A stretch of 64,000 bases of DNA from Patescibacteria group bacterium (GTDB taxonomy: Bacteria > Patescibacteriota > Microgenomatia > Levybacterales > UBA12049). Shown in pieces: positions 1 to 64,000 of this stretch. A program made the translations under genes and the position numbers. Positions within the stretch are counted from its first letter, which is position 1. Each line of letters opens with the position of its first letter. Location: contig BPJB01000001.1 in NCBI GenBank assembly GCA_026004395.1, positions 584,910 through 648,909 of the forward strand, written 5' to 3'. The notes beneath the pieces are model-generated. The model saw only the letters and a program-made list of their open reading frames with translations, ran no database searches and had not been told where the DNA came from.

Positions 1-207
1 TGTATTTACAGAATTTGTTATTTGTGCATTATTAGACTGATTTACAGTTGTTGAAGATGTGTTAGTGATCGTTATTTCATTATTTGAACCAGATCCATTA
101 TCGGTAATTATAATCTCTTGTGCACTTGTTGATCTTGCCGCAAAAGGAAGCATTACAAGAGATAACAATGTCAAAACTAACTGTTTTTTATTTATTTTTA
201 TTCTCAT
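1..207 (-). CDS. N-terminal part of a secreted Asn/Thr/Ser-rich repeat protein (partial; gene runs off the window start). It is a paralog of the two downstream repeat proteins.
   Basis: Minus-strand translation from the ATG at 207 gives MRIKINKKQLVLTLLSLVMLPFAARSTSAQE... (a signal peptide). This is followed by ITDNGSGSNNEITITNTSSTTVNQSNNAQITN, which resembles the ISGNGAGSDNSVNV...TTVNQTNNADVKNN segment of the 2626..3882 protein. The track ORF 59..247(+) is antisense to this gene and was rejected. Confidence 0.4.
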   Translation of the reverse strand, partial: MRIKINKKQLVLTLLSLVMLPFAARSTSAQEIIITDNGSGSNNEITITNTSSTTVNQSNNAQITNSVNT

Positions 208-291
208 AACTTTCTATAGTACTTGCCTTACGTATCTTTTTCAGTGAGACTGCTTACGTACGGGACAGAGTAACTTTCTTGGCAGGTAAAA

Positions 292-2517
292 TTACAGCGT
301 ACTTGGACGAATTATTTTTTTCTTAAGCAAATATACTCCTGCTGTTAGCGGAATAATTACCACCAACCATGCAAGATTAATTTTTATTTTATTTCTGGAA
401 GAGTTTACATATTCGGGATTATTAGATGTAGCTCCCTTTACAAGTGCGAGCGAAGTATCACTAGAATTACTGGTCGCAAAAACTATACCGCTATCCACAG
501 TCTCGTTTGCTGGAGTTGTCGATGAAGCAATAACCGCATTTTGAGGAGTAGGACTACTATCAGAATTTGATTTTTGAGTATTTGATTCATTTGATGAAGT
601 TGCAGTATTACCCTGATTCAGCTGTTGTTGATCTAATCCTCCTCGCCATGCATGATTACTATTATTTTGTGAATTAGTTGCGATTTGATCATTTTGATGT
701 TGTTTTTTCTGTCCGGGTGTTACAAAATCGCCTATCCAGTTTCCAAAAACATTAACAAATGTAACTACCAATCTCCCACTCCCTACAATATTGTTATTAA
801 CAAAATTGATAATATTAGCTACTATCTTGGCATCTCCTGTAACAATAGAGGAGTCACCACCTGTATTAAAGCTTGATTTATTGTTGCCTGTATTTGCCGA
901 AAGATTAATATTATTCACTACATGAGCAGAATTATTTTGAGTAATGGTACTTGTATTTGATATGTTTGCTGCTGCTGAATTTACAGAGTTTGATCCATTA
1001 TTGGCATTTATTGCTGTAATTTGACCATACTCATCAACAAAAAAATGCGTACCGGCTGATCCGGCAACTGTCGTACCCTGAGGAGCACCCAATATCTGAC
1101 CGATCCATTGACCAGCATTATTAACAATGACTAACCACCAATCACCACCACTTATATTGGTATTAGCTATATTCAGTACCTGCGCATTGATATTGCTTGA
1201 TCCTGTAGTGACAGATGAGTCACCACCTGTATTAAAGCTTGTTGAATTTCCTCCGGTATTAGCATTAAAAACTAAATTATTCTCTATTGTCGCATCGTTT
1301 GACTGGAACTGATTTTCTGCGTTGTTCGTTGTCACTGATGCAGTATTTGTTGATCCTGATCCATTGTTGGTATTTGCCACTGCTGTATTTGATTGAGAAC
1401 AAGTTGAGCAGGGATTATCAGGAAGGATAATATCTCCAATCAAATCTCCAAAAATATTTACAACTCCTAAAAGTACATTCCCAGCTAAATTGTTGTTTAC
1501 AAAATTTAGAATATTGGCAGCAACATTGGCATCACCCGTAACAATAGAGGAGTTACCACCTGTATTAAAGCTAGCAGTATTATCGCCTGAGTTGGCAACA
1601 AGTGTCATATCATTAATCACAGTTCCATTGTTGGTTTGACTAGTTGAATCGTTATTTGTTGTGTTGGATGTAGCAGTGTTAGCTGATCCTGATCCATTAT
1701 TGATATTGGATACTGCTGTGGGTGATGATCCACAGTTGGCTACACAGTTTGCCGCAAAATCAAGAACATAATCACCTAGATGATCATCCTCAATATTAAA
1801 CTCAGAGACTGTCACACCTGCAAGATTGGAGTTTATATTGTTAAATATAGTACCTGTGGTATTTGCATTACCTGTTGTAAGTGTCGAATTTCCATTATTG
1901 TAAGATGTAGAGTTATTGCCTGTAACAGTTGCGCTATCTACATAATTTGCAATGACGCCACCATTGCCTTGATTAAGACTATCAGAATTGGAGAGTGTTG
2001 CAGATCCTGTATTGGTTGAATTTGCTCCATTGTTACTGTTAACAACTGTTGCACCTTGTTGGCAGCAGGTGTTATTGCCTGAGATATTTTGATTGCCTGT
2101 ATTTGCAATATTTGTGTTATTATTAGCATCCCCAGTAGTAAGATATGTATCTCCTGATCCTCCATTTGATGTCTTGCCAGTATTATTCTGTGCTGCGCTG
2201 TCTATATTGTTTTGGTCAGATTGAGTTGGTGCCCAGTATTGTTCTTCTGAAATATATTTAGGCTCAGGCATAGATGGCAGGGAAGGTACTGACGGCTGAG
2301 ATGGCTGACTAACAGATGATTCCGAAGGCTGAGGTGGAGGGGTGATAGTTGGTGGTGGAGTGACAGTTGGTGGCGGAGTTATCTGCTGAAGATTACTCTC
2401 TGTTGACTGAGTCTGTTGCACTGTGTCTCCCTCTGCCAAAACAGGAGAAAGAGGCATAATTATAATAGTAGTACTAAGAATAATAGCAATGATTTTTTGT
2501 AATAAAGTTTGTTTCAT
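292..2517 (-). CDS. Secreted/cell-surface repeat protein (741 aa). It has a signal peptide, a Thr/Pro-rich linker, many degenerate FNTGG(N/D)SS..TGDA repeats, and a C-terminal hydrophobic anchor with a KKK tail.
   Basis: The N-terminus MKQTLLQKIIAIILSTTIIIMPLSPVLA is signal-peptide-like. The linker reads TPPPTVTPPPTITPPPQP. The SFNTGGNSS(I)VTGDA..N(I)(L)NFVNNNLAGNVLLG module recurs at least 5 times. The C-terminus is LAWLVVIIPLTAGVYLLKKK. At the DNA level there are periodic near-repeats, for example gagtcaccacctgtattaaagct at about 845, 1219 and 1545. Confidence 0.6.
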   Translation of the reverse strand: MKQTLLQKIIAIILSTTIIIMPLSPVLAEGDTVQQTQSTESNLQQITPPPTVTPPPTITPPPQPSESSVSQPSQPSVPSLPSMPEPKYISEEQYWAPTQSDQNNIDSAAQNNTGKTSNGGSGDTYLTTGDANNNTNIANTGNQNISGNNTCCQQGATVVNSNNGANSTNTGSATLSNSDSLNQGNGGVIANYVDSATVTGNNSTSYNNGNSTLTTGNANTTGTIFNNINSNLAGVTVSEFNIEDDHLGDYVLDFAANCVANCGSSPTAVSNINNGSGSANTATSNTTNNDSTSQTNNGTVINDMTLVANSGDNTASFNTGGNSSIVTGDANVAANILNFVNNNLAGNVLLGVVNIFGDLIGDIILPDNPCSTCSQSNTAVANTNNGSGSTNTASVTTNNAENQFQSNDATIENNLVFNANTGGNSTSFNTGGDSSVTTGSSNINAQVLNIANTNISGGDWWLVIVNNAGQWIGQILGAPQGTTVAGSAGTHFFVDEYGQITAINANNGSNSVNSAAANISNTSTITQNNSAHVVNNINLSANTGNNKSSFNTGGDSSIVTGDAKIVANIINFVNNNIVGSGRLVVTFVNVFGNWIGDFVTPGQKKQHQNDQIATNSQNNSNHAWRGGLDQQQLNQGNTATSSNESNTQKSNSDSSPTPQNAVIASSTTPANETVDSGIVFATSNSSDTSLALVKGATSNNPEYVNSSRNKIKINLAWLVVIIPLTAGVYLLKKKIIRPSTL

Positions 2518-2625
2518 TTTTATTTATATTTATAAAATTTAAATTAGCGTAATTAATTTTATTTTTTACTCTTTTGGGAGGGAGTCTTGCTGAAGTGCTA
2601 GCAAGAACTCCCATCCCTCTGAGTA

Positions 2626-3882
2626 TTAGTTATGAAGGAACATCCCGAAAAATGCCCAGAATGCTGACCAGTTAAAATCTAAATCGATCTCTGGCAGTTC
2701 TGGTAAAGTAACATTCCCAAGGATGTTATGATTACCTTCATTACTGACACCAGCGTTAACTTTAGCATTGCCGGTCACAACAGATGGATCACCATTGGAT
2801 CCAGCTGTGTTCTTGCTTGCTTCATTATCACCGGTGTTGGTGGTCAATTCATCAAGATGATTATTTAGTTTGGATATATTATCTTGACTGTAATTCTGGA
2901 TTCCAGCAAGAGTTACTCTGATGACGTTATCATCATCAGAAGAGTACCCTGGCTCTGCACCATTTCCAGCGATTTTTGCTGACAGACCACCAAAGACACA
3001 ACCACAGTCAACATCTGCAGCGTTAAAGTTGACCATATTATCTATGGTCGCATTAACTTCTGCATTTCCGGTGTCAACAACAACATCTCCATCACCAGTG
3101 TTGAAGTTAGCATCGTTATCACCTGTATCAGCATCCGCCTCTACATTGTTTTTAACGTCTGCATTATTGTACTGGTAGAGATTTGTTGTGTTGGAGAGTG
3201 TTGCATTAATGAGATTATCACTCCCCGCACCGTTATCAAGAATCATCAGGCTGACATTGCCTGCTGCGCCTTGATTCCCGCCTACTTGTGCCCAGTTGAC
3301 ATTGGCAGTAGTGTTAACAGTAGTGTTAACAGTAGCGTTACCTGTTCGGATGGTGACACTACCATTGCCAGTGTTGAAGCCTGCATCGTTATCGCCTGTA
3401 TCTGCATCTGCATCAACATTATTGTCAACTTCAGCTCTATTGTTTTGATTTAAAGTGGTTGTGCTATTTTGATTCAGGTTAACCGTATTATCTGAAAATG
3501 CTCCATTACCTGAAACTTTTACATCTGTGTTGCCAGCTGCTGTGCAGCAGTCAACTTGTGCAACATTTTTGTTAAGGTCATTGGAGACATTTGCAGTAAT
3601 ATTGGCATTACCGGTTGAGACTGTGACGTTTCCTCCGGTATTAAAGTTAGCATCGTTATCACCTGTATCAGCATCCGCCTCTACATTGTTTTTAACGTCT
3701 GCATTATTTGTTTGGTTAACCGTTGTTTTAATAGTACGGGTAACATTCACAGAATTATCAGATCCTGCTCCATTGCCGGAGATCTCAATTGTAGTTTGAG
3801 CGAATGTTACCGGAGCTAATGCGTGAAGTAAGACTGATCCGGTTGCAATAGCTGTTGTAAGTCTAGTTTTGAAATTGTTCAT
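2626..3882 (-). CDS. Secreted tandem-repeat protein (418 aa) with three repeats of about 180 aa containing NNADVKNNVEADADTGDNDANFNTGG.
   Basis: The N-terminus MNNFKTRLTTAIATGSVLLHALAPVTFA is a signal peptide. Three near-identical repeat blocks are visible in the protein. An exact 65-bp direct repeat in the DNA (3104..3168 and 3644..3708) underlies them. Confidence 0.6.
   Translation of the reverse strand: MNNFKTRLTTAIATGSVLLHALAPVTFAQTTIEISGNGAGSDNSVNVTRTIKTTVNQTNNADVKNNVEADADTGDNDANFNTGGNVTVSTGNANITANVSNDLNKNVAQVDCCTAAGNTDVKVSGNGAFSDNTVNLNQNSTTTLNQNNRAEVDNNVDADADTGDNDAGFNTGNGSVTIRTGNATVNTTVNTTANVNWAQVGGNQGAAGNVSLMILDNGAGSDNLINATLSNTTNLYQYNNADVKNNVEADADTGDNDANFNTGDGDVVVDTGNAEVNATIDNMVNFNAADVDCGCVFGGLSAKIAGNGAEPGYSSDDDNVIRVTLAGIQNYSQDNISKLNNHLDELTTNTGDNEASKNTAGSNGDPSVVTGNAKVNAGVSNEGNHNILGNVTLPELPEIDLDFNWSAFWAFFGMFLHN
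3104..3168. repeat. Exact 65-bp direct repeat, copy 1 of 2 (copy 2 is at 3644..3708); it is an intragenic tandem-repeat unit.
   Basis: aagttagcatcgttatcacctgtatcagcatccgcctctacattgtttttaacgtctgcattatt is found identically at both positions, 540 bp apart. A degenerate third copy lies near 3340..3420. Confidence 0.8.
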
Positions 3883-4444
3883 TTCTTTTCACCTCCTTTC
3901 CTTTGATGATTTCCTCGCATCCTTTGCGAAGAGCACTTCCTTCCGCTTTAGTTGTCAAAAAACTATCTTTGACAAAAAAACGGAAACTTTACTTTCCTAT
4001 ATTTAGTAGGGAAGTAAGGCCTCCGTTTTTATTTTTAAGACTACCACACAATGATCTCTTCTCATAGTCGAATTGTTATAATAAGCTCTCTGTATTTTTT
4101 AATCTGTTAGTTTACTAACAAATGTTTTTTATTTATCTAATTCTTCGCATTATCCAACAAAAAGAGGCACGCAAACAAATATGTTTCGTGCCTCCGTGTA
4201 CGGTCAGCAAAAATTTATTGATCATCCAAAATATAGACCAGTAAAAGCTAAGTTGTCAAGACCCAATTTTCACAGTTCTATCATTGGCATTCGTTTTTTT
4301 AATATTCCTTTCTGTTATTTGCACCACTTTAAAATCTTGGACATAAATCTCAACACTTCCCCAACCTCTGATATTTTTTAATGCGATGACAATCTCCTCA
4401 ATCAGCTCAGGAGAAATATGTTTGGTAGAAAAATCGCTCATAGT

Positions 4445-5092
4445 TTATTTTAAAGCAAGTTTAAGAGTGTCTTTCTTGCCATTTACCTCTCCAATCTGCA
4501 ATGTCAAATTTTTATCATTATCATTGATAGGAAATCCTATTCGTGTGAGTTTTGTTGATATTGCAAGTACTTCGACAGGATCATTATGAATATCAGCAGC
4601 TAGCTTTTCAGTTGAATTATTAATGATTAAGCGAATATAATCACGTGCATTAATCTGAATTGGTTTATCAAAATCATTGGTAATCTTAAGATTTATAATT
4701 AAAAATGTCCTCCCCTCAACTGCCGATGCCTTTTGACCTTTAACAATAATCTCATCTCTAAGCTCTGCTTTTTCTAGCGTATACTTTATTTTACTAACTT
4801 CATTCCCTTTTACATCTCTAATCGGAAACTCATAAGTTTTATTAAGAATTTGCTGAGCCTTTGGTTTTTCCAACCTGAATTTATTGGAACTTTCACCAGC
4901 AACAATTTTTGAAGAAGTTTTACTAGTGAATGAACTGATGGACCATAAAATGAGAATTAATACGACTATACCAACAATTACAAAGGGAATATAAGCTGAT
5001 CGTCTAATTCTACGTTGAAGATTTTTGATATAAATAAGGAATGAAGTGTGGTTTTTTTGATCTTCCATAGTACAAACAAAAATGCTCTGCAT
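4445..5092 (-). CDS. Membrane-anchored hypothetical protein. Its C-terminal region is reminiscent of a DUF4352-type extracytoplasmic domain.
   Basis: There is an N-terminal TM segment (IPFVIVGIVVLILILWSISSF). A beta-rich C-terminal domain follows (RTFLIINLKITNDFDKPIQINARDYIRL). The family assignment rests on recall only. Confidence 0.35.
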   Translation of the reverse strand: MQSIFVCTMEDQKNHTSFLIYIKNLQRRIRRSAYIPFVIVGIVVLILILWSISSFTSKTSSKIVAGESSNKFRLEKPKAQQILNKTYEFPIRDVKGNEVSKIKYTLEKAELRDEIIVKGQKASAVEGRTFLIINLKITNDFDKPIQINARDYIRLIINNSTEKLAADIHNDPVEVLAISTKLTRIGFPINDNDKNLTLQIGEVNGKKDTLKLALK

Positions 5093-5206
5093 GGGCAGAG
5101 CAGATAGATGAGTAAGATCTTAGCAGGGCTACTATAGCTTGTCAAGTGGATATCTTACAAAAAATTACTGAAAGGTTACGGGAAATAAATTATTAAGGGA
5201 ATATTT

Positions 5207-5563
5207 TTAATATTTATTATTTCGTGGATGACGAAATTTGAATCTGTCAGGATATCGCAATCCTTGAATAATTCCTCCTAAAGATGCACCAGCTATTGCT
5301 TTCCCACTAGTATAGTGAAACCAATTATCAAACATCATTAACGCAGCAAGAGTAAAAACGCTCAAATAAAACCAATGATGAAAATGATACGTTTTATTGC
5401 GCAAATGGATTTTAACATTGGGAAGAATCTCAATATTTTTAAAACGAAGATTAGGAAGACGATTGGGAAGAGACTTTCCATTTTTCTCAATTGGACGAGA
5501 AAGATAAACTGAGAGGTAGTAGCCTACACACAAAGCTATTAGAAAAAGAAATAGAGATTGCAT
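5207..5563 (-). CDS. Small integral membrane protein, hypothetical.
   Basis: It is 118 aa with two or three hydrophobic segments. No motif was recognised. Confidence 0.3.
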   Translation of the reverse strand: MQSLFLFLIALCVGYYLSVYLSRPIEKNGKSLPNRLPNLRFKNIEILPNVKIHLRNKTYHFHHWFYLSVFTLAALMMFDNWFHYTSGKAIAGASLGGIIQGLRYPDRFKFRHPRNNKY

Positions 5564-5655
5564 AGGACCATTAATCTCTTCTAACTAAATTATAATACAA
5601 TTTAATCATAAAGAAAAATTTTATCTGTTGTCAAGTCAAGTAAAATCACAGAATT

Positions 5656-6393
5656 TTACTCTTCTCGTACATCTTTAAAAGTATTAAAAGCAACTCTTCG
5701 AAAAAAAATTCTCATAACTGTACTTGGAAGATAATCCAAAATCCCTTTAAGAAGACCTCTTTTGTAACGCCTGCCTGAGACAGTTGAGACAATATCTCGT
5801 CTTAGGATTACCTTTCCTAATTTACGCAGTTTTTTTGAAAGATCAATATCTTCTCCAATTTGAAGATTAGGATCAAATCCTCCTGTTCGTAAAAATGCAT
5901 CTTTTCTCACTGCCATACTAAATCCCGAAAGATTCCACCCGCCTGAAAGGAGTTTATCAATTACCAAAAATGGATAAAAAAGATATCTTGCTACCAAACG
6001 AGCCGAAAGAGGACCTGAATGAAGATAAGCAATACCACCAACTGCTACTAAAGATCGATCGCTATCTAGTATTTTTACAATCCGCTCAATCCAATCAGGA
6101 GGATGAATAGCGTCTGCGTCTGTTGAGACAATAATTTCTCCTTTTGCGGCTAAAAATCCAGCCTGCCTTGCATGAGTCACACCTTTTTTAGGTTCATAAA
6201 TCACTTTAGCTCCATATCTGCCTGCGATTTCAGCTGTATTATCTGTTGAGTTGTTATCAACAACTATCAGCTCAAAATCTTGATATGTTTGATTTAGTAT
6301 ACTTTCAAGCGTTTGATGAATATTCTTTGCCTCATTAAAAGCTGGTATAACAACTGAAACGTGAGGATGGGGAGGATTTTTGTGTTTGAGCAT
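5656..6393 (-). CDS. Family 2 glycosyltransferase (GT2; dolichyl-phosphate sugar synthase-like).
   Basis: VSVVIPAFNEAKNIHQTLESILNQTYQDFELIVVDNNSTDNTAEIA is a classic GT-A N-terminus with a DxD-type context. The 1-nt gap to the upstream GT4 gene indicates co-transcription. Confidence 0.8.
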   Translation of the reverse strand: MLKHKNPPHPHVSVVIPAFNEAKNIHQTLESILNQTYQDFELIVVDNNSTDNTAEIAGRYGAKVIYEPKKGVTHARQAGFLAAKGEIIVSTDADAIHPPDWIERIVKILDSDRSLVAVGGIAYLHSGPLSARLVARYLFYPFLVIDKLLSGGWNLSGFSMAVRKDAFLRTGGFDPNLQIGEDIDLSKKLRKLGKVILRRDIVSTVSGRRYKRGLLKGILDYLPSTVMRIFFRRVAFNTFKDVREE

Positions 6394-6394
6394 A

Positions 6395-7594
6395 TCAATC
6401 TTGCAATAAGAGATATTTCGTTAAATTTCTGAAGGGAGAGTCAACTTTTTTCGAGTTTTTCGCAATAAGCTCTTTGTAGAGTATTTCAAGTTGTTCTGCT
6501 ATTGTATCAATTGCATATTTTTTTACTTCTTCCTGCGCTTTCTTTGAGAATTTTTTTCTTAGTGAAGCATCAGTAAGGATTTTATTCACATACTCAGCAA
6601 ATATAGAAGGTGACCCTTTTACTAGAAAACCATTTGTTCCATCTTTTACCATATCCATATAGGCATCATCATAGACAGTAACTACTGGCAAGCCTGAAGC
6701 CATTGCTTCTAAAATAACCATGCCTTGTGTTTCTGTTTTGGAAGCAAACACGAATACATCAGCACTCGCATATACATGCGGAAGAAATGCGTTCTCAATT
6801 CCTCCTGTAAAGATAACTGATTGCTGTATACCCAGTTTTTTAGCAAGCTCTTTAAGTCTTGATTTTTCAACACCATCTCCCACAATGACCAAAAGAACAT
6901 TTTCTGAGGAGATCTCTTGCAATTTCTTGAAAGCTTTCAGCAAATAATCAACTGATTTCTCTTTTCCAAGTCTTCCAACATAGAGCACAATTTTTGCCTG
7001 AGGATCAAAAGCAAAACGACTGCTAAGCCATTTACTGTCTCCATTTTGGAAGCGATTAAGATCAATTCCATTGGGAATAACTTTAATCGGCTTTTCTACG
7101 CCATAGGAAATAAGCTCCTCTCTAACTTTTTTAGTAGGTACAACAATAGTATCGCAGAGATTGCCAAAAATTCTGCTCGCTACCTCAACCATCTTTGGCT
7201 TAATTATTTTTCCTTTTAATATATAATGCAAATAACTATTCCACAGAGTATGATATGTAACCAAAAATGGTACTCTTTTAAGTCTGGCAATTTCCCATCC
7301 AAGAAGCGTTAAAGGACCTCCTGAGTGTCCATGAACAATATCAAAATCAATTTTCGATGCTTGTAAAAGTGATTTTGAAGGCAAAAATGTCGCCAAACGG
7401 ATCTCGGGATTTTCAGGATACTTAATTGATGTGATGCGTATAACTTTTTTCTTGTCTTTTACTCCTGGATATTTAGGAGCAACAATGTATACCTCATGCC
7501 CTCGTCTCTCAAGTGCTTGTGCGCATTCATCAACCGAGACTGCCACACCGTTGAGTTGAGGATAATATCCCTCTGTAAAAAATCCAATTTTCAT
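6395..7594 (-). CDS. Family 4 glycosyltransferase (GT4, GT-B fold).
   Basis: The N-terminus is MKIGFFTEGYYPQLNGVAVSV. The C-terminal GT4 signature ETQGMVILEAMASGLPVV (EX7E-like) is present. Confidence 0.8.
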   Translation of the reverse strand: MKIGFFTEGYYPQLNGVAVSVDECAQALERRGHEVYIVAPKYPGVKDKKKVIRITSIKYPENPEIRLATFLPSKSLLQASKIDFDIVHGHSGGPLTLLGWEIARLKRVPFLVTYHTLWNSYLHYILKGKIIKPKMVEVASRIFGNLCDTIVVPTKKVREELISYGVEKPIKVIPNGIDLNRFQNGDSKWLSSRFAFDPQAKIVLYVGRLGKEKSVDYLLKAFKKLQEISSENVLLVIVGDGVEKSRLKELAKKLGIQQSVIFTGGIENAFLPHVYASADVFVFASKTETQGMVILEAMASGLPVVTVYDDAYMDMVKDGTNGFLVKGSPSIFAEYVNKILTDASLRKKFSKKAQEEVKKYAIDTIAEQLEILYKELIAKNSKKVDSPFRNLTKYLLLQD

Positions 7595-8292
7595 AAAACT
7601 TAATTCATTATATCAATTTTTTAAAAATATCTTCAAATTACTCGTTATTATTATCTTCTTACGCTTCCTTCGTATCCTTTACATATTATAAATTAATATG
7701 AAAAAAATATGACACTACTAGTTTTGGTAATCTTCGGAATAACTAACGGCATTATTATTTATCAGTTTGAAAATTATCAAAATAAAGGAAGTAGCATTGT
7801 TATTGCATTTTGGGGAATAGTGATACTGTGAGTGGAGGAGTGGTAGCTTATTACATCTTTGGTGGAAAAATGCAACACCCAAGTTAATTGCATTTAGAAT
7901 TCTCGCTCTTAAATTTGGAGTATTATTGCTTCTTATAAAAAAATAAAGCATTCAAACAATTCTAAATTCAAAAACTTCTGAATATATTTCTAATCTAATT
8001 ATCAATATTTCAGACAAATAAATGGTTATAGGGGTTATTATTAAGGATTTATAAAATTAAAACACAAACCAAAACATATAAAAACATTGATAGCACAAGC
8101 TCATCATTAAATTCTTACTTGCATATTTTGTAATTCACTCTTATACTTTCTGTTATGGTACCCTTTATGGTGGGGTTACTTTTTGTTCTCTTGTGGAATA
8201 TATATATCAAAAAGTAATCCTTCTGCCCAAAGCCAAAAAATAAACTCCTAAAACTTAAGGAATCTCTTGCTGGCAATGATTCTTTAAAAAAA

Positions 8293-8802
8293 CTATCCTC
8301 TTGTAAGATATTCCTTAATAGCTCTTTTTGTACTTTCAAAAGCTATCTCATCAAAAGGAATTTCAGTAGGAGAAAAAAATTGAAAAGAATCAATATCATC
8401 AGATGCGCTAAGCTCATAAGTTACCAATTCAGCGCTTGCAAAAATATCAAGAGTTGGGATATTCACTCCTTGAAAAGGATAAGTATTGGGTAGAGCACTA
8501 ATAAATTTTATGTTTTTCAACTCACAGCCTAGTTCTTCTCTAATCTCTCTTCTTACTGATTCCTCAAATGTTTCATGTGGTTTGATAAATCCTCCGGGCA
8601 AATCCCAAAATCCCTTTTGAGGTTCAACACCCCGTCTCACAAGTAGAATATCACCTTTATCATTTTCAATGATAACTGCGTTAGCAGGTGCAGGATTAAA
8701 ATATATACGATAACCACACTGCGTGCATATCACGCACTCAGTTGATTTTTTGAGCTTTCCTCCACAAATGAGACAATATTTATAAGCATCCCGCGGCTCC
8801 AC
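8293..8802 (-). CDS. NUDIX hydrolase with an N-terminal C4 zinc ribbon (NudC-like architecture).
   Basis: A zinc ribbon is formed by CLICGG...CVICTQCG. The Nudix box reads GGFIKPHETFEESVRREIREELG. Confidence 0.75.
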   Translation of the reverse strand: MEPRDAYKYCLICGGKLKKSTECVICTQCGYRIYFNPAPANAVIIENDKGDILLVRRGVEPQKGFWDLPGGFIKPHETFEESVRREIREELGCELKNIKFISALPNTYPFQGVNIPTLDIFASAELVTYELSASDDIDSFQFFSPTEIPFDEIAFESTKRAIKEYLTRG

Positions 8803-9336
8803 CTAATTATTATAAAAACTGCAATAGTTGAGTCAAGTGGGAATTTGTATCATAAGTTAATATATGATACATAAGAGTAAAAACAATACATGCACTGGAA
8901 ATATTAGTCTTCTTCTATAGATTTATAGAAAAGACAGCGGCAAAAGAGTTTGATAGTTGAAGAAATATTTCTTTAGCCTATATCTATTTATGGTCTTCAG
9001 AGAAAAATCTTATAATTGACATATAGGTCTAAACCTAATTATCTTTTAATTCTTGATAATCATCAGAAGTCTCACTTCAAGACAAGTGGCAGAAATTCTT
9101 TTTGAGAGAGCGATAAGTTTATGGAGTAAAAAATTTAAATTCTATTCCAAAAAAATGGATGAGTCGACATGACAACATTTAAACACATTTAAATATAACT
9201 TTCCAAGATTCAAAAATATTTAATTAGCAAACATTTATAAGGTTTTTTACAAAAAAATCCTCTTTAACTCTTCCTTACATTTTTATAGAAAAATGTTATA
9301 CTTCAGTTATATATACTGCATTTAATTACATACTTT

Positions 9337-9663
9337 ATGTCAATTGAACAAAATAGTAATCCTGCAAACATAAGAAGAAAAAACGAAGACATTGTCATCA
9401 GTATTGGTATTAGAGATGGAGATGGTAGAATCGTTTTTCTTTCTCATACCCAGTCCCATACTCAGATAGAAAATCCTCAGATAAACAACACAATACCATG
9501 TCCTAACACAGAGATTTTATTTAGTGAAAAAGAGCCACCATCACTTCATCTTCCCACTGTATCTCATTCTAAAGAATATACAGTCAAAGAAGATAAAGTT
9601 ATTGATATCGGTTTTCTAGATGAAGACGGTAATATAATTCGACTTTCTAATAACCAATCTTAG
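9337..9663 (+). CDS. Hypothetical 108-aa protein with two internal repeats of about 22 aa. It is the first gene of the 9.3-15.4 kb hypothetical cassette.
   Basis: DIVISIGIRDGDGRIVFLSHTQS is repeated as VIDIGFLDEDGNIIRLSNNQS. The gene is preceded by about 530 bp of AT-rich non-coding DNA. Confidence 0.35.
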   Translation: MSIEQNSNPANIRRKNEDIVISIGIRDGDGRIVFLSHTQSHTQIENPQINNTIPCPNTEILFSEKEPPSLHLPTVSHSKEYTVKEDKVIDIGFLDEDGNIIRLSNNQS

Positions 9664-9756
9664 AAAGACAAGAAGAGCTATTAATAAACCCCATTGACCT
9701 GCCAATACTCTTACTAAAAAACTAAAATCTCAAAACTATATCACTTAAACTTTCTC

Positions 9757-12258
9757 TTGTCATGTATTGCTCTAATACAATTAAAATTTGACTTAGGTAA
9801 GAAAAAAAATTATAATCCCCAATTAAAATTTATGGAAAAACAACGCTCCTCAAGATTAGCTGAAATTCAGCAAAAATATAACACTATATCTAACCTTATT
9901 GATAAACGACGCAGAATGCTTGCTGAATCTTCCTCTTGGAACATCACCCGCGATGATCCTGACGTAGAAGCTGCCGCAAAAGTTCACGCCAGAAGACTTG
10001 TTGAGCAGATAATTCCTGATAGTATTAATACACTTGAACAAAGAAGATTGGATTTACGTGCTCAGAGAGAAGTTTATATTCAAGATCATGCATCAGAATT
10101 AATCTCTAAAGCTGAGGAGTTTGAGAATGATATCGCACGGGAAGAAAAAATAATTAATCAACTTAAAAAAGACTTGCGAAGAGGATATACTACACAAGAT
10201 GTTGTAGATGATAGACTAGCAAATCTTCAAGCATTAAAATCACGTATAAAAACAGATATCGATCTTCAAGTTGGTTTTGAACTTCTAAATCAAAAACGTC
10301 AGTCTGCATTAGAGGAAGAAGCTGTTGAAAAAACTACTCCTGAAGCAACACCAGTAGCAGAGAAGCAAATCCCAATCCAAGAATCCAAAATATATACCCT
10401 TTTACCACCTTTATTACAAAATTTAAGACCAATTACATCTCATGTAGAAAAGATACATCCAAAACCAACGGATTTAATAAAGCATCAGTTGAGAATAATT
10501 AAAGAATCAGAAGAAGAGCCTACTGATACACAAATGCAATTACTTGAAGATATAGCTTTTATTAATAACCTATCAACCGATAATAATTATCAAAGAGTTT
10601 TGACACCCGAAGAACTTCATCATATCGTATGTGATATACGTAAAAATATTATATCTTCACCAAATGGTAGAATAAGAGAAATTTCACTAGATTTTCAACG
10701 AAGAATAATAGAATTTGCAGAACAATACAATGGCTACTCCGGAAAAGTTGACAAAAAAGACATACAGAAAGCAAAAAATGAGTTACAAGTTGATGGTCAT
10801 TCCCCATTAATAACAAGAAGAATCGATGACTTTGCTGAGACTGCATCCATGTTTTTAAGAGGTAGAATTATGAATCCTAATCCAGAACAAAATTTTCGAA
10901 TAAAGGTGGATAAAGTTGATTGGACGATAGAGCCTTTATATCAGGCTGCTTTAGATTTGGCATGTTATGATGTTTATCGAAATCGGTACATTACACCTGA
11001 GCAAAGAAATCTTGAATCCTGGCACTTCAACAGTAATTTAATCAATAATTGGCATACAGAAGTAAGAGATTTACTTAGAATATTAATGCAGGATACTAGG
11101 GTTGCTCCCTTAGTTGAAAAGTTAGAAGAAACTATTACTTCGATGAGACAGAAAATTCCATCAGAAAGAACTGATAGATATTCTTTAAATTTTTTAATAA
11201 GTCAACAGTTGAAAATTGGTCATTTGATTAATGATATCAATAACAAACTAGTTTTCTTACAGCAAAAAGAAGCAGCAAGCGCTAATTTACCAGTCGAAAA
11301 ACAAAAAATAGAAGGATTTTCAGCTGATAATATTCCAAGCATACTACCTCGATTGGTGCCTATTACTTCTATACATGAACATAAATATAATCCAGATAAT
11401 ACTGTGCGTATACAGGCTCAAAAAGCTCATGCTATTTCACCAGATAAGCGTACTCCTGAACAAAAGCAGCTGCTAGAGGATATATCAATCTTATCTCAGT
11501 TTACAAATTCAGAAAGTTATCAAGATGTATTCAATCCGGATGAACTACATAAGTTAGTTGAAAAACTACAATTACTTTCAGGAAAGAACCGTCCAGACTT
11601 TAATGGAGTTGAAGATATGATTATAGGGATACTAGAAGAAAAAGCACGAGTAACACAAAAAGGAATAATATCAGATAGTCTGGCTGGTATCATTGAACGA
11701 GCAGACAGAAACGCACCCAATAGAAAAGGAATGCAATGGGATACTTTGTGCAGCTTTGCAAGCGAAGCATCTGCATTCATTCGACAAAGAAATATGTATA
11801 GCAGTGAAATAATGAAATATTTTTTTTCACTACAAGATCCAGAACCCAGAAATTACCCCAATTTAACGCCGGTATATCAATTAGTTGCCGATGCACATGT
11901 TCTTGATGTTATTGGTCAAAGAAGCCTTCGAGCAAGAAAAGATCATGAAGAAGCATTTCTTACAAATTGCGGAATAATCAATGATTGGTATGATGAAGTA
12001 TCACCAACTTTGGATAGCTTATTAAATTATAATAATAATGAGCAAATAAAAAGGCTCGTTTATCAATTAAAAACGATGATTGAAACTATGAATATTCGTC
12101 TCAATGGTGAACAAAAATCAGGTATTAATAAATCTTACAAAATTGATACGATAGCTGCTATTAGACTTCAAAGAAAGATAGGTCACACAATAGAACAATT
12201 AAAAGCTACTTTATCTCAACCAGAACCAGTCGAAGAACTAATTATTCCTCTTCAGTAA
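9757..12258 (+). CDS. Large hypothetical protein (833 aa, or 808 aa from the alternative ATG at 9832). It has an N-terminal coiled-coil-like region followed by two homologous modules of about 300 aa each (internal duplication). No known catalytic motif was recognised.
   Basis: Charged heptad-like sequence occupies aa 30-190. Module A (about aa 200-510) and module B (about aa 520-833) align segment by segment: LLPPLLQNLRPITSHVEKIHPKP / ILPRLVPITSIHEHKYNPDN; QLLEDIAFINNLSTDNNYQRVLTPEELHHIV / QLLEDISILSQFTNSESYQDVFNPDELHKLV; ETASMFLRGRIMNPNPEQNF / EASAFIRQRNMYSSEIMKYF. Its stop lies 23 nt before the helicase start. Confidence 0.5.
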   Translation: MSCIALIQLKFDLGKKKNYNPQLKFMEKQRSSRLAEIQQKYNTISNLIDKRRRMLAESSSWNITRDDPDVEAAAKVHARRLVEQIIPDSINTLEQRRLDLRAQREVYIQDHASELISKAEEFENDIAREEKIINQLKKDLRRGYTTQDVVDDRLANLQALKSRIKTDIDLQVGFELLNQKRQSALEEEAVEKTTPEATPVAEKQIPIQESKIYTLLPPLLQNLRPITSHVEKIHPKPTDLIKHQLRIIKESEEEPTDTQMQLLEDIAFINNLSTDNNYQRVLTPEELHHIVCDIRKNIISSPNGRIREISLDFQRRIIEFAEQYNGYSGKVDKKDIQKAKNELQVDGHSPLITRRIDDFAETASMFLRGRIMNPNPEQNFRIKVDKVDWTIEPLYQAALDLACYDVYRNRYITPEQRNLESWHFNSNLINNWHTEVRDLLRILMQDTRVAPLVEKLEETITSMRQKIPSERTDRYSLNFLISQQLKIGHLINDINNKLVFLQQKEAASANLPVEKQKIEGFSADNIPSILPRLVPITSIHEHKYNPDNTVRIQAQKAHAISPDKRTPEQKQLLEDISILSQFTNSESYQDVFNPDELHKLVEKLQLLSGKNRPDFNGVEDMIIGILEEKARVTQKGIISDSLAGIIERADRNAPNRKGMQWDTLCSFASEASAFIRQRNMYSSEIMKYFFSLQDPEPRNYPNLTPVYQLVADAHVLDVIGQRSLRARKDHEEAFLTNCGIINDWYDEVSPTLDSLLNYNNNEQIKRLVYQLKTMIETMNIRLNGEQKSGINKSYKIDTIAAIRLQRKIGHTIEQLKATLSQPEPVEELIIPLQ

Positions 12259-12280
12259 TCTAAACAATTAAGATTAAATT

Positions 12281-14356
12281 ATGGGTAAAGAAAATTTACG
12301 AGGAGAAAGTACAAAACCTCAAGACTTACTTCATGAAGGTCCCAAACTAACTCATCGTTTTTATGAAAGCATCAACATCTATCTTCAAGATGCACAACGC
12401 AACGGAGTATTACGTCCTCATCAACGTGATGTTTTCGAAAGCTTTCAACGGTTTTTTCAAGAGGGCTATACAAGAGGTTTTATTGAATTACCAACTGGAA
12501 CAGGTAAGACTGTTTTATTTGTTGAATTATCTAAAGCATTATTGAACACCGATCCTAGTCTTCCTCGACCCAAAATACTAGTCGTAACACCTACAAAAGA
12601 TCTGGTTCAGCAAATAATGGGTAGAACTGGAGAAAAAGGATATGGGAAATTTGCCCCTGAGTTAAAAGTTGGATCCTTTTTCAGTGATACACCAGATAAA
12701 GAAAAAACAGAAGAAGCTCTAGATATGTATGATGTAGTAGTCACAACATATAACTCTTTCTCTATTCTTAATAAAAGAAATGAATATCGCCCAATCACAG
12801 ATACAGATAAACAACTACTCTTGCAAGAGTATCAGTCTTCCAGAATTTCAGAATATATAGACAAAGAAGAAATACATCACCTTGTAAGTAGTATTAAATA
12901 TATTCCAACAGGCAGAAATTTATTGAATAAATTTGATGTGTTTATCTTGGATGAAGCACATCATACTTTAGGTGTTAAAACCGGGAGCATAGTTAACTCT
13001 CTGCCTCCAAATAAAGTAATTCTTGGATTCACTGCAACACCTGATGCTAGCCAACAAAAAAAATTAATTCATTACCTTCCTGAAAAAATACATTCTCTTG
13101 AACTAAATGAAGCGATATGGCTGGGATTATTAGCACCTATCGTACCGATTGGAATAAAAAGTGGTATCCACATTCGAGGTTCAAACCTCTACGACGACTC
13201 AGGAGACTTTATTGATAGTAGAATCAGATATTTAGCAGAGGACCCTAAAAGAAATAGACTTATCATAGAAGCAGCTAAATCCTTAACACAACATGGTATT
13301 GGTACAGTTATTTCATGTATTGCAGGAAATGAAGCTTGGCATGCAAGATACTTAGCTGAAAAACTTGAAAGAGAAGGAGTCCGAGCTGTTGCTGTACATA
13401 GAGGTGTTCCTTCACAAGAACGTCAGGAAATATACCAACAATTTGAAAAAGGTGAAATTGATGTACTTACTTTTATTGGTGTACTAAGTGAGGGTTGGGA
13501 TAGTTACAGAGCAAAAGCTATGATTGGAGCTAGACCTACTCGATCGATAATCTTTTCAAAACAAAGAGTTGGACGTATAACTAGACCCGGCGGAATCGCT
13601 TTTGCAATTGACATTTGGGATGAGTATGAAGATAAAAATCCTGCGATTAATGTAGCAGACATATTGAACGAAGGAGATATACCATTAGGTAGTACAGTAG
13701 GAATAGCAGAAGATAGAGGAATTATCCAGCAGGTAATTGCATCTTTGACAGAAACTACACCCTTAATGACTGTATTACCAAGTAATTATAAAAACTATGA
13801 AGAATTATTATCTGATTTAGATGTACTTAATAAAGGTGTTCTTGTAAGTTATGACCGCAAACAAACTCCGGAATGGGCTATAGCGTCACGAATAACTTCA
13901 ACATATTCAGGAGTAACAGATGAAATTTTCGCAAAAATTGAAGAACTAAAGGGAATAAAGATCAGTAAAAAACTTGCGAGACAGGGTAATTCAATCAGAA
14001 CAGTATATAGTGTAAACCAAGCTAAAGACTTACTCTACAAATTACCAAAAATTGATCCTCGTAAATACTTCATAGATGAAAAAGGAGTTAAAAGAATCTC
14101 ACCTGAAGGCCTAGTAGTATTATTTGGTAAAAGATATCCTAATTTAAATCTAGAAATTGTTCAAGAGCAACTTGAAAAAATTGAAGATCAATTAGATTGG
14201 ATACCTGCTTGCTATCAATTAACAAGAGAAGGGTCACAATATAGGAATTATAAGGTAATTAAAATATACAATGCTGAACAAAAAACAATTGATCTTCTTA
14301 ATCAGGCACTATCGGAATATTTTCAACAAACTTTATTGGATAAAAGGCAAATATAG
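12281..14356 (+). CDS. Superfamily-2 DEAH-box helicase (ResIII-like N-lobe plus helicase C-lobe) with an unassigned C-terminal extension of about 250 aa.
   Basis: Motif I is LPTGTGKTV, Ia is LVVTPTKDL, II is DEAHH, III is TATP, and VI is QRVGRITRP. The C-terminal extension (aa about 445-691) carries no recognised motif. Confidence 0.8.
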   Translation: MGKENLRGESTKPQDLLHEGPKLTHRFYESINIYLQDAQRNGVLRPHQRDVFESFQRFFQEGYTRGFIELPTGTGKTVLFVELSKALLNTDPSLPRPKILVVTPTKDLVQQIMGRTGEKGYGKFAPELKVGSFFSDTPDKEKTEEALDMYDVVVTTYNSFSILNKRNEYRPITDTDKQLLLQEYQSSRISEYIDKEEIHHLVSSIKYIPTGRNLLNKFDVFILDEAHHTLGVKTGSIVNSLPPNKVILGFTATPDASQQKKLIHYLPEKIHSLELNEAIWLGLLAPIVPIGIKSGIHIRGSNLYDDSGDFIDSRIRYLAEDPKRNRLIIEAAKSLTQHGIGTVISCIAGNEAWHARYLAEKLEREGVRAVAVHRGVPSQERQEIYQQFEKGEIDVLTFIGVLSEGWDSYRAKAMIGARPTRSIIFSKQRVGRITRPGGIAFAIDIWDEYEDKNPAINVADILNEGDIPLGSTVGIAEDRGIIQQVIASLTETTPLMTVLPSNYKNYEELLSDLDVLNKGVLVSYDRKQTPEWAIASRITSTYSGVTDEIFAKIEELKGIKISKKLARQGNSIRTVYSVNQAKDLLYKLPKIDPRKYFIDEKGVKRISPEGLVVLFGKRYPNLNLEIVQEQLEKIEDQLDWIPACYQLTREGSQYRNYKVIKIYNAEQKTIDLLNQALSEYFQQTLLDKRQI

Positions 14357-14460
14357 AATTTGATAAAAGATTAGATATTAGATAGATATTAGACAATTTA
14401 ATTAAGGAAGGTCGAAAAAGTATATGACTTATACATTGCCTAGATTGAATATAATATGAT

Positions 14461-14934
14461 ATGGAACAATATAAAGAACATAAACACAGAGAAGTACAAC
14501 AAACTTATGAACAAAAGGGTATATCAGAGCTAAATCAACTGCTAAAGAACCCAACGTTGCAGGAACGATTTATCGCAGTTCAGACAGCACCTCAACAGGA
14601 ACAGTTATCAACTGTATATAAGGAAATCGACAAGACCGTAGAGCAGAGAATAAAACCACTTATAGAAGATCAGGCAGCAACTGCACTTGGATTAACTAGC
14701 ATAGAAGAAGGACGAAAATATGGCAAGAAATGGGGAGAAGCCTTACGTGCTATCTCGGAAATAGAAATAAATTTAATAAATGGTGAAAAAATGAGAATGC
14801 CATTAGATCAAGCAAGAGAATACTTTAGAAATCAACTTGAAAATGAGTTTGCAGCTCGAATATCAGAAGCACAAGAGGCTTTGTCCAATTCTGTAATAGC
14901 TAAGAAAAAAAATTTTAGCAAGTTTAGAACTTGA
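14461..14934 (+). CDS. Hypothetical protein (157 aa, predicted helical).
   Basis: It is on the same strand as the cassette, 105 nt after the helicase. No motif was recognised. Confidence 0.4.
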   Translation: MEQYKEHKHREVQQTYEQKGISELNQLLKNPTLQERFIAVQTAPQQEQLSTVYKEIDKTVEQRIKPLIEDQAATALGLTSIEEGRKYGKKWGEALRAISEIEINLINGEKMRMPLDQAREYFRNQLENEFAARISEAQEALSNSVIAKKKNFSKFRT

Positions 14935-14974
14935 GCTTAGTAATAGAAAAAACGATCCACAATTACTCGATGCA

Positions 14975-15439
14975 ATGGGAGTTTGGGGTAGATCGCCAGA
15001 TTCATCAGGAGATCTTGGAGTTAATGATCAAGGATACCACGCAGGAGTAATTCATTACTTTGAGTACAGAGCCGATGCGGAAAAGAATGGCAGATACAAA
15101 AACACTGAGGGTGAGATAAGTATTGATGGTTTTATTAAATTTTCCAATCGTCTAAGAAGTTTCATAGATAATCCCAATCCCCAAAACAACGCTGAAGTTA
15201 AAAACGCCACCATTATTGAGGACGAGCAAGGTAATAGAAGGTTATATGTCTTAACAGATAAAGGTGAATTTATTGTTGGTTTTGAGAACGCACAAAATCA
15301 GGAGCCTATGCGAGTAATTACCATTATCCCAGGAAGAAATGACAAAGATTATGCAAATGCTGTTAATACTGAACTTGAAGGAAAAAATGACAGAAATAGA
15401 CTAAACAAATTACATGGCGCAAGACGTATCATCAGTTGA
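14975..15439 (+). CDS. Hypothetical protein (154 aa, beta-rich). It is the last gene of the cassette.
   Basis: It begins 41 nt after the previous gene. No recognisable motif is present. The sequence HYFEYRADAEKNGRYKNTEGEISIDG...YVLTDKGEFIVGF suggests a compact globular domain. Confidence 0.4.
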   Translation: MGVWGRSPDSSGDLGVNDQGYHAGVIHYFEYRADAEKNGRYKNTEGEISIDGFIKFSNRLRSFIDNPNPQNNAEVKNATIIEDEQGNRRLYVLTDKGEFIVGFENAQNQEPMRVITIIPGRNDKDYANAVNTELEGKNDRNRLNKLHGARRIIS

Positions 15440-15635
15440 TATACATTATACTTCATATTTGAGCAAACACAACTCTTAAATACTATACTTGAGGATTAAC
15501 TCAAGAAAAGAGATTAATATAAAAACCAAAGCAAATGAACAAATCAATGTTAATTGTATTTTGGTTGGCTGTATATTGATTAAGGATAAAATATACCTTG
15601 CATTTCTTCAAAAAATATGTTTTGCTATAGATAGC

Positions 15636-15735
15636 ATACCGAGAGGCCGTTTTGGCCCGGCAACCGAGAGTATTACGGTGCCATTGCAGCAATGCATATG
15701 TGCCAGTGAAAACTGGAAATACTTAAGGCCTCTCG
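15636..15735 (+). promoter_or_regulatory. SAM-responsive riboswitch (SAM-I/SAM-IV-like core) in the metK leader.
   Basis: The P1 arms are gagaggcc (15641) and ggcctctc (15728). The conserved core strings GGCCCGGCAACC and GGUGCCAUUGCAGC are present, as is the P4-like hairpin ccagtGAAAactgg. The 3' P1 strand overlaps the 5' arm of the downstream terminator, so mutually exclusive folds are possible. It sits immediately upstream of metK. Confidence 0.6.
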
Positions 15736-15752
15736 TATGGAGAGGTTTTTTT
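15727..15752 (+). terminator. Intrinsic terminator (expression platform of the SAM riboswitch).
   Basis: The hairpin cctctc-gtatg-gagagg is followed by TTTTTTT and ends 2 nt before the metK ATG. Confidence 0.65.
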
Positions 15753-15753
15753 A

Positions 15754-16860
15754 ATGAATTCATTTACATTTACCTCAGAGTCTGTTTGTGCAGGACATCC
15801 TGACAAGATCTGCGATCAAGTCAGCGATGCTATTGTAGATGCAATTCTTCAACAAGATCCATTTGGAAGAGTCGCAGTTGAGACAGTGGCTGCCAAAAAT
15901 CGTTTGATTATCGCAGGTGAGGTATCCACCACAGCCGTTGTAAACTACGAAAAAATTGCTCGAGACTTGATTAAAAGTCTTGGCTACCTTGATCCTGAAT
16001 ATGGTTTTTCTTATCTTGTGCCGATAGATATTTATATTCATGAACAATCCGCTGAAATTGCGTGCGGAGTTAAGAAAAAGGGTGCAGGAGATCAAGGCAT
16101 GATGTTTGGATTTGCCTGTAAAGAAACAGAAAATCTTATGCCTCTTCCTATATCTTTGGCACATGCTCTAACCCAAGGTATTGATAAAGCCCGAGAGACA
16201 AAATCTATACCTTATCTTAGACCGGATGGTAAAAGCCAAGTAACTGTTGCGTACCAAAATAACAAACCAACAAGAGTAACATCTGTCGTTCTTGCTGTAC
16301 CTCACGATGAAAATGTATCTCTTGATGATGTTAAAAAAGAATTGTATGTAAAAGTAGTTTCTCCTGTGCTCCATACATATGGATATTCGATAACTGAAGA
16401 TAAATTAATTGTGAATGGCACAGGCATATGGCATAGAGGGGGACCTGCTTCAGACACAGGGCTTACAGGACGAAAGATAGTCGTTGATACCTACGGAGGA
16501 TACTCAAGAGTAGGTGGCGGAGCATTTAGCGGTAAAGATCCAACAAAGGTTGACAGATCAGGAGCTTATGCTGCACGCTTCCTTGCAAAGAATATAGTTG
16601 CTGCAGGACTTGCTGACAAAGTTGAGGTGAGACTTGCATACTTTATTGGAGGTAGGAAGCCAATTATGCAAGAGGTGGAGACATTTGGTACAGAAAAGAC
16701 ATCGCCAAGATGTATCCGTGATTTTATGCTCAATTTGCTAGATACCTCTGTAGAAGGAATTCTTGAAGGCTTAAACTTACAAAGACCCATCTACCTTCCA
16801 ACAGCTACTTATGGTCATTTCGGAAGAGATAATTTTACGTGGGAGAAGGTAATAAAATAA
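15754..16860 (+). CDS. metK: S-adenosylmethionine synthetase.
   Basis: The N-terminus contains GHPDKICDQVSDAIVDAIL, and the GAGDQG and GGGAFSGKDPTKVDRSGAY loops are present. The length is 368 aa. Confidence 0.95.
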   Translation: MNSFTFTSESVCAGHPDKICDQVSDAIVDAILQQDPFGRVAVETVAAKNRLIIAGEVSTTAVVNYEKIARDLIKSLGYLDPEYGFSYLVPIDIYIHEQSAEIACGVKKKGAGDQGMMFGFACKETENLMPLPISLAHALTQGIDKARETKSIPYLRPDGKSQVTVAYQNNKPTRVTSVVLAVPHDENVSLDDVKKELYVKVVSPVLHTYGYSITEDKLIVNGTGIWHRGGPASDTGLTGRKIVVDTYGGYSRVGGGAFSGKDPTKVDRSGAYAARFLAKNIVAAGLADKVEVRLAYFIGGRKPIMQEVETFGTEKTSPRCIRDFMLNLLDTSVEGILEGLNLQRPIYLPTATYGHFGRDNFTWEKVIK

Positions 16861-17127
16861 ATAGTTTTACCCACCTTAGACGATCCATTAGACGAGTAGA
16901 ATAATCACCTATATTAGGGTGATTCATTGGATCACTCGTCTCCATTGGAATCACTTGTCCCTCTATCATCCAGAGATTTCTCACTATTTTCTTCGGAGTT
17001 GCCGCTTTTCAGATCAGATGTATCGTAGTCTGGATCCATAGTATCTACACCTCCACTATCAAATGTGGAAAGCATAGGGGATCTAGACAAGAATTACATG
17101 AAGAATGCGTAAGAAATAAAAAATAAA

Positions 17128-17328
17128 CTACTTTTGTTTTAACACTTGCCCAAGGAGTTTGTATGTTTCTTCCATTGCTTGTCTTGTTGTCATCCCTTGA
17201 GATTTAGCTGCTTCCTCAAAAGTCTTGGTAGTAATTGATTTTCCGTTGGGATCAAAACCTGCATGACCAACACCCATATCATCATCAGGAAGACCACAAC
17301 CACAGTTAAAACACATATTATAAATCAC
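17128..17328 (-). CDS. Small Cys-containing hypothetical protein (66 aa).
   Basis: It contains a CFNCGCG motif. No family was recognised. Confidence 0.3.
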   Translation of the reverse strand: MIYNMCFNCGCGLPDDDMGVGHAGFDPNGKSITTKTFEEAAKSQGMTTRQAMEETYKLLGQVLKQK

Positions 17329-17384
17329 CTCCTTTTAGAATAATTTTATATTAGTTATCATAACTCAAACAATTTTAAAACAAA

Positions 17385-18074
17385 CTAAGGCCGCCACCCT
17401 TCATACGTAAAATAATTTTCTACCTGCCCAATACAAACATACGGCGTATCCTCTCTCATATTCTCAGCATGCCCAGAAGAGGCAATCCAAATGTCAACAA
17501 CTTTGGTATAATCAGATATCATTGCAATATTCTCAGTTACCTTTGTATAGGAAGGATAGGGAAGAGAATTATCTTCAATTCTTCGCCTAAAACCATCATG
17601 ATTAAAGGAACGCGATATCTCCTCTGCTCTTAGTTGAGCAAAGTTACAAGTATATGGATCAGTCTGAACTTTATAAAGGCCTTGAGAAACTCGAAATTCA
17701 TTAATTTTTTGCAGTATATAATCTTTGATATTTTCTGATTTACCTATTAGAGAAGATGTGGGAGTAACTGATGTTGTGACTGCAGTCGGAGTAACTGAGG
17801 GTTTGTAAACAGGAGTAGATACAAGAGTGGGTGTTGGAATTGACGAAGAAATGTTACGTGAATTAGGTAAAGTATGAGGTGTTGGAGAAAGTTTTTTATT
17901 CTGCACAGAATCTCGAGAGTAGATGACTTTTGGAGGATTATTTTGAGAAGCTAAAGAAACATGGGATTTAAATAGAATTGTACGAGAAATTACTGAAAAA
18001 AAATAAAAAATCAATACTGCAATGACAATAATCGGCAGGACAAAAAGAAGTACCTTCCGCATGAATAAATACAA
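17385..18074 (-). CDS. Membrane-anchored CAP/SCP/PR-1-like (YkwD-type) domain protein with a Ser/Thr/Pro-rich linker.
   Basis: There is an N-terminal TM segment and then an STP-rich linker. The C-terminal domain shows F..LRAEEISRSFNHDG ... SSGHAENMREDTPYVCIG, matching the CAP motif pattern (H...GEN..., S.GH..N.L). Confidence 0.45.
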   Translation of the reverse strand: MYLFMRKVLLFVLPIIVIAVLIFYFFSVISRTILFKSHVSLASQNNPPKVIYSRDSVQNKKLSPTPHTLPNSRNISSSIPTPTLVSTPVYKPSVTPTAVTTSVTPTSSLIGKSENIKDYILQKINEFRVSQGLYKVQTDPYTCNFAQLRAEEISRSFNHDGFRRRIEDNSLPYPSYTKVTENIAMISDYTKVVDIWIASSGHAENMREDTPYVCIGQVENYFTYEGWRP

Positions 18075-18148
18075 TACTTTTTCTTATGAATTTTGTCAAT
18101 CACTTACTCAAAGGCGTATATTAATGCAAAGATTTACAACTGAGGCTA

Positions 18149-18598
18149 TCAACTCTCCCGAATGCGTTCTTCTGCTTCATCAATCAGCTTTGCTGTATTG
18201 AGCTCATCATTTTCATATCCTTCGCCACTGTTATCCTTGTCATAATCTAGACCATAGCGACGAGCCATTTCACCAACGTCCTCTCCTGTTGGAGCTGGCT
18301 CTGATCCCCCCTCAGGATCTTGCTGACCCAAACTTTCAGGACTCATATAAGGAGCCTCAGAAGATAAAGTATCTCGCTCTGCATCAGCAATATCTTCATT
18401 ACCTTCTATCATCAATTCATCTGAATATCCATCCTCATCCACTTTGATGTTTTCATCAATCTTAATTGTATCTTTTTCCTCTATTTCAGGTATTGTTGCT
18501 TGTTTCTTCTTATCCATACTAGTGAATAGACTAAACAGTATACGTAAGAAAAAAGATAAAAATTTGTAAAAATCCTGAAAGAGAGTTATTGCCTCCAA
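18149..18598 (-). CDS. Acidic hypothetical protein (149 aa).
   Basis: It is Asp/Glu-rich and overlaps the upstream zinc-ribbon gene by 13 nt. Confidence 0.3.
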   Translation of the reverse strand: MEAITLFQDFYKFLSFFLRILFSLFTSMDKKKQATIPEIEEKDTIKIDENIKVDEDGYSDELMIEGNEDIADAERDTLSSEAPYMSPESLGQQDPEGGSEPAPTGEDVGEMARRYGLDYDKDNSGEGYENDELNTAKLIDEAEERIRES

Positions 18599-18858
18599 CG
18601 TTTAAGTTGAGGAATAATAATTTGTGATAATGAGCGTGCTTTGCTTTCATTCATTTTAAGACCATTTACCATATACGATGTTGAGCTCTCAATCATCTGA
18701 GAAAGAGTCATATTAGGATCAATAAATAAACCATTTTGAAAACAGTATTTGCAATATTCGGAATTTTCACTGCCATCACTATTTGTTCCATACTGATCAG
18801 GATGGAAAAGTGGAATTCCACAACTTTGACAACGATTTTTCAAAGATTTATTATCCAT
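18586..18858 (-). CDS. Putative zinc-ribbon domain protein.
   Basis: CQSCGIPL...YCKYCFQNG gives two CxxC pairs of the Zn-ribbon type in a 90-aa protein. Confidence 0.4.
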   Translation of the reverse strand: MDNKSLKNRCQSCGIPLFHPDQYGTNSDGSENSEYCKYCFQNGLFIDPNMTLSQMIESSTSYMVNGLKMNESKARSLSQIIIPQLKRWRQ

Positions 18859-18881
18859 GAATATAATTTTAATATATCAAA

Positions 18882-20030
18882 TCAAGAAACGAGATTCTTA
18901 TTTTCTTTAATTAAAAAAAGCAGCAAAAATGCAATAATTGACAGAATTAGTGAATATATAAAAGGTACCGACTGTCCTACATACTCCCATAATAATCCTG
19001 CGATAAAAGATGACGGAAGTCCCATCAAGCCAATAATCATTTGAAATCCGCCAAGCGTACTTGCCAAATACTCTTGTGGAGCAAGCTCAGCTGCTAAAGC
19101 TTTCTGTACAGGATCAAGAGATGCTTTATGAAGTCCATACAAAATAAATGCACCAATAATACCAACAAAATTAGAAAATAAAAACATAATTGCTACAACT
19201 CCAATCCAGAGAAGAAAAGATACATGCAAAATCGTTCTTCTTCCAAATTTATCAGATAATTTGCCAAAGGGAAGAGAAAACATCGCCGCAACTAATGTAA
19301 ATACAAGATAGAGCAGAGGTATAGCAATTAATGTAAAACCTTTATTTTCAGCATAAACAAGAAGAAAAGAGTAACTAAATGTACCTAAGGAGAAAATAGC
19401 AGAGAGAAATGTATATAATCTCAAATCAGAAGTGAAATCGCTCAGTCGTATTCCACGAAAAACATCTGAAGATACTGGGCGCTCTTTTATGAATATAATA
19501 ATAAGTAATGCGGCAACCAAAGAAGGAAATGCGGCAAATAAAAAAAGATTCCTGTATCCAAAACTTTTAATAAATAAAATCGCAATCAGAATACCAACAA
19601 CAGCACCTAAATTATCCATCGCTCTAAGTATTCCAAAATTCCGTCCTCTGTTCGACTTATCAGAAATTTCAGATATCATTGCATCTCTTGGAGTACTTCT
19701 GATCTTACCTGATCTATCTAGTATTCTAAATGGAATTATCCAAACCCATGTAGGAGAAAAAGCGTATCCGATACGAGCAACACCTCCAAACAAATATCCT
19801 AGAAAGACAAAAATCTTTCTTTTTTTTAATCTATCTGATAGATATCCAGAAACAGCCTGTGAGAGTGAAACAAGTGCATCTCCTATCCCGTCAATTAATC
19901 CCAGAACTGCCATATTCGCACCTAGAACATTAGTAATAAAAAGTGGCCATACTGAAAACACTATATCTGAACCAACATCATGAAGAAATGACGCAGCGGA
20001 AAAAACAAATAAACCTTTTTTTGTACTCAT
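18882..20030 (-). CDS. MFS transporter.
   Basis: There are about 12 predicted TM segments. An MFS-type loop motif GRLSDKFGRR is present between TM2 and TM3. Confidence 0.75.
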   Translation of the reverse strand: MSTKKGLFVFSAASFLHDVGSDIVFSVWPLFITNVLGANMAVLGLIDGIGDALVSLSQAVSGYLSDRLKKRKIFVFLGYLFGGVARIGYAFSPTWVWIIPFRILDRSGKIRSTPRDAMISEISDKSNRGRNFGILRAMDNLGAVVGILIAILFIKSFGYRNLFLFAAFPSLVAALLIIIFIKERPVSSDVFRGIRLSDFTSDLRLYTFLSAIFSLGTFSYSFLLVYAENKGFTLIAIPLLYLVFTLVAAMFSLPFGKLSDKFGRRTILHVSFLLWIGVVAIMFLFSNFVGIIGAFILYGLHKASLDPVQKALAAELAPQEYLASTLGGFQMIIGLMGLPSSFIAGLLWEYVGQSVPFIYSLILSIIAFLLLFLIKENKNLVS

Positions 20031-20121
20031 AAATCGTTTATAAAGAATCTACTCTTAGTTAGCAACTACTTTTTTAATATTTTTAATATAATTTCTTACC
20101 TCTTCAATCACTCAACGGTTT

Positions 20122-21105
20122 TTGTTAGAATGTAATTCTCATCATATGGAAATATTTACCATTTTGCTGATAATTTTCGGGCTGTCACTTTTTGAGGTAA
20201 TCACAAGCATTGATAATGCAGTTATCAATGCAGAAGTTCTCTCAGGAATGAGCAAAAAAGCTCAAAGATGGTTTCTACTGTGGGGATTTCTTTTTGCTGT
20301 TTTTATTGTTCGAGGATTTTTACCATTTGTTATTATCTTCCTTGCCAACCCACAACTAGGTCCTATCGGAGTACTTGGGGCAGCATTTAATAATGATCCG
20401 CATGTAGCAGAAGCAATTGAACAATCAGCACCTTTTTTGCTGCTAGGTGGAGGAGTTTTTTTAACATTTCTTTTCTTCCACTGGCTTTTTCTTGAACCCA
20501 AAAATTTTGGACTACGCGGAGAAAGATTTTTTCAAGCTCAAGGAGCATGGTTTTTTGCCGTTGTTTCAATTTTACTGACTATAATTGTCTGGCTAGCACT
20601 TAATACTCATCCTATGTTGGCTTTTAGTGCTGTTGTTGGATCAACTGCTTTTTTTATAATTCATGGATTTCGTCAATTTGCAGAAGAACAAGAAAAAAAA
20701 CTTATCAGTGGCAATATGTCAGATATCAGCAAAATTGCCTATCTAGAAGTCCTTGACTCTACATTTTCAATTGATGGTGTAATAGGAGCATTTGCTTTTA
20801 CTTTTTCAGTTCCATTTATTCTTATTGGCAATGGTTTAGGCGCACTGGTACTAAGAAAATTAACAGTAAGTAACATTGAACGCATCAAAAGATACAAATA
20901 TCTTAAAAATGGCGCTATGTATTCTATCCTTTTCTTAGGCATAATTATGATACTTGATAGTTTTGGAGCACATATCCCTCACTGGCTTTCACCTGTCATT
21001 ACATTTGGGACTGTTGGATATTTTTTTCATAAATCGCGCTTGGATATGGAAAAAATTCAAGAAGCTCTTGAACCCTTACCTACTACCAAAAATAAAAAAA
21101 ATTAA
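20122..21105 (+). CDS. TerC/DUF475-family integral membrane protein (start more likely the ATG at 20146).
   Basis: MEIFTILLIIFGLSLFEVITSIDNAVINAEVL carries the SIDNA motif typical of TerC/DUF475. There are multiple TM segments. Confidence 0.5.
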   Translation: MLECNSHHMEIFTILLIIFGLSLFEVITSIDNAVINAEVLSGMSKKAQRWFLLWGFLFAVFIVRGFLPFVIIFLANPQLGPIGVLGAAFNNDPHVAEAIEQSAPFLLLGGGVFLTFLFFHWLFLEPKNFGLRGERFFQAQGAWFFAVVSILLTIIVWLALNTHPMLAFSAVVGSTAFFIIHGFRQFAEEQEKKLISGNMSDISKIAYLEVLDSTFSIDGVIGAFAFTFSVPFILIGNGLGALVLRKLTVSNIERIKRYKYLKNGAMYSILFLGIIMILDSFGAHIPHWLSPVITFGTVGYFFHKSRLDMEKIQEALEPLPTTKNKKN

Positions 21106-21190
21106 ATATCTTGTCTTAATTCTTACAAAAAGAGTTTATAGTAAAATAGATTATCTTAAGAGATTAATCTTCTCTTTTAAACAGTCTTAA

Positions 21191-21994
21191 ATGAAACCCT
21201 GGATTATTTTGATTGCGATAATCTTAAGTAGTATTGCAATAATTGCAGGAATAATATATATAATTATTCAGAAGAAACCTGATTATGTTTCTAGTAAAAA
21301 ACCTATGGATACACAAAATCTAACAGAAGACACAATTAAGATTACTCCCATATCTCATGCTACTATGGTACTTAACATGGCAGGTCAAGTAATCTATGTT
21401 GATCCAGTAGGAGGAGAACAATCTTTTGCAGTACAGGAAGCACCTGATCTTATCCTTATAACTGATATTCATTTTGATCATTTTGACAACCCGACGCTTG
21501 AGAAAGTCTCCAAGAAGGATACTGTTCTTATAGTTCCCAAAGCAGTCGCTGAGAGAATGTCCAAAAAAATTGCAGGAGAGACAGTAATTCTTGCCAATGG
21601 TGAAAAAACAGAGCAGAAAGGAATTCTGATTGAAGCAATCCCAATGTACAATATCCCAGAATCCCCTCAAGCATTTCATACAAAAGGAAGAGGAAATGGA
21701 TATGTGCTAGAAGCCAAAGGAGAGAGGGTATATATCGCTGGCGATACCAGTAATATTCCTGAAATGAGAGCACTCAAAAATATTGATATTGCCTTTATAC
21801 CAATGAATCTTCCCTATACTATGACTGTTGAAGAAGCAGCTGAAGCAGTCGTGGCATTTAAACCCAAGATAGTTCATCCTTATCACTATCGCGGGGAGAA
21901 GGGATTTTCTGATATTAATAAATTCAAAGAATTAGTTAATAAGGCTGACCCTTCTATCAAAGTAGAACTCCTCAATTTCTATCCAAATCAATAA
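21191..21994 (+). CDS. Membrane-anchored MBL-fold metallo-hydrolase.
   Basis: There is an N-terminal TM segment. The metal-binding motif reads LILITDIHFDHFD (HxHxDH-like). A later Asp/His occurs in IAGDTS ... HPYHY. Confidence 0.65.
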   Translation: MKPWIILIAIILSSIAIIAGIIYIIIQKKPDYVSSKKPMDTQNLTEDTIKITPISHATMVLNMAGQVIYVDPVGGEQSFAVQEAPDLILITDIHFDHFDNPTLEKVSKKDTVLIVPKAVAERMSKKIAGETVILANGEKTEQKGILIEAIPMYNIPESPQAFHTKGRGNGYVLEAKGERVYIAGDTSNIPEMRALKNIDIAFIPMNLPYTMTVEEAAEAVVAFKPKIVHPYHYRGEKGFSDINKFKELVNKADPSIKVELLNFYPNQ

Positions 21995-22169
21995 TTAAAA
22001 TTTTCTCTCACTTTATTTAATAATCGTTAAAACAGAATAAGACAAAATCCTGAGAAAAATCTATAAATTAACTTTTTTGGATTTTGATTTAAATTTTGAT
22101 TAGCAAAATCTGGGATTTCAAGCCTGAGTATGGTACAATTGCATTATTAAACACTCAATTTTCACTTAA

Positions 22170-22243
22170 TGCGGGATCGTCTAATGGTAGGACAGCAGAC
22201 TTTGGATCTGCTTATCATGGTTCGAATCCATGTCCCGCAGCCA
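22170..22243 (+). tRNA. tRNA-Gln (anticodon UUG), with the CCA encoded.
   Basis: The acceptor stem is tgcggga/tcccgca. The anticodon stem-loop is gcaga-cTTTGga-tctgc. The T arm is catgg-ttcgaat-ccatg. Confidence 0.7.
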
Positions 22244-22487
22244 AGTAGAACGAGAAGGTCGCAGAGATCCTTTTGGGTTCAATTATCGTGCAATTCGTTA
22301 GGTTCGAAAGTTTTATCTTCCAATTCTCCAAATTAGCAACTTTCGAACCGTTTGGTTCTGACGCTCGAAATACACCTTTGAACGGGAAACTCTCCAAGCT
22401 AACTCAAATAAGTATGGAGGCTAATTAGTCCTCCCAGAACTACTGCAGATTCCTGCAATAAATGCCCAACGAGCTTGTGAAGATAAA

Positions 22488-23031
22488 TTAAGATGAAATT
22501 CCTAAAACTTTTGGTTTATATAGTCTACGCAAAGGATTACCACTATTATCAAGTTTTGGTGAACAATAAAATTGACAAGTGTGCAACTCTTTAATAAACA
22601 TAACTGTTCTATTTGTTTCTATTTCTATTTCCCAACCTGGCAATTTTTGCAAAATTCTGGCAATCTTTCTCTTCTGTGACAACAGTTCACTCCTATTATA
22701 ACTAATCTCTTCTCTTATTCATTTGGGAAGGCTGATTCCCATGCGTTACTAATTCTGATAGCAGTCTTCTCATAAGACCAATCTTCTGGCTCTTGCCAAA
22801 ACTCTCGCTTGCTAGTATCCCAAGTATATCTAGTATCACTTAACCATCCGCTTGTAACACTACATGTTAAATTATAGTAGTGAAGACGCAAGAACACAGA
22901 GCTAAGCCAGCAGTAATACCTTCGCCCTGAAGGGTTGCAAAAACTCCATCACCGCTAACTTTCAATTTATCAAACTGAGGTTTTATCCTATCTTGATCCT
23001 TTAGTGTCGGTTTGTATATATCAGGTCTCAT
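22488..23031 (-). pseudogene. queE: Degraded queE (7-carboxy-7-deazaguanine synthase, radical SAM). It is fragmented across at least three frames and has lost the CxxxCxxC cluster cysteines.
   Basis: Minus-strand translation from the ATG at 23031 (which overlaps the queD stop as ATGA) gives MRPDIYKPTLKDQDRIKPQF...VFATLQGEGITAG, a QueE-like N-terminus, then a stop. In the next frame, FLRLHYYNLTCSVTSGWLSDTRYTWD aligns with the QueE segment FVRLxGCNLRCxxCDTxY, but with C->Y substitutions and a 6-aa insertion in place of the third Cys. Further fragments are 22715..22897 and 22488..22682. Confidence 0.5.
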
Positions 23032-23498
23032 AATCTTCTTCTTAACTTTTTAGCATCTTTCCGTGTGTAAATAGCCACACTTGTGGGTGTCTCCAACAAT
23101 TTGATTGAGCGAAGCCTCAAGTCAGTTTTGTACTTATCTTTTATCTGACCATCAAGTTGGTTGAATATCCATGCGGCAATATTTTCAGAAGTAGTCACTA
23201 AAGGAACAATAATATTTTTTTTATCAATATTCTCTTTAAAAAATCTTACGAGAGCTTTGTCTTTACTCCATACCATGAATCCATGATCTAATTCGTTGTG
23301 GATATGTTCTGTTGCAATTTTTCTAATATCACTAAAATCAATAACCATGCCTTCATCAGAAATTCCCTCTATTCTTACCAAATCACCCTCAACACATATC
23401 TCAGCTTTATATCTATAACAGTGGAAATTTCTACACTGCGAGTGGTGATTAGTCACTCGATGTCCCATATCCCACTGTATTTCTTTTATGACCTTCAT
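23028..23498 (-). CDS. queD: 6-carboxytetrahydropterin synthase (QueD/PTPS family), with a non-canonical metal motif.
   Basis: WDMGHRV...CRNFHCYRYKAEI ... ELDHGF matches the PTPS pattern. However, the canonical CxxxHGH motif reads CRNFHCY here: the Gly is replaced by Cys and the second His by Tyr. Confidence 0.55.
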   Translation of the reverse strand: MKVIKEIQWDMGHRVTNHHSQCRNFHCYRYKAEICVEGDLVRIEGISDEGMVIDFSDIRKIATEHIHNELDHGFMVWSKDKALVRFFKENIDKKNIIVPLVTTSENIAAWIFNQLDGQIKDKYKTDLRLRSIKLLETPTSVAIYTRKDAKKLRRRL

Positions 23499-23544
23499 AT
23501 CATTTATCTTTTTGCTTATTAATCTCTCTATAAAATTGATTTGT

Positions 23545-24081
23545 TAATTTAGAATCCTTTTTAGTAGTCCTCTAATTATTGTAGTTCTCGTAATACAATC
23601 GCTTTTTCTCACGCCCCTCATACTCATGCAAAGATGCTCTGCCTCAATTGTGACCGCTAATCCTCTAGGGTTTAGTTTTTTTCCAACACATCGGCTATCT
23701 GATTGGCAAGATTTTCTTGGGTCTGAAGTCTGTGACTTAAAATTTCTGTTAATCTAACAAATTTAGAAAGCCCAAGTACCCTCCCGTTGGGAACATAACC
23801 AATATGAATTTTCCCAAAAATGGAATCATGTGATGTTCACAAAGACTATAAAATCTTATATTTGTTAGTGTAATTAAGTCCTTGTAACCGTTGCTTTGAA
23901 TGTTTTGAAAAACAACTTTTGGATCTTGAAGATAATCACTAAGCAATTCTTCATACATCCTATAAACTCTCTGGAGAGTTTCAACCAAACCCTCTCTAGA
24001 AATATCCTCACCGAAGAAACTCAACAATTGGGGAACAAAGTTGGTGATTAGTTCTTTTCGAGCACTACTATTGTTAGACAT
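23545..24081 (-). pseudogene. folE: GTP cyclohydrolase I (folE) interrupted by two single-base homopolymer frameshifts.
   Basis: Frame 1 reads ...[11 protein letters not shown] then terminates (track ORF 23749..24165). Frame 3 continues as [48 protein letters not shown] then stops. Frame 2 continues as [25 protein letters not shown]... to a stop at 23545. Each of these segments matches conserved FolE blocks (CEHH, PNGKVxGLSK, RLQxQERLTxQIA, NPRGxAVxxEAEHxCMxMRG). The frame breaks coincide with the A5 run at 23816..23820 and the T7 run at 23676..23682 on the plus strand. Confidence 0.6.
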
Positions 24082-24174
24082 TGTTGGGTTTTTGTCTTGC
24101 CACGGCCTACACTTTTTATTGTACAGGACGCCCAACGACCGTTCCAATAACTGTATTGTAACCAAAACCTATAT

Positions 24175-24528
24175 TTAGTCAAAATTAACAGTTTTAACCT
24201 CAATAGAGCAACCTTTTTGTTTAATAAATATGTGTTTTAATGAACTTTCAAATTCTTTCTTTGTGCGGTTAACACAAATTGATAAATCGAGATTGACAAA
24301 ACCAATTTCGGGGTAAGTAGGGATAACAAGATGAGATTGGGAAAGTATATAGACAAGAGTAATTCCTGTTGGCTTAAAAATATAAGAAACCTTTTTAACT
24401 ACCTTTAAATCTAAATCATAAATGATGTTGTCTGCCAACTTTTCAACAAACACTAAAGAGTTATCAAATGGTTTTATTTTTATAAGCGCAACAAATTGTC
24501 TAATCAATGGTGTAGATTGGTTTATCAT
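24175..24528 (-). CDS. Pyruvoyl-dependent S-adenosylmethionine decarboxylase proenzyme (SpeH-like, small archaeal/bacterial type).
   Basis: GITLVYILSQSHLVIPTYPEIGFVNLDLSIC corresponds to the AdoMetDC core GVTxVxLLxESHISIHTWPExGYAAVDVFTCG, including the self-cleaving Ser in S-H. The length is 117 aa. Confidence 0.5.
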   Translation of the reverse strand: MINQSTPLIRQFVALIKIKPFDNSLVFVEKLADNIIYDLDLKVVKKVSYIFKPTGITLVYILSQSHLVIPTYPEIGFVNLDLSICVNRTKKEFESSLKHIFIKQKGCSIEVKTVNFD

Positions 24529-25489
24529 AGTTGCCTCGTATTATGGGATTCGCCATGGGTGTAACCTCAGCAACATATAACGAGCTTGCGCTTCCCACAG
24601 ATTCAGCCCCTTCATATCTATTGAATCTATCAAATATCCATCTAAGCATTAGTCCCATACCTGTAATTGCATTCTGAATTGGCAAAAACCTCTCCTTAGC
24701 TCTATCACTATTACCGTAACAAAAGTAAATCCTTGCCGCCCTGTTTTCTTGGTCTATCGCGTCTAATGCCCTTGAAACAAAAAGCTGTATTCCTTCTGGT
24801 GTATAAGGTGGGTCCGTAAACACTGTGTCGAATTTGCCTTTCAATTCAGCGGGGATTGGTTCTCTTAAATCGTGCTTTACTCTTTTGATTCTCAGGTTAA
24901 GTTTATCTGAAATAGCTCCTATGTTGTCCAAAATTCTCTCATCGATGTCTACCACTGTTATATCTTGTGCCGATTTAAGGTTTGCGGTCGCGACAGAAGT
25001 AAAGTCGTCATCACCTAAAAACAAGATTTGTTTATCCTTAACATCTCCAAAGAAGTCAAGAAGGGCAACTCTTCTTCCTATAGTTTCAATTGTAGCTGTA
25101 AGCTGGTCAAGACTTCTTTTGGGAACTGTTCTTCTATCCTTGTAACGGGAAAGTAAAGTAACAGATTGCTCATAAACTTCACTTGTGGTTAAAGTTCTCA
25201 GGAGGTCTTCTTCTACCAAAAAATTGTTGTCATACAATCTACTCACTCTTTCAGCTATATCTTTTCTCAAAGAAGTCTCCTTAGATGGATGATTTAAATA
25301 GGCAGATAGAGCTTTTTTTACCTGGTTTAGCGCATTTCTGGACACTCCTACCATCCGAACTAGTTCGTTATTTTCAATAGTTTCACCCCTGGAAAGATGC
25401 CAAAATACATCCAAGACTTTCTTAATTGGCACTCCCGTTTGTTTTGAGACTTCCAAAAATTCTGAATACATCTTTTCCTTTTCACCCAT
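24500..25489 (-). CDS. DUF43/BpsA-like aminopropyltransferase (branched-chain polyamine synthase family) with an N-terminal winged-helix domain.
   Basis: The LFLGDDDFTSVA and VFTDPPYTPEG motifs (DUF43 signature) are present. It overlaps the SpeH-like gene and is co-directional with it, a classic dcAdoMet supply and use pair. Confidence 0.5.
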   Translation of the reverse strand: MGEKEKMYSEFLEVSKQTGVPIKKVLDVFWHLSRGETIENNELVRMVGVSRNALNQVKKALSAYLNHPSKETSLRKDIAERVSRLYDNNFLVEEDLLRTLTTSEVYEQSVTLLSRYKDRRTVPKRSLDQLTATIETIGRRVALLDFFGDVKDKQILFLGDDDFTSVATANLKSAQDITVVDIDERILDNIGAISDKLNLRIKRVKHDLREPIPAELKGKFDTVFTDPPYTPEGIQLFVSRALDAIDQENRAARIYFCYGNSDRAKERFLPIQNAITGMGLMLRWIFDRFNRYEGAESVGSASSLYVAEVTPMANPIIRGNYDKPIYTID

Positions 25490-25756
25490 AGTCTAACCTT
25501 TATTTTATCAAAAAAGCTGTTTGAAGCTACTCGAAATGAATTCTTAGATTACAGTAGTTAGAAGTTGTTGTGTATACTATAGAGTAAGCTCTGGAAATTC
25601 CAGGATATCTAACCAGTTGGCTAGCCTAAAATCGTTCCATTTGTACAGCAAAAGTGGGCAAAATATTCTAATTTATAAATAAATTACTAACTATAATTTA
25701 GAGAAAATTTTTTTATCTGATTTACCATCAATTGCATTTACGACTGACGCAAATAT

Positions 25757-27217
25757 TTAGTGATTCCTAACAAATATTGCAGCAAATCTATCTCTATAGA
25801 CAATACTCCATTTATTTTCTGCATTAAGTTGTATGAGTCTCTGATAGATCGGTTTTTTTGATGAAATATAAACGACATTGTACTTAGAGTTATTGATATC
25901 TTCCAGATTCTGCTCATAAGCATAATACTCCTTAAAGGCACTATATCCTTTTTCATCTCTCCAAAGATGCATACGTCCATCAATACTTGGTTTGATCTGC
26001 GGGTAATTCCAAATCATCCATCCACCCCAGTTGTACATCGTCATTATTGGACCTTTATATTGTTGACTTAATAAAAATTCCATTGATTTAGGAGAGCACT
26101 CAAGGAAATCATGGCAATATCTCTCCCATGACATCAACTGAAATTGCTGCAAAGGAGACTTAAGAATCAATAATACAATAAATGTAATACCAAAAATTAT
26201 AGTTGCTCCTATAAATCTCATCTTATAACTATCTGGTTTAATAAAATCAGCTATAGGCTGCAGAAAAGGAATTATCAGATAATACATTGACCATGAATAT
26301 CGCTTGACATACAAAGATAGTCCATAGAGTAGAGTAGTAAGAATAAGTATTGGAGAAAGTTGTTTCAATTTTTTTTGAAAATAAAAAGATATAATACCAA
26401 TACTCAAAAACATCCCAATAATTATTTGATTCCACCAAGTTATAGATAGTTCCTGAGGAGGGAGATACTCAATAACACTTTTCAGAAGCGGATTACCAAA
26501 ATGCTCAAATACCGCAAAATACACACCCGCACCAAAAGGATTGATAGATGTTGTTAACAACGAAAGTATGATCATTACTGTAGGTCTTTTAAGTTTTATC
26601 ATTAACAAAGAAAAATTTTTATTAACAGATATATACTCTTTAATTGCAAAACTTATAAACCAAAATATAAGAAGACTCAAACCCAAAATAAATTGTCCAT
26701 GGAGATTAGACCATAATAAGAAAAGCAGGGGTAAAATATAAATACTTCTTCCTCTTTTACGATCATACTGCAAAAGAATATAGATAAGAACAGCTAAAAG
26801 AGCTATACTCAGCAGCTGACCGCGAAAGGATACAGAATTTACAGGATCTTCTAAATACAAAAGAAAAGGGAATATCAACGACTGCTGCCAGTAAGTGAGT
26901 TGAAATGCTTTGGAAAAAAAGAAAAAAGTTAGCATCACGACGAACGCACTCGCCAATGTCAGACCCAAAAATCCACCAACAGAGAAAATAGAATAGGTAA
27001 TAAGATCTGTCAACCATGATGTGTTTGCCCAATGGAAGTTAGTCATCTCTGATGAAAAGATATTCTCACGAAGTAGTGAACCATGTTTGAAAAAATACTC
27101 ACCATACTTCAAGTGCCACCCCAAATCTGCGTCACTAGGCAAATATAATGCTCCAACAAAAACAACAAGAAATGGAAATATGGAAGTTATTATTTTTTCA
27201 AGCTTTATTAGCTTCAT
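25757..27217 (-). CDS. Polytopic membrane protein, possibly a GT-C-fold glycosyltransferase.
   Basis: There are about 12 TM segments. An early DADLGWH loop precedes a large C-terminal soluble domain. The assignment is weak. Confidence 0.3.
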   Translation of the reverse strand: MKLIKLEKIITSIFPFLVVFVGALYLPSDADLGWHLKYGEYFFKHGSLLRENIFSSEMTNFHWANTSWLTDLITYSIFSVGGFLGLTLASAFVVMLTFFFFSKAFQLTYWQQSLIFPFLLYLEDPVNSVSFRGQLLSIALLAVLIYILLQYDRKRGRSIYILPLLFLLWSNLHGQFILGLSLLIFWFISFAIKEYISVNKNFSLLMIKLKRPTVMIILSLLTTSINPFGAGVYFAVFEHFGNPLLKSVIEYLPPQELSITWWNQIIIGMFLSIGIISFYFQKKLKQLSPILILTTLLYGLSLYVKRYSWSMYYLIIPFLQPIADFIKPDSYKMRFIGATIIFGITFIVLLILKSPLQQFQLMSWERYCHDFLECSPKSMEFLLSQQYKGPIMTMYNWGGWMIWNYPQIKPSIDGRMHLWRDEKGYSAFKEYYAYEQNLEDINNSKYNVVYISSKKPIYQRLIQLNAENKWSIVYRDRFAAIFVRNH

Positions 27218-27429
27218 GAATATTAATTGATGGGATTATAGACGCCATCTAAGGTGTATGCAAGAAGATTATTTCTTATATTAAATCTTATATTAAAAGA
27301 TTATCAACAAACTCAACTACATTTGAGATGTTTTTATTTTATTGAAATTAATTATTCCAAGTATACAGGTATACCTGTATACTTGGATAAGATTACACAA
27401 TGTAAATAAAGAATATTTCAATAATGCTG

Positions 27430-27501
27430 AGCGGGGAACGGGCATCGCACCCGCGACCTCTTCCTTGGCAAGGAAGCGTTCTACTGCTGAACTACCCCCG
27501 C
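27430..27501 (-). tRNA. tRNA-Gly (anticodon GCC) with an atypical D-loop and T-loop.
   Basis: Minus-strand sequence: GCGGGGG-TA-GTTC-AGCAGTA-GAAC-G-CTTCC-TTGCCAA-GGAAG-AGGTC-GCGGG-TGCGATG-CCCGT-TCCCCGC-T. The T-loop reads TGCGATG in place of the usual TTCRANT, and the D-loop lacks the GG pair. The reverse orientation (Ala-GGC) gives a worse fold. Confidence 0.5.
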
Positions 27502-27754
27502 AATTATATCATCGTAAAGAATGTAATGTTTTTACGAATTTTTCTGCCACTTAGCAAATTCTGAACAAAGATATGAAGATTTAAGCTAAATATTAAAACA
27601 TTAAATCTTGACTGTATTTCATTATAGCAAAATTTAATACTTCATCAAAGAATTATTCTTGAGAAGATAACAAAAAATTTATGAAACTCGTTTAGTAGAA
27701 AATAAACTTAAATAAACTTATAAGGCACAATCAATAGCGCGGTATATAAATAAG

Positions 27755-27827
27755 TGCCGAGGCTCAGAGTCGAACTGAGATCTGATGTTCTTCAGACACC
27801 CGCCGTGACCACCTTGGCTACCTCGGC
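27755..27827 (-). tRNA. tRNA-Phe (anticodon GAA).
   Basis: Minus-strand sequence: GCCGAGG-TA-GCC-AAGGTGGTCAC-GGC-G-GGTGT-CTGAAGA-ACATC-AGAT-CTCAG-TTCGACT-CTGAG-CCTCGGC-A. The D-stem is 3 bp. CCA is not encoded. Confidence 0.55.
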
Positions 27828-28046
27828 TCCTAATATTCATAATATATAGTACTTTTAGGAATATGGTATGGATTGGTAAAAATTATACAATTTTATATAT
27901 CGCAAAAGCAAGATAATCAAAATCTATTTACTGAAAAACTATACATCAACTATCAATTTTTTGTATTATAAAAATATTATAAAAAATCTAAAAGTAGTAT
28001 TCGTGTATAAAATAAAAATCTAAATCAATGCTATATATAGTAAATG

Positions 28047-28120
28047 TGGACGATTAGGGACTCGAACCCCAGACCTTCTCGGTGTAAACGAGACGCTCTA
28101 ACCAGCTGAGCTAATCGTCC
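28047..28120 (-). tRNA. tRNA-Val (anticodon UAC).
   Basis: Minus-strand sequence: GGACGAT-TA-GCTC-AGCTGGTTA-GAGC-G-TCTCG-TTTACAC-CGAGA-AGGTC-TGGGG-TTCGAGT-CCCTA-ATCGTCC-A. Confidence 0.75.
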
Positions 28121-28559
28121 GCATCGCTTGATTATAGCTAAAAAAGGAGACAAGAAGCAATATTTTAGCATTCTAAGCTAATCTTATTTTACCAAAGGAC
28201 AGAGCAAATTACATCACAAATCTAATATAAGATTTAACATTTTTGTTATAATTTTGCATATGCTACTTAGCGTATTGGTGAAGCCAGCTCAAAAATATCC
28301 CGTAATTGCCTGGAATGGAAGTTCAATCGTTATAAAGCTGAAATCACCCCCCAAAGATGGAGCAGTAAATAAAGAACTATAGAAAAACTTGCAGATTTTT
28401 TCGATATTCCCAAAGGAAAAGTAGATATTCTCTCAGGAGCAACAAGTCGCAACAAACGAGTGATAATAGATCTCGATGAAGCAACAATACTAAAAAACTC
28501 TCTACCATCCACGCAAACAAATAATTTTCTAAAAACTAAAAAGGATACTCTGATGAATA

Positions 28560-29132
28560 TCATGTAAGAATAGGGGAGGATGCGCTATCCTCAAGAATCA
28601 AATATCCATCCTCCGTAGGTGTTTTGTCTGCTGAAAAATAATAGCGGATTCCAAAATGCTTAAGAGATTTAGCTATTACTTCTCTTAGCTGGACAACTGT
28701 ATTGCTATTGCTTCTCACAATCTTGAATGCATCCTCAACAATCTTATGAGCAATCCTTGCATCAATTATCTGAAGAGGATCTTTGCCAGTTAACATATGT
28801 ACTCCTCCTTTATCGATCATAACTAGTGCGTTGTATGAATTTTGCGCATAAGCTAGTATATCTGCCTCCGAGATAACAGTAGTTGGAAGATGATTTATAT
28901 CATCTGATGTAGGATGAGTATGAATAAGAGCAAGATTTCTTATACGTGGATCCAAACTCTTAAATCCATGCGGAAGAAATGGAAGACGAAAAGAGGGAGG
29001 ATGTTTGGTATTATTACCATAACAATGTTGCTCTCCTAATCCTGCAAAAATCCTGCTGGTAAGTAACTTTTGACCATCATAAGAAACCATTAATCCATGT
29101 TCTCTTCCTGATGTATGCGTTTGTTGTAACAT
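28560..29132 (-). CDS. Hypothetical protein with a JAB/MPN (JAMM)-like metal motif (RadC-like spacing variant).
   Basis: LALIHTHPTSDDINHLPTTVISEADI gives HxH...SxxD with a longer spacer than the canonical Hx H x7 S xx D. A Glu is present upstream. The assignment is uncertain. Confidence 0.35.
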   Translation of the reverse strand: MLQQTHTSGREHGLMVSYDGQKLLTSRIFAGLGEQHCYGNNTKHPPSFRLPFLPHGFKSLDPRIRNLALIHTHPTSDDINHLPTTVISEADILAYAQNSYNALVMIDKGGVHMLTGKDPLQIIDARIAHKIVEDAFKIVRSNSNTVVQLREVIAKSLKHFGIRYYFSADKTPTEDGYLILEDSASSPILT

Positions 29133-29460
29133 TTCTTCCCAATATTTTTGCGCCAGTTGATCGCGTGGAATACGGATAAATGAGGGAAGTAAATAGCCTT
29201 TCTTTTCTTGACGAAGATCTAATATTTGATGTTGCTGATTAATATATTCCGTGCTTTGCTGATATCTTCCATCTATAGTATACTCAACAAATCAATGATC
29301 TTTGCTATCAATAGAGAAAGCACCCCAAAATTAGAGGAAATAAACAAATATATCTTCGTGCAGTAAAAATACTAAATGCTGTAATAATACACTTTGCACA
29401 AAATTTTTTAGCGCTGGACTAGCTGGAGCGCGGATAAGTCAATTCCGAACAATTTAGTTT

Positions 29461-29545
29461 TGGTGCGGATGAGAGGACTTGAACCTCCACGCCTTACGGC
29501 ACAGCCACCTCAAGACTGCGTGTATACCAATTTCACCACATCCGC
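29461..29545 (-). tRNA. tRNA-Leu (anticodon GAG), type II, CCA encoded.
   Basis: Minus-strand sequence: GCGGATG-TG-GTG-AAATTGGTATAC-AC-G-CAGTC-TTGAGGT-GGCTG-TGCCGTAAGGCG-TGGAGG-TTCAAGT-CCTCT-CATCCGC-ACCA. Confidence 0.75.
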
Positions 29546-29755
29546 TCGCTTACAATATAAACACATTAAGAAAGAGTCTTAACAATTATTTCTCTTAGGA
29601 TAGAACAAATTATAACATTTTTTGGCAAGATCCTAAAGAGATTAACCAAAGAATAATTTAAAACAAAAAAAACGCCGAAATCAACAAATATTGAAATATC
29701 AAATATCTATAATTGGGATTTAGTATGACTCTTGATTTATGATTTATAGATTATT

Positions 29756-31753
29756 CTAATAAACTGCTTTTTGTTCATTTGGAAATAAGTCGAAAATTAA
29801 CATTCTAGCCGGCAAATGTTTTATCATCATCACTTTTTCCCCATCTGGAGAGAATTTAACATTATATACTATTGTTGTTCCTGTATCATATTCTGCTATC
29901 ACGAAAGAATTTCCCTGATGGTTAGTCACTTCTGAAGAGATCACCTTCATCTTGCTACCCTCTGATATTACCAGCATCTTACCATCCGGAGAAAAGTCTG
30001 CTTCACGAATTGTTTCCCCCCAATTACGATATTTCGCTATCACTTTAGGCTTGCCTATCACATTCTTCTCTGTTAGAGAGATAATATTCAAGATGTTATT
30101 ACTTTTTATTGCCACTTTTTGACCATCAGGAGAAAAAGCAAGTACATGAACATTTTTTCTGAACTTGCTCTTGAGGTCATGCTCAGCTATCACTCTAGGA
30201 TAGCCTTTATCATCCTTTTCTGTTAAAGAAATAACTTTTACCACACCATTTATAATCATTAACAACCTTGAACCGTCAGGAGAAAAATGTACTTTTGAAA
30301 TCGATTCTCCGAAATTATACTCAGCAAGCACTTTAGGCTTACCTTCATCATCCTTCTCCACTAGAGAAATAAGTTGCATTTCTCCACCACTAGAGAATAT
30401 TAACAGATTGCAACCATCTGGAGAAAATTTAGCATTAAAACCCCATTCTGCCCATTTTGGGATATCAAACTCAGCTATTATTTCAGGCTTACACTCATCC
30501 TCCTTTTGTGTTAAAGAGATAACTTGTAATCTATTAGTAGAATTATTTATTAATAATACCCTCTCAACATCAATAGAAAGAGTAGAGAAAGTGACTTCAG
30601 GACATTCCGGGGCATACTCAGCAAGCACTTTAGGCTTACCCTCATCATCCTTTTGTGTTAGTGAGATTAGTTGTATTTTTTTACCATAGGCAATTATTAC
30701 CTTTTCACCATCAGTTGAAAAATTACTAAGATTAATGAATAATTTTTCAAAGTCGGGTAAAATATTATCATTTTCTGCAAATATATTTTCTCTAGTTGCT
30801 AGATCATTGATATTATAGATCCTAAAATCATTACGTTTTCCTAAGAGATCAAATAGACTATAAAATCCTTCTTTTACTTTTTTCTCAAGATCATGACCTT
30901 GAATGTATGAGAGCACAACATTTGTCCGATGGAAATTTCCAATATATGCAATTTTTGTAATTTCTGCTTCTGTACTTTCATTTTCTTCTTTTAACTTATT
31001 AGTAAATTCTACTAGATTTTCTGCAGTGCGAATATCTATATAATTAGTAGCATCAGCCAATAATTTATCAGCCAAATTATAATTTGGGTTGGACAGTGAT
31101 CGATAACTTAAAAGAGATTTGATTAAAGACTTATCTCTTTCACTAATATAGACAAGAGGCAAGATGATTCCACACTGCTTTAAAAATTCATTACGATTCA
31201 TTTTTCCTCTTACTGTCTTATATACCAATCGGAAAGAATTATAATCATTCGCATAATTTAGAAATGAATTTAAAATCATGTATAAATTTCCCTCTGGATT
31301 AATACATCCAATCATTTTTCCAGTATATTTGTAATGACTTAATATTGTCTTATAAAGATTATCATAAAAATCAAATTCACGTTCTTTAAGACTACTTATC
31401 TGCGATGCATTAAATCCACCTGGTTCGTATTCTGTTTCATATGGTATATATCGCAACAAAACGATTTCTGCCCAATCAACAATTTCTTTAATCTTTTCTT
31501 TAAGCTCATCTTCTTTCAATGTTCCTACTAATTCTATTTGGCTTTTTTTGTCATCATGAAGACCTAAAAATTTAATTATGCACCCATTGAGCTTTAATTC
31601 AGATTCTATATATTCGGTTTGTTCGTAATATTTCTCCTCGTCGTTTGTCCTTGTGCTTTCTGCTTTTTCTCCAAACTTAAGAGTCAAAAAATCGCGACGA
31701 CCCAAAGATTTCTGAACTAAAGGATGTTGTAAAGCTTGTATTTCTCTTTCCAT
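29756..31753 (-). CDS. Cytoplasmic 665-aa protein with an unassigned N-terminal domain of about 350 aa followed by a 6-bladed beta-propeller built from FSPDG-type repeats (PD40/WD40-like).
   Basis: Six repeats of about 50 aa match the pattern (V/I)ISLT(E/Q)KDDEGKPKV(L/I)AEY...(K/V)xFSPDG(x)x(L/V)(L/M)(I/M). There is no signal peptide. The N-terminal half carries no recognisable motif. Confidence 0.6.
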   Translation of the reverse strand: MEREIQALQHPLVQKSLGRRDFLTLKFGEKAESTRTNDEEKYYEQTEYIESELKLNGCIIKFLGLHDDKKSQIELVGTLKEDELKEKIKEIVDWAEIVLLRYIPYETEYEPGGFNASQISSLKEREFDFYDNLYKTILSHYKYTGKMIGCINPEGNLYMILNSFLNYANDYNSFRLVYKTVRGKMNRNEFLKQCGIILPLVYISERDKSLIKSLLSYRSLSNPNYNLADKLLADATNYIDIRTAENLVEFTNKLKEENESTEAEITKIAYIGNFHRTNVVLSYIQGHDLEKKVKEGFYSLFDLLGKRNDFRIYNINDLATRENIFAENDNILPDFEKLFINLSNFSTDGEKVIIAYGKKIQLISLTQKDDEGKPKVLAEYAPECPEVTFSTLSIDVERVLLINNSTNRLQVISLTQKEDECKPEIIAEFDIPKWAEWGFNAKFSPDGCNLLIFSSGGEMQLISLVEKDDEGKPKVLAEYNFGESISKVHFSPDGSRLLMIINGVVKVISLTEKDDKGYPRVIAEHDLKSKFRKNVHVLAFSPDGQKVAIKSNNILNIISLTEKNVIGKPKVIAKYRNWGETIREADFSPDGKMLVISEGSKMKVISSEVTNHQGNSFVIAEYDTGTTIVYNVKFSPDGEKVMMIKHLPARMLIFDLFPNEQKAVY

Positions 31754-32865
31754 AGAATGGAATATTATAGGTTATTAAGTAATTTTAGTCAAATTATTAA
31801 AGAAACTTATTACATAAATTTCCATATAACTATAAGATATTTTATATATCATAACCAATGAATAAGATTTAAAACAACGGTTTTTATCTGTATTATCTAA
31901 ATATTTGTTTTCAATTCAAAGTATCTTAGGTGTTATCATATTTGCGAAAGCAATAGCGACTTCGGAATTTATTAATATATATTAGAATTAGATCAAAAAG
32001 GAGATATACTAGTTATTTTTTTTGATCTCAAAAATTGAAATTGAAAAAAGTGACTTTTATTATGAACTCATTTAGTCTACTTGTTTATGATTAGCAAGAT
32101 AAAGTTTGTCTTTTTATTGAATTGAATATTTATTCCACTTTCCAAAATCTTTTCCAATTTATCTATATATCATTTTCATAAAACTAGCCAAAAACCAGAA
32201 ATCTTCTCTCTTTCAACTGAAGGTAAAAGGGTACTACTAGTTTTTGGCTAATAATTTAATTAAAGTAAAAAACAAAAAAAATAAAATTAATCAAGTTAAA
32301 AAACTTTTTTTAATAATTTGCTTTTTCTAGAATTAATATGTTAGAGATATCTTTTCTACCATGGAAAATATAAAAAATTTAAAATTTATAGAACTAAAAC
32401 AATAACTCAAGTTTGAACTTAGCTCATGTTGTATTAGCGAAATTTGAATAACTGCAGCCAACTGTTGATAATGGCGGTCAAATCACAAGAAGTAATATAT
32501 ACAACGTATTTCTACAATCAAGCTCGAACCTATTTTAGCAATAATTGCTGACATAAACCAATCACTCCCATTGCCGCCAGCCGACATGCGGCAACCTGCC
32601 TCGCAGAAAACTTTTTCTACTGCTCTGATTATGCGCACGACAACAAGAAATTCTCTAAAGAAAGTTTTTCTGTTCTGCTCTGCGCTGAATTATGAGTGTC
32701 GTGGCTTTACGCTTTCGGCTTGGCTGGATGGTTTTTTACGGTTATTGTATTTTTCTTATCCTTACCACACACTCCCGTCGCGAAAAAGATTAAGAAACTC
32801 CAAGTGTATAAAATACTCGTTGTGCTTTCTCTTCTTGTTTGTTATCATTTGAATGTATATTCAAA

Positions 32866-33175
32866 TATGAAAAAGGAAGAACTCAAAAAGGGACTCAAAA
32901 ATAAGCAAGCCATTCTCGCATGTGCGCGAGAATTCAACATGGTCGGCGACCCGACGCGCCTCAAAATCTGTTATCTCCTGTGCCGACACAAAGAGCTTTC
33001 GGTCAGCGAGATAGCAGAGGTTGTTGGAGTCTCAATTTCTGCTGTTTCGCATACACTGCGCAAGCTAAAAAAGGCGAATATGGTGGAAAGCCACCGGAAA
33101 TCACGCACCGTTTATTACCAACTAAAAAATAGAGGTATTGTTAATATTCTTAGACAAAGATTTGCCAATTTATGA
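32866..33175 (+). CDS. ArsR/SmtB-family metalloregulator, the first gene of the mer island. The track ORF 32696 start is an artifactual upstream extension.
   Basis: The HTH reads MVGDPTRLKICYLLCRHKELSVSEIAEVVGVSISAVSHTLRKLKKANMVES. The ATG at 32866 follows the local GC rise. Confidence 0.7.
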
Positions 33176-33534
33176 ACACACCAGAATCAAGGGTACAGCT
33201 AAAAAGAGTATATGACGATTTTGAAAGTACAGATGGATATAGAGTTCTTATTGACAGATTGTGGCCACGAGGCATATCAAAACAAAAAGCAAAAATAAAC
33301 CTTTGGCTGAAAGATATCGCACCAAGCAACGAATTAAGAAAATGGTTTTCTCATGATCCCCAAAAATGGGAAGAATTTACAAATCGTTATGAGGAGGAGT
33401 TGAAAGAAAAAGAAGATATTGTAAACTCTCTTAAAGAAATTATTGCCAAAGAAAAAATTGTCACTTTATTATTTTCTGCCTCTGATGAAAAACATAACAA
33501 CGCTGTCGCTTTGAAGAAAATATTAAAACTATGA
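33172..33534 (+). CDS. DUF488 (YeaO-like) protein.
   Basis: RVLIDRLWPRGISKQKAKINLWLKDIAPSNELRKWFSHDPQKWEEF matches the DUF488 consensus. The start overlaps the arsR stop. Confidence 0.7.
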   Translation: MNTPESRVQLKRVYDDFESTDGYRVLIDRLWPRGISKQKAKINLWLKDIAPSNELRKWFSHDPQKWEEFTNRYEEELKEKEDIVNSLKEIIAKEKIVTLLFSASDEKHNNAVALKKILKL

Positions 33535-34934
33535 AGACATTTGAACTTATTATTATAGGCGGAGGAGCGGGCGCATTTGCAGCTGCAATCAGAGCCAACG
33601 AACTGAAAGCCAAAACCGCTATGATTAACTCAGGCCTTCCATGGGGCGGTACCTGCGTCAATGTAGGCTGTGTTCCCTCAAAAACGCTTCTTTATGCTAG
33701 TGAAGTTTTATATCACGCAAAACATCATGGTGTAGCTGGTATTGAGCTTGAAATACAAAATTTTGATTTTCAAAAGGTAGTTGAGGATGAACTTTCACTT
33801 GTAGAAAAATTGCGCAATGAAAAATACGAAAAAGTACTGAAAAATTTAGAATATGTAACTGCGATTGAAGGCAGGGCAAAATTCGTTTCTCAGAATGAAG
33901 TAGAGGTAAATGGCGAAAAGTTGAGAGCTGAAAAATTTATCATTGCTGCTGGCTCTACTGCCAATGTTTCGCAAATTGAAGGAATACACGAAGTTGGATT
34001 TATTACACACATTGAAGCACTGCGACTTAATTATCAGCCAAAAGAATTAATTGTAATTGGAGCAGGGCCACTGGGATTAGAATTTGCCCAAATGTTTTCC
34101 CGCTTTGGCACAAAGGTAACAATTTTACAGCGCGGCGATTCAATTTTATCATATGCTGAAAAAGAACTCACTGATCGTCTATCAGAAATACTTTCAAAAG
34201 AAGGAATAACAATCAAGACACATGTTGAAGTAAAAAGCGCTCGCATAGAAGATACAAAAAAAGTTGTTTCCTATCATATAGGCAAATCGCAGGAGGAAGT
34301 ATCTGCAGACGAAATACTTGTGGCTACAGGTAAAACACCCAACACGCATGGACTGGGACTCGATATTGTTGAAGTTGAGGTGAATAAAACTTATGCAATT
34401 ATTGTTAATCAATACTTCCAAACCTCCAATCCGAACATCTTTGCTGTTGGCGATATCACCAATTTGCCACTACGCCTTGAAACAACTGCCGGACGAGAAG
34501 GCACGCTTGCCGCTGAAAACGCACTCAAAGGTACAACACTTTCAATTGACTATCACACCGTACCCTATACGATTTTTACCGACCCTCAGATTGCCGGAGT
34601 TGGCTTTACAGAGGAGAAGCTGATTAAACAAATAGGTGTTTGTGACTGTCGTACGACTTCATTTGCAGATGTACCAAAGGCAATTATCATGCGCCGCACA
34701 GAAGGTCTCATCAAAATGGTGATTCATCCCCAGACAAAGCAAATTTTGGGTGTCCATATTCTCGCACCAAACGCTGGAGAACTTATTGCCGAAGCGATGA
34801 TGCTCATAAAAAACAAAAATACAATTGATGATGTTGTAAACTCTTTGCCAATGTTTCCGACGCTTTCTGAAGCGATCAAAATTACCGCGCTGTCTTTTTC
34901 AAAAGACATTTCAAAATTAAGCTGCTGCATATGA
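33531..34934 (+). CDS. merA: Mercuric reductase core (MerA without the N-terminal NmerA/HMA domain).
   Basis: The FAD site is IIIGGGAGAF. The redox-active disulfide motif GGTCVNVGCVPSK matches MerA exactly. The C-terminus has a vicinal Cys pair (...KLSCCI), the MerA hallmark. The gene is followed by merT and merP. Confidence 0.75.
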   Translation: MKTFELIIIGGGAGAFAAAIRANELKAKTAMINSGLPWGGTCVNVGCVPSKTLLYASEVLYHAKHHGVAGIELEIQNFDFQKVVEDELSLVEKLRNEKYEKVLKNLEYVTAIEGRAKFVSQNEVEVNGEKLRAEKFIIAAGSTANVSQIEGIHEVGFITHIEALRLNYQPKELIVIGAGPLGLEFAQMFSRFGTKVTILQRGDSILSYAEKELTDRLSEILSKEGITIKTHVEVKSARIEDTKKVVSYHIGKSQEEVSADEILVATGKTPNTHGLGLDIVEVEVNKTYAIIVNQYFQTSNPNIFAVGDITNLPLRLETTAGREGTLAAENALKGTTLSIDYHTVPYTIFTDPQIAGVGFTEEKLIKQIGVCDCRTTSFADVPKAIIMRRTEGLIKMVIHPQTKQILGVHILAPNAGELIAEAMMLIKNKNTIDDVVNSLPMFPTLSEAIKITALSFSKDISKLSCCI

Positions 34935-35221
34935 AAAAGAGAATAATCAATTTTAAGCACGCAATTCCGAAAGATATTGAGGAAATTTTAGCGGCATCAC
35001 CAAAATTAAAAGCTAAGTGGGATAATCTCACCCAGTTAGCTCAAAATGAGTGGATTTGCTATGTAACAATAGTCAAGAATAGTAAAACCCGACAAAGACA
35101 CCTAAAACGATTAGAAGAAGATTTACTCAACGGCAAAAAGCGGCCATGTTGCTGGCCTGGTTGTCCTCACCGCAATCAAAATACCCAGAAATGGTTTTTA
35201 AAAACGTACAAAGATAACTAA
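34931..35221 (+). CDS. Small YdeI/OmdA-like protein (weak assignment) located inside the mer operon.
   Basis: The C-terminal motif RPCCWPGCPHR is present. Its position between merA and merT suggests an accessory role. The assignment rests on recall only. Confidence 0.3.
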   Translation: MKKRIINFKHAIPKDIEEILAASPKLKAKWDNLTQLAQNEWICYVTIVKNSKTRQRHLKRLEEDLLNGKKRPCCWPGCPHRNQNTQKWFLKTYKDN

Positions 35222-35263
35222 TTTTGACAACTAAAAATTTATTATCTAAGATGCAAGGATGAG

Positions 35264-35635
35264 ATGAAAGATAACGATAAAACATTTCTTAAAATCGGCA
35301 TTATAGGAGCATTTATCGCATCACTCTGTTGTCTTGGTCCTCTTATTTTGATTGCACTTGGAGTAGGAACTGCGGGAAGTGTGCTCTCAATCGGTTACAA
35401 CAAACAGTATTTCCTCGCTGGCTCGCTTCTGTTCTTTATCGCTGCCACATTGCTTTACCTCAGAAAGAGACAAAGGGAAATTTGTGAATGCGGGGATGGA
35501 TCAGGCAAAATCGATAATAAGAAAATTGGAGTACAAGTTCTGATTTCCCTTTGCGCGATGATTTTGCTGTATCTCTTACTTACATTCTTGCTGGTGCCAC
35601 TGCTTGCACCGCTGGTTTATAAATACCTTTACTAA
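35264..35635 (+). CDS. merT: Mercuric ion transport protein MerT.
   Basis: The first-TM motif IASLCCLGPLILIALG compares with ASACCLGPLVLIALG in Tn501 MerT. A second Cys pair occurs in a cytoplasmic loop (CECGDG). There are 3 TM segments. Confidence 0.7.
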   Translation: MKDNDKTFLKIGIIGAFIASLCCLGPLILIALGVGTAGSVLSIGYNKQYFLAGSLLFFIAATLLYLRKRQREICECGDGSGKIDNKKIGVQVLISLCAMILLYLLLTFLLVPLLAPLVYKYLY

Positions 35636-35638
35636 AAT

Positions 35639-36046
35639 ATGAACAAGAAAATTATTTTTATCGTAATTCCTCTAGTTTTGACTGGTATTATCATCTTGCG
35701 CCTGGCAACGAAAACTAATCAAGCAAACTCTACTCATGCTGTAAATATAAATAAATTGCGTCATGCTACGCTAAAGATTGACGGAATGTACTGTGCATCA
35801 TGTCCTTATAATGTGGAAAACGCACTCAAAGGTACAACAGGTGTTGTGAATGCAACTGTAGGCTTTGTTGGAAGAGAAATCATAAAGGGAATGGTGGAGG
35901 GCAGGGGTGAAGTTGTGTATGACAAAACTAAAACGAGTATAGATAAAATGATTCAGGCAATTTTGCCTTACAAAGGAACTGTATTGAAAGATGAAGCAAC
36001 ACAATCAACTGAGCTTACTCCTATCTCTAAAAACTTCAGTCTTTAA
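35639..36046 (+). CDS. merP: Membrane-anchored HMA-domain mercury-binding protein (MerP-like).
   Basis: There is an N-terminal TM anchor. The HMA motif LKIDGMYCASCPYNVENAL (GMxCxxC) is present. Confidence 0.65.
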   Translation: MNKKIIFIVIPLVLTGIIILRLATKTNQANSTHAVNINKLRHATLKIDGMYCASCPYNVENALKGTTGVVNATVGFVGREIIKGMVEGRGEVVYDKTKTSIDKMIQAILPYKGTVLKDEATQSTELTPISKNFSL

Positions 36047-36639
36047 TCGATCTCTCGAGCGTTTTTCAAAGCGCGAGCCCACCAGAGAAGTTGGATGATC
36101 ATGGCCTCAGCCTTATCTTTTTGCGCTGCAAATAATTCTTTCATATCCATTTTACCAAATAACACTTGGTAATATTGTTCGCCGGGAATGTGAACGGCAT
36201 TTCTGATTGGAGCCATTTGAAGCTCAATTACATTGAGGCGTAGTTGCTCAACAGCGCGCGCACCTCCGACGGTACCGTAGCTTACGAATGCAACCGGCTT
36301 GTTATTCCATTCTTGATACACCCAATCAAGCGCATTTTTAAGGACAGCGGATGTTCCATGATTATATTCTGGTGTCACAATTACAAAAGCATCGCCTTCC
36401 TCTATTTTTTTGGTGAAACGAGATACCGCTTCGTTTTTATATGGTTCTTGCTTGAATGACGGACTCATCGGCTCATTGAAAAACGGCATATCGTAGTCGC
36501 GCAGATCCAGCACCTCGACCGTAACGCCTTCCTGTTTCTTTATTTCTTCGGCAATCCATGCTGCGGCCTTGTCGCTGAAACGACCTTCACGAGTGCTGCC
36601 AACTATTACTTTGATTTGAATTGTTGCCTTGTTTTTCAT
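36043..36639 (-). CDS. NADPH-dependent FMN reductase (ArsH/ChrR-like flavoprotein).
   Basis: IKVIVGSTREGRFSDKAAAWIAEE ... VIVTPEYNHGTSAVLKNALDW is the flavodoxin-like FMN reductase signature. It is co-directional with, and 33 nt downstream of, an arsR gene. Confidence 0.65.
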   Translation of the reverse strand: MKNKATIQIKVIVGSTREGRFSDKAAAWIAEEIKKQEGVTVEVLDLRDYDMPFFNEPMSPSFKQEPYKNEAVSRFTKKIEEGDAFVIVTPEYNHGTSAVLKNALDWVYQEWNNKPVAFVSYGTVGGARAVEQLRLNVIELQMAPIRNAVHIPGEQYYQVLFGKMDMKELFAAQKDKAEAMIIQLLWWARALKNAREID

Positions 36640-36671
36640 AATTTTTATATTAAATTAAGAAATGAGCTTGT

Positions 36672-36968
36672 TTATATCTTTCCTTTTCTTCTCGGCTTGA
36701 GCTCCTCTGAAAGACGCTTGAGAAGCAAAATAGTATGTTCTGCGTTGAGCGTATAATGCACTTCCTGACCTTTACGCTCGTCTTTCACTAAACCCGTCTC
36801 TTTTAGAACGCGCAAATGCTGTGAGACGAGCGGCTGGGATTGCTTGGTTTTTTTAGCCAGTTCGCTAACTGTTTTTGGTCCGGAAAACAACGCCTCCACG
36901 ATACGATAACGTGGAATACTGCCAATGCCCTTACCGAATTTACTTATTTCTTCGCATAAATCTGTCAT
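36672..36968 (-). CDS. ArsR/SmtB-family transcriptional regulator.
   Basis: The HTH reads YRIVEALFSGPKTVSELAKKTKQSQPLVSQHLRVLKETGLVKDERKGQEVHYTLN. Confidence 0.7.
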   Translation of the reverse strand: MTDLCEEISKFGKGIGSIPRYRIVEALFSGPKTVSELAKKTKQSQPLVSQHLRVLKETGLVKDERKGQEVHYTLNAEHTILLLKRLSEELKPRRKGKI

Positions 36969-36991
36969 ACAATAAAAAGATATTAGAATAT

Positions 36992-37004
36992 TAGAATATT
37001 CTTA
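36992..37004. promoter_or_regulatory. Candidate ArsR operator: the palindrome tAGAATATTCTta, 24 bp upstream of the arsR start.
   Basis: agaatattct is a perfect 10-bp palindrome (36993..37002). It is preceded by the direct repeat attagaat-attagaat. Its position overlaps the likely promoter of the divergent arsR-FMN reductase operon. Confidence 0.35.
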
Positions 37005-37203
37005 TATAAAATGTCAAGATCCAATAATTATCTATCAACAAAACCATGTTTAAAAATATCAATTAGGTAGAAGAGAGGATGCGAAAAACGTATGTTGGAG
37101 AATTCCGCTACTGCTGTAAGTGAAGATGATTTCCCCTCTCACACAATTAGCAGGCTATACTTGTACTACAAAGGTGCATCTCAATAAAGGTGAAAATTTT
37201 TTG

Positions 37204-37285
37204 TGCCCAGAAGGAGACTCGAACTCCTAAGCCTTGCGGCACTGCCTCCTGAAGACAGCGTGTTTACCAGTTTCACCATCTGGGC
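37204..37285 (-). tRNA. tRNA-Leu (anticodon CAG), type II.
   Basis: Minus-strand sequence: GCCCAGA-TG-GTG-AAACTGGTAAAC-AC-G-CTGTC-TTCAGGA-GGCAG-TGCCGCAAGGCTT-AGGAG-TTCGAGT-CTCCT-TCTGGGC-A. Confidence 0.75.
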
Positions 37286-37361
37286 AATTCTTAAAGCATT
37301 GTAACAAAGGAGCCTAAACTTGACAACAACTGCTGGATTTGACATTATTAAAAATTAATAC

Positions 37362-37940
37362 ATGAGAAAGTTTTTTCTGCTCACGACTTTCTTCACAACC
37401 GCACCTCTTTTATTTGCTCTCGTTTTAGTATTTTTACTCTTTATTACCTACCATAATTCATATCAAGGGACAATGACTCTAGGAGGAGAGAGAAAAGTAG
37501 CGTTTGCTGCTTTACCTAGTAATCAAAACATTTATGCAGTTTACGTTGCTCCTGCAGATGCGAGGGTTGAGCTTGTACGCCAATTTTTGGCTAAATACAA
37601 CTCCCCACTTGAGCCATATGCTGAGTATCTCGTTAAAAAAGCGCAAGAATATGGACTGGATTTTCGTCTCCTGCCGGCAATTGCTATGCAAGAGTCTAAC
37701 CTTTGCAAGAAAAATAGACCTGAATCACATAATTGCTGGGGATTTGGAATTTATGGGGGAAAATACACTTATTTTGACAGCTACCAACAAGCAATAGACA
37801 CAGTAGCCAAAACACTCTCGCTAAAATACAAAAACAAACATGGACTAGTCACACCTGAGGAAATTCAGAAAATGTACACACCATCCAATGATGGATCATG
37901 GGCATATAGCGTAAACCTCTTCATGGAAAAAATGCAGTAA
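37362..37940 (+). CDS. Membrane-anchored protein with a lysozyme-like (GH73 N-acetylglucosaminidase-like) domain. It is a paralog of 38252..38830.
   Basis: There is an N-terminal TM segment. AIAMQESNLCKKNRPESHNCWGFGIYG resembles the GH73 pattern A..ESgwG...NN.FGI. It shares the motifs YNSPL, YGLD, ES and WG.G.YG with the downstream paralog. Confidence 0.4.
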   Translation: MRKFFLLTTFFTTAPLLFALVLVFLLFITYHNSYQGTMTLGGERKVAFAALPSNQNIYAVYVAPADARVELVRQFLAKYNSPLEPYAEYLVKKAQEYGLDFRLLPAIAMQESNLCKKNRPESHNCWGFGIYGGKYTYFDSYQQAIDTVAKTLSLKYKNKHGLVTPEEIQKMYTPSNDGSWAYSVNLFMEKMQ

Positions 37941-38052
37941 AATAGACTCATAACATTTGTTATATTGATCACTTTTATTATTCAATAGTCAGTTATTGTC
38001 TACAAATTATTCAATTCAAAATGAACAAGCATTTTGTTGAATAACTCAATAC

Positions 38053-38081
38053 TTGACAAACCTATAGTTATTTGATATAAT
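38053..38081 (+). promoter_or_regulatory. Consensus sigma70 promoter: TTGACA, a 17-nt spacer, then the extended -10 TGaTATAAT.
   Basis: TTGACA is at 38053..38058 and TATAAT at 38076..38081, preceded by a TG at 38073..38074. Confidence 0.7.
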
Positions 38082-38087
38082 GCCGAG

Positions 38088-38168
38088 CTAGATCCTGAGG
38101 TTTGTATTCCAACACAGACGTCAGGATTCAAAAAATCCTAATGTCGAAAGACATTAGGATTTTTTTTG
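38088..38168 (+). ncRNA. Short structured leader or sRNA (about 80 nt): a hairpin followed by a strong intrinsic terminator, with attenuator-like alternative pairing. It lies upstream of the 38252 gene.
   Basis: Hairpin 1 is atcctga(22-nt loop)tcaggat. The terminator is aatcctaatgtc-GAAA-gacattaggatt followed by T8 (38134..38167). The 3' arm of hairpin 1 (caggatt) can alternatively pair with the 5' arm of the terminator (aatcct). Two more hairpins (38185..38250) precede the ATG at 38252. Confidence 0.45.
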
Positions 38169-38251
38169 TCATAAAACTCAATCCTTTAGAAACACCTTCG
38201 TTGTTGGGTGTTTCTAAAGGAGAGGCATTAATTTGTGCCTCTTGAGAATTT

Positions 38252-38830
38252 ATGAAAATAAAGCAATTTATTTTCTGCGTCGCTTTCTTACTCCTTATAG
38301 CGACATCTACCTCTAAAACAGTATACGCATTTAAGACATCCACGTCTTCTGCTCCGATAAAATCGGGGTCAGCTATCCTTGCCTTTGATACTCCTCAAGA
38401 TGAGGCAGACCATCGTGTGGAAATTCTTGAGGCTTTCCTCAGAAGTTACAACTCACCTCTTGCAGATGAAGCTCAAACATTTGTTGAAGAGGCGGATAAA
38501 TATGGTCTTGATTGGAAGCTTGTTGTTTCAATTTCAGGTGTAGAATCGTATTTTGGTCATCTTATACCTTATAATTCTTACAATGGATGGGGTTGGGGAG
38601 TTTATGGTAAAAACGTCATTTATTTTAACTCCTGGAAAGATGGGATCCAAACTATCTCCAGAGATCTTCGCGTAAAATATATCAACAAATGGGGTGCCTC
38701 AGATGTATTTAGTATTGGACGATATTACGCAGCAGATCCCCGCTGGGCACATAAAGTGACTTTCTTTATGAAAAAAATAGATCAGTTTGCACTCAACTAC
38801 AGACTGCAAAAGCTTCCTATCACTCTCTAA
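38252..38830 (+). CDS. Secreted lysozyme-like (GH73-like) domain protein. It is a paralog of 37362..37940.
   Basis: The N-terminus MKIKQFIFCVAFLLLIATSTSKTVYA is a signal peptide. SISGVESYFGHLIPYNSYNGWGWGVYG is the GH73-like motif. Confidence 0.4.
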   Translation: MKIKQFIFCVAFLLLIATSTSKTVYAFKTSTSSAPIKSGSAILAFDTPQDEADHRVEILEAFLRSYNSPLADEAQTFVEEADKYGLDWKLVVSISGVESYFGHLIPYNSYNGWGWGVYGKNVIYFNSWKDGIQTISRDLRVKYINKWGASDVFSIGRYYAADPRWAHKVTFFMKKIDQFALNYRLQKLPITL

Positions 38831-38876
38831 ATCGTATATAATTGATATCTAATCCAACAAATCACTCTTACGATAT

Positions 38877-38957
38877 GCCAGGATGGTGAAATGGTAGACA
38901 CGCATGGTTTAGGACCATGTGGGGCAACCCGTGGAGGTTCGAGTCCTCTTCCTGGCA
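38877..38957 (+). tRNA. tRNA-Leu (anticodon UAG), type II.
   Basis: GCCAGGA-TG-GTG-AAATGGTAGAC-AC-G-CATGG-TTTAGGA-CCATG-TGGGGCAACCC-GTGGAGG-TTCGAGT-CCTCT-TCCTGGC-A. Confidence 0.75.
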
Positions 38958-39112
38958 CACAGAAACTGTTTTTAACTTCTAAAACTGCTCTTGTATCTTG
39001 TATATTGAATATCAACAATTTTTAAACAGAAAAAATTAGCAATTATTACATTTTCTAAATAAATCACAACATAATCGACTTAACACTCCAAACATGATAT
39101 AATATTTCCACT

Positions 39113-39940
39113 ATGACTTCGACAATTCAGCGTGAAAATGACGGAACAATCAAACTAACAGTACATATTAGCTGGAATGAGATTAAAAAAACTCAGGAAG
39201 AGATCATGAACAAAGTAGCAAAAACAGCAAAAATACCAGGCTTCAGAGCAGGAAAAGCGCCTAAAAAGTTAGTAGAAGAATCAGCGGACAAACAAAAAAT
39301 TCAGGAAGAGGTCCTCAAACAACTCTTACCTCAAAAATATATAGAAGCAGTTCAGGAACACAATCTCAAACCTATTGTCAATCCTAAAATTCATGTTGAA
39401 AAGCTGGAAGACAACGCAGAGTGGATTTTTACAGCAACAACCTGCGAAATGCCAAAAGTTGAGCTCAATAATTACAAAGACGCTATCAAGGCCATTACTG
39501 CGAAAGCTAAAATCGTTGTTCCGGGCAAAGAACCCCAGGAACCAAAACTCGATGACATCCTGAATGCTTTAATTAAAAGTGTAAAAGTTACTATACCCAG
39601 CATGCTTATTGAACATGAAGTTGATAGACTTCTTTCACAATTATTGGATGAAATTAAAAGACTTGGACTTACACTCGATCAATATCTTGCATCTACAAAC
39701 AGAACTCCAGAAAAACTGCGTAAAGAATATGAGGAGAGAGCTAAAAATGACCTAATTTTAGAGTTTGCGCTTGCACAGATTGCCGAAGCAGAAAAAATTA
39801 CGGTTGATGCGCAAGAAATTGAAGAAGCTATTCAAAAAGCAAAAGACTCAAAAGAAAAAGAACATCTCCAAAATAATAGATATCTTTTAGCAAGTATTTT
39901 AAGACAGCAAAAGACGCTTGATTTCTTACGCAGTTTGTGA
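39113..39940 (+). CDS. tig: Trigger factor (short form lacking the PPIase domain).
   Basis: The N-terminal ribosome-binding signature IPGFRAGKAPKKLVEE (GFRxGxxP) is present. The 275-aa length corresponds to the N and C domains only. Confidence 0.65.
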   Translation: MTSTIQRENDGTIKLTVHISWNEIKKTQEEIMNKVAKTAKIPGFRAGKAPKKLVEESADKQKIQEEVLKQLLPQKYIEAVQEHNLKPIVNPKIHVEKLEDNAEWIFTATTCEMPKVELNNYKDAIKAITAKAKIVVPGKEPQEPKLDDILNALIKSVKVTIPSMLIEHEVDRLLSQLLDEIKRLGLTLDQYLASTNRTPEKLRKEYEERAKNDLILEFALAQIAEAEKITVDAQEIEEAIQKAKDSKEKEHLQNNRYLLASILRQQKTLDFLRSL

Positions 39941-39956
39941 TAGATTGCAGCCAAAT

Positions 39957-40640
39957 ATGGCAAGCACCAAACTCACAACGCTTCTAAAGCAACAAATTGC
40001 TGCAAATAACAATCATATCGAGACAGGAAAGTCTCGAGTCTCTGATATCCCTAAAGAATTTGTCCAAGAGGTCAAACAAAACGCAACGGCAATGACCAAT
40101 GATTTTTTTAATCAATTGTTAGGTATAGAAAATTTTATTACTACAAATACCTCTAAGCAAACTGAGGTTGAGATGAAGCCGGGTCAAGAATTTACTCTTA
40201 CACACAAATCAAAAGAATCCAATAAAAATAAAAGTGAACGCAAGGATGCAATTGCTCCTGCTATTAATTACCATGAACAAATAGCACGAAGCAGCGAACA
40301 GTCTAACAAAAAAGAGATTCGCGAAATACAATTTCAAATGCAACAAATAATGGATGAATTAAAACGTCTTGTTGATTCGTCACAGAAGATTATGCAAGTT
40401 CAGTATGCTGAGATAAGTGTTCAAAAAACGCCCCCAACGGTTGGCAAATATCATCTGAATTTTTTTTCATGGATGCTCTCTGTGATTAGTGATGCTCGCA
40501 GAAGAGTAGAGGATTCAGGCGCATGGCTTGCTGTCATGAGAAGCAAAAAAGGTAAAAAGGATTTCTGGAGTATCTTCAAAAAAAATGGTACATCCTTTAG
40601 TATGTCCAACGAGAGATTTGTGGCTATACAAACAGGTTAA
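39957..40640 (+). CDS. Hypothetical protein (start probably the ATG at 39957, MASTKL...).
   Basis: It is 228 aa and Lys/Gln-rich. No motif was recognised. The track ORF start at 39918 overlaps tig. Confidence 0.35.
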   Translation: MASTKLTTLLKQQIAANNNHIETGKSRVSDIPKEFVQEVKQNATAMTNDFFNQLLGIENFITTNTSKQTEVEMKPGQEFTLTHKSKESNKNKSERKDAIAPAINYHEQIARSSEQSNKKEIREIQFQMQQIMDELKRLVDSSQKIMQVQYAEISVQKTPPTVGKYHLNFFSWMLSVISDARRRVEDSGAWLAVMRSKKGKKDFWSIFKKNGTSFSMSNERFVAIQTG

Positions 40641-41269
40641 TTTATAGATCTTATTAAATGAAAACTTTCGTTCCATATTTGCATCTTCCATCCTTTAGCG
40701 GTTAATTCACAAAGAGAAATGCTAGCATGATCCATCTGAGAAAAGGTATCAAAGCGGGAGTATTCCTCTGCTGTAACGTACTTTCCCAGCGCCATGACTA
40801 AAAAAACCATTGTCAAAAAATGACTATGCGTCACAACCACAATATCTTTTTCTTGTCTTTGATTTAGGTATGACAGTGCATTTATTGCTCGTTTCTTAAC
40901 ATCGGTAAAGTTCTCTTCATCAGAGTAGTGCCATGCGGGGTAAGACCACTTTGCAAGAAGTAATTTTTGGATATTTTTTATCTTGGGATCATCAATACTT
41001 CTTCCCTCTAATTCTTTGGGTAATCTGACTTCTGTAAAAAGTTCATTAATCTCAACTTTCTTATTAGACGATTTGGCTATCTCCTCAGCTGTTTCTATTG
41101 CTCTTTCAAGAGGACTTGAGATTATCACATCAAATGAGATTTTAGAAAACTTCTCTGCAAGAATTAAAATATCTTGATACCCATCATCTGTCAAAGGAGA
41201 TTCAGGACGCTCATAAATATTATCACAATAATCCTGACTCTCACCATGTGTGACAAAATAAACTTTCAT
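40637..41269 (-). CDS. Histidine phosphatase (phosphoglycerate mutase-like) superfamily protein with a non-canonical catalytic motif.
   Basis: MKVYFVTHGESQDYCDN shows THG in place of the canonical RHG. The downstream PLERAIETAE and VVTHSHF motifs fit His phosphatase branch 1. Confidence 0.5.
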   Translation of the reverse strand: MKVYFVTHGESQDYCDNIYERPESPLTDDGYQDILILAEKFSKISFDVIISSPLERAIETAEEIAKSSNKKVEINELFTEVRLPKELEGRSIDDPKIKNIQKLLLAKWSYPAWHYSDEENFTDVKKRAINALSYLNQRQEKDIVVVTHSHFLTMVFLVMALGKYVTAEEYSRFDTFSQMDHASISLCELTAKGWKMQIWNESFHLIRSIN

Positions 41270-42235
41270 AACATTGTATATTATCACACATATTATCATT
41301 CATTCATCTTAGAAAATTAGACACCTCAAACTTTCAACAAAAAATAATATCGAATATATTTGAAATACAGTTCTGTGCCCCTCATCAGTGTCTTAATTAC
41401 CAACGCTGCTGGAGTAGTTTTAAGAGAGTTCTTTAAAATCTTACCTCTGTAGTCAGCCAGAACAAAACATTGCTATTGCAAGCATGAAATATTATATTCA
41501 GCATGATTTTGCAGTTGATAAACATGAGTAAACAGTCATTGCATGTATGATCTCTGTGTGAGGTTTTTTGTATGGGGGAGATTCTTACATACGAATCCAA
41601 AATAGTATTTCCCATACAGGAGGAAAAAATGCATTTTCCTGAACGGATAACTATATCTCATCAGCCGCTCCTGCCAGACGTCTGTACACCTGCAAAAGCA
41701 TCTAATATCCAACAATGTGGAGAAAAAATAAGAATTCGTTTTGGAGTTTGTGATATTGCTATCGCACAACTGAAAAGAAAATGAGCAATTAGTTACTTAT
41801 AATCTTTTAGGTATGTAGCGGTAAGGAATCTTATTAATGAAAAAATATATCCCAATAAACATAATTCAATAAATATAATCTTGTTTTGGCACATCTAGGT
41901 GTAAGCCCAAATGCTGCCTTTGACTGCCTCAGAAAACAACTCTCACAACAATATACAATCAGCGATATAGCACGCTCCTGATGATTTTTTTACAAGAGAA
42001 AATCAAAAGAAAGTAAATTATTTATATACCTACCTTCAATTCTTTGTTCAATATTCTCCTGATAAAAACTATATATAAATAGTAGACTTGATCTAAGAAG
42101 AAAAGATGATGTTGGTGAAATGCTCATTGATACAACAGGAGTAACATTCTTACGAAGAGAATCTCACTCTCCATCCCAAAATCATGTAGAATTCGTACCC
42201 ATACGACAGGCAAAGTAGAGATCACTTACAAATTC

Positions 42236-42264
42236 TTGACAGAAAATAACAATTTTAATAAAAT
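42236..42264 (+). promoter_or_regulatory. Sigma70-like promoter (TTGACA, 17 nt, TAAAAT) driving leader copy 1.
   Basis: TTGACA is at 42236..42241 and TAAAAT at 42259..42264. Confidence 0.55.
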
Positions 42265-42378
42265 TAAAAAGATGAGTACGAATCTTTACATTATGGTTTA
42301 CTTTATTGCTCTCCTTAGATGGGGCGGCAATCTGGTGACCATAAGGTAGAAGATACGTATAATAATCCAGAAAAGCCG

Positions 42379-42403
42379 CCTCCCAAAAAAGGGAGGTTTT
42401 TTT
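42379..42403 (+). terminator. Leader copy 1 hairpin: cctccc-aaaaaa-gggagg followed by T7. It contains the Shine-Dalgarno sequence and abuts the start codon.
   Basis: This is part of a 46-nt segment aaaagccgcctcccaaaaaagggaggtttttttatgatctatgaaa that is repeated with 1 mismatch at 45145..45190. The upstream ggggcggc (42321..42328) is complementary to the gccgcc of the 5' arm. Confidence 0.55.
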
Positions 42404-42410
42404 ATGATCT

Positions 42411-43943
42411 ATGAAAGAATTAGAGCAAAGATTACCAACTGAACATTTATCCTCTTATCATGATAGGATAGCTCAATCAGAAGCTAATAATTTTGATCAT
42501 GCTCGATTTACTGATGGGGAAGAAACAACGTCTATACCTCGTACTATTTATGACAGTCGCCTTTTTCTACATCGTTTAGAAGCTAATTCAATTTTAGACG
42601 AAGCTATACGAGAACCTGAAAGAATTCATTTAGGAGAAGTTGTGGATCGATGGGATATTGAGTCATCCCTAAGACCATTTCATACTCTTCCTGAATATCG
42701 CACAGAATATCCTCATACAGTAATTAATGCACTTGGAGAGTTATTCCAAGAGTACAATCAGGCTTTTGTACCACTCGTTGAGGCAAATAAAGAATGGGAG
42801 ACAGATTATCAATACACAAGATATGGGATAAATGGCGATCCCGTCAATCGCTGGGTACAGATAGATATGATTGGTCTGCCTCAAAGATTTTTAGATGCAG
42901 CTTCTCGTATGGATCAGAGTACCGTACGCGAAGTATTAAGACAGCGAATTTTTGAGATTGAAAATTCTCTTGCAATGTATCAATTACTAGAACGCATACA
43001 CTCAAGAGATGGAGAGTCTTCTCTTTTTGATAGAGTATTTCGATCTTCTCTGCAATCCTTAAGAGAACAATATGGAAAACCGATAGCTCTTTTAGCGCTC
43101 ACTGATCAAAAATACAACAGTATGAAAGCATCGGAATTTGGAAAATCAGAAGAGGAACAGATAACAGATGAAGAAGTAAAACGACTATCAGGATTTGATA
43201 GATTATTCGGTCCACAAGAGTTTTCGGAACATTTAGAAGAAAATGGGGGAGAGTGCGAATATTTGCTTTTTGTACGAGCTTCTGATCCCTTGGAGAAATT
43301 GAGAAAACCCAAAACCACATTTAGCATTCCTTTACTCGAAAATCCTGTTACAAGAAGAATTATCAAAGCCAATGCTATTACATTTAATATTGATCAGCCT
43401 GATGAACCTATTATGTCCATGAGGAGGATCAACGATACAAAAGCATATCTTCCAACAATGGGAATGGCATATAGGGCTGATACATTCGAAGATGTTTTTG
43501 AGGAGATAATCTATCGCAGTAATGATCCTGCATTAATAAAACTTAATCCCCAATTGCGAGAATATTTACGCTCACATGGGATAGATCAACAAAAACTTGA
43601 TTCTGGATATGTTTGCTTCCGTGCAAAGCCGATGTTAGGTTCATATGGCTGCTATGGGCATGTGACAGTTGATACCAGTAATGGAGAGACTCGAGGTGAG
43701 TTGCGCAAAGGTATTCGTGAGAGAGGACCATACGTTATTCAACCTGAGATGACAACACCTATCATTGTCAACGAATCAACAGGACAGACCTATACCTACA
43801 TTGATAGAGTTTTTTTTGCTACCGATGGTAGACATATCACATTTATGGGAGGATTTAGATCACTTATGCCACTTGATTCTATTGAAGCACAGAAAAAAAG
43901 AAATCATGGTAACCACTCAACAGTCTGGGCTGAGATTTATTAA
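42411..43943 (+). CDS. Hypothetical 510-aa protein. Its C-terminal region is weakly ATP-grasp-like.
   Basis: GYVCFRAKPMLGSYGCYGHVTV and DRVFFATDGRHITFMGGF resemble the ATP-grasp patterns vvvKP..Gs.G.GV and D.Rv.v..G. The call is weak. Its stop lies 5 nt before the M20 peptidase start. Confidence 0.45.
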   Translation: MKELEQRLPTEHLSSYHDRIAQSEANNFDHARFTDGEETTSIPRTIYDSRLFLHRLEANSILDEAIREPERIHLGEVVDRWDIESSLRPFHTLPEYRTEYPHTVINALGELFQEYNQAFVPLVEANKEWETDYQYTRYGINGDPVNRWVQIDMIGLPQRFLDAASRMDQSTVREVLRQRIFEIENSLAMYQLLERIHSRDGESSLFDRVFRSSLQSLREQYGKPIALLALTDQKYNSMKASEFGKSEEEQITDEEVKRLSGFDRLFGPQEFSEHLEENGGECEYLLFVRASDPLEKLRKPKTTFSIPLLENPVTRRIIKANAITFNIDQPDEPIMSMRRINDTKAYLPTMGMAYRADTFEDVFEEIIYRSNDPALIKLNPQLREYLRSHGIDQQKLDSGYVCFRAKPMLGSYGCYGHVTVDTSNGETRGELRKGIRERGPYVIQPEMTTPIIVNESTGQTYTYIDRVFFATDGRHITFMGGFRSLMPLDSIEAQKKRNHGNHSTVWAEIY

Positions 43944-43947
43944 GTAT

Positions 43948-45018
43948 ATGGAAAATAATATTCTATCCTTAACCAAAAAACTGATAGCTATTAAGTCCAC
44001 TCCGGATAACAACAAGGCATTAGAACAATGTCTTATGGAAGTTCTTACACAACTGAAAGGTTATACAGTTGAAATGTTTGAGAGTAATGGATATAAAAGT
44101 GCTCTGGTATATAACACTCCTAAAAGGCCTAAGAAATTTAAGATTATTTTAAATGGACATCTTGACATTATTCCCGGAAAAGAGAGTCAATACACACCCC
44201 AAATAAAAAATGGGAGACTATATGGAGTGGGAGCTATGGATATGAAAGCAAGTGTAGCTAGCTTTGTTGAGGTTTTTAAAGAGGTGGCTGATAAGATTAA
44301 TTATCCGTTGGGAATACAGCTTGTTACGGATGAGGAGATAGGAGGATTTAATGGAACAAAATATCAAATTGATAACGGTGTCCGAGCAGATTTTGTTATT
44401 GTTGGTGAAACGACCAATTTCAAAATTGAAAATGAAGCCAAAGGTATCATCTGGATGAAAATCTCATCCAATGGCAAAACAGCACATGGGGCATATCCTT
44501 GGATGGGGAAAAATGCTATCTGGAGAATGAATGATTTTCTCAATCTCCTATCAAAAAAATTCCCCCTTCCTACAAAAAAAGAATGGGTTACAACAGTCAA
44601 TCTTGCAAAAATTACAACCAACAATAATACTTTTAATAAAATTCCTGATCAATGTGAAATATGGCTGGATATTCGCTATATACCTGAGGATACAAAAACA
44701 GTTATCAAGGCAATAAAAGATATACTTCCTCAAGGATTTTCACTGCAGATAATAGTGAAAGAACCTGCTCAATTTGTAAAAAATGATAACTCATTTATAA
44801 GACAGCTGCAAAAAATAGGCAGAAAACACCTCTTAAAAAGCGTATCACTAAATCAAGGACAAGGATCATCAGATGCGAGACATTTTACAAGGGTCAAAAC
44901 AGATGCAGTTGAATTTGGGCCTTATGGTCACGGTATGGGAACTGACAATGAATGGATAGATGTTCAAAGTCTTAAGCAATATTCACATATTCTTAAAGAT
45001 TTTTTACTCAACAATTAA
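43948..45018 (+). CDS. M20-family metallopeptidase/amidohydrolase (ArgE/DapE-like). The start is at ATG 43948, not at the track ORF start 43765.
   Basis: NGHLDIIPGKESQ, GVGAMDMKASVASFVEVFK and the ...GETTN... metal-ligand blocks are typical of M20. Confidence 0.75.
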   Translation: MENNILSLTKKLIAIKSTPDNNKALEQCLMEVLTQLKGYTVEMFESNGYKSALVYNTPKRPKKFKIILNGHLDIIPGKESQYTPQIKNGRLYGVGAMDMKASVASFVEVFKEVADKINYPLGIQLVTDEEIGGFNGTKYQIDNGVRADFVIVGETTNFKIENEAKGIIWMKISSNGKTAHGAYPWMGKNAIWRMNDFLNLLSKKFPLPTKKEWVTTVNLAKITTNNNTFNKIPDQCEIWLDIRYIPEDTKTVIKAIKDILPQGFSLQIIVKEPAQFVKNDNSFIRQLQKIGRKHLLKSVSLNQGQGSSDARHFTRVKTDAVEFGPYGHGMGTDNEWIDVQSLKQYSHILKDFLLNN

Positions 45019-45020
45019 TA

Positions 45021-45048
45021 TTGACAAATATTTCTCTTAGGATAAAAT
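45021..45048 (+). promoter_or_regulatory. Sigma70-like promoter (TTGACA, 16 nt, TAAAAT) driving leader copy 2.
   Basis: TTGACA is at 45021..45026 and TAAAAT at 45043..45048, immediately after the M20 stop. Confidence 0.55.
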
Positions 45049-45150
45049 AAAAATATGGATAAGCTTTTCATTCGCAACGTTGTTATTTTCCTCCTTAAAG
45101 GAGGCGGTAATAACGTGGTGATATAACTTATCACCTAGAACAAAAAGCCG

Positions 45151-45175
45151 CCTCCCAAAAAAGGGAGGTTTTTTT
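45151..45175 (+). terminator. Leader copy 2 hairpin, identical to copy 1 (cctccc-aaaaaa-gggagg followed by T7).
   Basis: The upstream ggaggcgg (45101..45108) is complementary to ccgcctcc. An internal hairpin ggtgatataacttatcacc is present at 45117..45135. Confidence 0.55.
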
Positions 45176-45182
45176 ATGATTT

Positions 45183-45920
45183 ATGAAAATTTCGGAATCA
45201 ACCAATCATCAAAGCATTGATACTCGAACTCAGTCTAATAATCCTCTAATAAGAGAGGTTCATGTTGTTTTTGATGCACAACCTGAAGGAGATATTGATG
45301 AAAGTAGAAATGATTTTTCAAGAGAAAGAAAAATAGATATTATAAATCCAGACGGTTATCCCAAAAATATCTATATTGATCCGTATATCATCCAAGAAGC
45401 CACCAAAGAATGGGGTATAGGAGTGAAGCTGGAACTACCACGGAATGTCTTTCATGGAACACAACCTATGGAAGACTATAATCAAGCAACAAGAAGATAT
45501 ATAGAAAAACAATTACAAATCTATGGCAAAGCATACCTTCAGGAAAATCCGATCATTGTAATTGCACTACCAACTTTGATCAACGGTGGAGATGGAACAA
45601 AAGAATCAATAATTTTAGCAATCGGTGATGGTCACCATCGCTTTCGCTACTCAGGAGGGAAAAAAGAGTTTGAGTATCTACCTTCTATTGTCTTTACTCC
45701 GCTACAATACGCTGCTCTTTATAATTTAAACAAGGATCCAAGAGACAAGATTACACCTGAGGAGCTAGAATTGATTTTTATGCAACGTATAGCAGAAGCA
45801 AAACTATCCTTTGAAGCAAGTCTTACCGATAAATGCAAACCTCATCCTTTGCCTCTTTACGGGATACGCACAGTAGAAGAGCTACAAACTCTACTTGACA
45901 CACCTATTCATTCTGCTTAA
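45183..45920 (+). CDS. Hypothetical 245-aa protein with a ParB/sulfiredoxin-fold-like DGHHR motif.
   Basis: ILAIGDGHHRFRYSGG resembles the DGxHR motif of ParB-like nuclease/NTPase domains. The assignment is weak. Confidence 0.35.
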   Translation: MKISESTNHQSIDTRTQSNNPLIREVHVVFDAQPEGDIDESRNDFSRERKIDIINPDGYPKNIYIDPYIIQEATKEWGIGVKLELPRNVFHGTQPMEDYNQATRRYIEKQLQIYGKAYLQENPIIVIALPTLINGGDGTKESIILAIGDGHHRFRYSGGKKEFEYLPSIVFTPLQYAALYNLNKDPRDKITPEELELIFMQRIAEAKLSFEASLTDKCKPHPLPLYGIRTVEELQTLLDTPIHSA

Positions 45921-45968
45921 TATTGATTGTTCTTATTAAACTGCTATGATACAATTACCACAAACTTA

Positions 45969-46042
45969 GGGCGCATAGCTCAGCTGGTTAGAGCGTTGCA
46001 TTGACATTGCAAAGGTCTCTGGTTCGAGTCCAGATGTGCCCA
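45969..46042 (+). tRNA. tRNA-Val (anticodon GAC).
   Basis: GGGCGCA-TA-GCTC-AGCTGGTTA-GAGC-G-TTGCA-TTGACAT-TGCAA-AGGTC-TCTGG-TTCGAGT-CCAGA-TGTGCCC-A. Confidence 0.8.
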
Positions 46043-46137
46043 CAATTATTTAATATTGTATTCAAATAATAACATACTTCTAAAAGAGAACATCTCCTCA
46101 GCTTTACTTCCGTTTTGCTCTGTTCTAAAATGATTTT

Positions 46138-46737
46138 ATGGACACTCAAAATAGTAATTTTCTTTCACGTGAACAAGCATATAGCATTCTCACAAAATAT
46201 GTTAAAACACCCAATCTGATCAAACACTCTCTTGCTACCGAAGCAGTCATGAAAGCTCTCTATCGCAGACTCTATCAAGGGACACCTCTTGATCCTAAGA
46301 TAGAAGAAGAATGGGGTATAACAGGTCTTCTTCACGATGCTGATTATGAAATATCTAAAGGACATCCGGAAAAACATGGACTTTTGCTGTTTGAGAAAGA
46401 ACCTAACAAAATCCCAGAACATATAGCTTATGCTATTAAAGCCCATAACTATGAAAAAACACTCGTTGTTCCCAAGAATCTTCTCGATTGGGCTATTGCC
46501 TGTTGTGATCAACTGACAGGTCTTATTGTTGCAGCAGCACTTATACATCCTGAGAAAAAACTTGCTCCATTAACTACAGAGTTCGTACTCAATAGATTTC
46601 ACGAAAAATCTTTTGCCAAAGGAGCGGATCGAAGATCTATTCTAAAATGTGAAGAAAAACTGCAGATTCCACTTGAAGAGTTTGTTACTATCACCCTTGA
46701 CGCAATGAAAAATATAAGTGATCAACTAGGTTTGTAG
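46138..46737 (+). CDS. HD-domain phosphohydrolase.
   Basis: HSLATEAVMKAL ... GLLHDADYE is the H...HD signature. Confidence 0.7.
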   Translation: MDTQNSNFLSREQAYSILTKYVKTPNLIKHSLATEAVMKALYRRLYQGTPLDPKIEEEWGITGLLHDADYEISKGHPEKHGLLLFEKEPNKIPEHIAYAIKAHNYEKTLVVPKNLLDWAIACCDQLTGLIVAAALIHPEKKLAPLTTEFVLNRFHEKSFAKGADRRSILKCEEKLQIPLEEFVTITLDAMKNISDQLGL

Positions 46738-46766
46738 TTATATCTCAAATCGGTTAGACTATTTTT

Positions 46767-46994
46767 ATGGCCAGAAATCAACCATACGAAAAATCATCTC
46801 TTACACTCCGTGAGATCATTGTGAATAATTTTGTAGGAGGAATTGCATGGGGACTTGGCGTAACTGTTGGACTTGCTATTCTTTTTACTATTTTAGGTTT
46901 TTTTCTGCATCAGCTTAATATTGTACCTTTTTTAGGTAATTTTATTAATGATATTGTTAAATATGTAATGAAAAATAACCCCTATTTAAGATAA
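46767..46994 (+). CDS. Small membrane protein, hypothetical.
   Basis: It is 75 aa with one TM segment (GIAWGLGVTVGLAILFTILGFFL). Confidence 0.3.
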   Translation: MARNQPYEKSSLTLREIIVNNFVGGIAWGLGVTVGLAILFTILGFFLHQLNIVPFLGNFINDIVKYVMKNNPYLR

Positions 46995-47295
46995 TTTGTG
47001 CTTCAAGATCCATAAATTGTCAGAAAGCTTCAACCAGACTATACCTTTAGTTTTTTTTAAGAGGTAGAGATTGAGAATAAAAATATTCATATTTGAAAAA
47101 TTTTTCTGTTAAAAATTAAGTCTAGAAAATAATCAGGATAAACAAACTTCTAAAATACTTCATGAGTAATGAAAATGAGTCTTTATAAACAGGACTAACT
47201 TTGCTATAGTACAGCTTAAGAGAACACATTTGACATGGTAAATTTTAGAGTAATAAAAAAATAAATGGGCAACATTGGGAAATTAAAAATCAACT

Positions 47296-49035
47296 ATGAA
47301 AAATAAAAATCAACAGGAAAAACTCAATCAACTTAGACACTCATGTTCACACCTTCTTGCAGCTGCAGTCTTGGAGCTTTGGCCCAACACCAAACCCACA
47401 ATTGGTCCTGCTATTGAAAATGGATTTTATTATGACTTTGAGTTCCAAGAAAATATAAGTGAAGAAGATCTACCCAAAATAGAGAAAAAAATGCGCGAAA
47501 TTCTTCCTACATGGGAATCTTTCTCTCATAGAGAAGTATCTGCTGACGAAGCAAAGGCTTTCTATAAAAATAATCCTTACAAACTAGAGCTTATAGATGA
47601 AATTATCAAAAAAGGCGAGAAAATCACCTTCTATAAAGCAGGCAAATTTGAGGATCTATGCAGGGGAGGGCATGTTGATCATCCCAATAAAGAAATTGGA
47701 GCATTCAAGCTTCTCTCCCTTGCAGGTGCCTATTGGCGAGGAAGTGAAAAAAATAAAATGTTGACAAGGATTTATGGAACAGCATTTCCAACACAAAAAG
47801 AGTTAAATGAGTATCTTTTAATGCTGGAGGAAGCAAAAAAACGCGATCATAAAAAACTGGGGCAGCAACTGGGATTATTTATGTTTCATGAGACAGCCCC
47901 AGGAATGCCTTATTGGCTACCAAAAGGAGTTATTATTTACAATGAACTAATCAATTTTTGGAGAGAAGAACACTACAATCGAGGATATCAGGAGATTATG
48001 TCACCTCTTTTGAATAAAAAAGCGTTATACGAAACATCTGGACATTGGGAGCATTATAGAGAAAATATGTTCGTTGTCGAAACAGAGGAGAAAGAAGTCT
48101 ATGGTATTAAAGCTATGAACTGTCCAAACGCAATGATTGTTTTTGGAAGTTCCTCTCGTTCATACCGCGATCTTCCACTTCGTCTTGGGGATACAGATAC
48201 TTTACATAGATATGAACGATCCGGAACACTTAATGGGCTCCTCAGAGTCAGAGAGTTTCGTCAAGACGATGCTCATATTTTTGTAACTGAAGAACAGATA
48301 AAATCTGAATATCAGAATATCTTTGCAATTGTTGAAAAGTTTTATTCTATATTTAAAATCTCATATTCTTTTAGATTAGGGACGAGGCCAGAAAAATACA
48401 TGGGAGACCTTAAGACATGGAATAAAGCAGAAACAGCTCTTAAAGAAATTCTCAAAGAAAGCGGAAAAGAATATACCATTGAAGAGGGCGACGGCGCATT
48501 TTATGGTCCCAAGATTGACATTTTGATGAAAGATTCATTAGGCAGATCATGGCAAATGGGAACAATTCAACTTGATTTTCAGCAGCCCAAAAATTTCAAC
48601 CTTCGTTATACCGATATTGACGGTAAGGAAAAAATGCCCGTTGTGATTCATCGAGTGGTCTATGGATCATTAGAACGATTTATTGGTATCTTGCTAGAAC
48701 ATTTTGCTGGTGCCTTCCCGATTTGGCTTTCTCCTATTCAAGTAATGTTACTTCCTATTGCCGATAGGCACGTAGAATATGCACAGGAAACAGCTGATAA
48801 ATTACGCCGCGCTAAAATAAGAGTCTCCATAGATACGCGTTCAGAAACATTGCAAGCTAAGATTCGTGAGGCTACTTTACAAAAGGTACCAATTCTGGGT
48901 ATAATAGGGGATAAAGAAATTGATCAGAATTCTATCTCGGTTAGACTGAGAAATGGAGAAGATCAAGGTCAAGTAGAAATCTCTCAATTTATACAAAGGT
49001 TAAGAGAAGACATTGATAAAAAGACACAAAGCTAA
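47296..49035 (+). CDS. thrS: Threonyl-tRNA synthetase (short form without the N-terminal TGS domain).
   Basis: Zinc-site context HSCSHLLAAAV is present, along with class II motifs and the anticodon-binding domain. It heads the thrS-infC-rpmI-rplT cluster. Confidence 0.9.
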   Translation: MKNKNQQEKLNQLRHSCSHLLAAAVLELWPNTKPTIGPAIENGFYYDFEFQENISEEDLPKIEKKMREILPTWESFSHREVSADEAKAFYKNNPYKLELIDEIIKKGEKITFYKAGKFEDLCRGGHVDHPNKEIGAFKLLSLAGAYWRGSEKNKMLTRIYGTAFPTQKELNEYLLMLEEAKKRDHKKLGQQLGLFMFHETAPGMPYWLPKGVIIYNELINFWREEHYNRGYQEIMSPLLNKKALYETSGHWEHYRENMFVVETEEKEVYGIKAMNCPNAMIVFGSSSRSYRDLPLRLGDTDTLHRYERSGTLNGLLRVREFRQDDAHIFVTEEQIKSEYQNIFAIVEKFYSIFKISYSFRLGTRPEKYMGDLKTWNKAETALKEILKESGKEYTIEEGDGAFYGPKIDILMKDSLGRSWQMGTIQLDFQQPKNFNLRYTDIDGKEKMPVVIHRVVYGSLERFIGILLEHFAGAFPIWLSPIQVMLLPIADRHVEYAQETADKLRRAKIRVSIDTRSETLQAKIREATLQKVPILGIIGDKEIDQNSISVRLRNGEDQGQVEISQFIQRLREDIDKKTQS

Positions 49036-49603
49036 ACAGGACAATCTTCGATATCAATATCGCACTAATGAGCGTATTCAGGCTCCATCAGTGCGGGTAT
49101 TAGATCAGGATGGCAAGCAGATTGGAGTGTTTTCAAGAAGAGAAGCACTACAACTGGCAGCAAATCAAGGTTTAGACCTTGTCGAGATAGCGCCACAAGC
49201 TCAGCCACCTGTTGTCAAAATTATTGATTTCAATAAGTTCCTGTATCAAGAAGCAAAGAAAAAGCAAGAGGAAAAAAGAAAAGCAAAAGTGTCTGAAACA
49301 AAAGAGATTAGACTTGGACCCTTTATGTCAGAAAATGACCTTGCGGTCATGATCAATAGAGGGAGAGAATTTCTGGAAGAAGGAGATAAAATTAGACTTG
49401 TTGTCAAATTTAAAGGACGACAAATTACTCATCCAGAATTTGGAAATAATATAATTAATAGAGTAATTGATGCTCTCAAAGACTTCTCAAAAGTTGACAG
49501 AGAGCCACATATGGAGGGGAAGCAAATGATAGCGCTTCTCTCACCGGAAAGGAAAAAACATGCCGAAAAAAAAGATCAAAAGATCAGTAGCACGAAGATT
49601 TAA
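49013..49603 (+). CDS. infC: Translation initiation factor IF-3.
   Basis: VRVLDQDGKQIGVFSRREALQLAANQGLDLVEIAPQAQPPVVKIIDFNKFLY matches the IF3 N-domain consensus. The ATG at 49013 overlaps the thrS 3' end by 23 nt. Confidence 0.85.
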   Translation: MIKRHKAKQDNLRYQYRTNERIQAPSVRVLDQDGKQIGVFSRREALQLAANQGLDLVEIAPQAQPPVVKIIDFNKFLYQEAKKKQEEKRKAKVSETKEIRLGPFMSENDLAVMINRGREFLEEGDKIRLVVKFKGRQITHPEFGNNIINRVIDALKDFSKVDREPHMEGKQMIALLSPERKKHAEKKDQKISSTKI

Positions 49604-49757
49604 AATCACCAAAACCGGAAAGGTGATGTTTGGTCATCAATACGGAAGTCATTTAAAACTTAAAAAGTCAAAACGTAGAATTCGTCGTCAAAAAGAGCCA
49701 GGAGTTCTTACTGGTACATTTGCAAAGAAAATAAAAAAGATGCTCGGAGCTGCATAA
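49560..49757 (+). CDS. rpmI: 50S ribosomal protein L35.
   Basis: MPKKKIKRSVARRFKITKTGKV. Confidence 0.9.
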   Translation: MPKKKIKRSVARRFKITKTGKVMFGHQYGSHLKLKKSKRRIRRQKEPGVLTGTFAKKIKKMLGAA

Positions 49758-49840
49758 AAAGTAAAGTAATTTAGCAGAAGGAAATTAGCTTTCAGCTTAT
49801 CGAGAATTAAAAAAATTAGTTGTAATTGGAATAAATCATT

Positions 49841-50191
49841 ATGGCAAGAGTCAAAAGAGGCGTCATATCACGCGCAAAACATAAAAAACTGCTCAGTCTT
49901 ACTAAAGGTTATAGAGGCACAAAATCGCGTCTAGTTAAAGTTGCACGCGAGGCAGAGCTTCATGCTGGTCAATATGCTTATCATGGTCGCAAATTACGCA
50001 AACGAGACTTTCGTACTCTCTGGATCACGCGCATTGGTGAAGCTGTTAAAAAGGAAAATCTTTCATATAGTAAATTTATGAACAAATTGAAAAAAGCTCA
50101 TATTGAACTTGATCGTAAAATCCTCAGTGATCTAGTAGTCAATGAGCCAGAAGTTTTTAAAAAATTAGTTGACAAAGTCAAGAGTTTATAA
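49841..50191 (+). CDS. rplT: 50S ribosomal protein L20.
   Basis: MARVKRGVISRAKHKKLLSLTKGYRGTKSRLVKVAREA. Confidence 0.9.
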   Translation: MARVKRGVISRAKHKKLLSLTKGYRGTKSRLVKVAREAELHAGQYAYHGRKLRKRDFRTLWITRIGEAVKKENLSYSKFMNKLKKAHIELDRKILSDLVVNEPEVFKKLVDKVKSL

Positions 50192-50311
50192 TAGTATCAT
50201 AAAACTTACTATGAATAGAGCTTTTTATTTTTGGTTTTACTTTACTCCCTACTCGGGAGGTGTGTTAGTGGCGTAAAAGTCAACTAACAAAGGTAAAACC
50301 ACCTTTGACTA

Positions 50312-50334
50312 CCTCCCAAAAGGGAGGTTTTTTT
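50312..50334 (+). terminator. Leader copy 3 hairpin (cctccc-aaaa-gggagg followed by T7) upstream of the aromatic amino-acid operon.
   Basis: It has the same arms and U-run as copies 1 and 2. The upstream cgggaggt (50254..50261) is complementary to acctccc. It also serves as a plausible terminator for rplT. Confidence 0.5.
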
Positions 50335-50343
50335 GTTGAGAAT

Positions 50344-50571
50344 ATGGAATTAGATAGATTTTTACCAACAAAAGGTATACCAAAAGCAGAACTTATTATT
50401 GACAAAAAGACTGGTCTACCATTAACCGTAAGACCTGATAGACAACCTACGCTGGGATTTTGTGAAAATCCAGTTCTATCAGGTGGTCAGCGAATGTCTT
50501 TAACTGATGAAAAAGAATTTGTTATTTACGAAGCAAAGGTAAATAAACCTGAAAAACCGTTAGGATACTAA
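50344..50571 (+). CDS. Small hypothetical protein (75 aa from ATG 50344), the first gene of the aromatic amino-acid operon.
   Basis: The track ORF begins at a TTG (50305) that lies inside the hairpin, so the ATG at 50344 is preferred. No motif was recognised. Its stop is 1 nt before the DAHP synthase start. Confidence 0.35.
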   Translation: MELDRFLPTKGIPKAELIIDKKTGLPLTVRPDRQPTLGFCENPVLSGGQRMSLTDEKEFVIYEAKVNKPEKPLGY

Positions 50572-50572
50572 T

Positions 50573-51397
50573 ATGATTGAGAATTTAAGAAAACCTATCA
50601 TTATAGCTGGACCATGTGCTGCTGAGAATATGCCGCAAATAGAGTTAACCATTCGTGAGGTTAAAACGCGTGAAATACCCATAATGCGAGCATCAATAGT
50701 TAAACCTCGAACAGAAAACAGCTGGGATGGAATTGGAATAGAGGAAGGAATCCCTATACTAAGAAGAATAAAAGAAGCTGGACTTATTCCTGCTACTGAG
50801 GTCCTTGACATCGAGGAAGCACAAAAAGTTATTGATGGTGTTCTAGGGCAAGATGAAGGAAATATTATGCTTTGGATTGGAGCTCGCAATCAAAATCATC
50901 GCTTTCAGCGCAATCTAGGAAAACTCGCTAGTGAAGATAGGCGTCTGATAGTTGGCGCAAAAAATCAAATATGGTCTGGTGATGCAGAGAGACACTTTAG
51001 AGGCATAATCTCGCATATTTGTGATGGTGGTGGATTTGATAGATCCAGGCTAATTATGATCCATAGAGGTTTTTCTGATACAAACACTAAAGGTTATCGA
51101 AATACACCCGATTATAATATGGCACTGAAAATCAAATACGAGGAAGGAGTTATCATGCTTCTTGATCCATCTCATATTGGCGGAAGCATAGAAAAAGTCA
51201 TAGAAGTAACACAAGAAGGAATGACATTGGAAAGGCAGGGTGTTATTTTTGATGGATTAATGATCGAAATTCACCCAAATAGAGATACTGCAAAGACAGA
51301 TTCAAAACAACAGCTTACTTGGAGAGAATATGACGAATATATCGAACCCCTAGTAAGAGGAGGTACTATCTATGAAACAAAGTCAGCAGCAGACTAA
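50573..51397 (+). CDS. 3-deoxy-D-arabino-heptulosonate-7-phosphate synthase (type I-beta, catalytic core only).
   Basis: IIAGPCAAE, KPRTENSWDG and LLDPSH blocks indicate the DAHPS/KDO8PS family. KPRT rather than KANRS, together with the aromatic-operon context, favours DAHPS. Confidence 0.65.
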   Translation: MIENLRKPIIIAGPCAAENMPQIELTIREVKTREIPIMRASIVKPRTENSWDGIGIEEGIPILRRIKEAGLIPATEVLDIEEAQKVIDGVLGQDEGNIMLWIGARNQNHRFQRNLGKLASEDRRLIVGAKNQIWSGDAERHFRGIISHICDGGGFDRSRLIMIHRGFSDTNTKGYRNTPDYNMALKIKYEEGVIMLLDPSHIGGSIEKVIEVTQEGMTLERQGVIFDGLMIEIHPNRDTAKTDSKQQLTWREYDEYIEPLVRGGTIYETKSAAD

Positions 51398-53057
51398 ACC
51401 TAATGTTCTTATTATAGGTGGTAGCGGACGAATGGGGAAGTGGTTTCAATCGTTTTTTGAAAGCAAGAAGATTAGCGTTCTTATTTATGGAAGAGCATCA
51501 AAAAAATCTCTAACTAAGCTTCTGAAAAAAACTGACATCATTATAGTCTCTGTTCCTATTTTTCAGACAGAAAAGACAATCAAATCAGTTCTTCCATATC
51601 TTCGAAGCGATCAACTTCTCTGCGATATAGCATCTCTTAAAGACCTTTCACTCAAAGCTATGAAGGATGCCAAGTGTGGAACGCTAGGAATGCATCCTCT
51701 ATTTGGACCAAGCATTCTTTCTCCTCAAGGACAAAAAATTGTTTTTTGCCACCAGCATGATAACGATCATGTCACATTTCTAAAAGAACTTTTTTTGCAA
51801 TCAGGAATGGAAATTGTCGATCTTAAAACATCAGAACATGATCAACAAATGGCAGTTATCCAAGCTCTAATTCATGCAGTAAATATCTCACTTGCAAAAA
51901 CCCTTGATAACCAAACATCAATTAATGCTAAATTACAAACACCTCTTTTTACTCTTCAATCTCTTGTTACAAGTAGAGTACTGCAACAAGAACCGCATCT
52001 TATAACGGACATACAACTGCTCAATCCGCATTTCTTGCCAATAATCAAGGAGTTACAAAAATCCATTAATTTATTGGTAGACATTAATATCAAGCAGGAT
52101 CGGCAAAGATTCACTGATCTTTTAGAAAAGCTTCGCAAGAAAACACAGAAAATTGCTCCATATGCTCTCTATCAAACAAATAAAATTCTTACCATGATTG
52201 ATGATCAATCTTTAAATTTGTCTTCGTCATCTCTACAAATAGATCCAAATTTTCCCTTAAAAGTAGCATATCTTGGCCCTGAGGGAACAAATACTCACCA
52301 GGCTGCAATGAAAGTATTTGATAATCAAAAAAATATTTTTGTTGCTAAAGAAGTCATTGATGATATTTTTCAAGCAGTTAATGAAGATGAAGTGGATGCT
52401 GGTATTGTACCTGCTGAAAATTCACTTCAGGGGACAGTGCGTGAAACATTAGATTTACTCTCTAATTCTCCACTTAAAGTTGTTGGCTCATTCACGCTAC
52501 CTATTCACCACTGTCTTCTCTCATTGGAAAACAATTTTAAAAAGATCACAACAGTTGTATCTCATCCTCAAGCACTGGCTCAATGCAAAAATTGGCTAAC
52601 AGATAATCTCCCTAAAGCAAAAATAGTTACAACTACAAGTACTACAGCTTCTTTAAAGAGTCCAAGAAAACACGAAGCTTATATCGCCTCAGAAAAAGCT
52701 AGCAAGATTTATAAAGTTCCGATTCTTGCAAAAAATATTGAAGATAACGCAAGTAATTTAACGCGCTTTTATGTTATTGCCAAATACGATCTTCCAGTAA
52801 AAGGTCTGAATCAAAGCAATACGTTACTCTTTCTGACGATTTTTAATCGTGTGGGAATTCTTAGAGATATACTTGATGTATTTGCTCGTAAGGGAATCAG
52901 TTTAACTAAATTAGAATCTCGTCCAAGCCTTGAAAAAGTCTGGGACTACTGTTTTTATATTGAAGTTGACCACGAACAAGAAAGTAAAAAACTTAAAAGA
53001 GCATTAACTGAGATACAAAAATACTGTAGTACAGTTCGTATCTTAGGACGAACATAA
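51372..53057 (+). CDS. Fused prephenate dehydrogenase (TyrA) and prephenate dehydratase plus ACT domain (PheA).
   Basis: The N-terminal Rossmann fold is VLIIGGSGRMGKWF, with LGMHPLFGP (TyrA). The C-terminal half has VAYLGPEGTNTHQAAMKVF (PDT) and TKLESRPS (the ACT/PheA hallmark). Confidence 0.7.
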   Translation: MKQSQQQTKPNVLIIGGSGRMGKWFQSFFESKKISVLIYGRASKKSLTKLLKKTDIIIVSVPIFQTEKTIKSVLPYLRSDQLLCDIASLKDLSLKAMKDAKCGTLGMHPLFGPSILSPQGQKIVFCHQHDNDHVTFLKELFLQSGMEIVDLKTSEHDQQMAVIQALIHAVNISLAKTLDNQTSINAKLQTPLFTLQSLVTSRVLQQEPHLITDIQLLNPHFLPIIKELQKSINLLVDINIKQDRQRFTDLLEKLRKKTQKIAPYALYQTNKILTMIDDQSLNLSSSSLQIDPNFPLKVAYLGPEGTNTHQAAMKVFDNQKNIFVAKEVIDDIFQAVNEDEVDAGIVPAENSLQGTVRETLDLLSNSPLKVVGSFTLPIHHCLLSLENNFKKITTVVSHPQALAQCKNWLTDNLPKAKIVTTTSTTASLKSPRKHEAYIASEKASKIYKVPILAKNIEDNASNLTRFYVIAKYDLPVKGLNQSNTLLFLTIFNRVGILRDILDVFARKGISLTKLESRPSLEKVWDYCFYIEVDHEQESKKLKRALTEIQKYCSTVRILGRT

Positions 53058-53104
53058 ATGTTGTGCTTAGGAGAATTTATCAGTATACTTAATACTATAA
53101 TACT

Positions 53105-53365
53105 ATGAAAGACCTTGCAAAATTACGTACAGAAATTACACAACTAGATACACAACTTTTAACACTTCTTGCAAAGCGATTACAGCTTGTTAGCAAAATA
53201 GGAGAATACAAAAAAATGCACAATTTACCTATTAGAGATGAAAAACGAGAACAGGAAATCTTACAAGATCTTTATGAGAAAGGAAAGAGTTTACATATCT
53301 CTCAAGAATTAATTAAATTTATCTGGAAAAGAATATTTCAGGAAGCTTACAAGCTTGAAAATTAA
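53105..53365 (+). CDS. Chorismate mutase (AroQ class).
   Basis: It is 86 aa. LRTEITQLDTQLLTLLAKRLQLVSKIGEYKK fits AroQ helix 1. Confidence 0.65.
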   Translation: MKDLAKLRTEITQLDTQLLTLLAKRLQLVSKIGEYKKMHNLPIRDEKREQEILQDLYEKGKSLHISQELIKFIWKRIFQEAYKLEN

Positions 53366-54289
53366 ATGATGGAACAGATACTTTATTTTAACGGTAAATT
53401 TGTAAAAGAATCCGAAGTGCGTATTTCACCAATGACACACGCCCTTCATTACGGCACTGGATGTTTTGAGGGTATACGCGCTTATTACAATAACGATGAT
53501 AATGCTCTTTATATTTTTCGAATGAAAGAGCATTTCGAGCGATTCAAAAAATCCTGTAAATTGCTTTTTATTACTCTTCCTCATAGCGTTGATGAGCTTT
53601 GTGAGGTAACTAAAAAATTAGTTCAAAAGAACTTTAATGAAACGGATCTTTATATCAGACCTCTAGCATATAAATCCGATCTTGCAGTTGGTAACTTTCA
53701 TTTACCTTCGCTTAAGGATAGCCTACTCATTTATACTGTACCCCTTGGTCGCTATTTACAAGCAGAGGAAGGAATACGAGTAAATGTCTCCTCGTGGACA
53801 AGAGTAAGTGATAATTCTATTCCTCCACGAGCAAAAATTACAGGATCCTATATCAATACAGCACTTGCAAAAACAGAAAGTGTATTTAATGGGTATCATG
53901 AGGCTCTCTTCATGGATAAAAACGGTCATATAGTTGAAGGAAGTGCAGAAAACATTTTTGTAGTGAAAAACGGCAAGATTTACACTCCTTATGTTGCTGA
54001 TGATATTTTGCAAGGAATAACACGCGATACCATAATTAAACTTTGTCAAGATGAATTAGGAATTGCAGTTGAGGAAAGAAGTATTGATCGCTCGGAACTC
54101 TATCAGGTTGATGAAATATTTTTGGTAGGAACAGGAGCAGAAGTATCTTCGGTTGTAGAAGTTGATAAAAGAGAAATAGGAGATGGAAAAGTTGGTCCAA
54201 TTGCAAAACGGATAAAAGAACTGTACTTTGATATCGTACATGGTAAAAATAAAAAATATCAGCAATGGTTAACAAAGGTAACAAAATAG
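53366..54289 (+). CDS. Class IV (branched-chain/D-amino-acid type) aminotransferase, probably serving as the aromatic aminotransferase here.
   Basis: HYGTGCFEGIRAY ... VVEVDKREIGDG matches the BCAT fold-type IV pattern. Confidence 0.75.
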   Translation: MMEQILYFNGKFVKESEVRISPMTHALHYGTGCFEGIRAYYNNDDNALYIFRMKEHFERFKKSCKLLFITLPHSVDELCEVTKKLVQKNFNETDLYIRPLAYKSDLAVGNFHLPSLKDSLLIYTVPLGRYLQAEEGIRVNVSSWTRVSDNSIPPRAKITGSYINTALAKTESVFNGYHEALFMDKNGHIVEGSAENIFVVKNGKIYTPYVADDILQGITRDTIIKLCQDELGIAVEERSIDRSELYQVDEIFLVGTGAEVSSVVEVDKREIGDGKVGPIAKRIKELYFDIVHGKNKKYQQWLTKVTK

Positions 54290-54412
54290 CAAAAAGGAGA
54301 TATCTATTATCCTATAATAAAACTTAGTTAACCAAAGAAATAGAAAGGAGAAGTAGAATTTTTTCAGAGAAAAAACTGAAGTTATTAAAAAATTTTCTTT
54401 GAGGATTTTATT

Positions 54413-55471
54413 ATGGAGCAAGAATTAATGACAATTAAAAACAATGCACTCTCACTGATTCTTGATGCGAAAAGTGAGAAAGAACTTGAAGAAATTAAAC
54501 TGCAGTTTCTAGGAAAAAATGGAACGCTCACTCTTGCTATGAAAGAGATAGCAAAACTTCCTCAGAAAAAAAGACCAGAAGTGGGAAAACTAGCAAATGA
54601 AGTCAAGCAAATTATTGAGGATGCTATAGAGAACGCAAAACATTCCTTCCGCGAACAAAAAATTAAAAAAATGCAAAAAATTGATGTAACTGACCCTGGA
54701 ATAAGTCCTCCCTTGGGACATCTCCATCTTGTAACACAAGCAATTGAGGAGATTACGCGTATTTTTGAAAGAATAGGATTTACTCGCGTTCGCTACCCTG
54801 AGGTTGAATGGGACTGGTATGCGTTTGAAGGACTTAATTTTCCTCAAAACCATCCAGCACGAGACGAATGGGAGACTTTTTTTATTAAGCAAGATCCTGA
54901 CCCTAAAAAAGGTCCAGTTCTTCTCACACCTCATACATCATCAGGACAAATTCGGGAAATGGAACGGCAAGTTGCTCTTCAGAAAAAAACAGGAAAAGAG
55001 ATTTCAATCCGGATGTTAAATATAGCCAAAACATATAGACGACAATCTGATGTATCACACACACCTATGTTTCACCAGTTTGAAACACTTGTTGTAGATA
55101 AAAATATTTCTATTGCCGATCTAAAAGGTGTATTAGAATATTTTGTAAAATCATATTTTGGAGAGAAAAGAAAATCAAGAATACGACCATATCATTTTCA
55201 ATTTACTGAACCTTCTTTTGAGACAGATGTTTCCTGCGGTATCTGTGACGGATCGGGTTGCAAACTCTGTAAGGATGGTTGGCTGGAACTGGGAGGAGCG
55301 GGCATGGTCCATCCCAATGTGCTCAAAAACTGCGGAATTGATCCTAAGATTTACTCCGGTTTTGCATCTGGTTGGGGAGTAGAAAGAGTTCTTATGATGC
55401 GAGAAGGAATAGAAATTGATGATTTGAGATTGCTTTATTCAAATAGAGTAGAGTTTTTAGAACAATTTTAA
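54413..55471 (+). CDS. pheS: Phenylalanyl-tRNA synthetase alpha subunit.
   Basis: FQFTEPSFETDVSC...GWLELGGAGMVHPNVL...GFASGWGVERVLMM are class II motifs 2 and 3 of PheS. Confidence 0.9.
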   Translation: MEQELMTIKNNALSLILDAKSEKELEEIKLQFLGKNGTLTLAMKEIAKLPQKKRPEVGKLANEVKQIIEDAIENAKHSFREQKIKKMQKIDVTDPGISPPLGHLHLVTQAIEEITRIFERIGFTRVRYPEVEWDWYAFEGLNFPQNHPARDEWETFFIKQDPDPKKGPVLLTPHTSSGQIREMERQVALQKKTGKEISIRMLNIAKTYRRQSDVSHTPMFHQFETLVVDKNISIADLKGVLEYFVKSYFGEKRKSRIRPYHFQFTEPSFETDVSCGICDGSGCKLCKDGWLELGGAGMVHPNVLKNCGIDPKIYSGFASGWGVERVLMMREGIEIDDLRLLYSNRVEFLEQF

Positions 55472-55547
55472 TGTTTAGGGAAAAATTCAAGCTACATTTG
55501 CAAAATTTTTTAAATTGAATTTGCATGAATAGAGTATTAGTAAATAT

Positions 55548-57503
55548 ATGAATATTAAAATACTTGACAGTTGGTTAAGAGAATATCTAAAAACAGACGC
55601 CAAACCAAAAGAAATTGCAACATCTTTATCTCTTACCAGTGTTTCTGTAGAACGCATGGAAATGCTTGGTGAAGATGTTATCTATGAGATTGAAGTCACA
55701 ACTAATCGTTCTGACCTTATGTCTGTGGTGGGTTTAGCACGCGAGGCAAGCGCAGTACTGCCACAGTTTGGATACAAGGCTAGTTTTAATCCACCTACAA
55801 TTTCCCAACTTAAATATCAACCATCAGAAAATCTTCCACTTACCATCATCAATGATGAAAAACTTGTCTATCGAATTTGCGCAGTTGTGATGGAGGTTGA
55901 TGTCATGAAGTCCCCAGAGTTCATAAGAGAGAGACTGGAGTCAACAGATATAAGAAGTCTAAATAATCTAATTGATATTACAAACTATGTAATGCGTCTT
56001 ATAGGTCATCCTACCCATGTATTTGACTACGATCGGATTATAGGACATACAATAAAAATCCGCGAGTCACAAAAAGGAGAAGAGATCGTCACACTTGATG
56101 GTAAGCGATACACTCTTCCAGGAGGAGATATTATTGCTGAAGATGCTGAAGGAAATATTATTGACCTTCTAGGAATCATGGGTCTTGAAAATAGTGTTGT
56201 GACCGACAAAACAAAAAGAATAATTTTTTTCATTAATAACAACGATCCTTATAGGATACGTAAAACATCGATGGCATTACAGATCAGAACAGAAGCGGCT
56301 CAAATTAATGAAAAATATATTGATCCTGAAATTGCAGATGACGCATTAGCTCTAGGTATTGATCTCTATAAAAATTATGCTAATGGTAAACTTTGTTCAG
56401 AGATTATTGATATCTATCCCTCTCCTTATAAAAGCAAGATTGTAACTTTATCCGAGGAACATCTTCAAAAATTAATGGCTATACCTTTATCAATTGTTGA
56501 AGCTGCAGAAATTCTTAAGCGTCTTGGCTTTATCATACAGATTAAAGAACACTTTCTGGAAGCAGAAATTCCATCTTTTAGAGCCAATGATATTAAAATT
56601 CCAGAGGATTTAATTGAAGAAATAGCACGGGTCTATGGATACCATAATCTCCCCAGTAGGCTACCCCATATTACATATTTGGAGACATTTAATTTAGAAA
56701 AAAGCCCGTATTTTTGGGAAGATCGTGTTAAACAAGCAATGAAATTTTGGGGATATACTGAAGTTTATACTTATCCTATGGTTTCAGAAGAAATGTATGA
56801 AGGACCTATTGAAAACGCAGTTACAATTGCAAATCCATTAGGTGAGGATTTCTTATATATGCGTCGAACACTCGTCCCTAGCCTTCTAAAAGTTATAAAG
56901 GAAAATAGACAATACGATACTCTCCAATTATTTGAAATTGCAAATATCTACGAAAGACAGGAAAGAGATCTTCCCAAAGAAATAAGAATGTTTGCTGGTG
57001 TTGTAAAAAAGAAAGATGTTTCATTTTTTGAGATTAAAGGTCTAATAGAGCAGTTAGCGACTGATTTAGGAATCACTAATCTTAAATTTGAAGCACTTTC
57101 TAAAGTTGGTCTTGAGACACTCATCAAAATAGGAGAGAAGGAGTTAGGAACAATAGAAGTACTTGATGAAGACCTTATAAATTTTGAGTTAAATTTTGAA
57201 ATATTAGTTAGCCATGCTACATTGAAAAAAAGATATAAAAAAATTCCTAAGTATCCACCAATTATAGAAGATCTTGCATTTATTATTGATGAATCAATCC
57301 CAACTGGAGAGATCATTGAAACAATTAAAAGAGTAGACCCACTTATAAAAGATGTTACCCTTTTTGATCGTTTCGGACAAACGCGAACTTTCCATATACT
57401 TTATCAGCACGAAGAAAGAAACTTAACAAGTGATGAGGTAAGTCAGATTCGCAACGCTATTATTGCTACATTAGACAAAGAATATAAAGCCCAACTCAAA
57501 TAA
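55548..57503 (+). CDS. pheT: Phenylalanyl-tRNA synthetase beta subunit (short form).
   Basis: The N-terminus MNIKILDSWLREYL is PheT-like, and the B3/4 and B5 regions are present. The 651-aa length is shorter than the typical ~800 aa. Confidence 0.85.
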   Translation: MNIKILDSWLREYLKTDAKPKEIATSLSLTSVSVERMEMLGEDVIYEIEVTTNRSDLMSVVGLAREASAVLPQFGYKASFNPPTISQLKYQPSENLPLTIINDEKLVYRICAVVMEVDVMKSPEFIRERLESTDIRSLNNLIDITNYVMRLIGHPTHVFDYDRIIGHTIKIRESQKGEEIVTLDGKRYTLPGGDIIAEDAEGNIIDLLGIMGLENSVVTDKTKRIIFFINNNDPYRIRKTSMALQIRTEAAQINEKYIDPEIADDALALGIDLYKNYANGKLCSEIIDIYPSPYKSKIVTLSEEHLQKLMAIPLSIVEAAEILKRLGFIIQIKEHFLEAEIPSFRANDIKIPEDLIEEIARVYGYHNLPSRLPHITYLETFNLEKSPYFWEDRVKQAMKFWGYTEVYTYPMVSEEMYEGPIENAVTIANPLGEDFLYMRRTLVPSLLKVIKENRQYDTLQLFEIANIYERQERDLPKEIRMFAGVVKKKDVSFFEIKGLIEQLATDLGITNLKFEALSKVGLETLIKIGEKELGTIEVLDEDLINFELNFEILVSHATLKKRYKKIPKYPPIIEDLAFIIDESIPTGEIIETIKRVDPLIKDVTLFDRFGQTRTFHILYQHEERNLTSDEVSQIRNAIIATLDKEYKAQLK

Positions 57504-57507
57504 CAAC

Positions 57508-59811
57508 TCAGGGAGTAGGAGTAAGAGTGACCGAAATTTCTTGTTCTTCTTGTTTTTTGAGTTCATCAGGAGGATTATAACGTTCTTCCCCTTTATGGTA
57601 TTGCTCAATCCATGCATCAATTCCTTCCTGCCAACGATTTCTACCATCCTGAGAAATAGGATCATTTTCAACAAACACCCAATAATCTTTACCATCTTTA
57701 TTTTTATAGATTGAAGATACTGTTGTAGGCTCAGTTCCTTTAATAAAGTACTCGGTGCGTGTTGGCTGCCCCTCACGAGGAAGACCCCCACCTAAAGGAT
57801 CAATCTGCATTGCGATCACATTTTCCGGTTTTTCAAATTCTTCACTAGGTTTTCCTTTTAATGCCATCACCATTAATTTATGCCATATTGGTGAAGCACC
57901 AGTCACTCCTGATGCGATTGCTTGATTCATTGGCGAATAGTCATTGTTACCCACCCATACACCCACAACTATGGATGGTGTATATCCAATTGTCCAGTTA
58001 TCACGTTTTTCATCTGTTGTTCCTGTCTTGACAGCTACTGTCCTCCCCGGAATTCTAAGGTAAGAATTCGAACCAAAAGCATCAGAACGAGCTACATTAT
58101 CAAGGAGAATATGAGAAATAAGAAAGGCTATTTCCTCAGGGATAACTTGTTTACCTTCTTTCTTTTTATACTCATACAATTTTCTCCCTTTGGCATCTGT
58201 TACTTTAAGAATTGAGACAAGATCCTGTCGTCTCCCTTTGTTAGCAAAAACTCCATACGCTGTTACCTCATCGAAAAGAGTAGTTTCTCTTCCTCCTAAG
58301 ACAAGAGAAAGTCCAACATTTCTCATATTTTCTGGAGTTGGTTCCCAATTTTTTATTCCCATTTCGTAAGCAAGTTGCATGCTATCTTCTATACCTACCA
58401 ATGCAAGGGTTTTTACTGCTGGAATATTCAACGAGTTGCCTAAAGCAAATCTAATCTGGACTGGACCTCTAAATTTACCGTCATAATTAACCGGCGTATA
58501 ACTTTTATCAGCTGGATTACCACTGTAGAATTCTGTTTTTACATCCATAAGCATAGTCGCAGGAGTGTAGCCTTTCTCAAATGCTTTGGCATAAATTATC
58601 GGCTTAAGCGAAGATCCTGGTTGGCGTGGACGAAGTGCCATATTAATTTTGCCATTATCTTCATTAAACCAATCATGACTACCAATCATTGTCAAAATCT
58701 CTCCTGTTTGAGGATTAGTGATCATTGCGGCTCCATTTGTTACTTTATATTTTTTGAGACTCTCGATCTCCTTTTTGACAATCTCTTCTGCTTGCTTTTG
58801 CATCTTATAATCAAGTGTTGTGGTCACCTGTAGCCCTCCACGCTCGACAAGCTCTTCTCCAAACTGATCAGCAAGAAGATCTTTTATATATAGTACGAAA
58901 TGTGGTGCCTTGATCGTTGTTCCTCTTTGAGAAAATTTATATGTTTTTATCTTGCTCAATGCTTTCTCACTTTGTTCCTTAGTGATATATTTATCAGCAA
59001 CCATTCTTTTAAGAACTGCTTCTGTTCTACCAATGTAATAATCATTTCCACTAAAAGGAGAATACAATGAAGGGCTCTGTGGAAGACCTGCCAGAAATGC
59101 AGACTCTGCAAGATCTAATTTTTTAACCTCTTTGCCAAAATAAGTTTGAGCTGCTGCTTCAACTCCAATGGCAGTACTACCATAAGAAATATTATTTAAA
59201 TACATCTCTAAAATCTCATCCTTGCTAAATCGCTGGTTAATCTGCACTGACAAAATAAGTTCCTTTATTTTACGAGGAAGAGATCGTTCAGAGCTCAATA
59301 AAACATTTTTTACTAATTGCTGTGAAATTGTCGAACCTCCAGCAAGCCCTTTTCCTCTTAAAAAATTCCATGCTACTCGCACATATGCAAGAGGAGAAAA
59401 TCCTTTATTTTTGTAAAAATCTTTATCCTCTATTGCTATTGTTCCTTGGCGAAGAAAGAGTGGAATATCTTCAAGTTTTACATATGTCCTATTTTCTTCT
59501 GCATATACAGAATAAAGTAGCTCACCGTTACGATCAAAAATACGAGTTGACTGATGTGTATTGGTGGTAACAAGTTTTCCTGGCGTTGGAAGATCTCTGC
59601 TATACCAGAGAAATAAGGCGGGAATGGAAAGAATTCCCAAAATGAACAGAATAAGAATATATCTTGAGAGTTTATAAAGAAAAAGACGATGAGTAAAAAA
59701 CAAAGGCTTTGATGAACCTGAAAAAGTACCTCGTCGGATCCTCGATCGTCTAGGACGATAGTCAACCATAGCAAACAAAACTAGTATAGCAAAAATAAAA
59801 AATCCTTTCAC
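57508..59811 (-). CDS. Class A penicillin-binding protein (bifunctional transglycosylase/transpeptidase, PBP1A-like).
   Basis: The GT51 motifs EDKDFYKNKGF and GGSTISQQLVKN are present, as are the TPase motifs SSLKP, SxN and KTGTT. There is an N-terminal TM anchor. Confidence 0.85.
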   Translation of the reverse strand: MKGFFIFAILVLFAMVDYRPRRSRIRRGTFSGSSKPLFFTHRLFLYKLSRYILILFILGILSIPALFLWYSRDLPTPGKLVTTNTHQSTRIFDRNGELLYSVYAEENRTYVKLEDIPLFLRQGTIAIEDKDFYKNKGFSPLAYVRVAWNFLRGKGLAGGSTISQQLVKNVLLSSERSLPRKIKELILSVQINQRFSKDEILEMYLNNISYGSTAIGVEAAAQTYFGKEVKKLDLAESAFLAGLPQSPSLYSPFSGNDYYIGRTEAVLKRMVADKYITKEQSEKALSKIKTYKFSQRGTTIKAPHFVLYIKDLLADQFGEELVERGGLQVTTTLDYKMQKQAEEIVKKEIESLKKYKVTNGAAMITNPQTGEILTMIGSHDWFNEDNGKINMALRPRQPGSSLKPIIYAKAFEKGYTPATMLMDVKTEFYSGNPADKSYTPVNYDGKFRGPVQIRFALGNSLNIPAVKTLALVGIEDSMQLAYEMGIKNWEPTPENMRNVGLSLVLGGRETTLFDEVTAYGVFANKGRRQDLVSILKVTDAKGRKLYEYKKKEGKQVIPEEIAFLISHILLDNVARSDAFGSNSYLRIPGRTVAVKTGTTDEKRDNWTIGYTPSIVVGVWVGNNDYSPMNQAIASGVTGASPIWHKLMVMALKGKPSEEFEKPENVIAMQIDPLGGGLPREGQPTRTEYFIKGTEPTTVSSIYKNKDGKDYWVFVENDPISQDGRNRWQEGIDAWIEQYHKGEERYNPPDELKKQEEQEISVTLTPTP

Positions 59812-59850
59812 AAATTATAAGATGAAATAAATTTATGCTATACTCACACT

Positions 59851-61035
59851 ATGGAGATTATTGATGAAATTTTAACAAGAGGTGTTGCCAACATTATTCC
59901 TTCCAAAGAAGAGCTTAAAGAAGTCTTACTGTCTGGTAGAAAATTAAATATATATCTTGGTATTGATCCAACAGCAAACAAAATTCATTTAGGTCATGCT
60001 GTACCACTTCGCAAACTTCAACAGTTTGCTGATTTTGGACATCATGTGACATTCCTTATTGGCGATTTCACATCACTTATTGGTGATACTTCAGATAAGG
60101 AATCTGAACGTCCCATTTTAACTAAAGAAGAAATCGAACAAAATTTTAAAGACTACAAACGTCAGGCTGAAAAAATTGTTGATTTTTCAAAAATAATTAT
60201 TCGCTATAACAGCGAATGGCTTTCTCAACTTACATTAGAAGATATTATCAGATTATCACGACACTTTTCTGTTGGAGATTTTATTAATCGTGAATTGATA
60301 CGCAAAAGGCTGCAAGAAGGTAAAAGGGTGAGATTAGATGAAATGTTATATCCTATTATGCAAGGCTATGATAGCTATTATATGGACACTGATTTACAAC
60401 TTGGAGGCACAGATCAAACATTCAATATGCAAGCAGGAAGAACACTACAAAGAAACTTACGTGGTAAAGAATCTTTTATCATGACGAATGAATTTCTTGA
60501 AGGAACAGATGGACGAAAAATGAGCAAATCATGGGGCAATGCAATCTGGCTCGATGATGAACCAGAAGAGATGTATACAAAAGTGATGGCAATTCCTGAT
60601 AATTTGATTATCAAGTACTTTACATTGGCAACCAATACTCCAATAGAGGAAATAGCAAAAATCGAAGAATCCCTCCAAAAAGGCGCTCATCCAATGAGTA
60701 TCAAGAAAACACTCGCATTTACAATTGTGAGTGAACTGCATACTCCCGAAGAAGCAGCATATGCACAAAAGCAATTTGAAAGAATCGTACAAAAAGGAGA
60801 ACTTCCATCTGAAATAACAGAAGTAAAGATAGCAGTAAAGAAATATATTGACGAGGATTTACTAGTTGATCTGAAACTTGCAAGCTCCAAATCAGAAGCC
60901 AAAAGACTATTCCAACAAGGAGGAGTGGAGTATGATGGAAGAAGAATTCTTGATCCTGCTGAAGCTGTACTTATTCAAGATGGAAAAATATTAAAAGTTG
61001 GAAAACGAAAAATTGTCAAATTAAGGATCAACTAG
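59851..61035 (+). CDS. tyrS: Tyrosyl-tRNA synthetase.
   Basis: YLGIDPTANKIHLGH carries the HIGH-type motif and KMSKSWGNAI the KMSKS motif. A C-terminal S4-like domain is present. Confidence 0.9.
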   Translation: MEIIDEILTRGVANIIPSKEELKEVLLSGRKLNIYLGIDPTANKIHLGHAVPLRKLQQFADFGHHVTFLIGDFTSLIGDTSDKESERPILTKEEIEQNFKDYKRQAEKIVDFSKIIIRYNSEWLSQLTLEDIIRLSRHFSVGDFINRELIRKRLQEGKRVRLDEMLYPIMQGYDSYYMDTDLQLGGTDQTFNMQAGRTLQRNLRGKESFIMTNEFLEGTDGRKMSKSWGNAIWLDDEPEEMYTKVMAIPDNLIIKYFTLATNTPIEEIAKIEESLQKGAHPMSIKKTLAFTIVSELHTPEEAAYAQKQFERIVQKGELPSEITEVKIAVKKYIDEDLLVDLKLASSKSEAKRLFQQGGVEYDGRRILDPAEAVLIQDGKILKVGKRKIVKLRIN

Positions 61036-61163
61036 TATAATTGAATGTTATGGAATTGTTGAGAAATCATCAAAAAGCATTCAAGATTATAATGATTGTT
61101 GGTCTAATTGCTCTAATACTATCATCATTTCTTCCTTTTATAGCGCTTTTATTCTAAGATTGT

Positions 61164-63254
61164 ATGCATCTTCATTCGCCAGTTTCTGAGGGGGGAAGAA
61201 GCCTCAAAAAATACGCTCGCCGTCTAGAGAAATTAGAGATAAAAACTCTAAAGGATCTTCTTTATCATCTTCCATCAAGATATGAGGACTTTAGACTCAT
61301 CTCAACAATTAGACAATTACAAGAAGGAGAAGTAGTAACAGTACAAGGTAAGGTTGTAGAAGCAAAAAATGAGTACACTCGACGCTTCAAATCTCTTCAA
61401 AGAATAACTCTTGCAGATTCCACCGGGACAATTGAGATTATTTGGTTCAATCAACCCTATATTTTAAAAAATATTTCTTTGGGAGATGCGCTTTCTGTTT
61501 CAGGAAGAGTGGAGGTGTTTGCTAGAAGACAAACCATTGTCTCTCCTGAATACGAAATACTCTCAGAAGGAAAACCCACAATTCACACGGGAAGACTAAT
61601 ACCTATTTACCCAGAAACAGCTGGAATCTCATCAAAATGGCTTCGAAGACAAATATTCAATATACTAAATATACTTAAAGACGAAATTCACGATTATCTG
61701 CCATTAAGCATACGAAAGAAATACAATCTTGAAGATCTCCCTACTGCGCTTCAACATGTCCACTTTCCTCTGAATTATGAAGATGCAATTCGTGCCAAAC
61801 GACGATTGGCATTCGATGAAGTCTTTTTTCTCCAGCTTCAAGCTCTTGAAAGAAAGAAAAAATGGGAAGAAAATAAAAAAGGACCTACGATTTTTTACGA
61901 GCCCTATAAAGATAATATCGTCAGACTTATCTCGTCGCTTCCTTTTACTCTTACCTCATCTCAAAAGAATGCGCTGGATGAAATTTTTAGTGACTTACAA
62001 AAAGAAAAACCAATGAATAGATTGCTCCAAGGAGAAGTTGGAAGTGGAAAAACAATCATAGCCACTATTGCAATGTATCTTGTATATCTTAATAACTATC
62101 AATCCGTTCTTATGGCTCCAACTGAGATTCTTGCAGAGCAACATTATAAAACTGTTTCGACTTTTTTAGAGCCTTTGGGTGTTAGTGTTGGTCTCGTAAC
62201 AGGATCTAAAAAATTGAAAGTAAAAAATGTCAAACTTTCTGAAAGTGAAAAAACAAATTCAAAGAATAACATGAATAAAAAATCATTAGACAATCAATAT
62301 AATATTCTCATCGGTACTCATTCTCTTCTTCAAGAATCAATAAATTTTGAGAATCTAGGATTTGTTGTTATTGATGAACAGCAGAGATTTGGAGTGGCTC
62401 AACGTGGAATATTACGCCAAAAAGGCAAACATCCACACACTTTAACAATGACTGCAACACCAATTCCAAGAACTGTTGCTCTGACTATCTACGGCGATCT
62501 TTCTGTATCATTTCTTAATGAAATGCCTAAAGGAAGAAAAATAGTTAAAACCTGGCTTGTGCCTTTAGAAAAACGGCAGGCTGCTTATGAATGGATACGT
62601 CAAGAAATAAAAACTAATTGCTCGCAAGCATTTATAATATGTCCTTTTATCGAAGAATCAGAAAGCATGCAAACAATAAAAGCAGCAACAAAAGAATTTG
62701 AAAGATTGCAAAAAGAAATATTCCCTGACCTTCGACTGGGACTACTACATGGTAAATTGAAAGCAAAAGAAAAAGAAGAGGTACTACAAAATTTTAGAAA
62801 GCAAATTTTTGATATCTTGATTGCTACACCAGTAGTAGAAGTTGGAATAGATATACCCAATGCAACCATCATAGTTATTGAGGGAGCTGAACGTTTTGGA
62901 CTTGCGCAACTTCATCAACTACGAGGAAGAGTAGGAAGAGGCGATAAACAATCCTATTGTCTGCTTTTTACGGAATCCAAATCGCATTCTACATGGAAAA
63001 GGCTCAAAGCATTAGAGACTATGACACAAGGCGCAAAACTAGCAGAGTACGATCTAAAGTTACGCGGACCAGGAGAGATTTATGGCCTCAAACAATCAGG
63101 AATTAAGCTTCTTAAAATTGCATCATTTTCCGATATTGAACTGATATCACAGGCTAGAAAATCTGCAGAACTTATATTCCCTCATATCTCAAAGTTTCCA
63201 GAACTTCATAAAAGCATACTCTCCATTACAAACTCATCTGTAAATCCTGATTAG
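61164..63254 (+). CDS. recG: ATP-dependent DNA helicase RecG.
   Basis: An N-terminal wedge/OB region is present. The helicase motifs are LLQGEVGSGKT, VIDEQQRFG and QLRGRVGRG. Confidence 0.9.
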   Translation: MHLHSPVSEGGRSLKKYARRLEKLEIKTLKDLLYHLPSRYEDFRLISTIRQLQEGEVVTVQGKVVEAKNEYTRRFKSLQRITLADSTGTIEIIWFNQPYILKNISLGDALSVSGRVEVFARRQTIVSPEYEILSEGKPTIHTGRLIPIYPETAGISSKWLRRQIFNILNILKDEIHDYLPLSIRKKYNLEDLPTALQHVHFPLNYEDAIRAKRRLAFDEVFFLQLQALERKKKWEENKKGPTIFYEPYKDNIVRLISSLPFTLTSSQKNALDEIFSDLQKEKPMNRLLQGEVGSGKTIIATIAMYLVYLNNYQSVLMAPTEILAEQHYKTVSTFLEPLGVSVGLVTGSKKLKVKNVKLSESEKTNSKNNMNKKSLDNQYNILIGTHSLLQESINFENLGFVVIDEQQRFGVAQRGILRQKGKHPHTLTMTATPIPRTVALTIYGDLSVSFLNEMPKGRKIVKTWLVPLEKRQAAYEWIRQEIKTNCSQAFIICPFIEESESMQTIKAATKEFERLQKEIFPDLRLGLLHGKLKAKEKEEVLQNFRKQIFDILIATPVVEVGIDIPNATIIVIEGAERFGLAQLHQLRGRVGRGDKQSYCLLFTESKSHSTWKRLKALETMTQGAKLAEYDLKLRGPGEIYGLKQSGIKLLKIASFSDIELISQARKSAELIFPHISKFPELHKSILSITNSSVNPD

Positions 63255-63296
63255 CAAAAATTGACAAATTAGGAAGTTGATCCTAAACTAAATATG

Positions 63297-64000
63297 TGAC
63301 TACACAAGAATATACTCTTGCCCAACACCCAACACCACCTCCGGATGAAAACATACCTCCTCAAAGAAGGTTCCCTAGTTTGGCTCTTATACTCTCATGT
63401 GTGATTGTAGGAATTTTATTATTCCTCAGCGGATTTTTTCTGGGAGGAATAAAAAAGTCTCCACCTCAAATATCGCCTACTTCTACACCCACACCGGTAC
63501 CAACCCTACCGTTGTCTGAAAACACCCCCACACCAACAATTTTTTCTGAAGTGCCATCAAGATCTATTCAATTTTTGCCTGGAAAACAGTACTTTGATGA
63601 CACATATGTTGTAGTGAGCAAACAGAAACCTCACCAAAGTATTATTGTTTCTGTTGCCCGAATTGAACAGCAGCGGGATTATATCCAATATACAAAATTA
63701 AATTATTTTAATGGATCTGAGTGGGTTAGGAGAACAGTCACCAGCACATTACAAAAATCATCAGTGACCACAAATCCACTACTTAGATATTGGAGTGAAC
63801 CATCAATGATCCCAACAAGAAACGAAAAAAATCTCGTTAATCTTTCTTTAGAGAATGATATTTTAAGTTTTGGATCGCAAAACCTTCAAAATGAAATTAG
63901 TGTTCAAAGCCTTCCTGGATCCACAAAATTTATCTATCAAGGAGAGGGTTATATGGTAATTAACAATGACCGTACTGATGCATATGTACTTTATAGCAAA
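63297..64000 (+). CDS. Partial (3'-truncated by the window end) membrane-anchored protein with a Pro/Thr-rich linker, hypothetical.
   Basis: A GTG at 63297 opens a frame that runs to the window end. It contains a TM segment (LALILSCVIVGILLFLSGFFL), then SPPQISPTSTPTPVPTLPLSENTPTPT. It is not in the ORF track because no stop is reached. Confidence 0.35.

What the first reader, a model, noticed from the sequence alone, without database searches (positions are those of the whole stretch)
42236..50343. Three-copy leader RNA element: an SD-sequestering terminator hairpin abutting the start codon, with an upstream anti-terminator complement and (in two copies) its own promoter
A 46-nt segment (aaaagccgcctcccaaaaaagggaggtttttttATGATyTATGAAA) occurs at 42371..42416 and at 45145..45190 with a single mismatch. 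A shorter third version (cctcccaaaagggaggttttttt) sits at 50312..50334. Each copy forms a cctccc/gggagg hairpin whose 3' arm is the Shine-Dalgarno sequence, followed by U7 and then directly by the start codon. Further upstream, each copy has a G-rich segment complementary to the 5' arm (ggggcggc at 42321, ggaggcgg at 45101, cgggaggt at 50254), which is the classic terminator/anti-terminator architecture. Copies 1 and 2 share about 90 nt of diverged leader (tcctta.a..gg.ggcgg.aat...gtggtga), and each lies about 130-150 nt downstream of a TTGACA-N16/17-TAAAAT promoter. The promoters argue that these are 5' regulatory leaders, not only terminators of the upstream genes. The three copies control unrelated cargo: an ATP-grasp-like/M20 operon, a ParB-fold-like gene, and the Phe/Tyr biosynthesis operon. 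The element matches no riboswitch class I can recall. It lacks the T-box consensus and is shorter than a T-box.
Basis: seen in the sequence. Interest (0 to 1): 0.65.

Follow-up and report, generated by a model that had tools for sequence, protein, structure and literature searches.

The report
Leader-peptide transcription attenuators, three paralogous copies
The three repeated hairpins are the terminators of classic ribosome-sensing "leader peptide" attenuators, like E. coli pheM or pheL and not a new riboswitch. They occur here in a tiny-genome Patescibacteria (CPR) bacterium, where they control Phe/Tyr synthesis genes (with pheST next downstream) and a widespread uncharacterised enzyme pair.

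Summary
CCTCCC-loop-GGGAGG-T7 occurs three times in the window (0 expected). Each copy has an upstream complement to its 5' arm and its own sigma-70-type promoter, the third copy included.

Each leader carries a short ORF that starts 6-13 nt after the -10 box, has no Shine-Dalgarno sequence, and contains the "anti-terminator".
- Copy 3: MNRAFYFWFYFTPYSGGVLVA. It lies between rplT and a Phe/Tyr operon followed by pheST, the position of E. coli pheM ([14 protein letters not shown]).
- Copy 1: MSTNLYIMVYFIALLRWGGNLVTIR.
- Copy 2: MDKLFIRNVVIFLLKGGGNNVVI.
- Copies 1 and 2 are alignable paralogues of copy 3.

Folding with a ribosome footprint frees the anti-terminator only when the ribosome sits on the hydrophobic or aromatic codons.

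Relatives support this. Aromatic uORFs plus terminators lie upstream of pheS or DAHP synthase in related metagenome contigs. About 36 diverse CPR genomes have them upstream of the ATP-grasp-like/M20 pair. There Trp is 3.7-fold enriched, and anti-terminator complementarity has mean z = -3.1.

No Rfam family matches, including T-box and riboswitch models.

Verdict: these are new members of a known kind. The role of GGGAGG as the Shine-Dalgarno sequence is unproven, because it lies 14-16 nt from the in-frame start codon.

The parts
42236..42264 (+). Promoter of leader 1: TTGACA-17-TAAAAT. The -10 box ends 7 nt before the uORF ATG.
   Evidence: 11 of 12 matches. Conserved in L002, L003 and L004.
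42272..42349 (+). uORF 1, a leader peptide: MSTNLYIMVYFIALLRWGGNLVTIR*. It has no SD and is leaderless or nearly so.
   Evidence: Orthologues keep the frame and the peptide, MS[TRK]NLYIM[VG]Y[FL]IALLRW[GS]GNLVT[IM][RK], with synonymous changes.
42276..42360 (+). Long hairpin P1 of leader 1 (regions 1:2). Region 1 is CTCTCC at 42309-42314. Region 2, the anti-terminator strand, is GGGGCGGC at 42321-42328.
   Evidence: z = -6.0. Compensatory changes at leader positions 8/86 and 9/85 in L002-L004.
42375..42403 (+). Region 3 (GCCGCCTCCC), region 4 (GGGAGG) and T7: the intrinsic terminator of leader 1.
   Evidence: Region 2:3 duplex is -17.6 kcal/mol against -10.9 for shuffles.
42411..45018 (+). Cargo of leader 1: a 510-aa ATP-grasp-like protein (42411-43943) and an ArgE/DapE-family M20 deacylase (43948-45018).
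   Evidence: The pair is found in 55 of the 62 other loci searched by tblastn, of which 59 are diverse CPR genome loci.
45021..45048 (+). Promoter of leader 2: TTGACA-16-TAAAAT. The -10 box ends 6 nt before the uORF ATG.
45055..45126 (+). uORF 2: MDKLFIRNVVIFLLKGGGNNVVI*. Region 1 is CCTCC at 45090-45094. Region 2 is GGAGGCGG at 45100-45107.
   Evidence: Orthologues read M[DA][KE]x[FL][IA]R[NH][VI]VIFLL..
45147..45175 (+). Region 3, region 4 and T7: the terminator of leader 2.
   Evidence: z = -4.25.
45183..45920 (+). Cargo of leader 2: a 245-aa protein restricted to this lineage, function unknown.
   Evidence: 6 homologues only. (no Pfam hit). (model unusable).
50169..50197 (+). Promoter of leader 3: TTGACA-17-TAGTAT. 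It lies over the end of rplT.
   Evidence: Conserved in L002 and L004.
50211..50276 (+). uORF 3: MNRAFYFWFYFTPYSGGVLVA*, with seven consecutive aromatic codons. Region 1 is CTCCC at 50245-50249. Region 2 is GGGAGGT at 50255-50261.
   Evidence: The only changes in orthologues fall in unpaired positions. Homologous uORFs occur in L065, L087, L096, L110 and others.
50308..50334 (+). Region 3 (CTACCTCCC), region 4 (GGGAGG) and T7: the terminator of leader 3.
   Evidence: z = -4.3.
50344..57503 (+). Cargo of leader 3: a 75-aa ORF, DAHP synthase, a TyrA-PheA fusion, chorismate mutase and a class IV aminotransferase. pheS and pheT follow, with no terminator found before pheS.

Best explanation
All three copies are ribosome-mediated (leader-peptide) transcription attenuators of one paralogous family.

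Proposed sequence of events:
1. Transcription starts 0-6 nt before a short ORF that has no Shine-Dalgarno sequence. This leaderless start is inferred from promoter geometry.
2. The 5' half of the ORF (region 1 and its flanks) pairs with the 3' half (region 2, the GGNGGN Gly codons) in a long hairpin, P1.
3. If P1 forms, region 3 (CCTCCC) is free to pair with region 4 (GGGAGG). RNA polymerase then terminates at the U7 tract.
4. If the ribosome stalls on the hydrophobic or aromatic codons just upstream of region 1 because the cognate charged tRNA is scarce, it holds P1 open. Region 2 then pairs with region 3, the terminator cannot form, and the operon is transcribed.
5. In that state GGGAGG is also single-stranded. 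This may additionally help translation, but that step is inferred and weak.

Copy by copy:
- Copy 3 senses Phe/Tyr/Trp. It is the counterpart of E. coli pheM and pheL: it sits between rplT and pheST, with Phe/Tyr biosynthesis genes placed behind the leader.
- Copies 1 and 2 are diverged duplicates whose sensitive codons are a mix (L Y I M V Y F I and F I R N V V I F). They most likely report the supply of several hydrophobic amino acids.

Shown here: the sequences, structures, conservation and codon statistics. Inferred: translation of the uORFs, the transcription start sites, and the identity of the sensed amino acids for copies 1 and 2.
For: 1. uORFs are present in all copies and conserved in frame in the syntenic loci L002-L004 (89-71% protein identity), with synonymous changes.
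2. Copy 3 has seven consecutive aromatic codons in front of DAHP synthase, TyrA-PheA and chorismate mutase. It gives a sub-threshold Rfam Phe_leader hit (33 bits, E = 0.014).
3. Each leader has four regions: 1:2 in a long hairpin, a 2:3 complement, and a 3:4 terminator. Folds have z = -4.5 to -7.2.
4. With a 28-nt ribosome footprint, on the RNA as it exists before region 4 is made, region 3 is about 100% paired only for P-site codons 4-11 in copy 3. That puts the A site on F5..T12. The window is codons 4-11 in copy 2 and 1-12 in copy 1. Pairing of region 3 is 3-49% with no ribosome (3%, 49% and 40% for copies 1, 2 and 3), and 3-8% (copy 1), about 50% (copy 2) and 10-30% (copy 3) with the ribosome on region 2.
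5. The 2:3 pairs are 81% paired against 55-65% for slid controls. There is one C-G to U-A switch between paralogues.
6. The synteny matches E. coli thrS-infC-rpmI-rplT-pheM-pheST, with PheM = [14 protein letters not shown] (PMC5371410).
7. In 13 of 26 related contigs with an rplT-pheS gap over 150 nt there is an aromatic uORF, e.g. MNHNINYFWFYFTPDTGGSLVE, several of them followed by a CCTCCC..GGGAGG-T7 terminator (7 of the 13 match that pattern). The same is seen upstream of DAHP synthase.
8. Upstream of the ATP-grasp-like/M20 pair in about 36 diverse CPR loci:
   - the most hydrophobic 10-residue window of the uORFs scores 7.4 against 3.8 in shuffles, and 17 of 36 loci reach p<=0.05;
   - Trp is 3.7-fold and Phe and Tyr 1.8-fold enriched against equally selected shuffles;
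   - complementarity to the terminator's 5' arm has mean z = -3.1, and 30 of 37 loci (the three window copies included) are below -1.64;
   - the -10 box ends 6-13 nt before the uORF ATG in 29 of the 33 leaders (the 11 of the window and L002-L004 included) whose promoter matches at least 9 of 12, with no SD.
9. Prephenate dehydratase lies in the same operon in L032 and L039.
Against: - There is no experimental evidence of any kind: no RNA-seq, Term-seq or ribosome profiling. The transcription start sites and leaderless translation are inferred from promoter geometry only.
- Copies 1 and 2 lack a run of one amino acid. Their peptide conservation could partly reflect the RNA-structure constraint.
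- The equilibrium model also predicts the anti-terminator when a ribosome sits at the stop codon of uORF 1 or 2. The classical model does not expect this.
- In the full-length equilibrium model, many of the more distant CPR loci keep the terminator regardless of ribosome position.
- Covariation support for the 2:3 pairing is thin: one event.
- In the stalled state a nested 1:4 pairing is possible when region 1 is not covered, so the exact stall window is uncertain.
Confidence: 0.8

Rival explanations
1. One reading: a new ligand- or tRNA-binding leader RNA (riboswitch-like or T-box-like). Its aptamer would decide between the anti-terminator and the terminator without translation.
For: - The terminator/anti-terminator architecture and own promoters are present.
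- The leaders are strongly structured.
- No known RNA family matches, so novelty is not excluded by Rfam.
Against: - Apart from the terminator, the three leaders and their many relatives share an ORF with a biased codon content rather than a conserved structured core.
- The structure is essentially one long hairpin with no multi-stem junction or conserved loops.
- The codon content matches the cargo: an aromatic run before Phe/Tyr genes and pheST.
- There is no T-box hit even at E<=10.
Confidence: 0.04
2. The short ORFs are genes for functional hydrophobic micro-proteins, such as membrane peptides or precursors modified by the ATP-grasp enzyme. Each would have its own promoter and a leaky terminator that sets the peptide-to-enzyme ratio. 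No amino-acid sensing would be involved.
For: - The peptides are conserved among close relatives.
- They have a hydrophobic core.
- An ATP-grasp-like enzyme lies downstream, and such enzymes can modify peptides.
Against: - Many of the peptides are only 15-25 aa, too short to span a membrane.
- Across CPR only the composition is conserved, not the sequence, with Trp, Phe and Tyr enriched.
- The same kind of peptide precedes pheS, DAHP synthase and PfkB genes, which have no ATP-grasp gene.
- Significant anti-terminator complementarity inside or next to the ORF is unnecessary under this model.
- E. coli pheM sits at the same syntenic position.
Confidence: 0.07
3. Copies 1 and 2 (but not copy 3) are ribosome-dependent attenuators that report general translation status or ribosome stalling, for example by antibiotics or global starvation. 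They would not report particular amino acids.
For: - There is no single-amino-acid run in uORF 1 or 2.
- The model gives the anti-terminator for almost any ribosome position in the first half of uORF 1, and also at the stop codon.
- The cargo of copy 2 is an ORFan.
Against: - Both are alignable paralogues of the aromatic leader. Their codons differ from it by single first-position changes (TTT to CTT, ATT or GTT; TGG to ATG) and stay hydrophobic.
- Leaders of the orthologous ATP-grasp operon in other CPR lineages are clearly aromatic-rich.
Confidence: 0.12
4. They are only the ordinary terminators of the upstream genes (M20, rplT), copied by duplication, with chance upstream complements.
For: Copies 2 and 3 lie downstream of same-strand genes. 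The 46-mer is identical in copies 1 and 2.
Against: - A conserved promoter and uORF sit between each upstream stop codon and the hairpin.
- In L004 the orthologous leader 1 follows a divergently oriented His_Phos gene directly, with no same-strand gene before it. In the window only a frameshifted same-strand gene remnant lies between.
- The complements score far better than shuffles.
- The leaders are more conserved than the flanking genes: leader 3 has 4 changes in 93 nt against L004.
Confidence: 0.02

Closest known systems
E. coli pheST-ihfA operon attenuator (leader peptide PheM) and pheA attenuator (PheL; Rfam Phe_leader RF01859)
   Same: - A Phe-rich leader peptide, with alternative hairpins ending in an intrinsic terminator.
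- Identical synteny for pheM: thrS-infC-rpmI-rplT-leader-pheS-pheT.
- Similar peptides: [14 protein letters not shown] against MNRAFYFWFYFTP....
- The cargo is Phe-tRNA synthetase and/or Phe biosynthesis genes.
   Different: - The Rfam Phe_leader score is 33 bits, below the gathering score of 55, so it is not a sequence member.
- The uORF here has no SD and starts 6-13 nt after the -10 box.
- The codons are mixed Phe/Tyr/Trp rather than almost pure Phe.
- Phe/Tyr biosynthesis genes are inserted between the leader and pheST.
- The terminator lies within 16 nt of the next gene's start.
- The organism is a Patescibacteria (CPR) bacterium.
E. coli ilvGMEDA (IlvL) and thr (ThrL) multivalent attenuators. 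Established knowledge, not tested here.
   Same: Leader peptides with mixed regulatory codons for several hydrophobic or related amino acids. This resembles uORF 1 (L Y I M V Y F I A L L) and uORF 2 (F I R N V V I F L L).
   Different: - There is no sequence relationship.
- The cargo here is not a branched-chain amino-acid pathway. It is an ATP-grasp-like/M20 pair and an ORFan.
- Which amino acids are sensed is unknown.
Leaderless poly-Cys short ORF attenuators of mycobacteria (bioRxiv 10.1101/834739)
   Same: A regulatory uORF that begins at or next to the 5' end of the transcript, has no SD, and whose codon content matches the pathway it controls.
   Different: - The phylum and the amino acid differ.
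- Here the read-out is a clear intrinsic terminator.
- Leaderless initiation is only inferred here from promoter geometry.
Classical attenuators predicted in Actinobacteria and Proteobacteria by comparative genomics (PMC1262725)
   Same: The same logic and the same kind of evidence: a uORF with regulatory codons plus alternative helices upstream of amino-acid and aminoacyl-tRNA synthetase genes.
   Different: No such report for Patescibacteria/CPR was found in the library searched.
T-box leaders and riboswitches with terminator expression platforms (e.g. the SAM-I/IV riboswitch at 15629-15732 in this window)
   Same: The same expression-platform layout in this genome: a terminator whose 3' arm is purine-rich, then a T-run, then the start codon a few nt later.
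   Different: The three leaders have no aptamer, no specifier or T-box sequence, and no Rfam hit for these families.

Membership tests
Ribosome-mediated (leader-peptide) transcription attenuator | A short ORF in the leader between the promoter and the terminator | tested here: met
   uORFs at 42272-42349, 45055-45126 and 50211-50276. They are conserved in frame in L002-L004.
Ribosome-mediated (leader-peptide) transcription attenuator | Regulatory codons enriched for the amino acid(s) linked to the cargo | tested here: met
   - Copy 3 has F Y F W F Y F before Phe/Tyr genes and pheST.
- Relatives do the same.
- For copies 1 and 2 the test is inconclusive: the codons are mixed hydrophobic. Family-wide, Trp is 3.7-fold and Phe and Tyr 1.8-fold enriched.
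Ribosome-mediated (leader-peptide) transcription attenuator | Mutually exclusive 1:2, 2:3 and 3:4 helices, with 3:4 forming an intrinsic terminator | tested here: met
Ribosome-mediated (leader-peptide) transcription attenuator | A ribosome stalled at the regulatory codons favours the anti-terminator | tested here: met
   Met in silico only, with footprint-constrained folding. Clean for copy 3. For copies 1 and 2 the anti-terminator is also predicted with the ribosome at the stop codon.
Ribosome-mediated (leader-peptide) transcription attenuator | The uORF is translated and read-through responds to charged-tRNA supply | not testable with these tools
   This needs ribosome profiling, reporter fusions or Term-seq.
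Rfam Phe_leader (RF01859) | Covariance-model score at or above the gathering score (55 bits) | tested here: not met
   33.4 bits for copy 3 and 20.9 bits for copy 1. The relationship is functional analogy, not family membership.
T-box leader (Rfam RF00230) | Specifier loop plus T-box sequence; a covariance-model hit | tested here: not met
   No hit even at E<=10 over 42000-50600.
Any Rfam riboswitch class | A covariance-model hit to an aptamer | tested here: not met
   - The only riboswitch in the window at gathering score is SAM-I/IV at 15629.
- Within 42000-50600 the only riboswitch-model match at E<=10 is a chance-level azaaromatic (yjdF) hit on the opposite strand, at 21 bits against a gathering score of 45.
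- Nothing at gathering score in 14 related loci.
SD-sequestering (translational) expression platform | The sequestered purine tract is the functional SD, 5-10 nt from the start codon | tested here: inconclusive
   - GGGAGG lies 14, 14 and 16 nt from the in-frame ATG.
- The ATG 7 nt away is out of frame, or missing in an orthologue.
- Relatives have a separate AAGGAGGTG between the T-run and the start codon.

The most novel reading that the evidence does not exclude
Two linked ideas remain open.
1. The ATP-grasp-like ligase plus ArgE/DapE-type deacylase pair, conserved in most Patescibacteria lineages and without any annotation, could be an unrecognised route for supplying aromatic (or more broadly hydrophobic) amino acids. 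Its expression would be set by leaderless Trp/Phe/Tyr-rich leader peptides.
2. The pheM-type attenuator between rplT and pheST could be ancient, shared by CPR and Proteobacteria, rather than convergent.
Probability: 0.3. Interest if true: 0.7.

Novelty: new member of a known kind. Interest (0 to 1): 0.45.

Why it matters
- It turns a suspected new riboswitch class into a well-understood mechanism, which prevents a false lead.
- Leader-peptide attenuation appears to be widely used in Patescibacteria (CPR). The library searched holds no report of attenuators in this group, whose gene regulation is almost unstudied.
- The leaders work as a built-in annotation. They tie a CPR-wide uncharacterised ATP-grasp-like/M20 operon, and several small ORFs, to the supply of aromatic or hydrophobic amino acids. 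That gives a testable functional hypothesis for genes labelled 'hypothetical'.
- The rplT-leader-pheST arrangement, shared with E. coli, raises the question of how old this attenuator is.

Tried and rejected
- Rfam at gathering score and at E<=10 gave only sub-threshold hits to leader families (Phe, Trp, Thr). No T-box and no credible riboswitch match.
- The full-length equilibrium ribosome-mask model worked for the window copies. It was uninformative for many distant loci with long terminators. I replaced it with the 'before region 4' model and a duplex-complementarity test.
- A covariance model built from the 11 leaders found no further copy in the window or in L002-L004. It gave only weak hits in relatives. 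These were nevertheless real leaders.
- The profile search of the 510-aa family against PDB sequences found nothing. Only a weak ATP-grasp fold similarity emerged.
- The 245-aa protein has no Pfam or NCBIfam hit, and its AF2 model has pLDDT 37. Its fold, and the 'ParB-like' idea, are left open.
- A search of phage records with leader 1 found nothing.
- I could not scan the rest of the source genome for further copies. It appears to be Patescibacteria group bacterium KatS3mg089, with a 1.08-Mb contig.
- RiPP-precursor and micro-protein readings were considered and judged unlikely (see rival explanations).

Full report
**1. The observation**

The pattern CCTCCC-N3-8-GGGAGGTTTT occurs three times in the 64-kb window, at 42379, 45151 and 50312, all on the + strand. 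None is expected in 100 dinucleotide shuffles. The 46-mer AAAAGCCGCCTCCCAAAAAAGGGAGGTTTTTTTATGATYTATGAAA occurs at 42371-42416 and at 45143-45188.

Promoter-like sites TTGACA-17-TAAAAT (42236) and TTGACA-16-TAAAAT (45021) score 11 of 12. Copy 3 also has one, TTGACA-17-TAGTAT at 50169. All three leaders fold far better than shuffles, with z = -6.0, -7.2 and -4.5. In the whole window only four terminator-like hairpins directly precede a same-strand gene start: these three, and the expression platform of a SAM-I/IV riboswitch in front of metK.

**2.

Each leader holds a short ORF that starts 7, 6 or 13 nt after the -10 hexamer and has no Shine-Dalgarno sequence:
- uORF 1: MSTNLYIMVYFIALLRWGGNLVTIR
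- uORF 2: MDKLFIRNVVIFLLKGGGNNVVI
- uORF 3: MNRAFYFWFYFTPYSGGVLVA

It is itself paired, in a long hairpin that covers nearly the whole ORF, with a CCTCC-like stretch a few codons upstream. The leaders therefore have the four classical regions: 1:2, 2:3 and 3:4.

**3. Context and organism**

The 245-aa ORF after copy 2 is 100% identical to a protein of "Patescibacteria group bacterium KatS3mg089" on a 1.08-Mb contig. The gene order is:
- leader 1, then a 510-aa protein and an ArgE/DapE-family M20 deacylase;
- leader 2, then the 245-aa ORFan, tRNA-Val, two small genes, thrS, infC, rpmI and rplT;
- leader 3, then a 75-aa ORF, DAHP synthase, a TyrA-PheA fusion, chorismate mutase, an aminotransferase, pheS and pheT.

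The 510-aa protein has no Pfam, NCBIfam or PDB sequence match. A confident AF2 model (pLDDT 86) resembles ATP-grasp ligases weakly; the top hit is 3n6x at E = 7e-5.

**4. Orthologous leaders**

Three syntenic contigs (L002, L003 and L004, with 89, 82 and 71% identity in the 510-aa protein) carry the same leaders.
- The uORFs keep frame and peptide, with synonymous and conservative changes.
- In leader 1, changes at positions 8/86 and 9/85 of the long hairpin are compensatory.
- In leader 3, the only 3-4 changes in 93 nt fall in unpaired positions, while the neighbouring proteins are 86-88% identical.

All eleven leaders align from the ATG onward. uORF 1 differs from uORF 3 mostly by single first-position changes (TTT to CTT, ATT or GTT; TGG to ATG). 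The three copies are therefore paralogues. RNAalifold on this alignment returns the 2:3 helix nested in a 1:4 helix, with a C-G to U-A switch between paralogues. Counted directly, the 2:3 helix is 81% paired against 55-65% for slid controls, but it has only that one double change.

**5. Mechanism test in silico**

I masked a 28-nt ribosome footprint at each codon and folded the RNA as it exists before region 4 is transcribed.
- With no ribosome, region 3 is 3% (copy 1), 49% (copy 2) and 40% (copy 3) paired.
- In copy 3, region 3 is about 100% paired only for P-site codons 4-10, and 80% at codon 11. That places the A site on F5 Y6 F7 W8 F9 Y10 F11 T12, exactly the aromatic run.
- In copy 2, the window is P-site codons 4-11, with the A site on F I R N V V I F.
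- In copy 1, the window is P-site codons 1-12.
- Elsewhere, pairing of region 3 is 3-8% (copy 1), about 50% (copy 2) and 10-30% (copy 3).

The full-length equilibrium version gives the same picture for the window copies. There are caveats. For copies 1 and 2 the anti-terminator is also favoured with a ribosome at the stop codon. A nested 1:4 helix can form if region 1 is uncovered. These are equilibrium approximations of a kinetic process.

**6. Copy 3 is a pheM-type leader**

E. coli K-12 has thrS-infC-rpmI-rplT-pheM-pheS-pheT, with PheM = [14 protein letters not shown]. pheM is a Phe-rich leader peptide that controls pheST by attenuation (PMC5371410; see also PMC1262725).

Eighty metagenome contigs with PheS 60-92% identical to the window's were fetched. 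Most that reach far enough upstream show infC-rpmI-rplT-pheS.
- In 13 of 26 contigs with an rplT-pheS gap over 150 nt there is an aromatic uORF. Seven of the 13 also match a CCTCC..GGAGG-T-run terminator pattern.
- Examples are MNHNINYFWFYFTPDTGGSLVE in L065 and MKSNLVNYFWFYFTPSKGVLMS, MNRVAFWFYFTSLTGR, MKTLTAAFFYFTNPTGR, MELTNLKNFGFFFTFA and MTKQNKFFAFYFFTS in other contigs.
- In L065 the uORF is followed by CGACCTCCCAAACGGGAGG-T7, a 78-aa ORF and pheS.
- The same leaders precede DAHP synthase in L091, L103 and L110, a PfkB kinase in L114, and a PDT-like gene in L077.
- Twelve contigs with gaps of 50-126 nt have no leader.

In the window no terminator separates the aminotransferase gene from pheS. 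pheST may therefore still be under leader 3; this is an inference.

**7. Leader 1 belongs to a CPR-wide pattern**

The 510-aa gene was found in 59 genome loci from many Patescibacteria lineages. In a tblastn search of those loci plus L001-L004, 55 of the 62 loci other than the short L001 fragment also hold the M20 gene, in most directly after the 510-aa gene. In L032 and L039 prephenate dehydratase follows in the same orientation. Most loci have a terminator 20-200 nt before the gene and a uORF with a hydrophobic core between a promoter and that terminator.

Statistics against dinucleotide shuffles of the same regions:
- The most hydrophobic 10-residue window scores 7.4 against 3.8, and 17 of 36 loci reach p<=0.05.
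- Within those windows Trp is 3.7-fold and Phe and Tyr 1.8-fold enriched against equally selected shuffles. Ile, Leu and Val are near 1.1-1.2. Trp is present in 23 of 34 loci.
- Complementarity between the upstream 120 nt and the terminator's 5' arm has mean z = -3.1, and 30 of 37 loci (the three window copies included) fall below -1.64.
- The -10 hexamer ends 6-13 nt before the uORF ATG in 29 of the 33 leaders (the 11 of the window and L002-L004 included) with a good promoter match, with no SD.

In Microgenomates-type loci the covariance model built from the window leaders picks up the leader directly. The peptides there are MNINYSNNYWFFFHPLQREAVL, MKINYSTNHFWFHFYPLNGE.. and similar. These resemble the pheS leaders. 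The ancestral leader of the ATP-grasp-like/M20 operon thus looks aromatic. The window's uORF 1 is a drifted version that retains Y6, Y10 and F11.

**8. Leader 2**

Its cargo has only six homologues, all close, and no recognisable domain. The AF2 model is unusable. The leader is a paralogue of leader 1, with Ile/Val-rich sensitive codons that are conserved in the orthologues as [IA]R[NH][VI]VIF. Relatives also carry same-design leaders with Ile/Leu/Asn-rich uORFs, such as MKSLFIINLLINA, before 63-82-aa ORFs of unknown function. This clade therefore reuses the module with different codon content.

**9. The Shine-Dalgarno claim**

The ATG that abuts the U7 tract in copies 1 and 2 is out of frame with the long ORF in the window, L002 and L003. 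It is in frame in L004 copy 1 and absent in L002 copy 2. The in-frame ATGs lie 14, 14 and 16 nt after GGGAGG, whereas recognisable SDs in this window sit 5-9 nt from their starts. In relatives a separate AAGGAGGTG lies between the T-run and the start codon. Sequestration of a functional SD is therefore possible, since no other SD is present in the window copies, but it is not shown.

**10. Comparison and verdict**

- Mechanistically these are classical leader-peptide attenuators.
- They are not members of Rfam Phe_leader (33 bits against a gathering score of 55), nor of T-box or any riboswitch family.
- The closest relative in position and function is E. coli pheM. The multivalent ilv and thr leaders are the closest analogy for copies 1 and 2. 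The mycobacterial leaderless poly-Cys uORFs (10.1101/834739) are the closest analogy for the SD-less start.
- I found no report of attenuators in Patescibacteria/CPR in the library.
- The finding is ordinary in mechanism and new in host range. It has a useful by-product: it links a CPR-wide uncharacterised enzyme pair to the supply of aromatic or hydrophobic amino acids.

Noticed in passing
window 15629-15747 and ORF 15754-16860: A SAM-I/IV riboswitch (45.5 bits, above the gathering score) lies directly before metK. Its terminator, GGCCTCTC..GAGAGGTT followed by a T-run, ends 6 nt before the ATG. This is the same 'terminator abutting the start codon' layout as the three leaders.
   Followed up: partly
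window about 41550-42236 (+): Upstream of leader 1 lies a remnant of a gene that is intact in L002 (229 aa) and L003 (218 aa). Here it is split over three reading frames, so it is a pseudogene or an assembly error. In L002 its stop codon overlaps the -35 box of leader 1.
   Followed up: partly
window 42404-42413 and 45176-45185; L007, L009, L012, L013, L051, L077, L088, L091 and L114 just after their terminators: A recurrent T7-[AG]TG[GA] motif follows the terminator. In the window it reads ATGATYTATGA. The first ATG is not the gene start, and the reason for its conservation is unexplained.
   Followed up: no
L007, L009, L012, L013 and L019 (reading frame open from about 2350-2750 to about 5300): In Microgenomates-type genomes the ATP-grasp-like gene is about 950 aa long. 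It has an N-terminal extension of about 500 aa with no Pfam match, and the leader sits in front of the extended gene.
   Followed up: partly
L032 3756-4679 and L039 6415-7260: Prephenate dehydratase (PDT plus ACT domains) follows the ATP-grasp-like/M20 pair in the same orientation. In L039 it directly follows the M20 gene; in L032 a 314-aa ORF lies between. This independently links the pair to phenylalanine metabolism.
   Followed up: partly
L088 2859-2958, L090 777-885, L109 821-929 and L124 2121-2225: Leaders of the same design carry Ile/Leu/Asn-rich uORFs, such as MKSLFIINLLINA and MLNNLVKRFMNLINSLLGRSGS. They precede 63-82-aa ORFs without Pfam matches, a few kb upstream of infC.
   Followed up: partly
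window 22170-46043: Eight tRNA genes are scattered singly on both strands rather than clustered. tRNA-Val(GAC) at 45969-46043 sits right after the cargo of leader 2.
   Followed up: no
window 50211-50252 compared with E. coli pheM (L144 2227-2271): The peptides MNRAFYFWFYFTP and [14 protein letters not shown] share 8 of 13 positions with one gap, and the genes are at the same syntenic site. This could be ancient homology or convergence; a sequence this short cannot decide.
   Followed up: partly

What the first reader, a model, noticed from the sequence alone, without database searches (positions are those of the whole stretch)
47296..57503. Phe/Tyr terminal-pathway operon inserted into the conserved thrS-infC-rpmI-rplT-pheS-pheT cluster
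Between rplT (ends 50191) and pheS (starts 54413) lies a plus-strand operon: leader copy 3, a 75-aa ORF, DAHP synthase, a TyrA-PheA fusion, chorismate mutase, and a class IV aminotransferase. This places phenylalanine and tyrosine synthesis directly beside Phe-tRNA synthetase, under an attenuator-like leader, in a genome that otherwise looks reduced. The shikimate middle steps (aroB, aroD, aroE, aroK, aroA, aroC) are not in this window. DAHP synthase plus the post-chorismate enzymes, without those steps, would be an odd pathway unless they are encoded elsewhere or chorismate is scavenged.
Basis: partly seen in the sequence, partly recalled or inferred. Interest (0 to 1): 0.5.

Follow-up and report, generated by a model that had tools for sequence, protein, structure and literature searches.

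The report
Attenuator-controlled aromatic amino acid operon, trimmed
A Phe/Tyr-synthesis operon sits between the ribosomal gene rplT and the Phe-tRNA synthetase genes under a classic leader-peptide attenuator; this layout is normal for the Levybacteria lineage, and this genome only differs by lacking the six middle shikimate genes at that spot.

Summary
Gene order, coordinates and family calls all hold, and no aroB to aroC gene lies in the 64-kb window.

The window comes from a Patescibacteria MAG (KatS3mg089; the contig is 1.08 Mb). In related Levybacteria the same rplT|pheS gap holds a complete operon: leader, DAHPS, aroB, aroQ/D, aroA, aroK, aroE, aroC, tyrA-pheA, CM, ilvE, pheST. The "insertion" is therefore typical of the lineage.

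The window belongs to a sub-clade that lacks the six central genes at this locus. That sub-clade carries a 72-76-aa orphan ORF ahead of DAHPS.

"Leader copy 3" is a classical ribosome-mediated attenuator. It encodes a 21-codon peptide, MNRAFYFWFYFTPYSGGVLVA, followed by an antiterminator and a terminator. It is conserved in 13 loci and occupies the position of E. coli pheM.

DAHPS keeps its catalytic motifs and is under purifying selection (dN/dS 0.22; 66-69% identity across the sub-clade). I could not test whether aroB to aroC lie elsewhere in the genome. An operon with DAHPS and terminal enzymes but no middle steps is a known regulatory design elsewhere.

Verdict: a new member of known kinds, of moderate interest.

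The parts
47296..50191 (+). Upstream conserved cluster: thrS (47296-49035), infC (49013-49603), rpmI (49560-49757), rplT (49841-50191)
   Evidence: ORFs. Pfam (tRNA-synt_2b, HGTP_anticodon, Ribosomal_L20). Gene calls with IF3 and L35 domains in the identical Logan contig. Same order as E. coli thrS-infC-rpmI-rplT-pheM-pheST.
50169..50197 (+). Promoter-like site TTGACA-N17-TAGTAT. The -35 lies inside the end of rplT and the -10 lies 14 nt before the leader ATG, so the leader mRNA would be almost leaderless.
   Evidence: 10 of 12 matches. The same TTGAC(A/T)-N17-TAnnnT arrangement lies 10-15 nt upstream of the leader ATG in all 13 related loci (L088 has a GGACA -35), including two where it is not inside rplT. 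Function is inferred.
50211..50276 (+). Leader peptide ORF, 21 codons plus stop: MNRAFYFWFYFTPYSGGVLVA*. Codons 5-11 are F Y F W F Y F.
   Evidence: Homologous leader ORFs with a run of 5-7 aromatic codons occur in 13 of 13 loci examined. Rfam Phe_leader RF01859 matches at a sub-threshold 33.4 bits, E=0.023, over model positions 1-125.
50232..50249 (+). Attenuator segment 1 (UGGUUUUACUUU + CUCCC), which overlaps the regulatory codons
   Evidence: In the MFE fold it pairs with 50289-50300 (AAAGGUAAAACC) and 50255-50259 (GGGAG). The fold is -44.1 kcal/mol, z = -4.05 against shuffles.
50255..50261 (+). Attenuator segment 2 (GGGAGGU). It pairs either with segment 1 or with the 5' arm of the terminator, the latter forming the antiterminator.
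   Evidence: With a ribosome placed on any of codons 5-10, all 7 bases of the terminator 5' arm pair with this segment in the nascent transcript (6 of 7 at codon 11; -25.6 kcal/mol against -15.5 for the terminator hairpin). With the ribosome at codon 14, 0 of 7 pair.
50311..50334 (+). Intrinsic terminator: ACCUCCC / AAAA / GGGAGGU followed by a U-run (segments 3 and 4)
   Evidence: It is one of only three such CCTCCC...GGGAGG-T7 elements in the 64-kb window. Each of the three follows a short leader ORF.
50344..50571 (+). 75-aa orphan ORF (conserved C-terminal PLGY), function unknown. Its stop lies 1 nt before the DAHPS ATG.
   Evidence: dN/dS is 0.12 against the 86%-identity relative. Only two true homologues were found among 1.84 billion representatives. 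A 72-76-aa ORF ending in GY is present in every short-operon relative where the region upstream of DAHPS is available (not L002 or L089) and absent from full operons. No Pfam or NCBIfam match. The AF2 model is unreliable, pLDDT 44.
50573..51397 (+). Type I-beta DAHP synthase, unadorned, of a Patescibacteria-specific subfamily (aroA-I-beta / aroG-like)
   Evidence: Pfam 80.7 bits. The best PDB relatives are all DAHPS: 1VS1, 3NVT, 3PG8, 1RZM, at E 1e-16 to 1e-17; KDO8PS reaches only E 1e-4. The motifs GPCAAE, KPRT, GARN, DPSH, IEIHP and KTDxKQQL are conserved. dN/dS is 0.22. Identity within the sub-clade is 66-69%.
51372..53057 (+). Fusion of prephenate dehydrogenase (TyrA), prephenate dehydratase (PheA) and an ACT domain. 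It overlaps the DAHPS 3' end by 26 nt.
   Evidence: Pfam PDH_N, PDH_C, PDT (201.6 bits) and ACT. NCBIfam prephenate dehydratase NF008865 scores 252 against a cut-off of 219. The listed top hits carry the same fused architecture (818 relatives at E<=1e-10), mostly from Patescibacteria.
53105..53365 (+). AroQ-type chorismate mutase, 86 aa
   Evidence: Pfam CM_2 at 82.5 bits. It is closest to the T-protein type of CM domain.
53366..54289 (+). IlvE-type class IV (branched-chain) aminotransferase, presumably the Phe/Tyr-forming transaminase of the operon
   Evidence: NF005146 at 377 bits and TIGR01122 at 344 bits, both above their cut-offs; PabC and D-amino-acid transaminase models fall below theirs. 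It is linked to CM and the fusion in dozens of Patescibacteria loci. The aromatic substrate role is inferred.
54413..57503 (+). pheS (54413-55471) and pheT (55548-57503), probably co-transcribed with the operon
   Evidence: Pfam. No terminator-like site lies on the + strand between 50328 and the inside of pheT. In relatives ilvE and pheS overlap or are 2-3 nt apart. Co-transcription is inferred.

Best explanation
This is the Levybacteria version of an aromatic amino acid and PheRS operon, controlled by classical ribosome-mediated transcription attenuation.

How it works. A promoter at the end of rplT starts a nearly leaderless transcript. Its first 21 codons include F-Y-F-W-F-Y-F.
- If charged tRNA-Phe, -Tyr or -Trp is scarce, the ribosome stalls on these codons and covers segment 1. 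Segment 2 (GGGAGGU) then pairs with the terminator's 5' arm (ACCUCCC), and RNA polymerase reads through.
- Readthrough expresses ORF75, DAHPS, TyrA-PheA, CM and IlvE, and very probably pheS-pheT.
- If the tRNAs are charged, or the leader is not translated, the terminator forms.

Origin. The operon was not inserted in this genome specifically. Relatives carry a complete DAHPS-to-chorismate-to-Phe/Tyr operon at the same place. The window's sub-clade has a trimmed derivative. It keeps the committed first enzyme and the post-chorismate enzymes, lacks aroB, aroQ/D, aroA, aroK, aroE and aroC at this locus, and has a small orphan ORF.

What is shown: gene identities, the leader ORF, the alternative RNA pairings, conservation and synteny.

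What is inferred: the response to Phe/Tyr/Trp, co-transcription of pheST, and my leaning (about 55-60%) that the six central genes are encoded elsewhere in the 1.08-Mb genome rather than lost.
For: Source and relatives: (KatS3mg089; 1,084,101-bp contig).

Full operon in the same rplT|pheS gap:
- The complete Levyibacteriota chromosome CP066685.
- OBEQ010939117.
- L003, L004 and L027 by tblastn.

Short operon with a small ORF: L083/L084, L086, L088 and L091.

Leader peptide: conserved, with an aromatic run, in 13 loci. The nucleotide core TGGTTTTACTTTACTYCCC...GGGAGGT is conserved.

Alternative pairings. In L081 the terminator arms change to CCCCC/GGGGG and segment 2 changes to GGGGA, a compensatory change.

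E. coli comparison: pheM ([14 protein letters not shown]) sits at the same rplT|pheS position and scores 75 bits on RF01859. The window leader scores 33.4 bits on the same model.

DAHPS appears functional:
- Catalytic motifs are kept.
- dN/dS is 0.22, like the fusion at 0.21 and CM at 0.22.
- Identity is 66-69% across a sub-clade whose fusion proteins are only 48-53% identical.
- In an NJ tree it is an ordinary subclade, sister to a DAHPS that sits next to aroC.

Precedent: DAHPS plus terminal enzymes in one putatively attenuated operon is recorded in other bacteria (PMC1173090 Table 7).
Against: - No experiment was done. The Phe/Tyr/Trp response is inferred from codons and folding.
- The leader ORF has no Shine-Dalgarno sequence.
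- The Rfam score is below the gathering threshold (33 against 55 bits).
- The rest of the genome could not be searched, so 'central genes elsewhere' is untested.
- One close relative (L085) has no DAHPS at all but keeps the terminal genes. L092 keeps DAHPS, aroC and tyrA only. Many Parcubacteria loci show only ilvE-CM-fusion within 10 kb. This mosaic also fits ongoing pathway loss.
- The three aromatic genes have a higher dN/dS (about 0.21-0.22) than ilvE and pheS (0.07-0.08).
Confidence: 0.62

Rival explanations
1. The pathway is truly truncated. The sub-clade has lost aroB to aroC altogether. CM, TyrA-PheA and IlvE then work on chorismate, prephenate or aromatic keto acids taken from a host or the environment. 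DAHPS, with the small ORF, is retained for another reason: a second activity, a structural or regulatory partnership with CM, or hand-off of an intermediate to a partner.
For: - The six genes are absent from the locus in seven related short-operon loci (L083, L084, L086, L088, L091, L002 and Daviesbacteria L089) and from the 64-kb window.
- L085 lacks DAHPS yet keeps the leader, fusion, CM and ilvE.
- L092 keeps only DAHPS, aroC and tyrA.
- Most Parcubacteria loci show ilvE-CM-fusion with no aro genes within 10 kb.
- The small ORF appears only where the central genes are missing.
- Patescibacteria are generally reduced symbionts (own knowledge).
Against: - DAHPS retains all catalytic motifs. 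It has been under purifying selection both recently (dN/dS 0.22) and over deep divergence (66-69% identity).
- An F-type DAHPS is also kept next to the fusion in L091 and L002, at 73% identity to each other.
- Retaining two otherwise useless enzymes (DAHPS and AroC) in L092 is hard to explain without the rest of the pathway being present.
- A related 0.76-Mb genome has the complete pathway, so small genome size is no argument.
- The Trp codon in the leader is conserved.
Confidence: 0.3
2. The operon is a recent foreign insertion, specific to this genome, into the thrS-infC-rpmI-rplT-pheST cluster. This is the literal reading of the finding.
For: The operon interrupts a cluster that is contiguous in E. 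coli.
Against: - The same placement occurs in more than 10 Levybacteria loci whose fusion proteins are only 44-54% identical to the window's.
- GC content is flat across the region, 0.34-0.37.
- CM-fusion-pheST linkage also occurs in Parcubacteria (L023, L025, L042).
Confidence: 0.03
3. The leader is not ribosome-mediated. It is instead a ligand-, tRNA- or protein-binding RNA such as a riboswitch or T-box, and the aromatic-rich ORF is a by-product of a U-rich sequence.
For: - The region is U-rich in a 35% GC genome.
- The leader ORF has no Shine-Dalgarno sequence.
- The three window copies share the same terminator module.
Against: - No T-box or riboswitch match at the leader, even at E up to 5.
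- The reading frame, start, stop and aromatic run are preserved in 13 loci despite nucleotide divergence.
- Sister elements in relatives carry Thr runs before thrS, Ile/Thr runs before ilvA and Met runs elsewhere. That is the signature of codon-specific attenuation.
Confidence: 0.05

Closest known systems
E. coli pheM leader and pheST attenuator (Rfam RF01859 Phe_leader)
   Same: - Same genomic position, directly after rplT and ahead of pheS-pheT.
- A short leader peptide with a run of Phe/Tyr codons: [14 protein letters not shown] against MNRAFYFWFYFTP....
- A GCCUCC/GGAGGC-U7 type terminator.
- Classical four-segment logic.
- The window leader aligns over the full RF01859 model.
   Different: - The score of 33.4 bits is below the family's gathering score of 55; E. 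coli scores 75. None of eight related loci passes either.
- Five biosynthetic genes lie between the leader and pheS.
- Tyr and Trp codons are mixed with Phe codons.
- The leader ORF lacks an SD and starts about 14 nt after a -10 box.
- Homology versus convergence is not resolved.
Complete Levybacteria aromatic operon (for example CP066685: leader-DAHPS-aroB-aroQ-aroA-aroK-aroE-aroC-tyrA/pheA-CM-ilvE-pheST)
   Same: Same flanks (thrS-infC-rpmI-rplT upstream; pheST, a PBP1 gene and tyrS downstream), the same type of leader peptide (MKQFNNRKITFWFYFTS), and the same fusion, CM and ilvE.
   Different: The window lacks the six central genes (about 5 kb). It has an extra 75-aa ORF. Its DAHPS belongs to a different subclade (45-47% identity, 274 against 252 aa, a C-terminal extension and a 6-aa insertion).
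Operons combining DAHPS with post-chorismate enzymes: E. coli aroF-tyrA (own knowledge); Thermus thermophilus aroA-I-beta>tyrA and Bacteroides thetaiotaomicron pheA>hisHb>aroA-I-beta-aroQ>tyrA, listed with putative attenuators in Song et al. 2005 (PMC1173090)
   Same: The first committed enzyme and the branch enzymes are co-regulated in one unit, while the common-pathway genes lie elsewhere.
   Different: - In those organisms the rest of the pathway is known to exist. Here that is untested.
- The aminotransferase here is IlvE-type, not HisH-b.
- PheRS genes are part of this unit.
Archaeoglobus fulgidus TyrA-AroQ-PheA-ACT four-domain fusion (Song et al. 2005, PMC1173090)
   Same: Prephenate dehydrogenase, prephenate dehydratase and ACT lie on one polypeptide.
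   Different: The protein here has no AroQ domain between TyrA and PheA. Chorismate mutase is a separate 86-aa gene downstream.

Membership tests
Classical leader-peptide transcription attenuator | A short ORF with tandem codons for the amino acid(s) made or used by the regulated genes | tested here: met
   The 21-codon ORF has F Y F W F Y F at codons 5-11. The same feature occurs in 13 of 13 related loci.
Classical leader-peptide transcription attenuator | An intrinsic terminator between the leader ORF and the first structural gene | tested here: met
   A 7-bp stem with 5 GC pairs plus T7 at 50311-50334. The hairpin is -15.5 kcal/mol.
Classical leader-peptide transcription attenuator | A mutually exclusive antiterminator that forms when a ribosome stalls on the regulatory codons, and does not form when the ribosome reaches the end of the ORF | tested here: met
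   Constrained co-transcriptional folds: 7 of 7 bases of the terminator arm pair with GGGAGGU for stalls at codons 5-10 (6 of 7 at codon 11), and 0 of 7 at codon 14. The same behaviour appears in 9 of 12 relatives parsed. This is computational only.
Classical leader-peptide transcription attenuator | Readthrough increases on starvation for the cognate amino acid | not testable with these tools
   Needs reporter assays, term-seq or in-vitro coupled transcription-translation.
Rfam RF01859 Phe_leader | Covariance-model score at or above the gathering threshold (55 bits) | tested here: not met
   33.4 bits, E=0.023. The E. coli pheM control scores 75 bits. No related locus passes.
DAHP synthase, type I-beta | DAHP_synth_1 fold with metal ligands (Cys, His, Glu, Asp) and the KPRT and GARN substrate motifs, closer to DAHPS than to KDO8PS | tested here: met
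   Pfam 80.7 against a cut-off of 25.5. PDB DAHPS hits at E about 1e-17 against KDO8PS at 1e-4. Motifs are conserved in the alignments.
DAHP synthase, type I-beta | NCBIfam equivalog score (TIGR01361 cut-off 267.75 bits) | tested here: not met
   97.3 bits. The Patescibacteria subfamily is divergent; the relatives sitting in full shikimate operons belong to the same subfamily.
KDO8P synthase (KdsA) | Score above the TIGR01362 or NF003543 cut-offs | tested here: not met
   29.6 and 29.9 bits against cut-offs of 314 and 242, and only the N-terminal 80 residues match.
Prephenate dehydrogenase / prephenate dehydratase / ACT fusion | All the domains above Pfam thresholds on one polypeptide | tested here: met
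   PDH_N 45.1, PDH_C 45.7, PDT 201.6 and ACT 39.4 bits. NF008865 scores 252 against 219.
IlvE branched-chain aminotransferase | Equivalog cut-offs (NF005146 279 bits; TIGR01122 245.55 bits) | tested here: met
   377.3 and 343.8 bits. Activity on phenylpyruvate or 4-hydroxyphenylpyruvate was not tested.
Complete shikimate pathway in this organism | aroB, aroD/Q, aroE, aroK, aroA and aroC present | tested here: inconclusive
   They are absent from the 64-kb window and from the locus. The other roughly 1.02 Mb of the genome could not be searched. The one attempt, an AroC search, had no power: Levybacteria carry two AroC types only 40-41% identical to each other.

The most novel reading that the evidence does not exclude
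The sub-clade has really lost the six central shikimate enzymes, yet keeps a catalytically intact DAHP synthase, a clade-specific small protein and the post-chorismate enzymes under aromatic-amino-acid attenuation. That would point to a split pathway shared with a host or partner (intermediates exchanged), or to a new role for the DAHPS and small-ORF pair.
Probability: 0.27. Interest if true: 0.7.

Novelty: new member of a known kind. Interest (0 to 1): 0.42.

Why it matters
Regulation in Patescibacteria (CPR) is almost unstudied. My text searches found no paper that links leader-peptide attenuation with CPR.

This locus, and the sister elements in relatives, show that textbook ribosome-mediated attenuation is used widely in Levybacteria. 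It controls amino acid synthesis genes and aminoacyl-tRNA synthetase genes. It uses a shared terminator module and nearly leaderless leader ORFs.

The series of full, trimmed and further-eroded versions of one operon at one fixed locus is a clean natural experiment on how a biosynthetic pathway is dismantled or redistributed during genome reduction.

If the central steps are truly missing, the retained DAHPS would be a concrete, testable case of metabolic interdependence. If they lie elsewhere, the finding is an ordinary and tidy example of co-regulating control-point enzymes.

Tried and rejected
1. Searching for AroC of this genome. A homologous-protein search with the CP066685 AroC listed no protein from the 1,084,101-bp contig. 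I reject this as evidence of absence. L087 and L092 carry a second AroC type only 40-41% identical to the query, and those were not listed either.

2. ORF75 function.
- No Pfam or NCBIfam match.
- An exhaustive HMMER search found only two true homologues, plus weak hits to repeats in giant proteins that I regard as spurious.
- The AF2 model has pLDDT 44, so no fold search was run.
- There is no BLASTP similarity between the type A small ORF (window) and the type B small ORF (L085) beyond the C-terminal GY.

3. ORF127 of L085 as a DAHPS remnant. BLASTP finds no similarity.

4. Neofunctionalised DAHPS. I considered this because identity drops to 45-47% between short-operon and full-operon enzymes while staying at 66-71% within each group. 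I downgraded it for three reasons.
- The NJ tree shows the short-operon type as an ordinary subclade, sister to a DAHPS that sits next to aroC.
- All catalytic motifs persist.
- L091 and L002 carry the full-operon type of DAHPS in a short operon.

5. Rfam at gathering threshold finds no leader, T-box or L20 leader, in the window or in eight relatives.

6. Literature searches for KatS3mg089, for Patescibacteria with shikimate, and for CPR with leader peptides returned nothing relevant.

7. No Thr-type leader was seen upstream of the window's thrS by eye, although relatives have one.

Full report
**Observation**

- thrS, infC, rpmI and rplT (rplT ends at 50191)
- a leader region
- a 75-aa ORF (50344-50571)
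- a DAHP-synthase-family gene (50573-51397)
- a TyrA-PheA-ACT fusion (51372-53057)
- an AroQ chorismate mutase (53105-53365)
- a class IV aminotransferase (53366-54289)
- pheS (54413-55471) and pheT (55548-57503)

The aminotransferase passes the curated IlvE cut-offs.

The DAHPS-like protein is divergent. It scores 97 bits on TIGR01361 against a cut-off of 267. It is still far closer to DAHPS than to KdsA, which scores 30 bits. Its best solved relatives are all type I-beta DAHP synthases. The metal and substrate motifs GPCxxE, KPRT, GARN, DPSH, IExHP and TDxKQQL are all present.

tblastn with AroB, AroQ, AroA, AroK, AroE and AroC from a relative finds nothing in the 64-kb window.

**Source and relatives**

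The fusion protein is identical to a protein of 'Patescibacteria group bacterium' KatS3mg089, on a 1,084,101-bp contig. Hundreds of fused TyrA-PheA-ACT homologues exist, mostly in Levybacteria, Microgenomates and Parcubacteria.

I fetched 79 related loci from species-representative genomes and eleven more by exact protein look-up. I mapped the window's genes and the six central shikimate genes onto them.

**The placement is lineage-typical**

The complete Levyibacteriota chromosome CP066685 has this gene order: thrS, infC, rpmI, rplT, DAHPS, aroB, aroQ, aroA, aroK, aroE, aroC, tyrA/pheA, CM, ilvE, pheS, pheT, a PBP1 gene, tyrS.

The same full block lies between rplT and the fusion in L003, L004, L027 and L087. 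Partial contigs (L005, L006, L008, L009, L012, L082) show aroC directly before the fusion.

An aromatic operon inside the thrS...pheT cluster is therefore the normal state for Levybacteria. CM-fusion-pheST linkage is also seen in Parcubacteria (L023, L025, L042).

**What is particular to the window**

The window belongs to a sub-clade with a trimmed operon: rplT, leader, small ORF (72-76 aa), DAHPS, fusion, CM, ilvE, pheST. Other members of the sub-clade, with fusion identity to the window:
- L083/L084, 86%
- L091, 65%
- L088, 53%
- L086, 51%, on a 565-kb contig

The six central genes (about 5 kb) are missing at the locus.

Further variants exist:
- L085 has the small ORF plus an unrelated 127-aa ORF and no DAHPS.
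- L092 has DAHPS, aroC, tyrA only, CM and ilvE.
- L002 has DAHPS abutting the fusion.
- A Daviesbacteria contig has leader, DAHPS, fusion, CM and ilvE at a different genomic place.

**The leader**

The 152 nt between rplT and ORF75 contain an ORF at 50211-50276. It encodes MNRAFYFWFYFTPYSGGVLVA and is followed by a strong intrinsic terminator at 50311-50334.

The free RNA folds at -44.1 kcal/mol, z = -4.05. In that fold the codon run UGGUUUUACUUU and CUCCC (segment 1) pair with AAAGGUAAAACC and GGGAG (segment 2), and the terminator is intact.

I then folded the nascent transcript with a ribosome parked on different codons:
- On any of codons 5-10, GGGAGGU pairs with all seven bases of the terminator's 5' arm, ACCUCCC (six of seven at codon 11). 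That antiterminator is -25.6 kcal/mol, against -15.5 for the terminator.
- On codon 14, none of the seven bases pair.

This is the classical four-segment attenuator.

Homologous leaders occur in all 13 loci examined. Examples are MNRSWFYFYFTSQTGR, MSSAQAWFYFYFTSLTGR, MKQFNNRKITFWFYFTS, MNLRTKTYFWFYFTPSTGGSLVE and MKTNQVNKWFFAYFAFRKEGVC. The nucleotide core is conserved.

There is a compensatory three-way change in L081. The terminator arms become CCCCC and GGGGG, and segment 2 becomes GGGGA.

A TTGAC(A/T)-N17-TAnnnT promoter (GGACA -35 in L088) lies 10-15 nt before each leader ATG. The leader mRNA would therefore be nearly leaderless, with no Shine-Dalgarno sequence.

**Comparison with E. coli**

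E. coli has thrS-infC-rpmI-rplT-pheM-pheS-pheT, and PheM is [14 protein letters not shown].

Rfam's Phe_leader model scores the E. coli pheM region at 75 bits. It scores the window leader at 33.4 bits over the full model, which is below the gathering score of 55. No relative passes either.

The element therefore works like the pheST attenuator and sits where that attenuator sits, but it is not a member of the Rfam family by Rfam's own criterion. Homology versus convergence remains open.

No terminator-like site lies between the leader and the inside of pheT. In relatives, ilvE and pheS overlap or are 2-3 nt apart. pheST is therefore very probably under the same attenuator, as in E. coli. Classical attenuation of aminoacyl-tRNA synthetase genes is otherwise documented in gamma-proteobacteria and some Actinobacteria (PMC1262725).

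**Is DAHPS a relic?**

Against the 86%-identity relative, dN/dS values are:

| Gene | dN/dS |
|---|---|
| DAHPS | 0.22 |
| fusion | 0.21 |
| CM | 0.22 |
| ORF75 | 0.12 |
| ilvE | 0.07 |

Across the sub-clade, DAHPS is 66-69% identical, while the fusion is only 48-53%. DAHPS has therefore been kept by selection for a long time.

Its 45-47% identity to full-operon DAHPS first suggested a functional shift. An NJ tree argues against that. It shows an ordinary subclade whose sister, in L092, sits next to aroC. In addition, L091 and L002 carry the full-operon type of DAHPS in a short operon.

**Are the central genes elsewhere in the genome?**

I could not search the rest of the genome. The one indirect attempt had no power.

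Three things make me lean towards the central genes being elsewhere, at about 55-60%:
- the purifying selection on DAHPS
- the retention of DAHPS and AroC together in L092
- recorded precedents for operons with DAHPS and terminal enzymes but no common-pathway genes (PMC1173090 Table 7; E. coli aroF-tyrA from my own knowledge)

Three things keep true loss with scavenging alive, at about 30%:
- the mosaic of eroded versions
- the loss of DAHPS in L085
- the many Parcubacteria loci that show only the terminal module

**The small ORF**

It is clade-restricted and evolves fast. It comes in two barely alignable types that share a C-terminal GY. It appears only where the central genes are missing. 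Its function is unknown, and structure prediction failed.

**Novelty and verdict**

The gene content and the mechanism are both of known kinds. The TyrA-PheA-ACT fusion is a shorter relative of the A. fulgidus TyrA-AroQ-PheA-ACT protein.

New points are the use of classical attenuation in Patescibacteria and the nesting of an aromatic operon between a pheM-like leader and pheST.

The finding is real and partly explained. It is moderately interesting as it stands. It would become more interesting only if the whole-genome scan shows that the central pathway is truly absent.

Noticed in passing
Their leader ORFs are MSTNLYIMVYFIALLRWGGNLVTIR* and MDKLFIRNVVIFLLKGGGNNVVI*. They precede a 510-aa orphan ORF plus an M20 (DapE/ArgE-like) hydrolase, and a 245-aa orphan ORF with a DGHHR motif. 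The codons are mixed hydrophobic (I, V, L, F, Y, M), so the amino acid sensed is unclear. These are the only three CCTCCC...GGGAGG-T7 elements in the 64 kb.
   Followed up: partly
L010:2633, L027:724, L007:453, L010:181, L086:2305, L088:1980 and 2413, L091:1637, L030:6586 and 7154: Relatives hold a whole family of attenuators built on the same terminator module but with different regulatory codons. Thr runs lie before thrS (MKQSAIASTTTTKLS*, MKISAIICTTTTISS*). Ile/Thr runs lie before threonine dehydratase (MNKNQIITITTIPS*). Met runs lie before small unknown ORFs (MQIIVESVEMMMSNPS*, MTNTANNLMMMNISS*, MARNSTAMMMQMTS*). Ile/Val/Leu-rich leaders lie before an IlvB-like TPP enzyme in Daviesbacteria. 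Classical attenuation appears to be a general regulatory strategy in this CPR group.
   Followed up: partly
L011:4884, L014:3763, L022:5395, L056:3058: Aromatic-run leader ORFs also precede aro, CM or fusion genes in Paceibacterota/Parcubacteria loci and in a Dehalococcoidia locus. Examples are MKGQTDTKRNFYFYFFFSPASGVGLVL*, MNPAINGTVYYFFFFWRKPKLV* and MPGQKFFAYYWFYYFSWRSRAGEGWA*, the last with a terminator. I checked these only by pattern.
   Followed up: no
window 15629-15732: A SAM-I/IV riboswitch aptamer scores 45.5 bits, above its gathering score of 41.1. It lies just upstream of a 368-aa ORF at 15754-16860.
   Followed up: no
L081, L087, L092 (aroC genes): Levybacteria carry two chorismate synthase types that are only 40-41% identical to each other; L087 and L092 are 74% identical to each other. 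They also carry either type II (L081) or type I (L087) dehydroquinase in otherwise syntenic operons. This implies gene replacement inside the operon.
   Followed up: partly
L087:3190-3330, L003:3690-3820, L027:3775-3940: In some full-operon relatives, 130-170 nt of structured, GC-richer sequence lies between the attenuator terminator and DAHPS. In L087 it includes a long inverted repeat (ATTGTCATTGCGAG...CTCGCAATGACAAT). It may be a small repeat element.
   Followed up: no
window 50322-50344, 42392-42411, 45164-45183: The 3' arm of each terminator (GGGAGG) lies 13-16 nt upstream of the start codon of the first structural gene. It could double as a sequestered Shine-Dalgarno sequence, adding translational control. 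The spacing is long for that role, and I did not test it.
   Followed up: no
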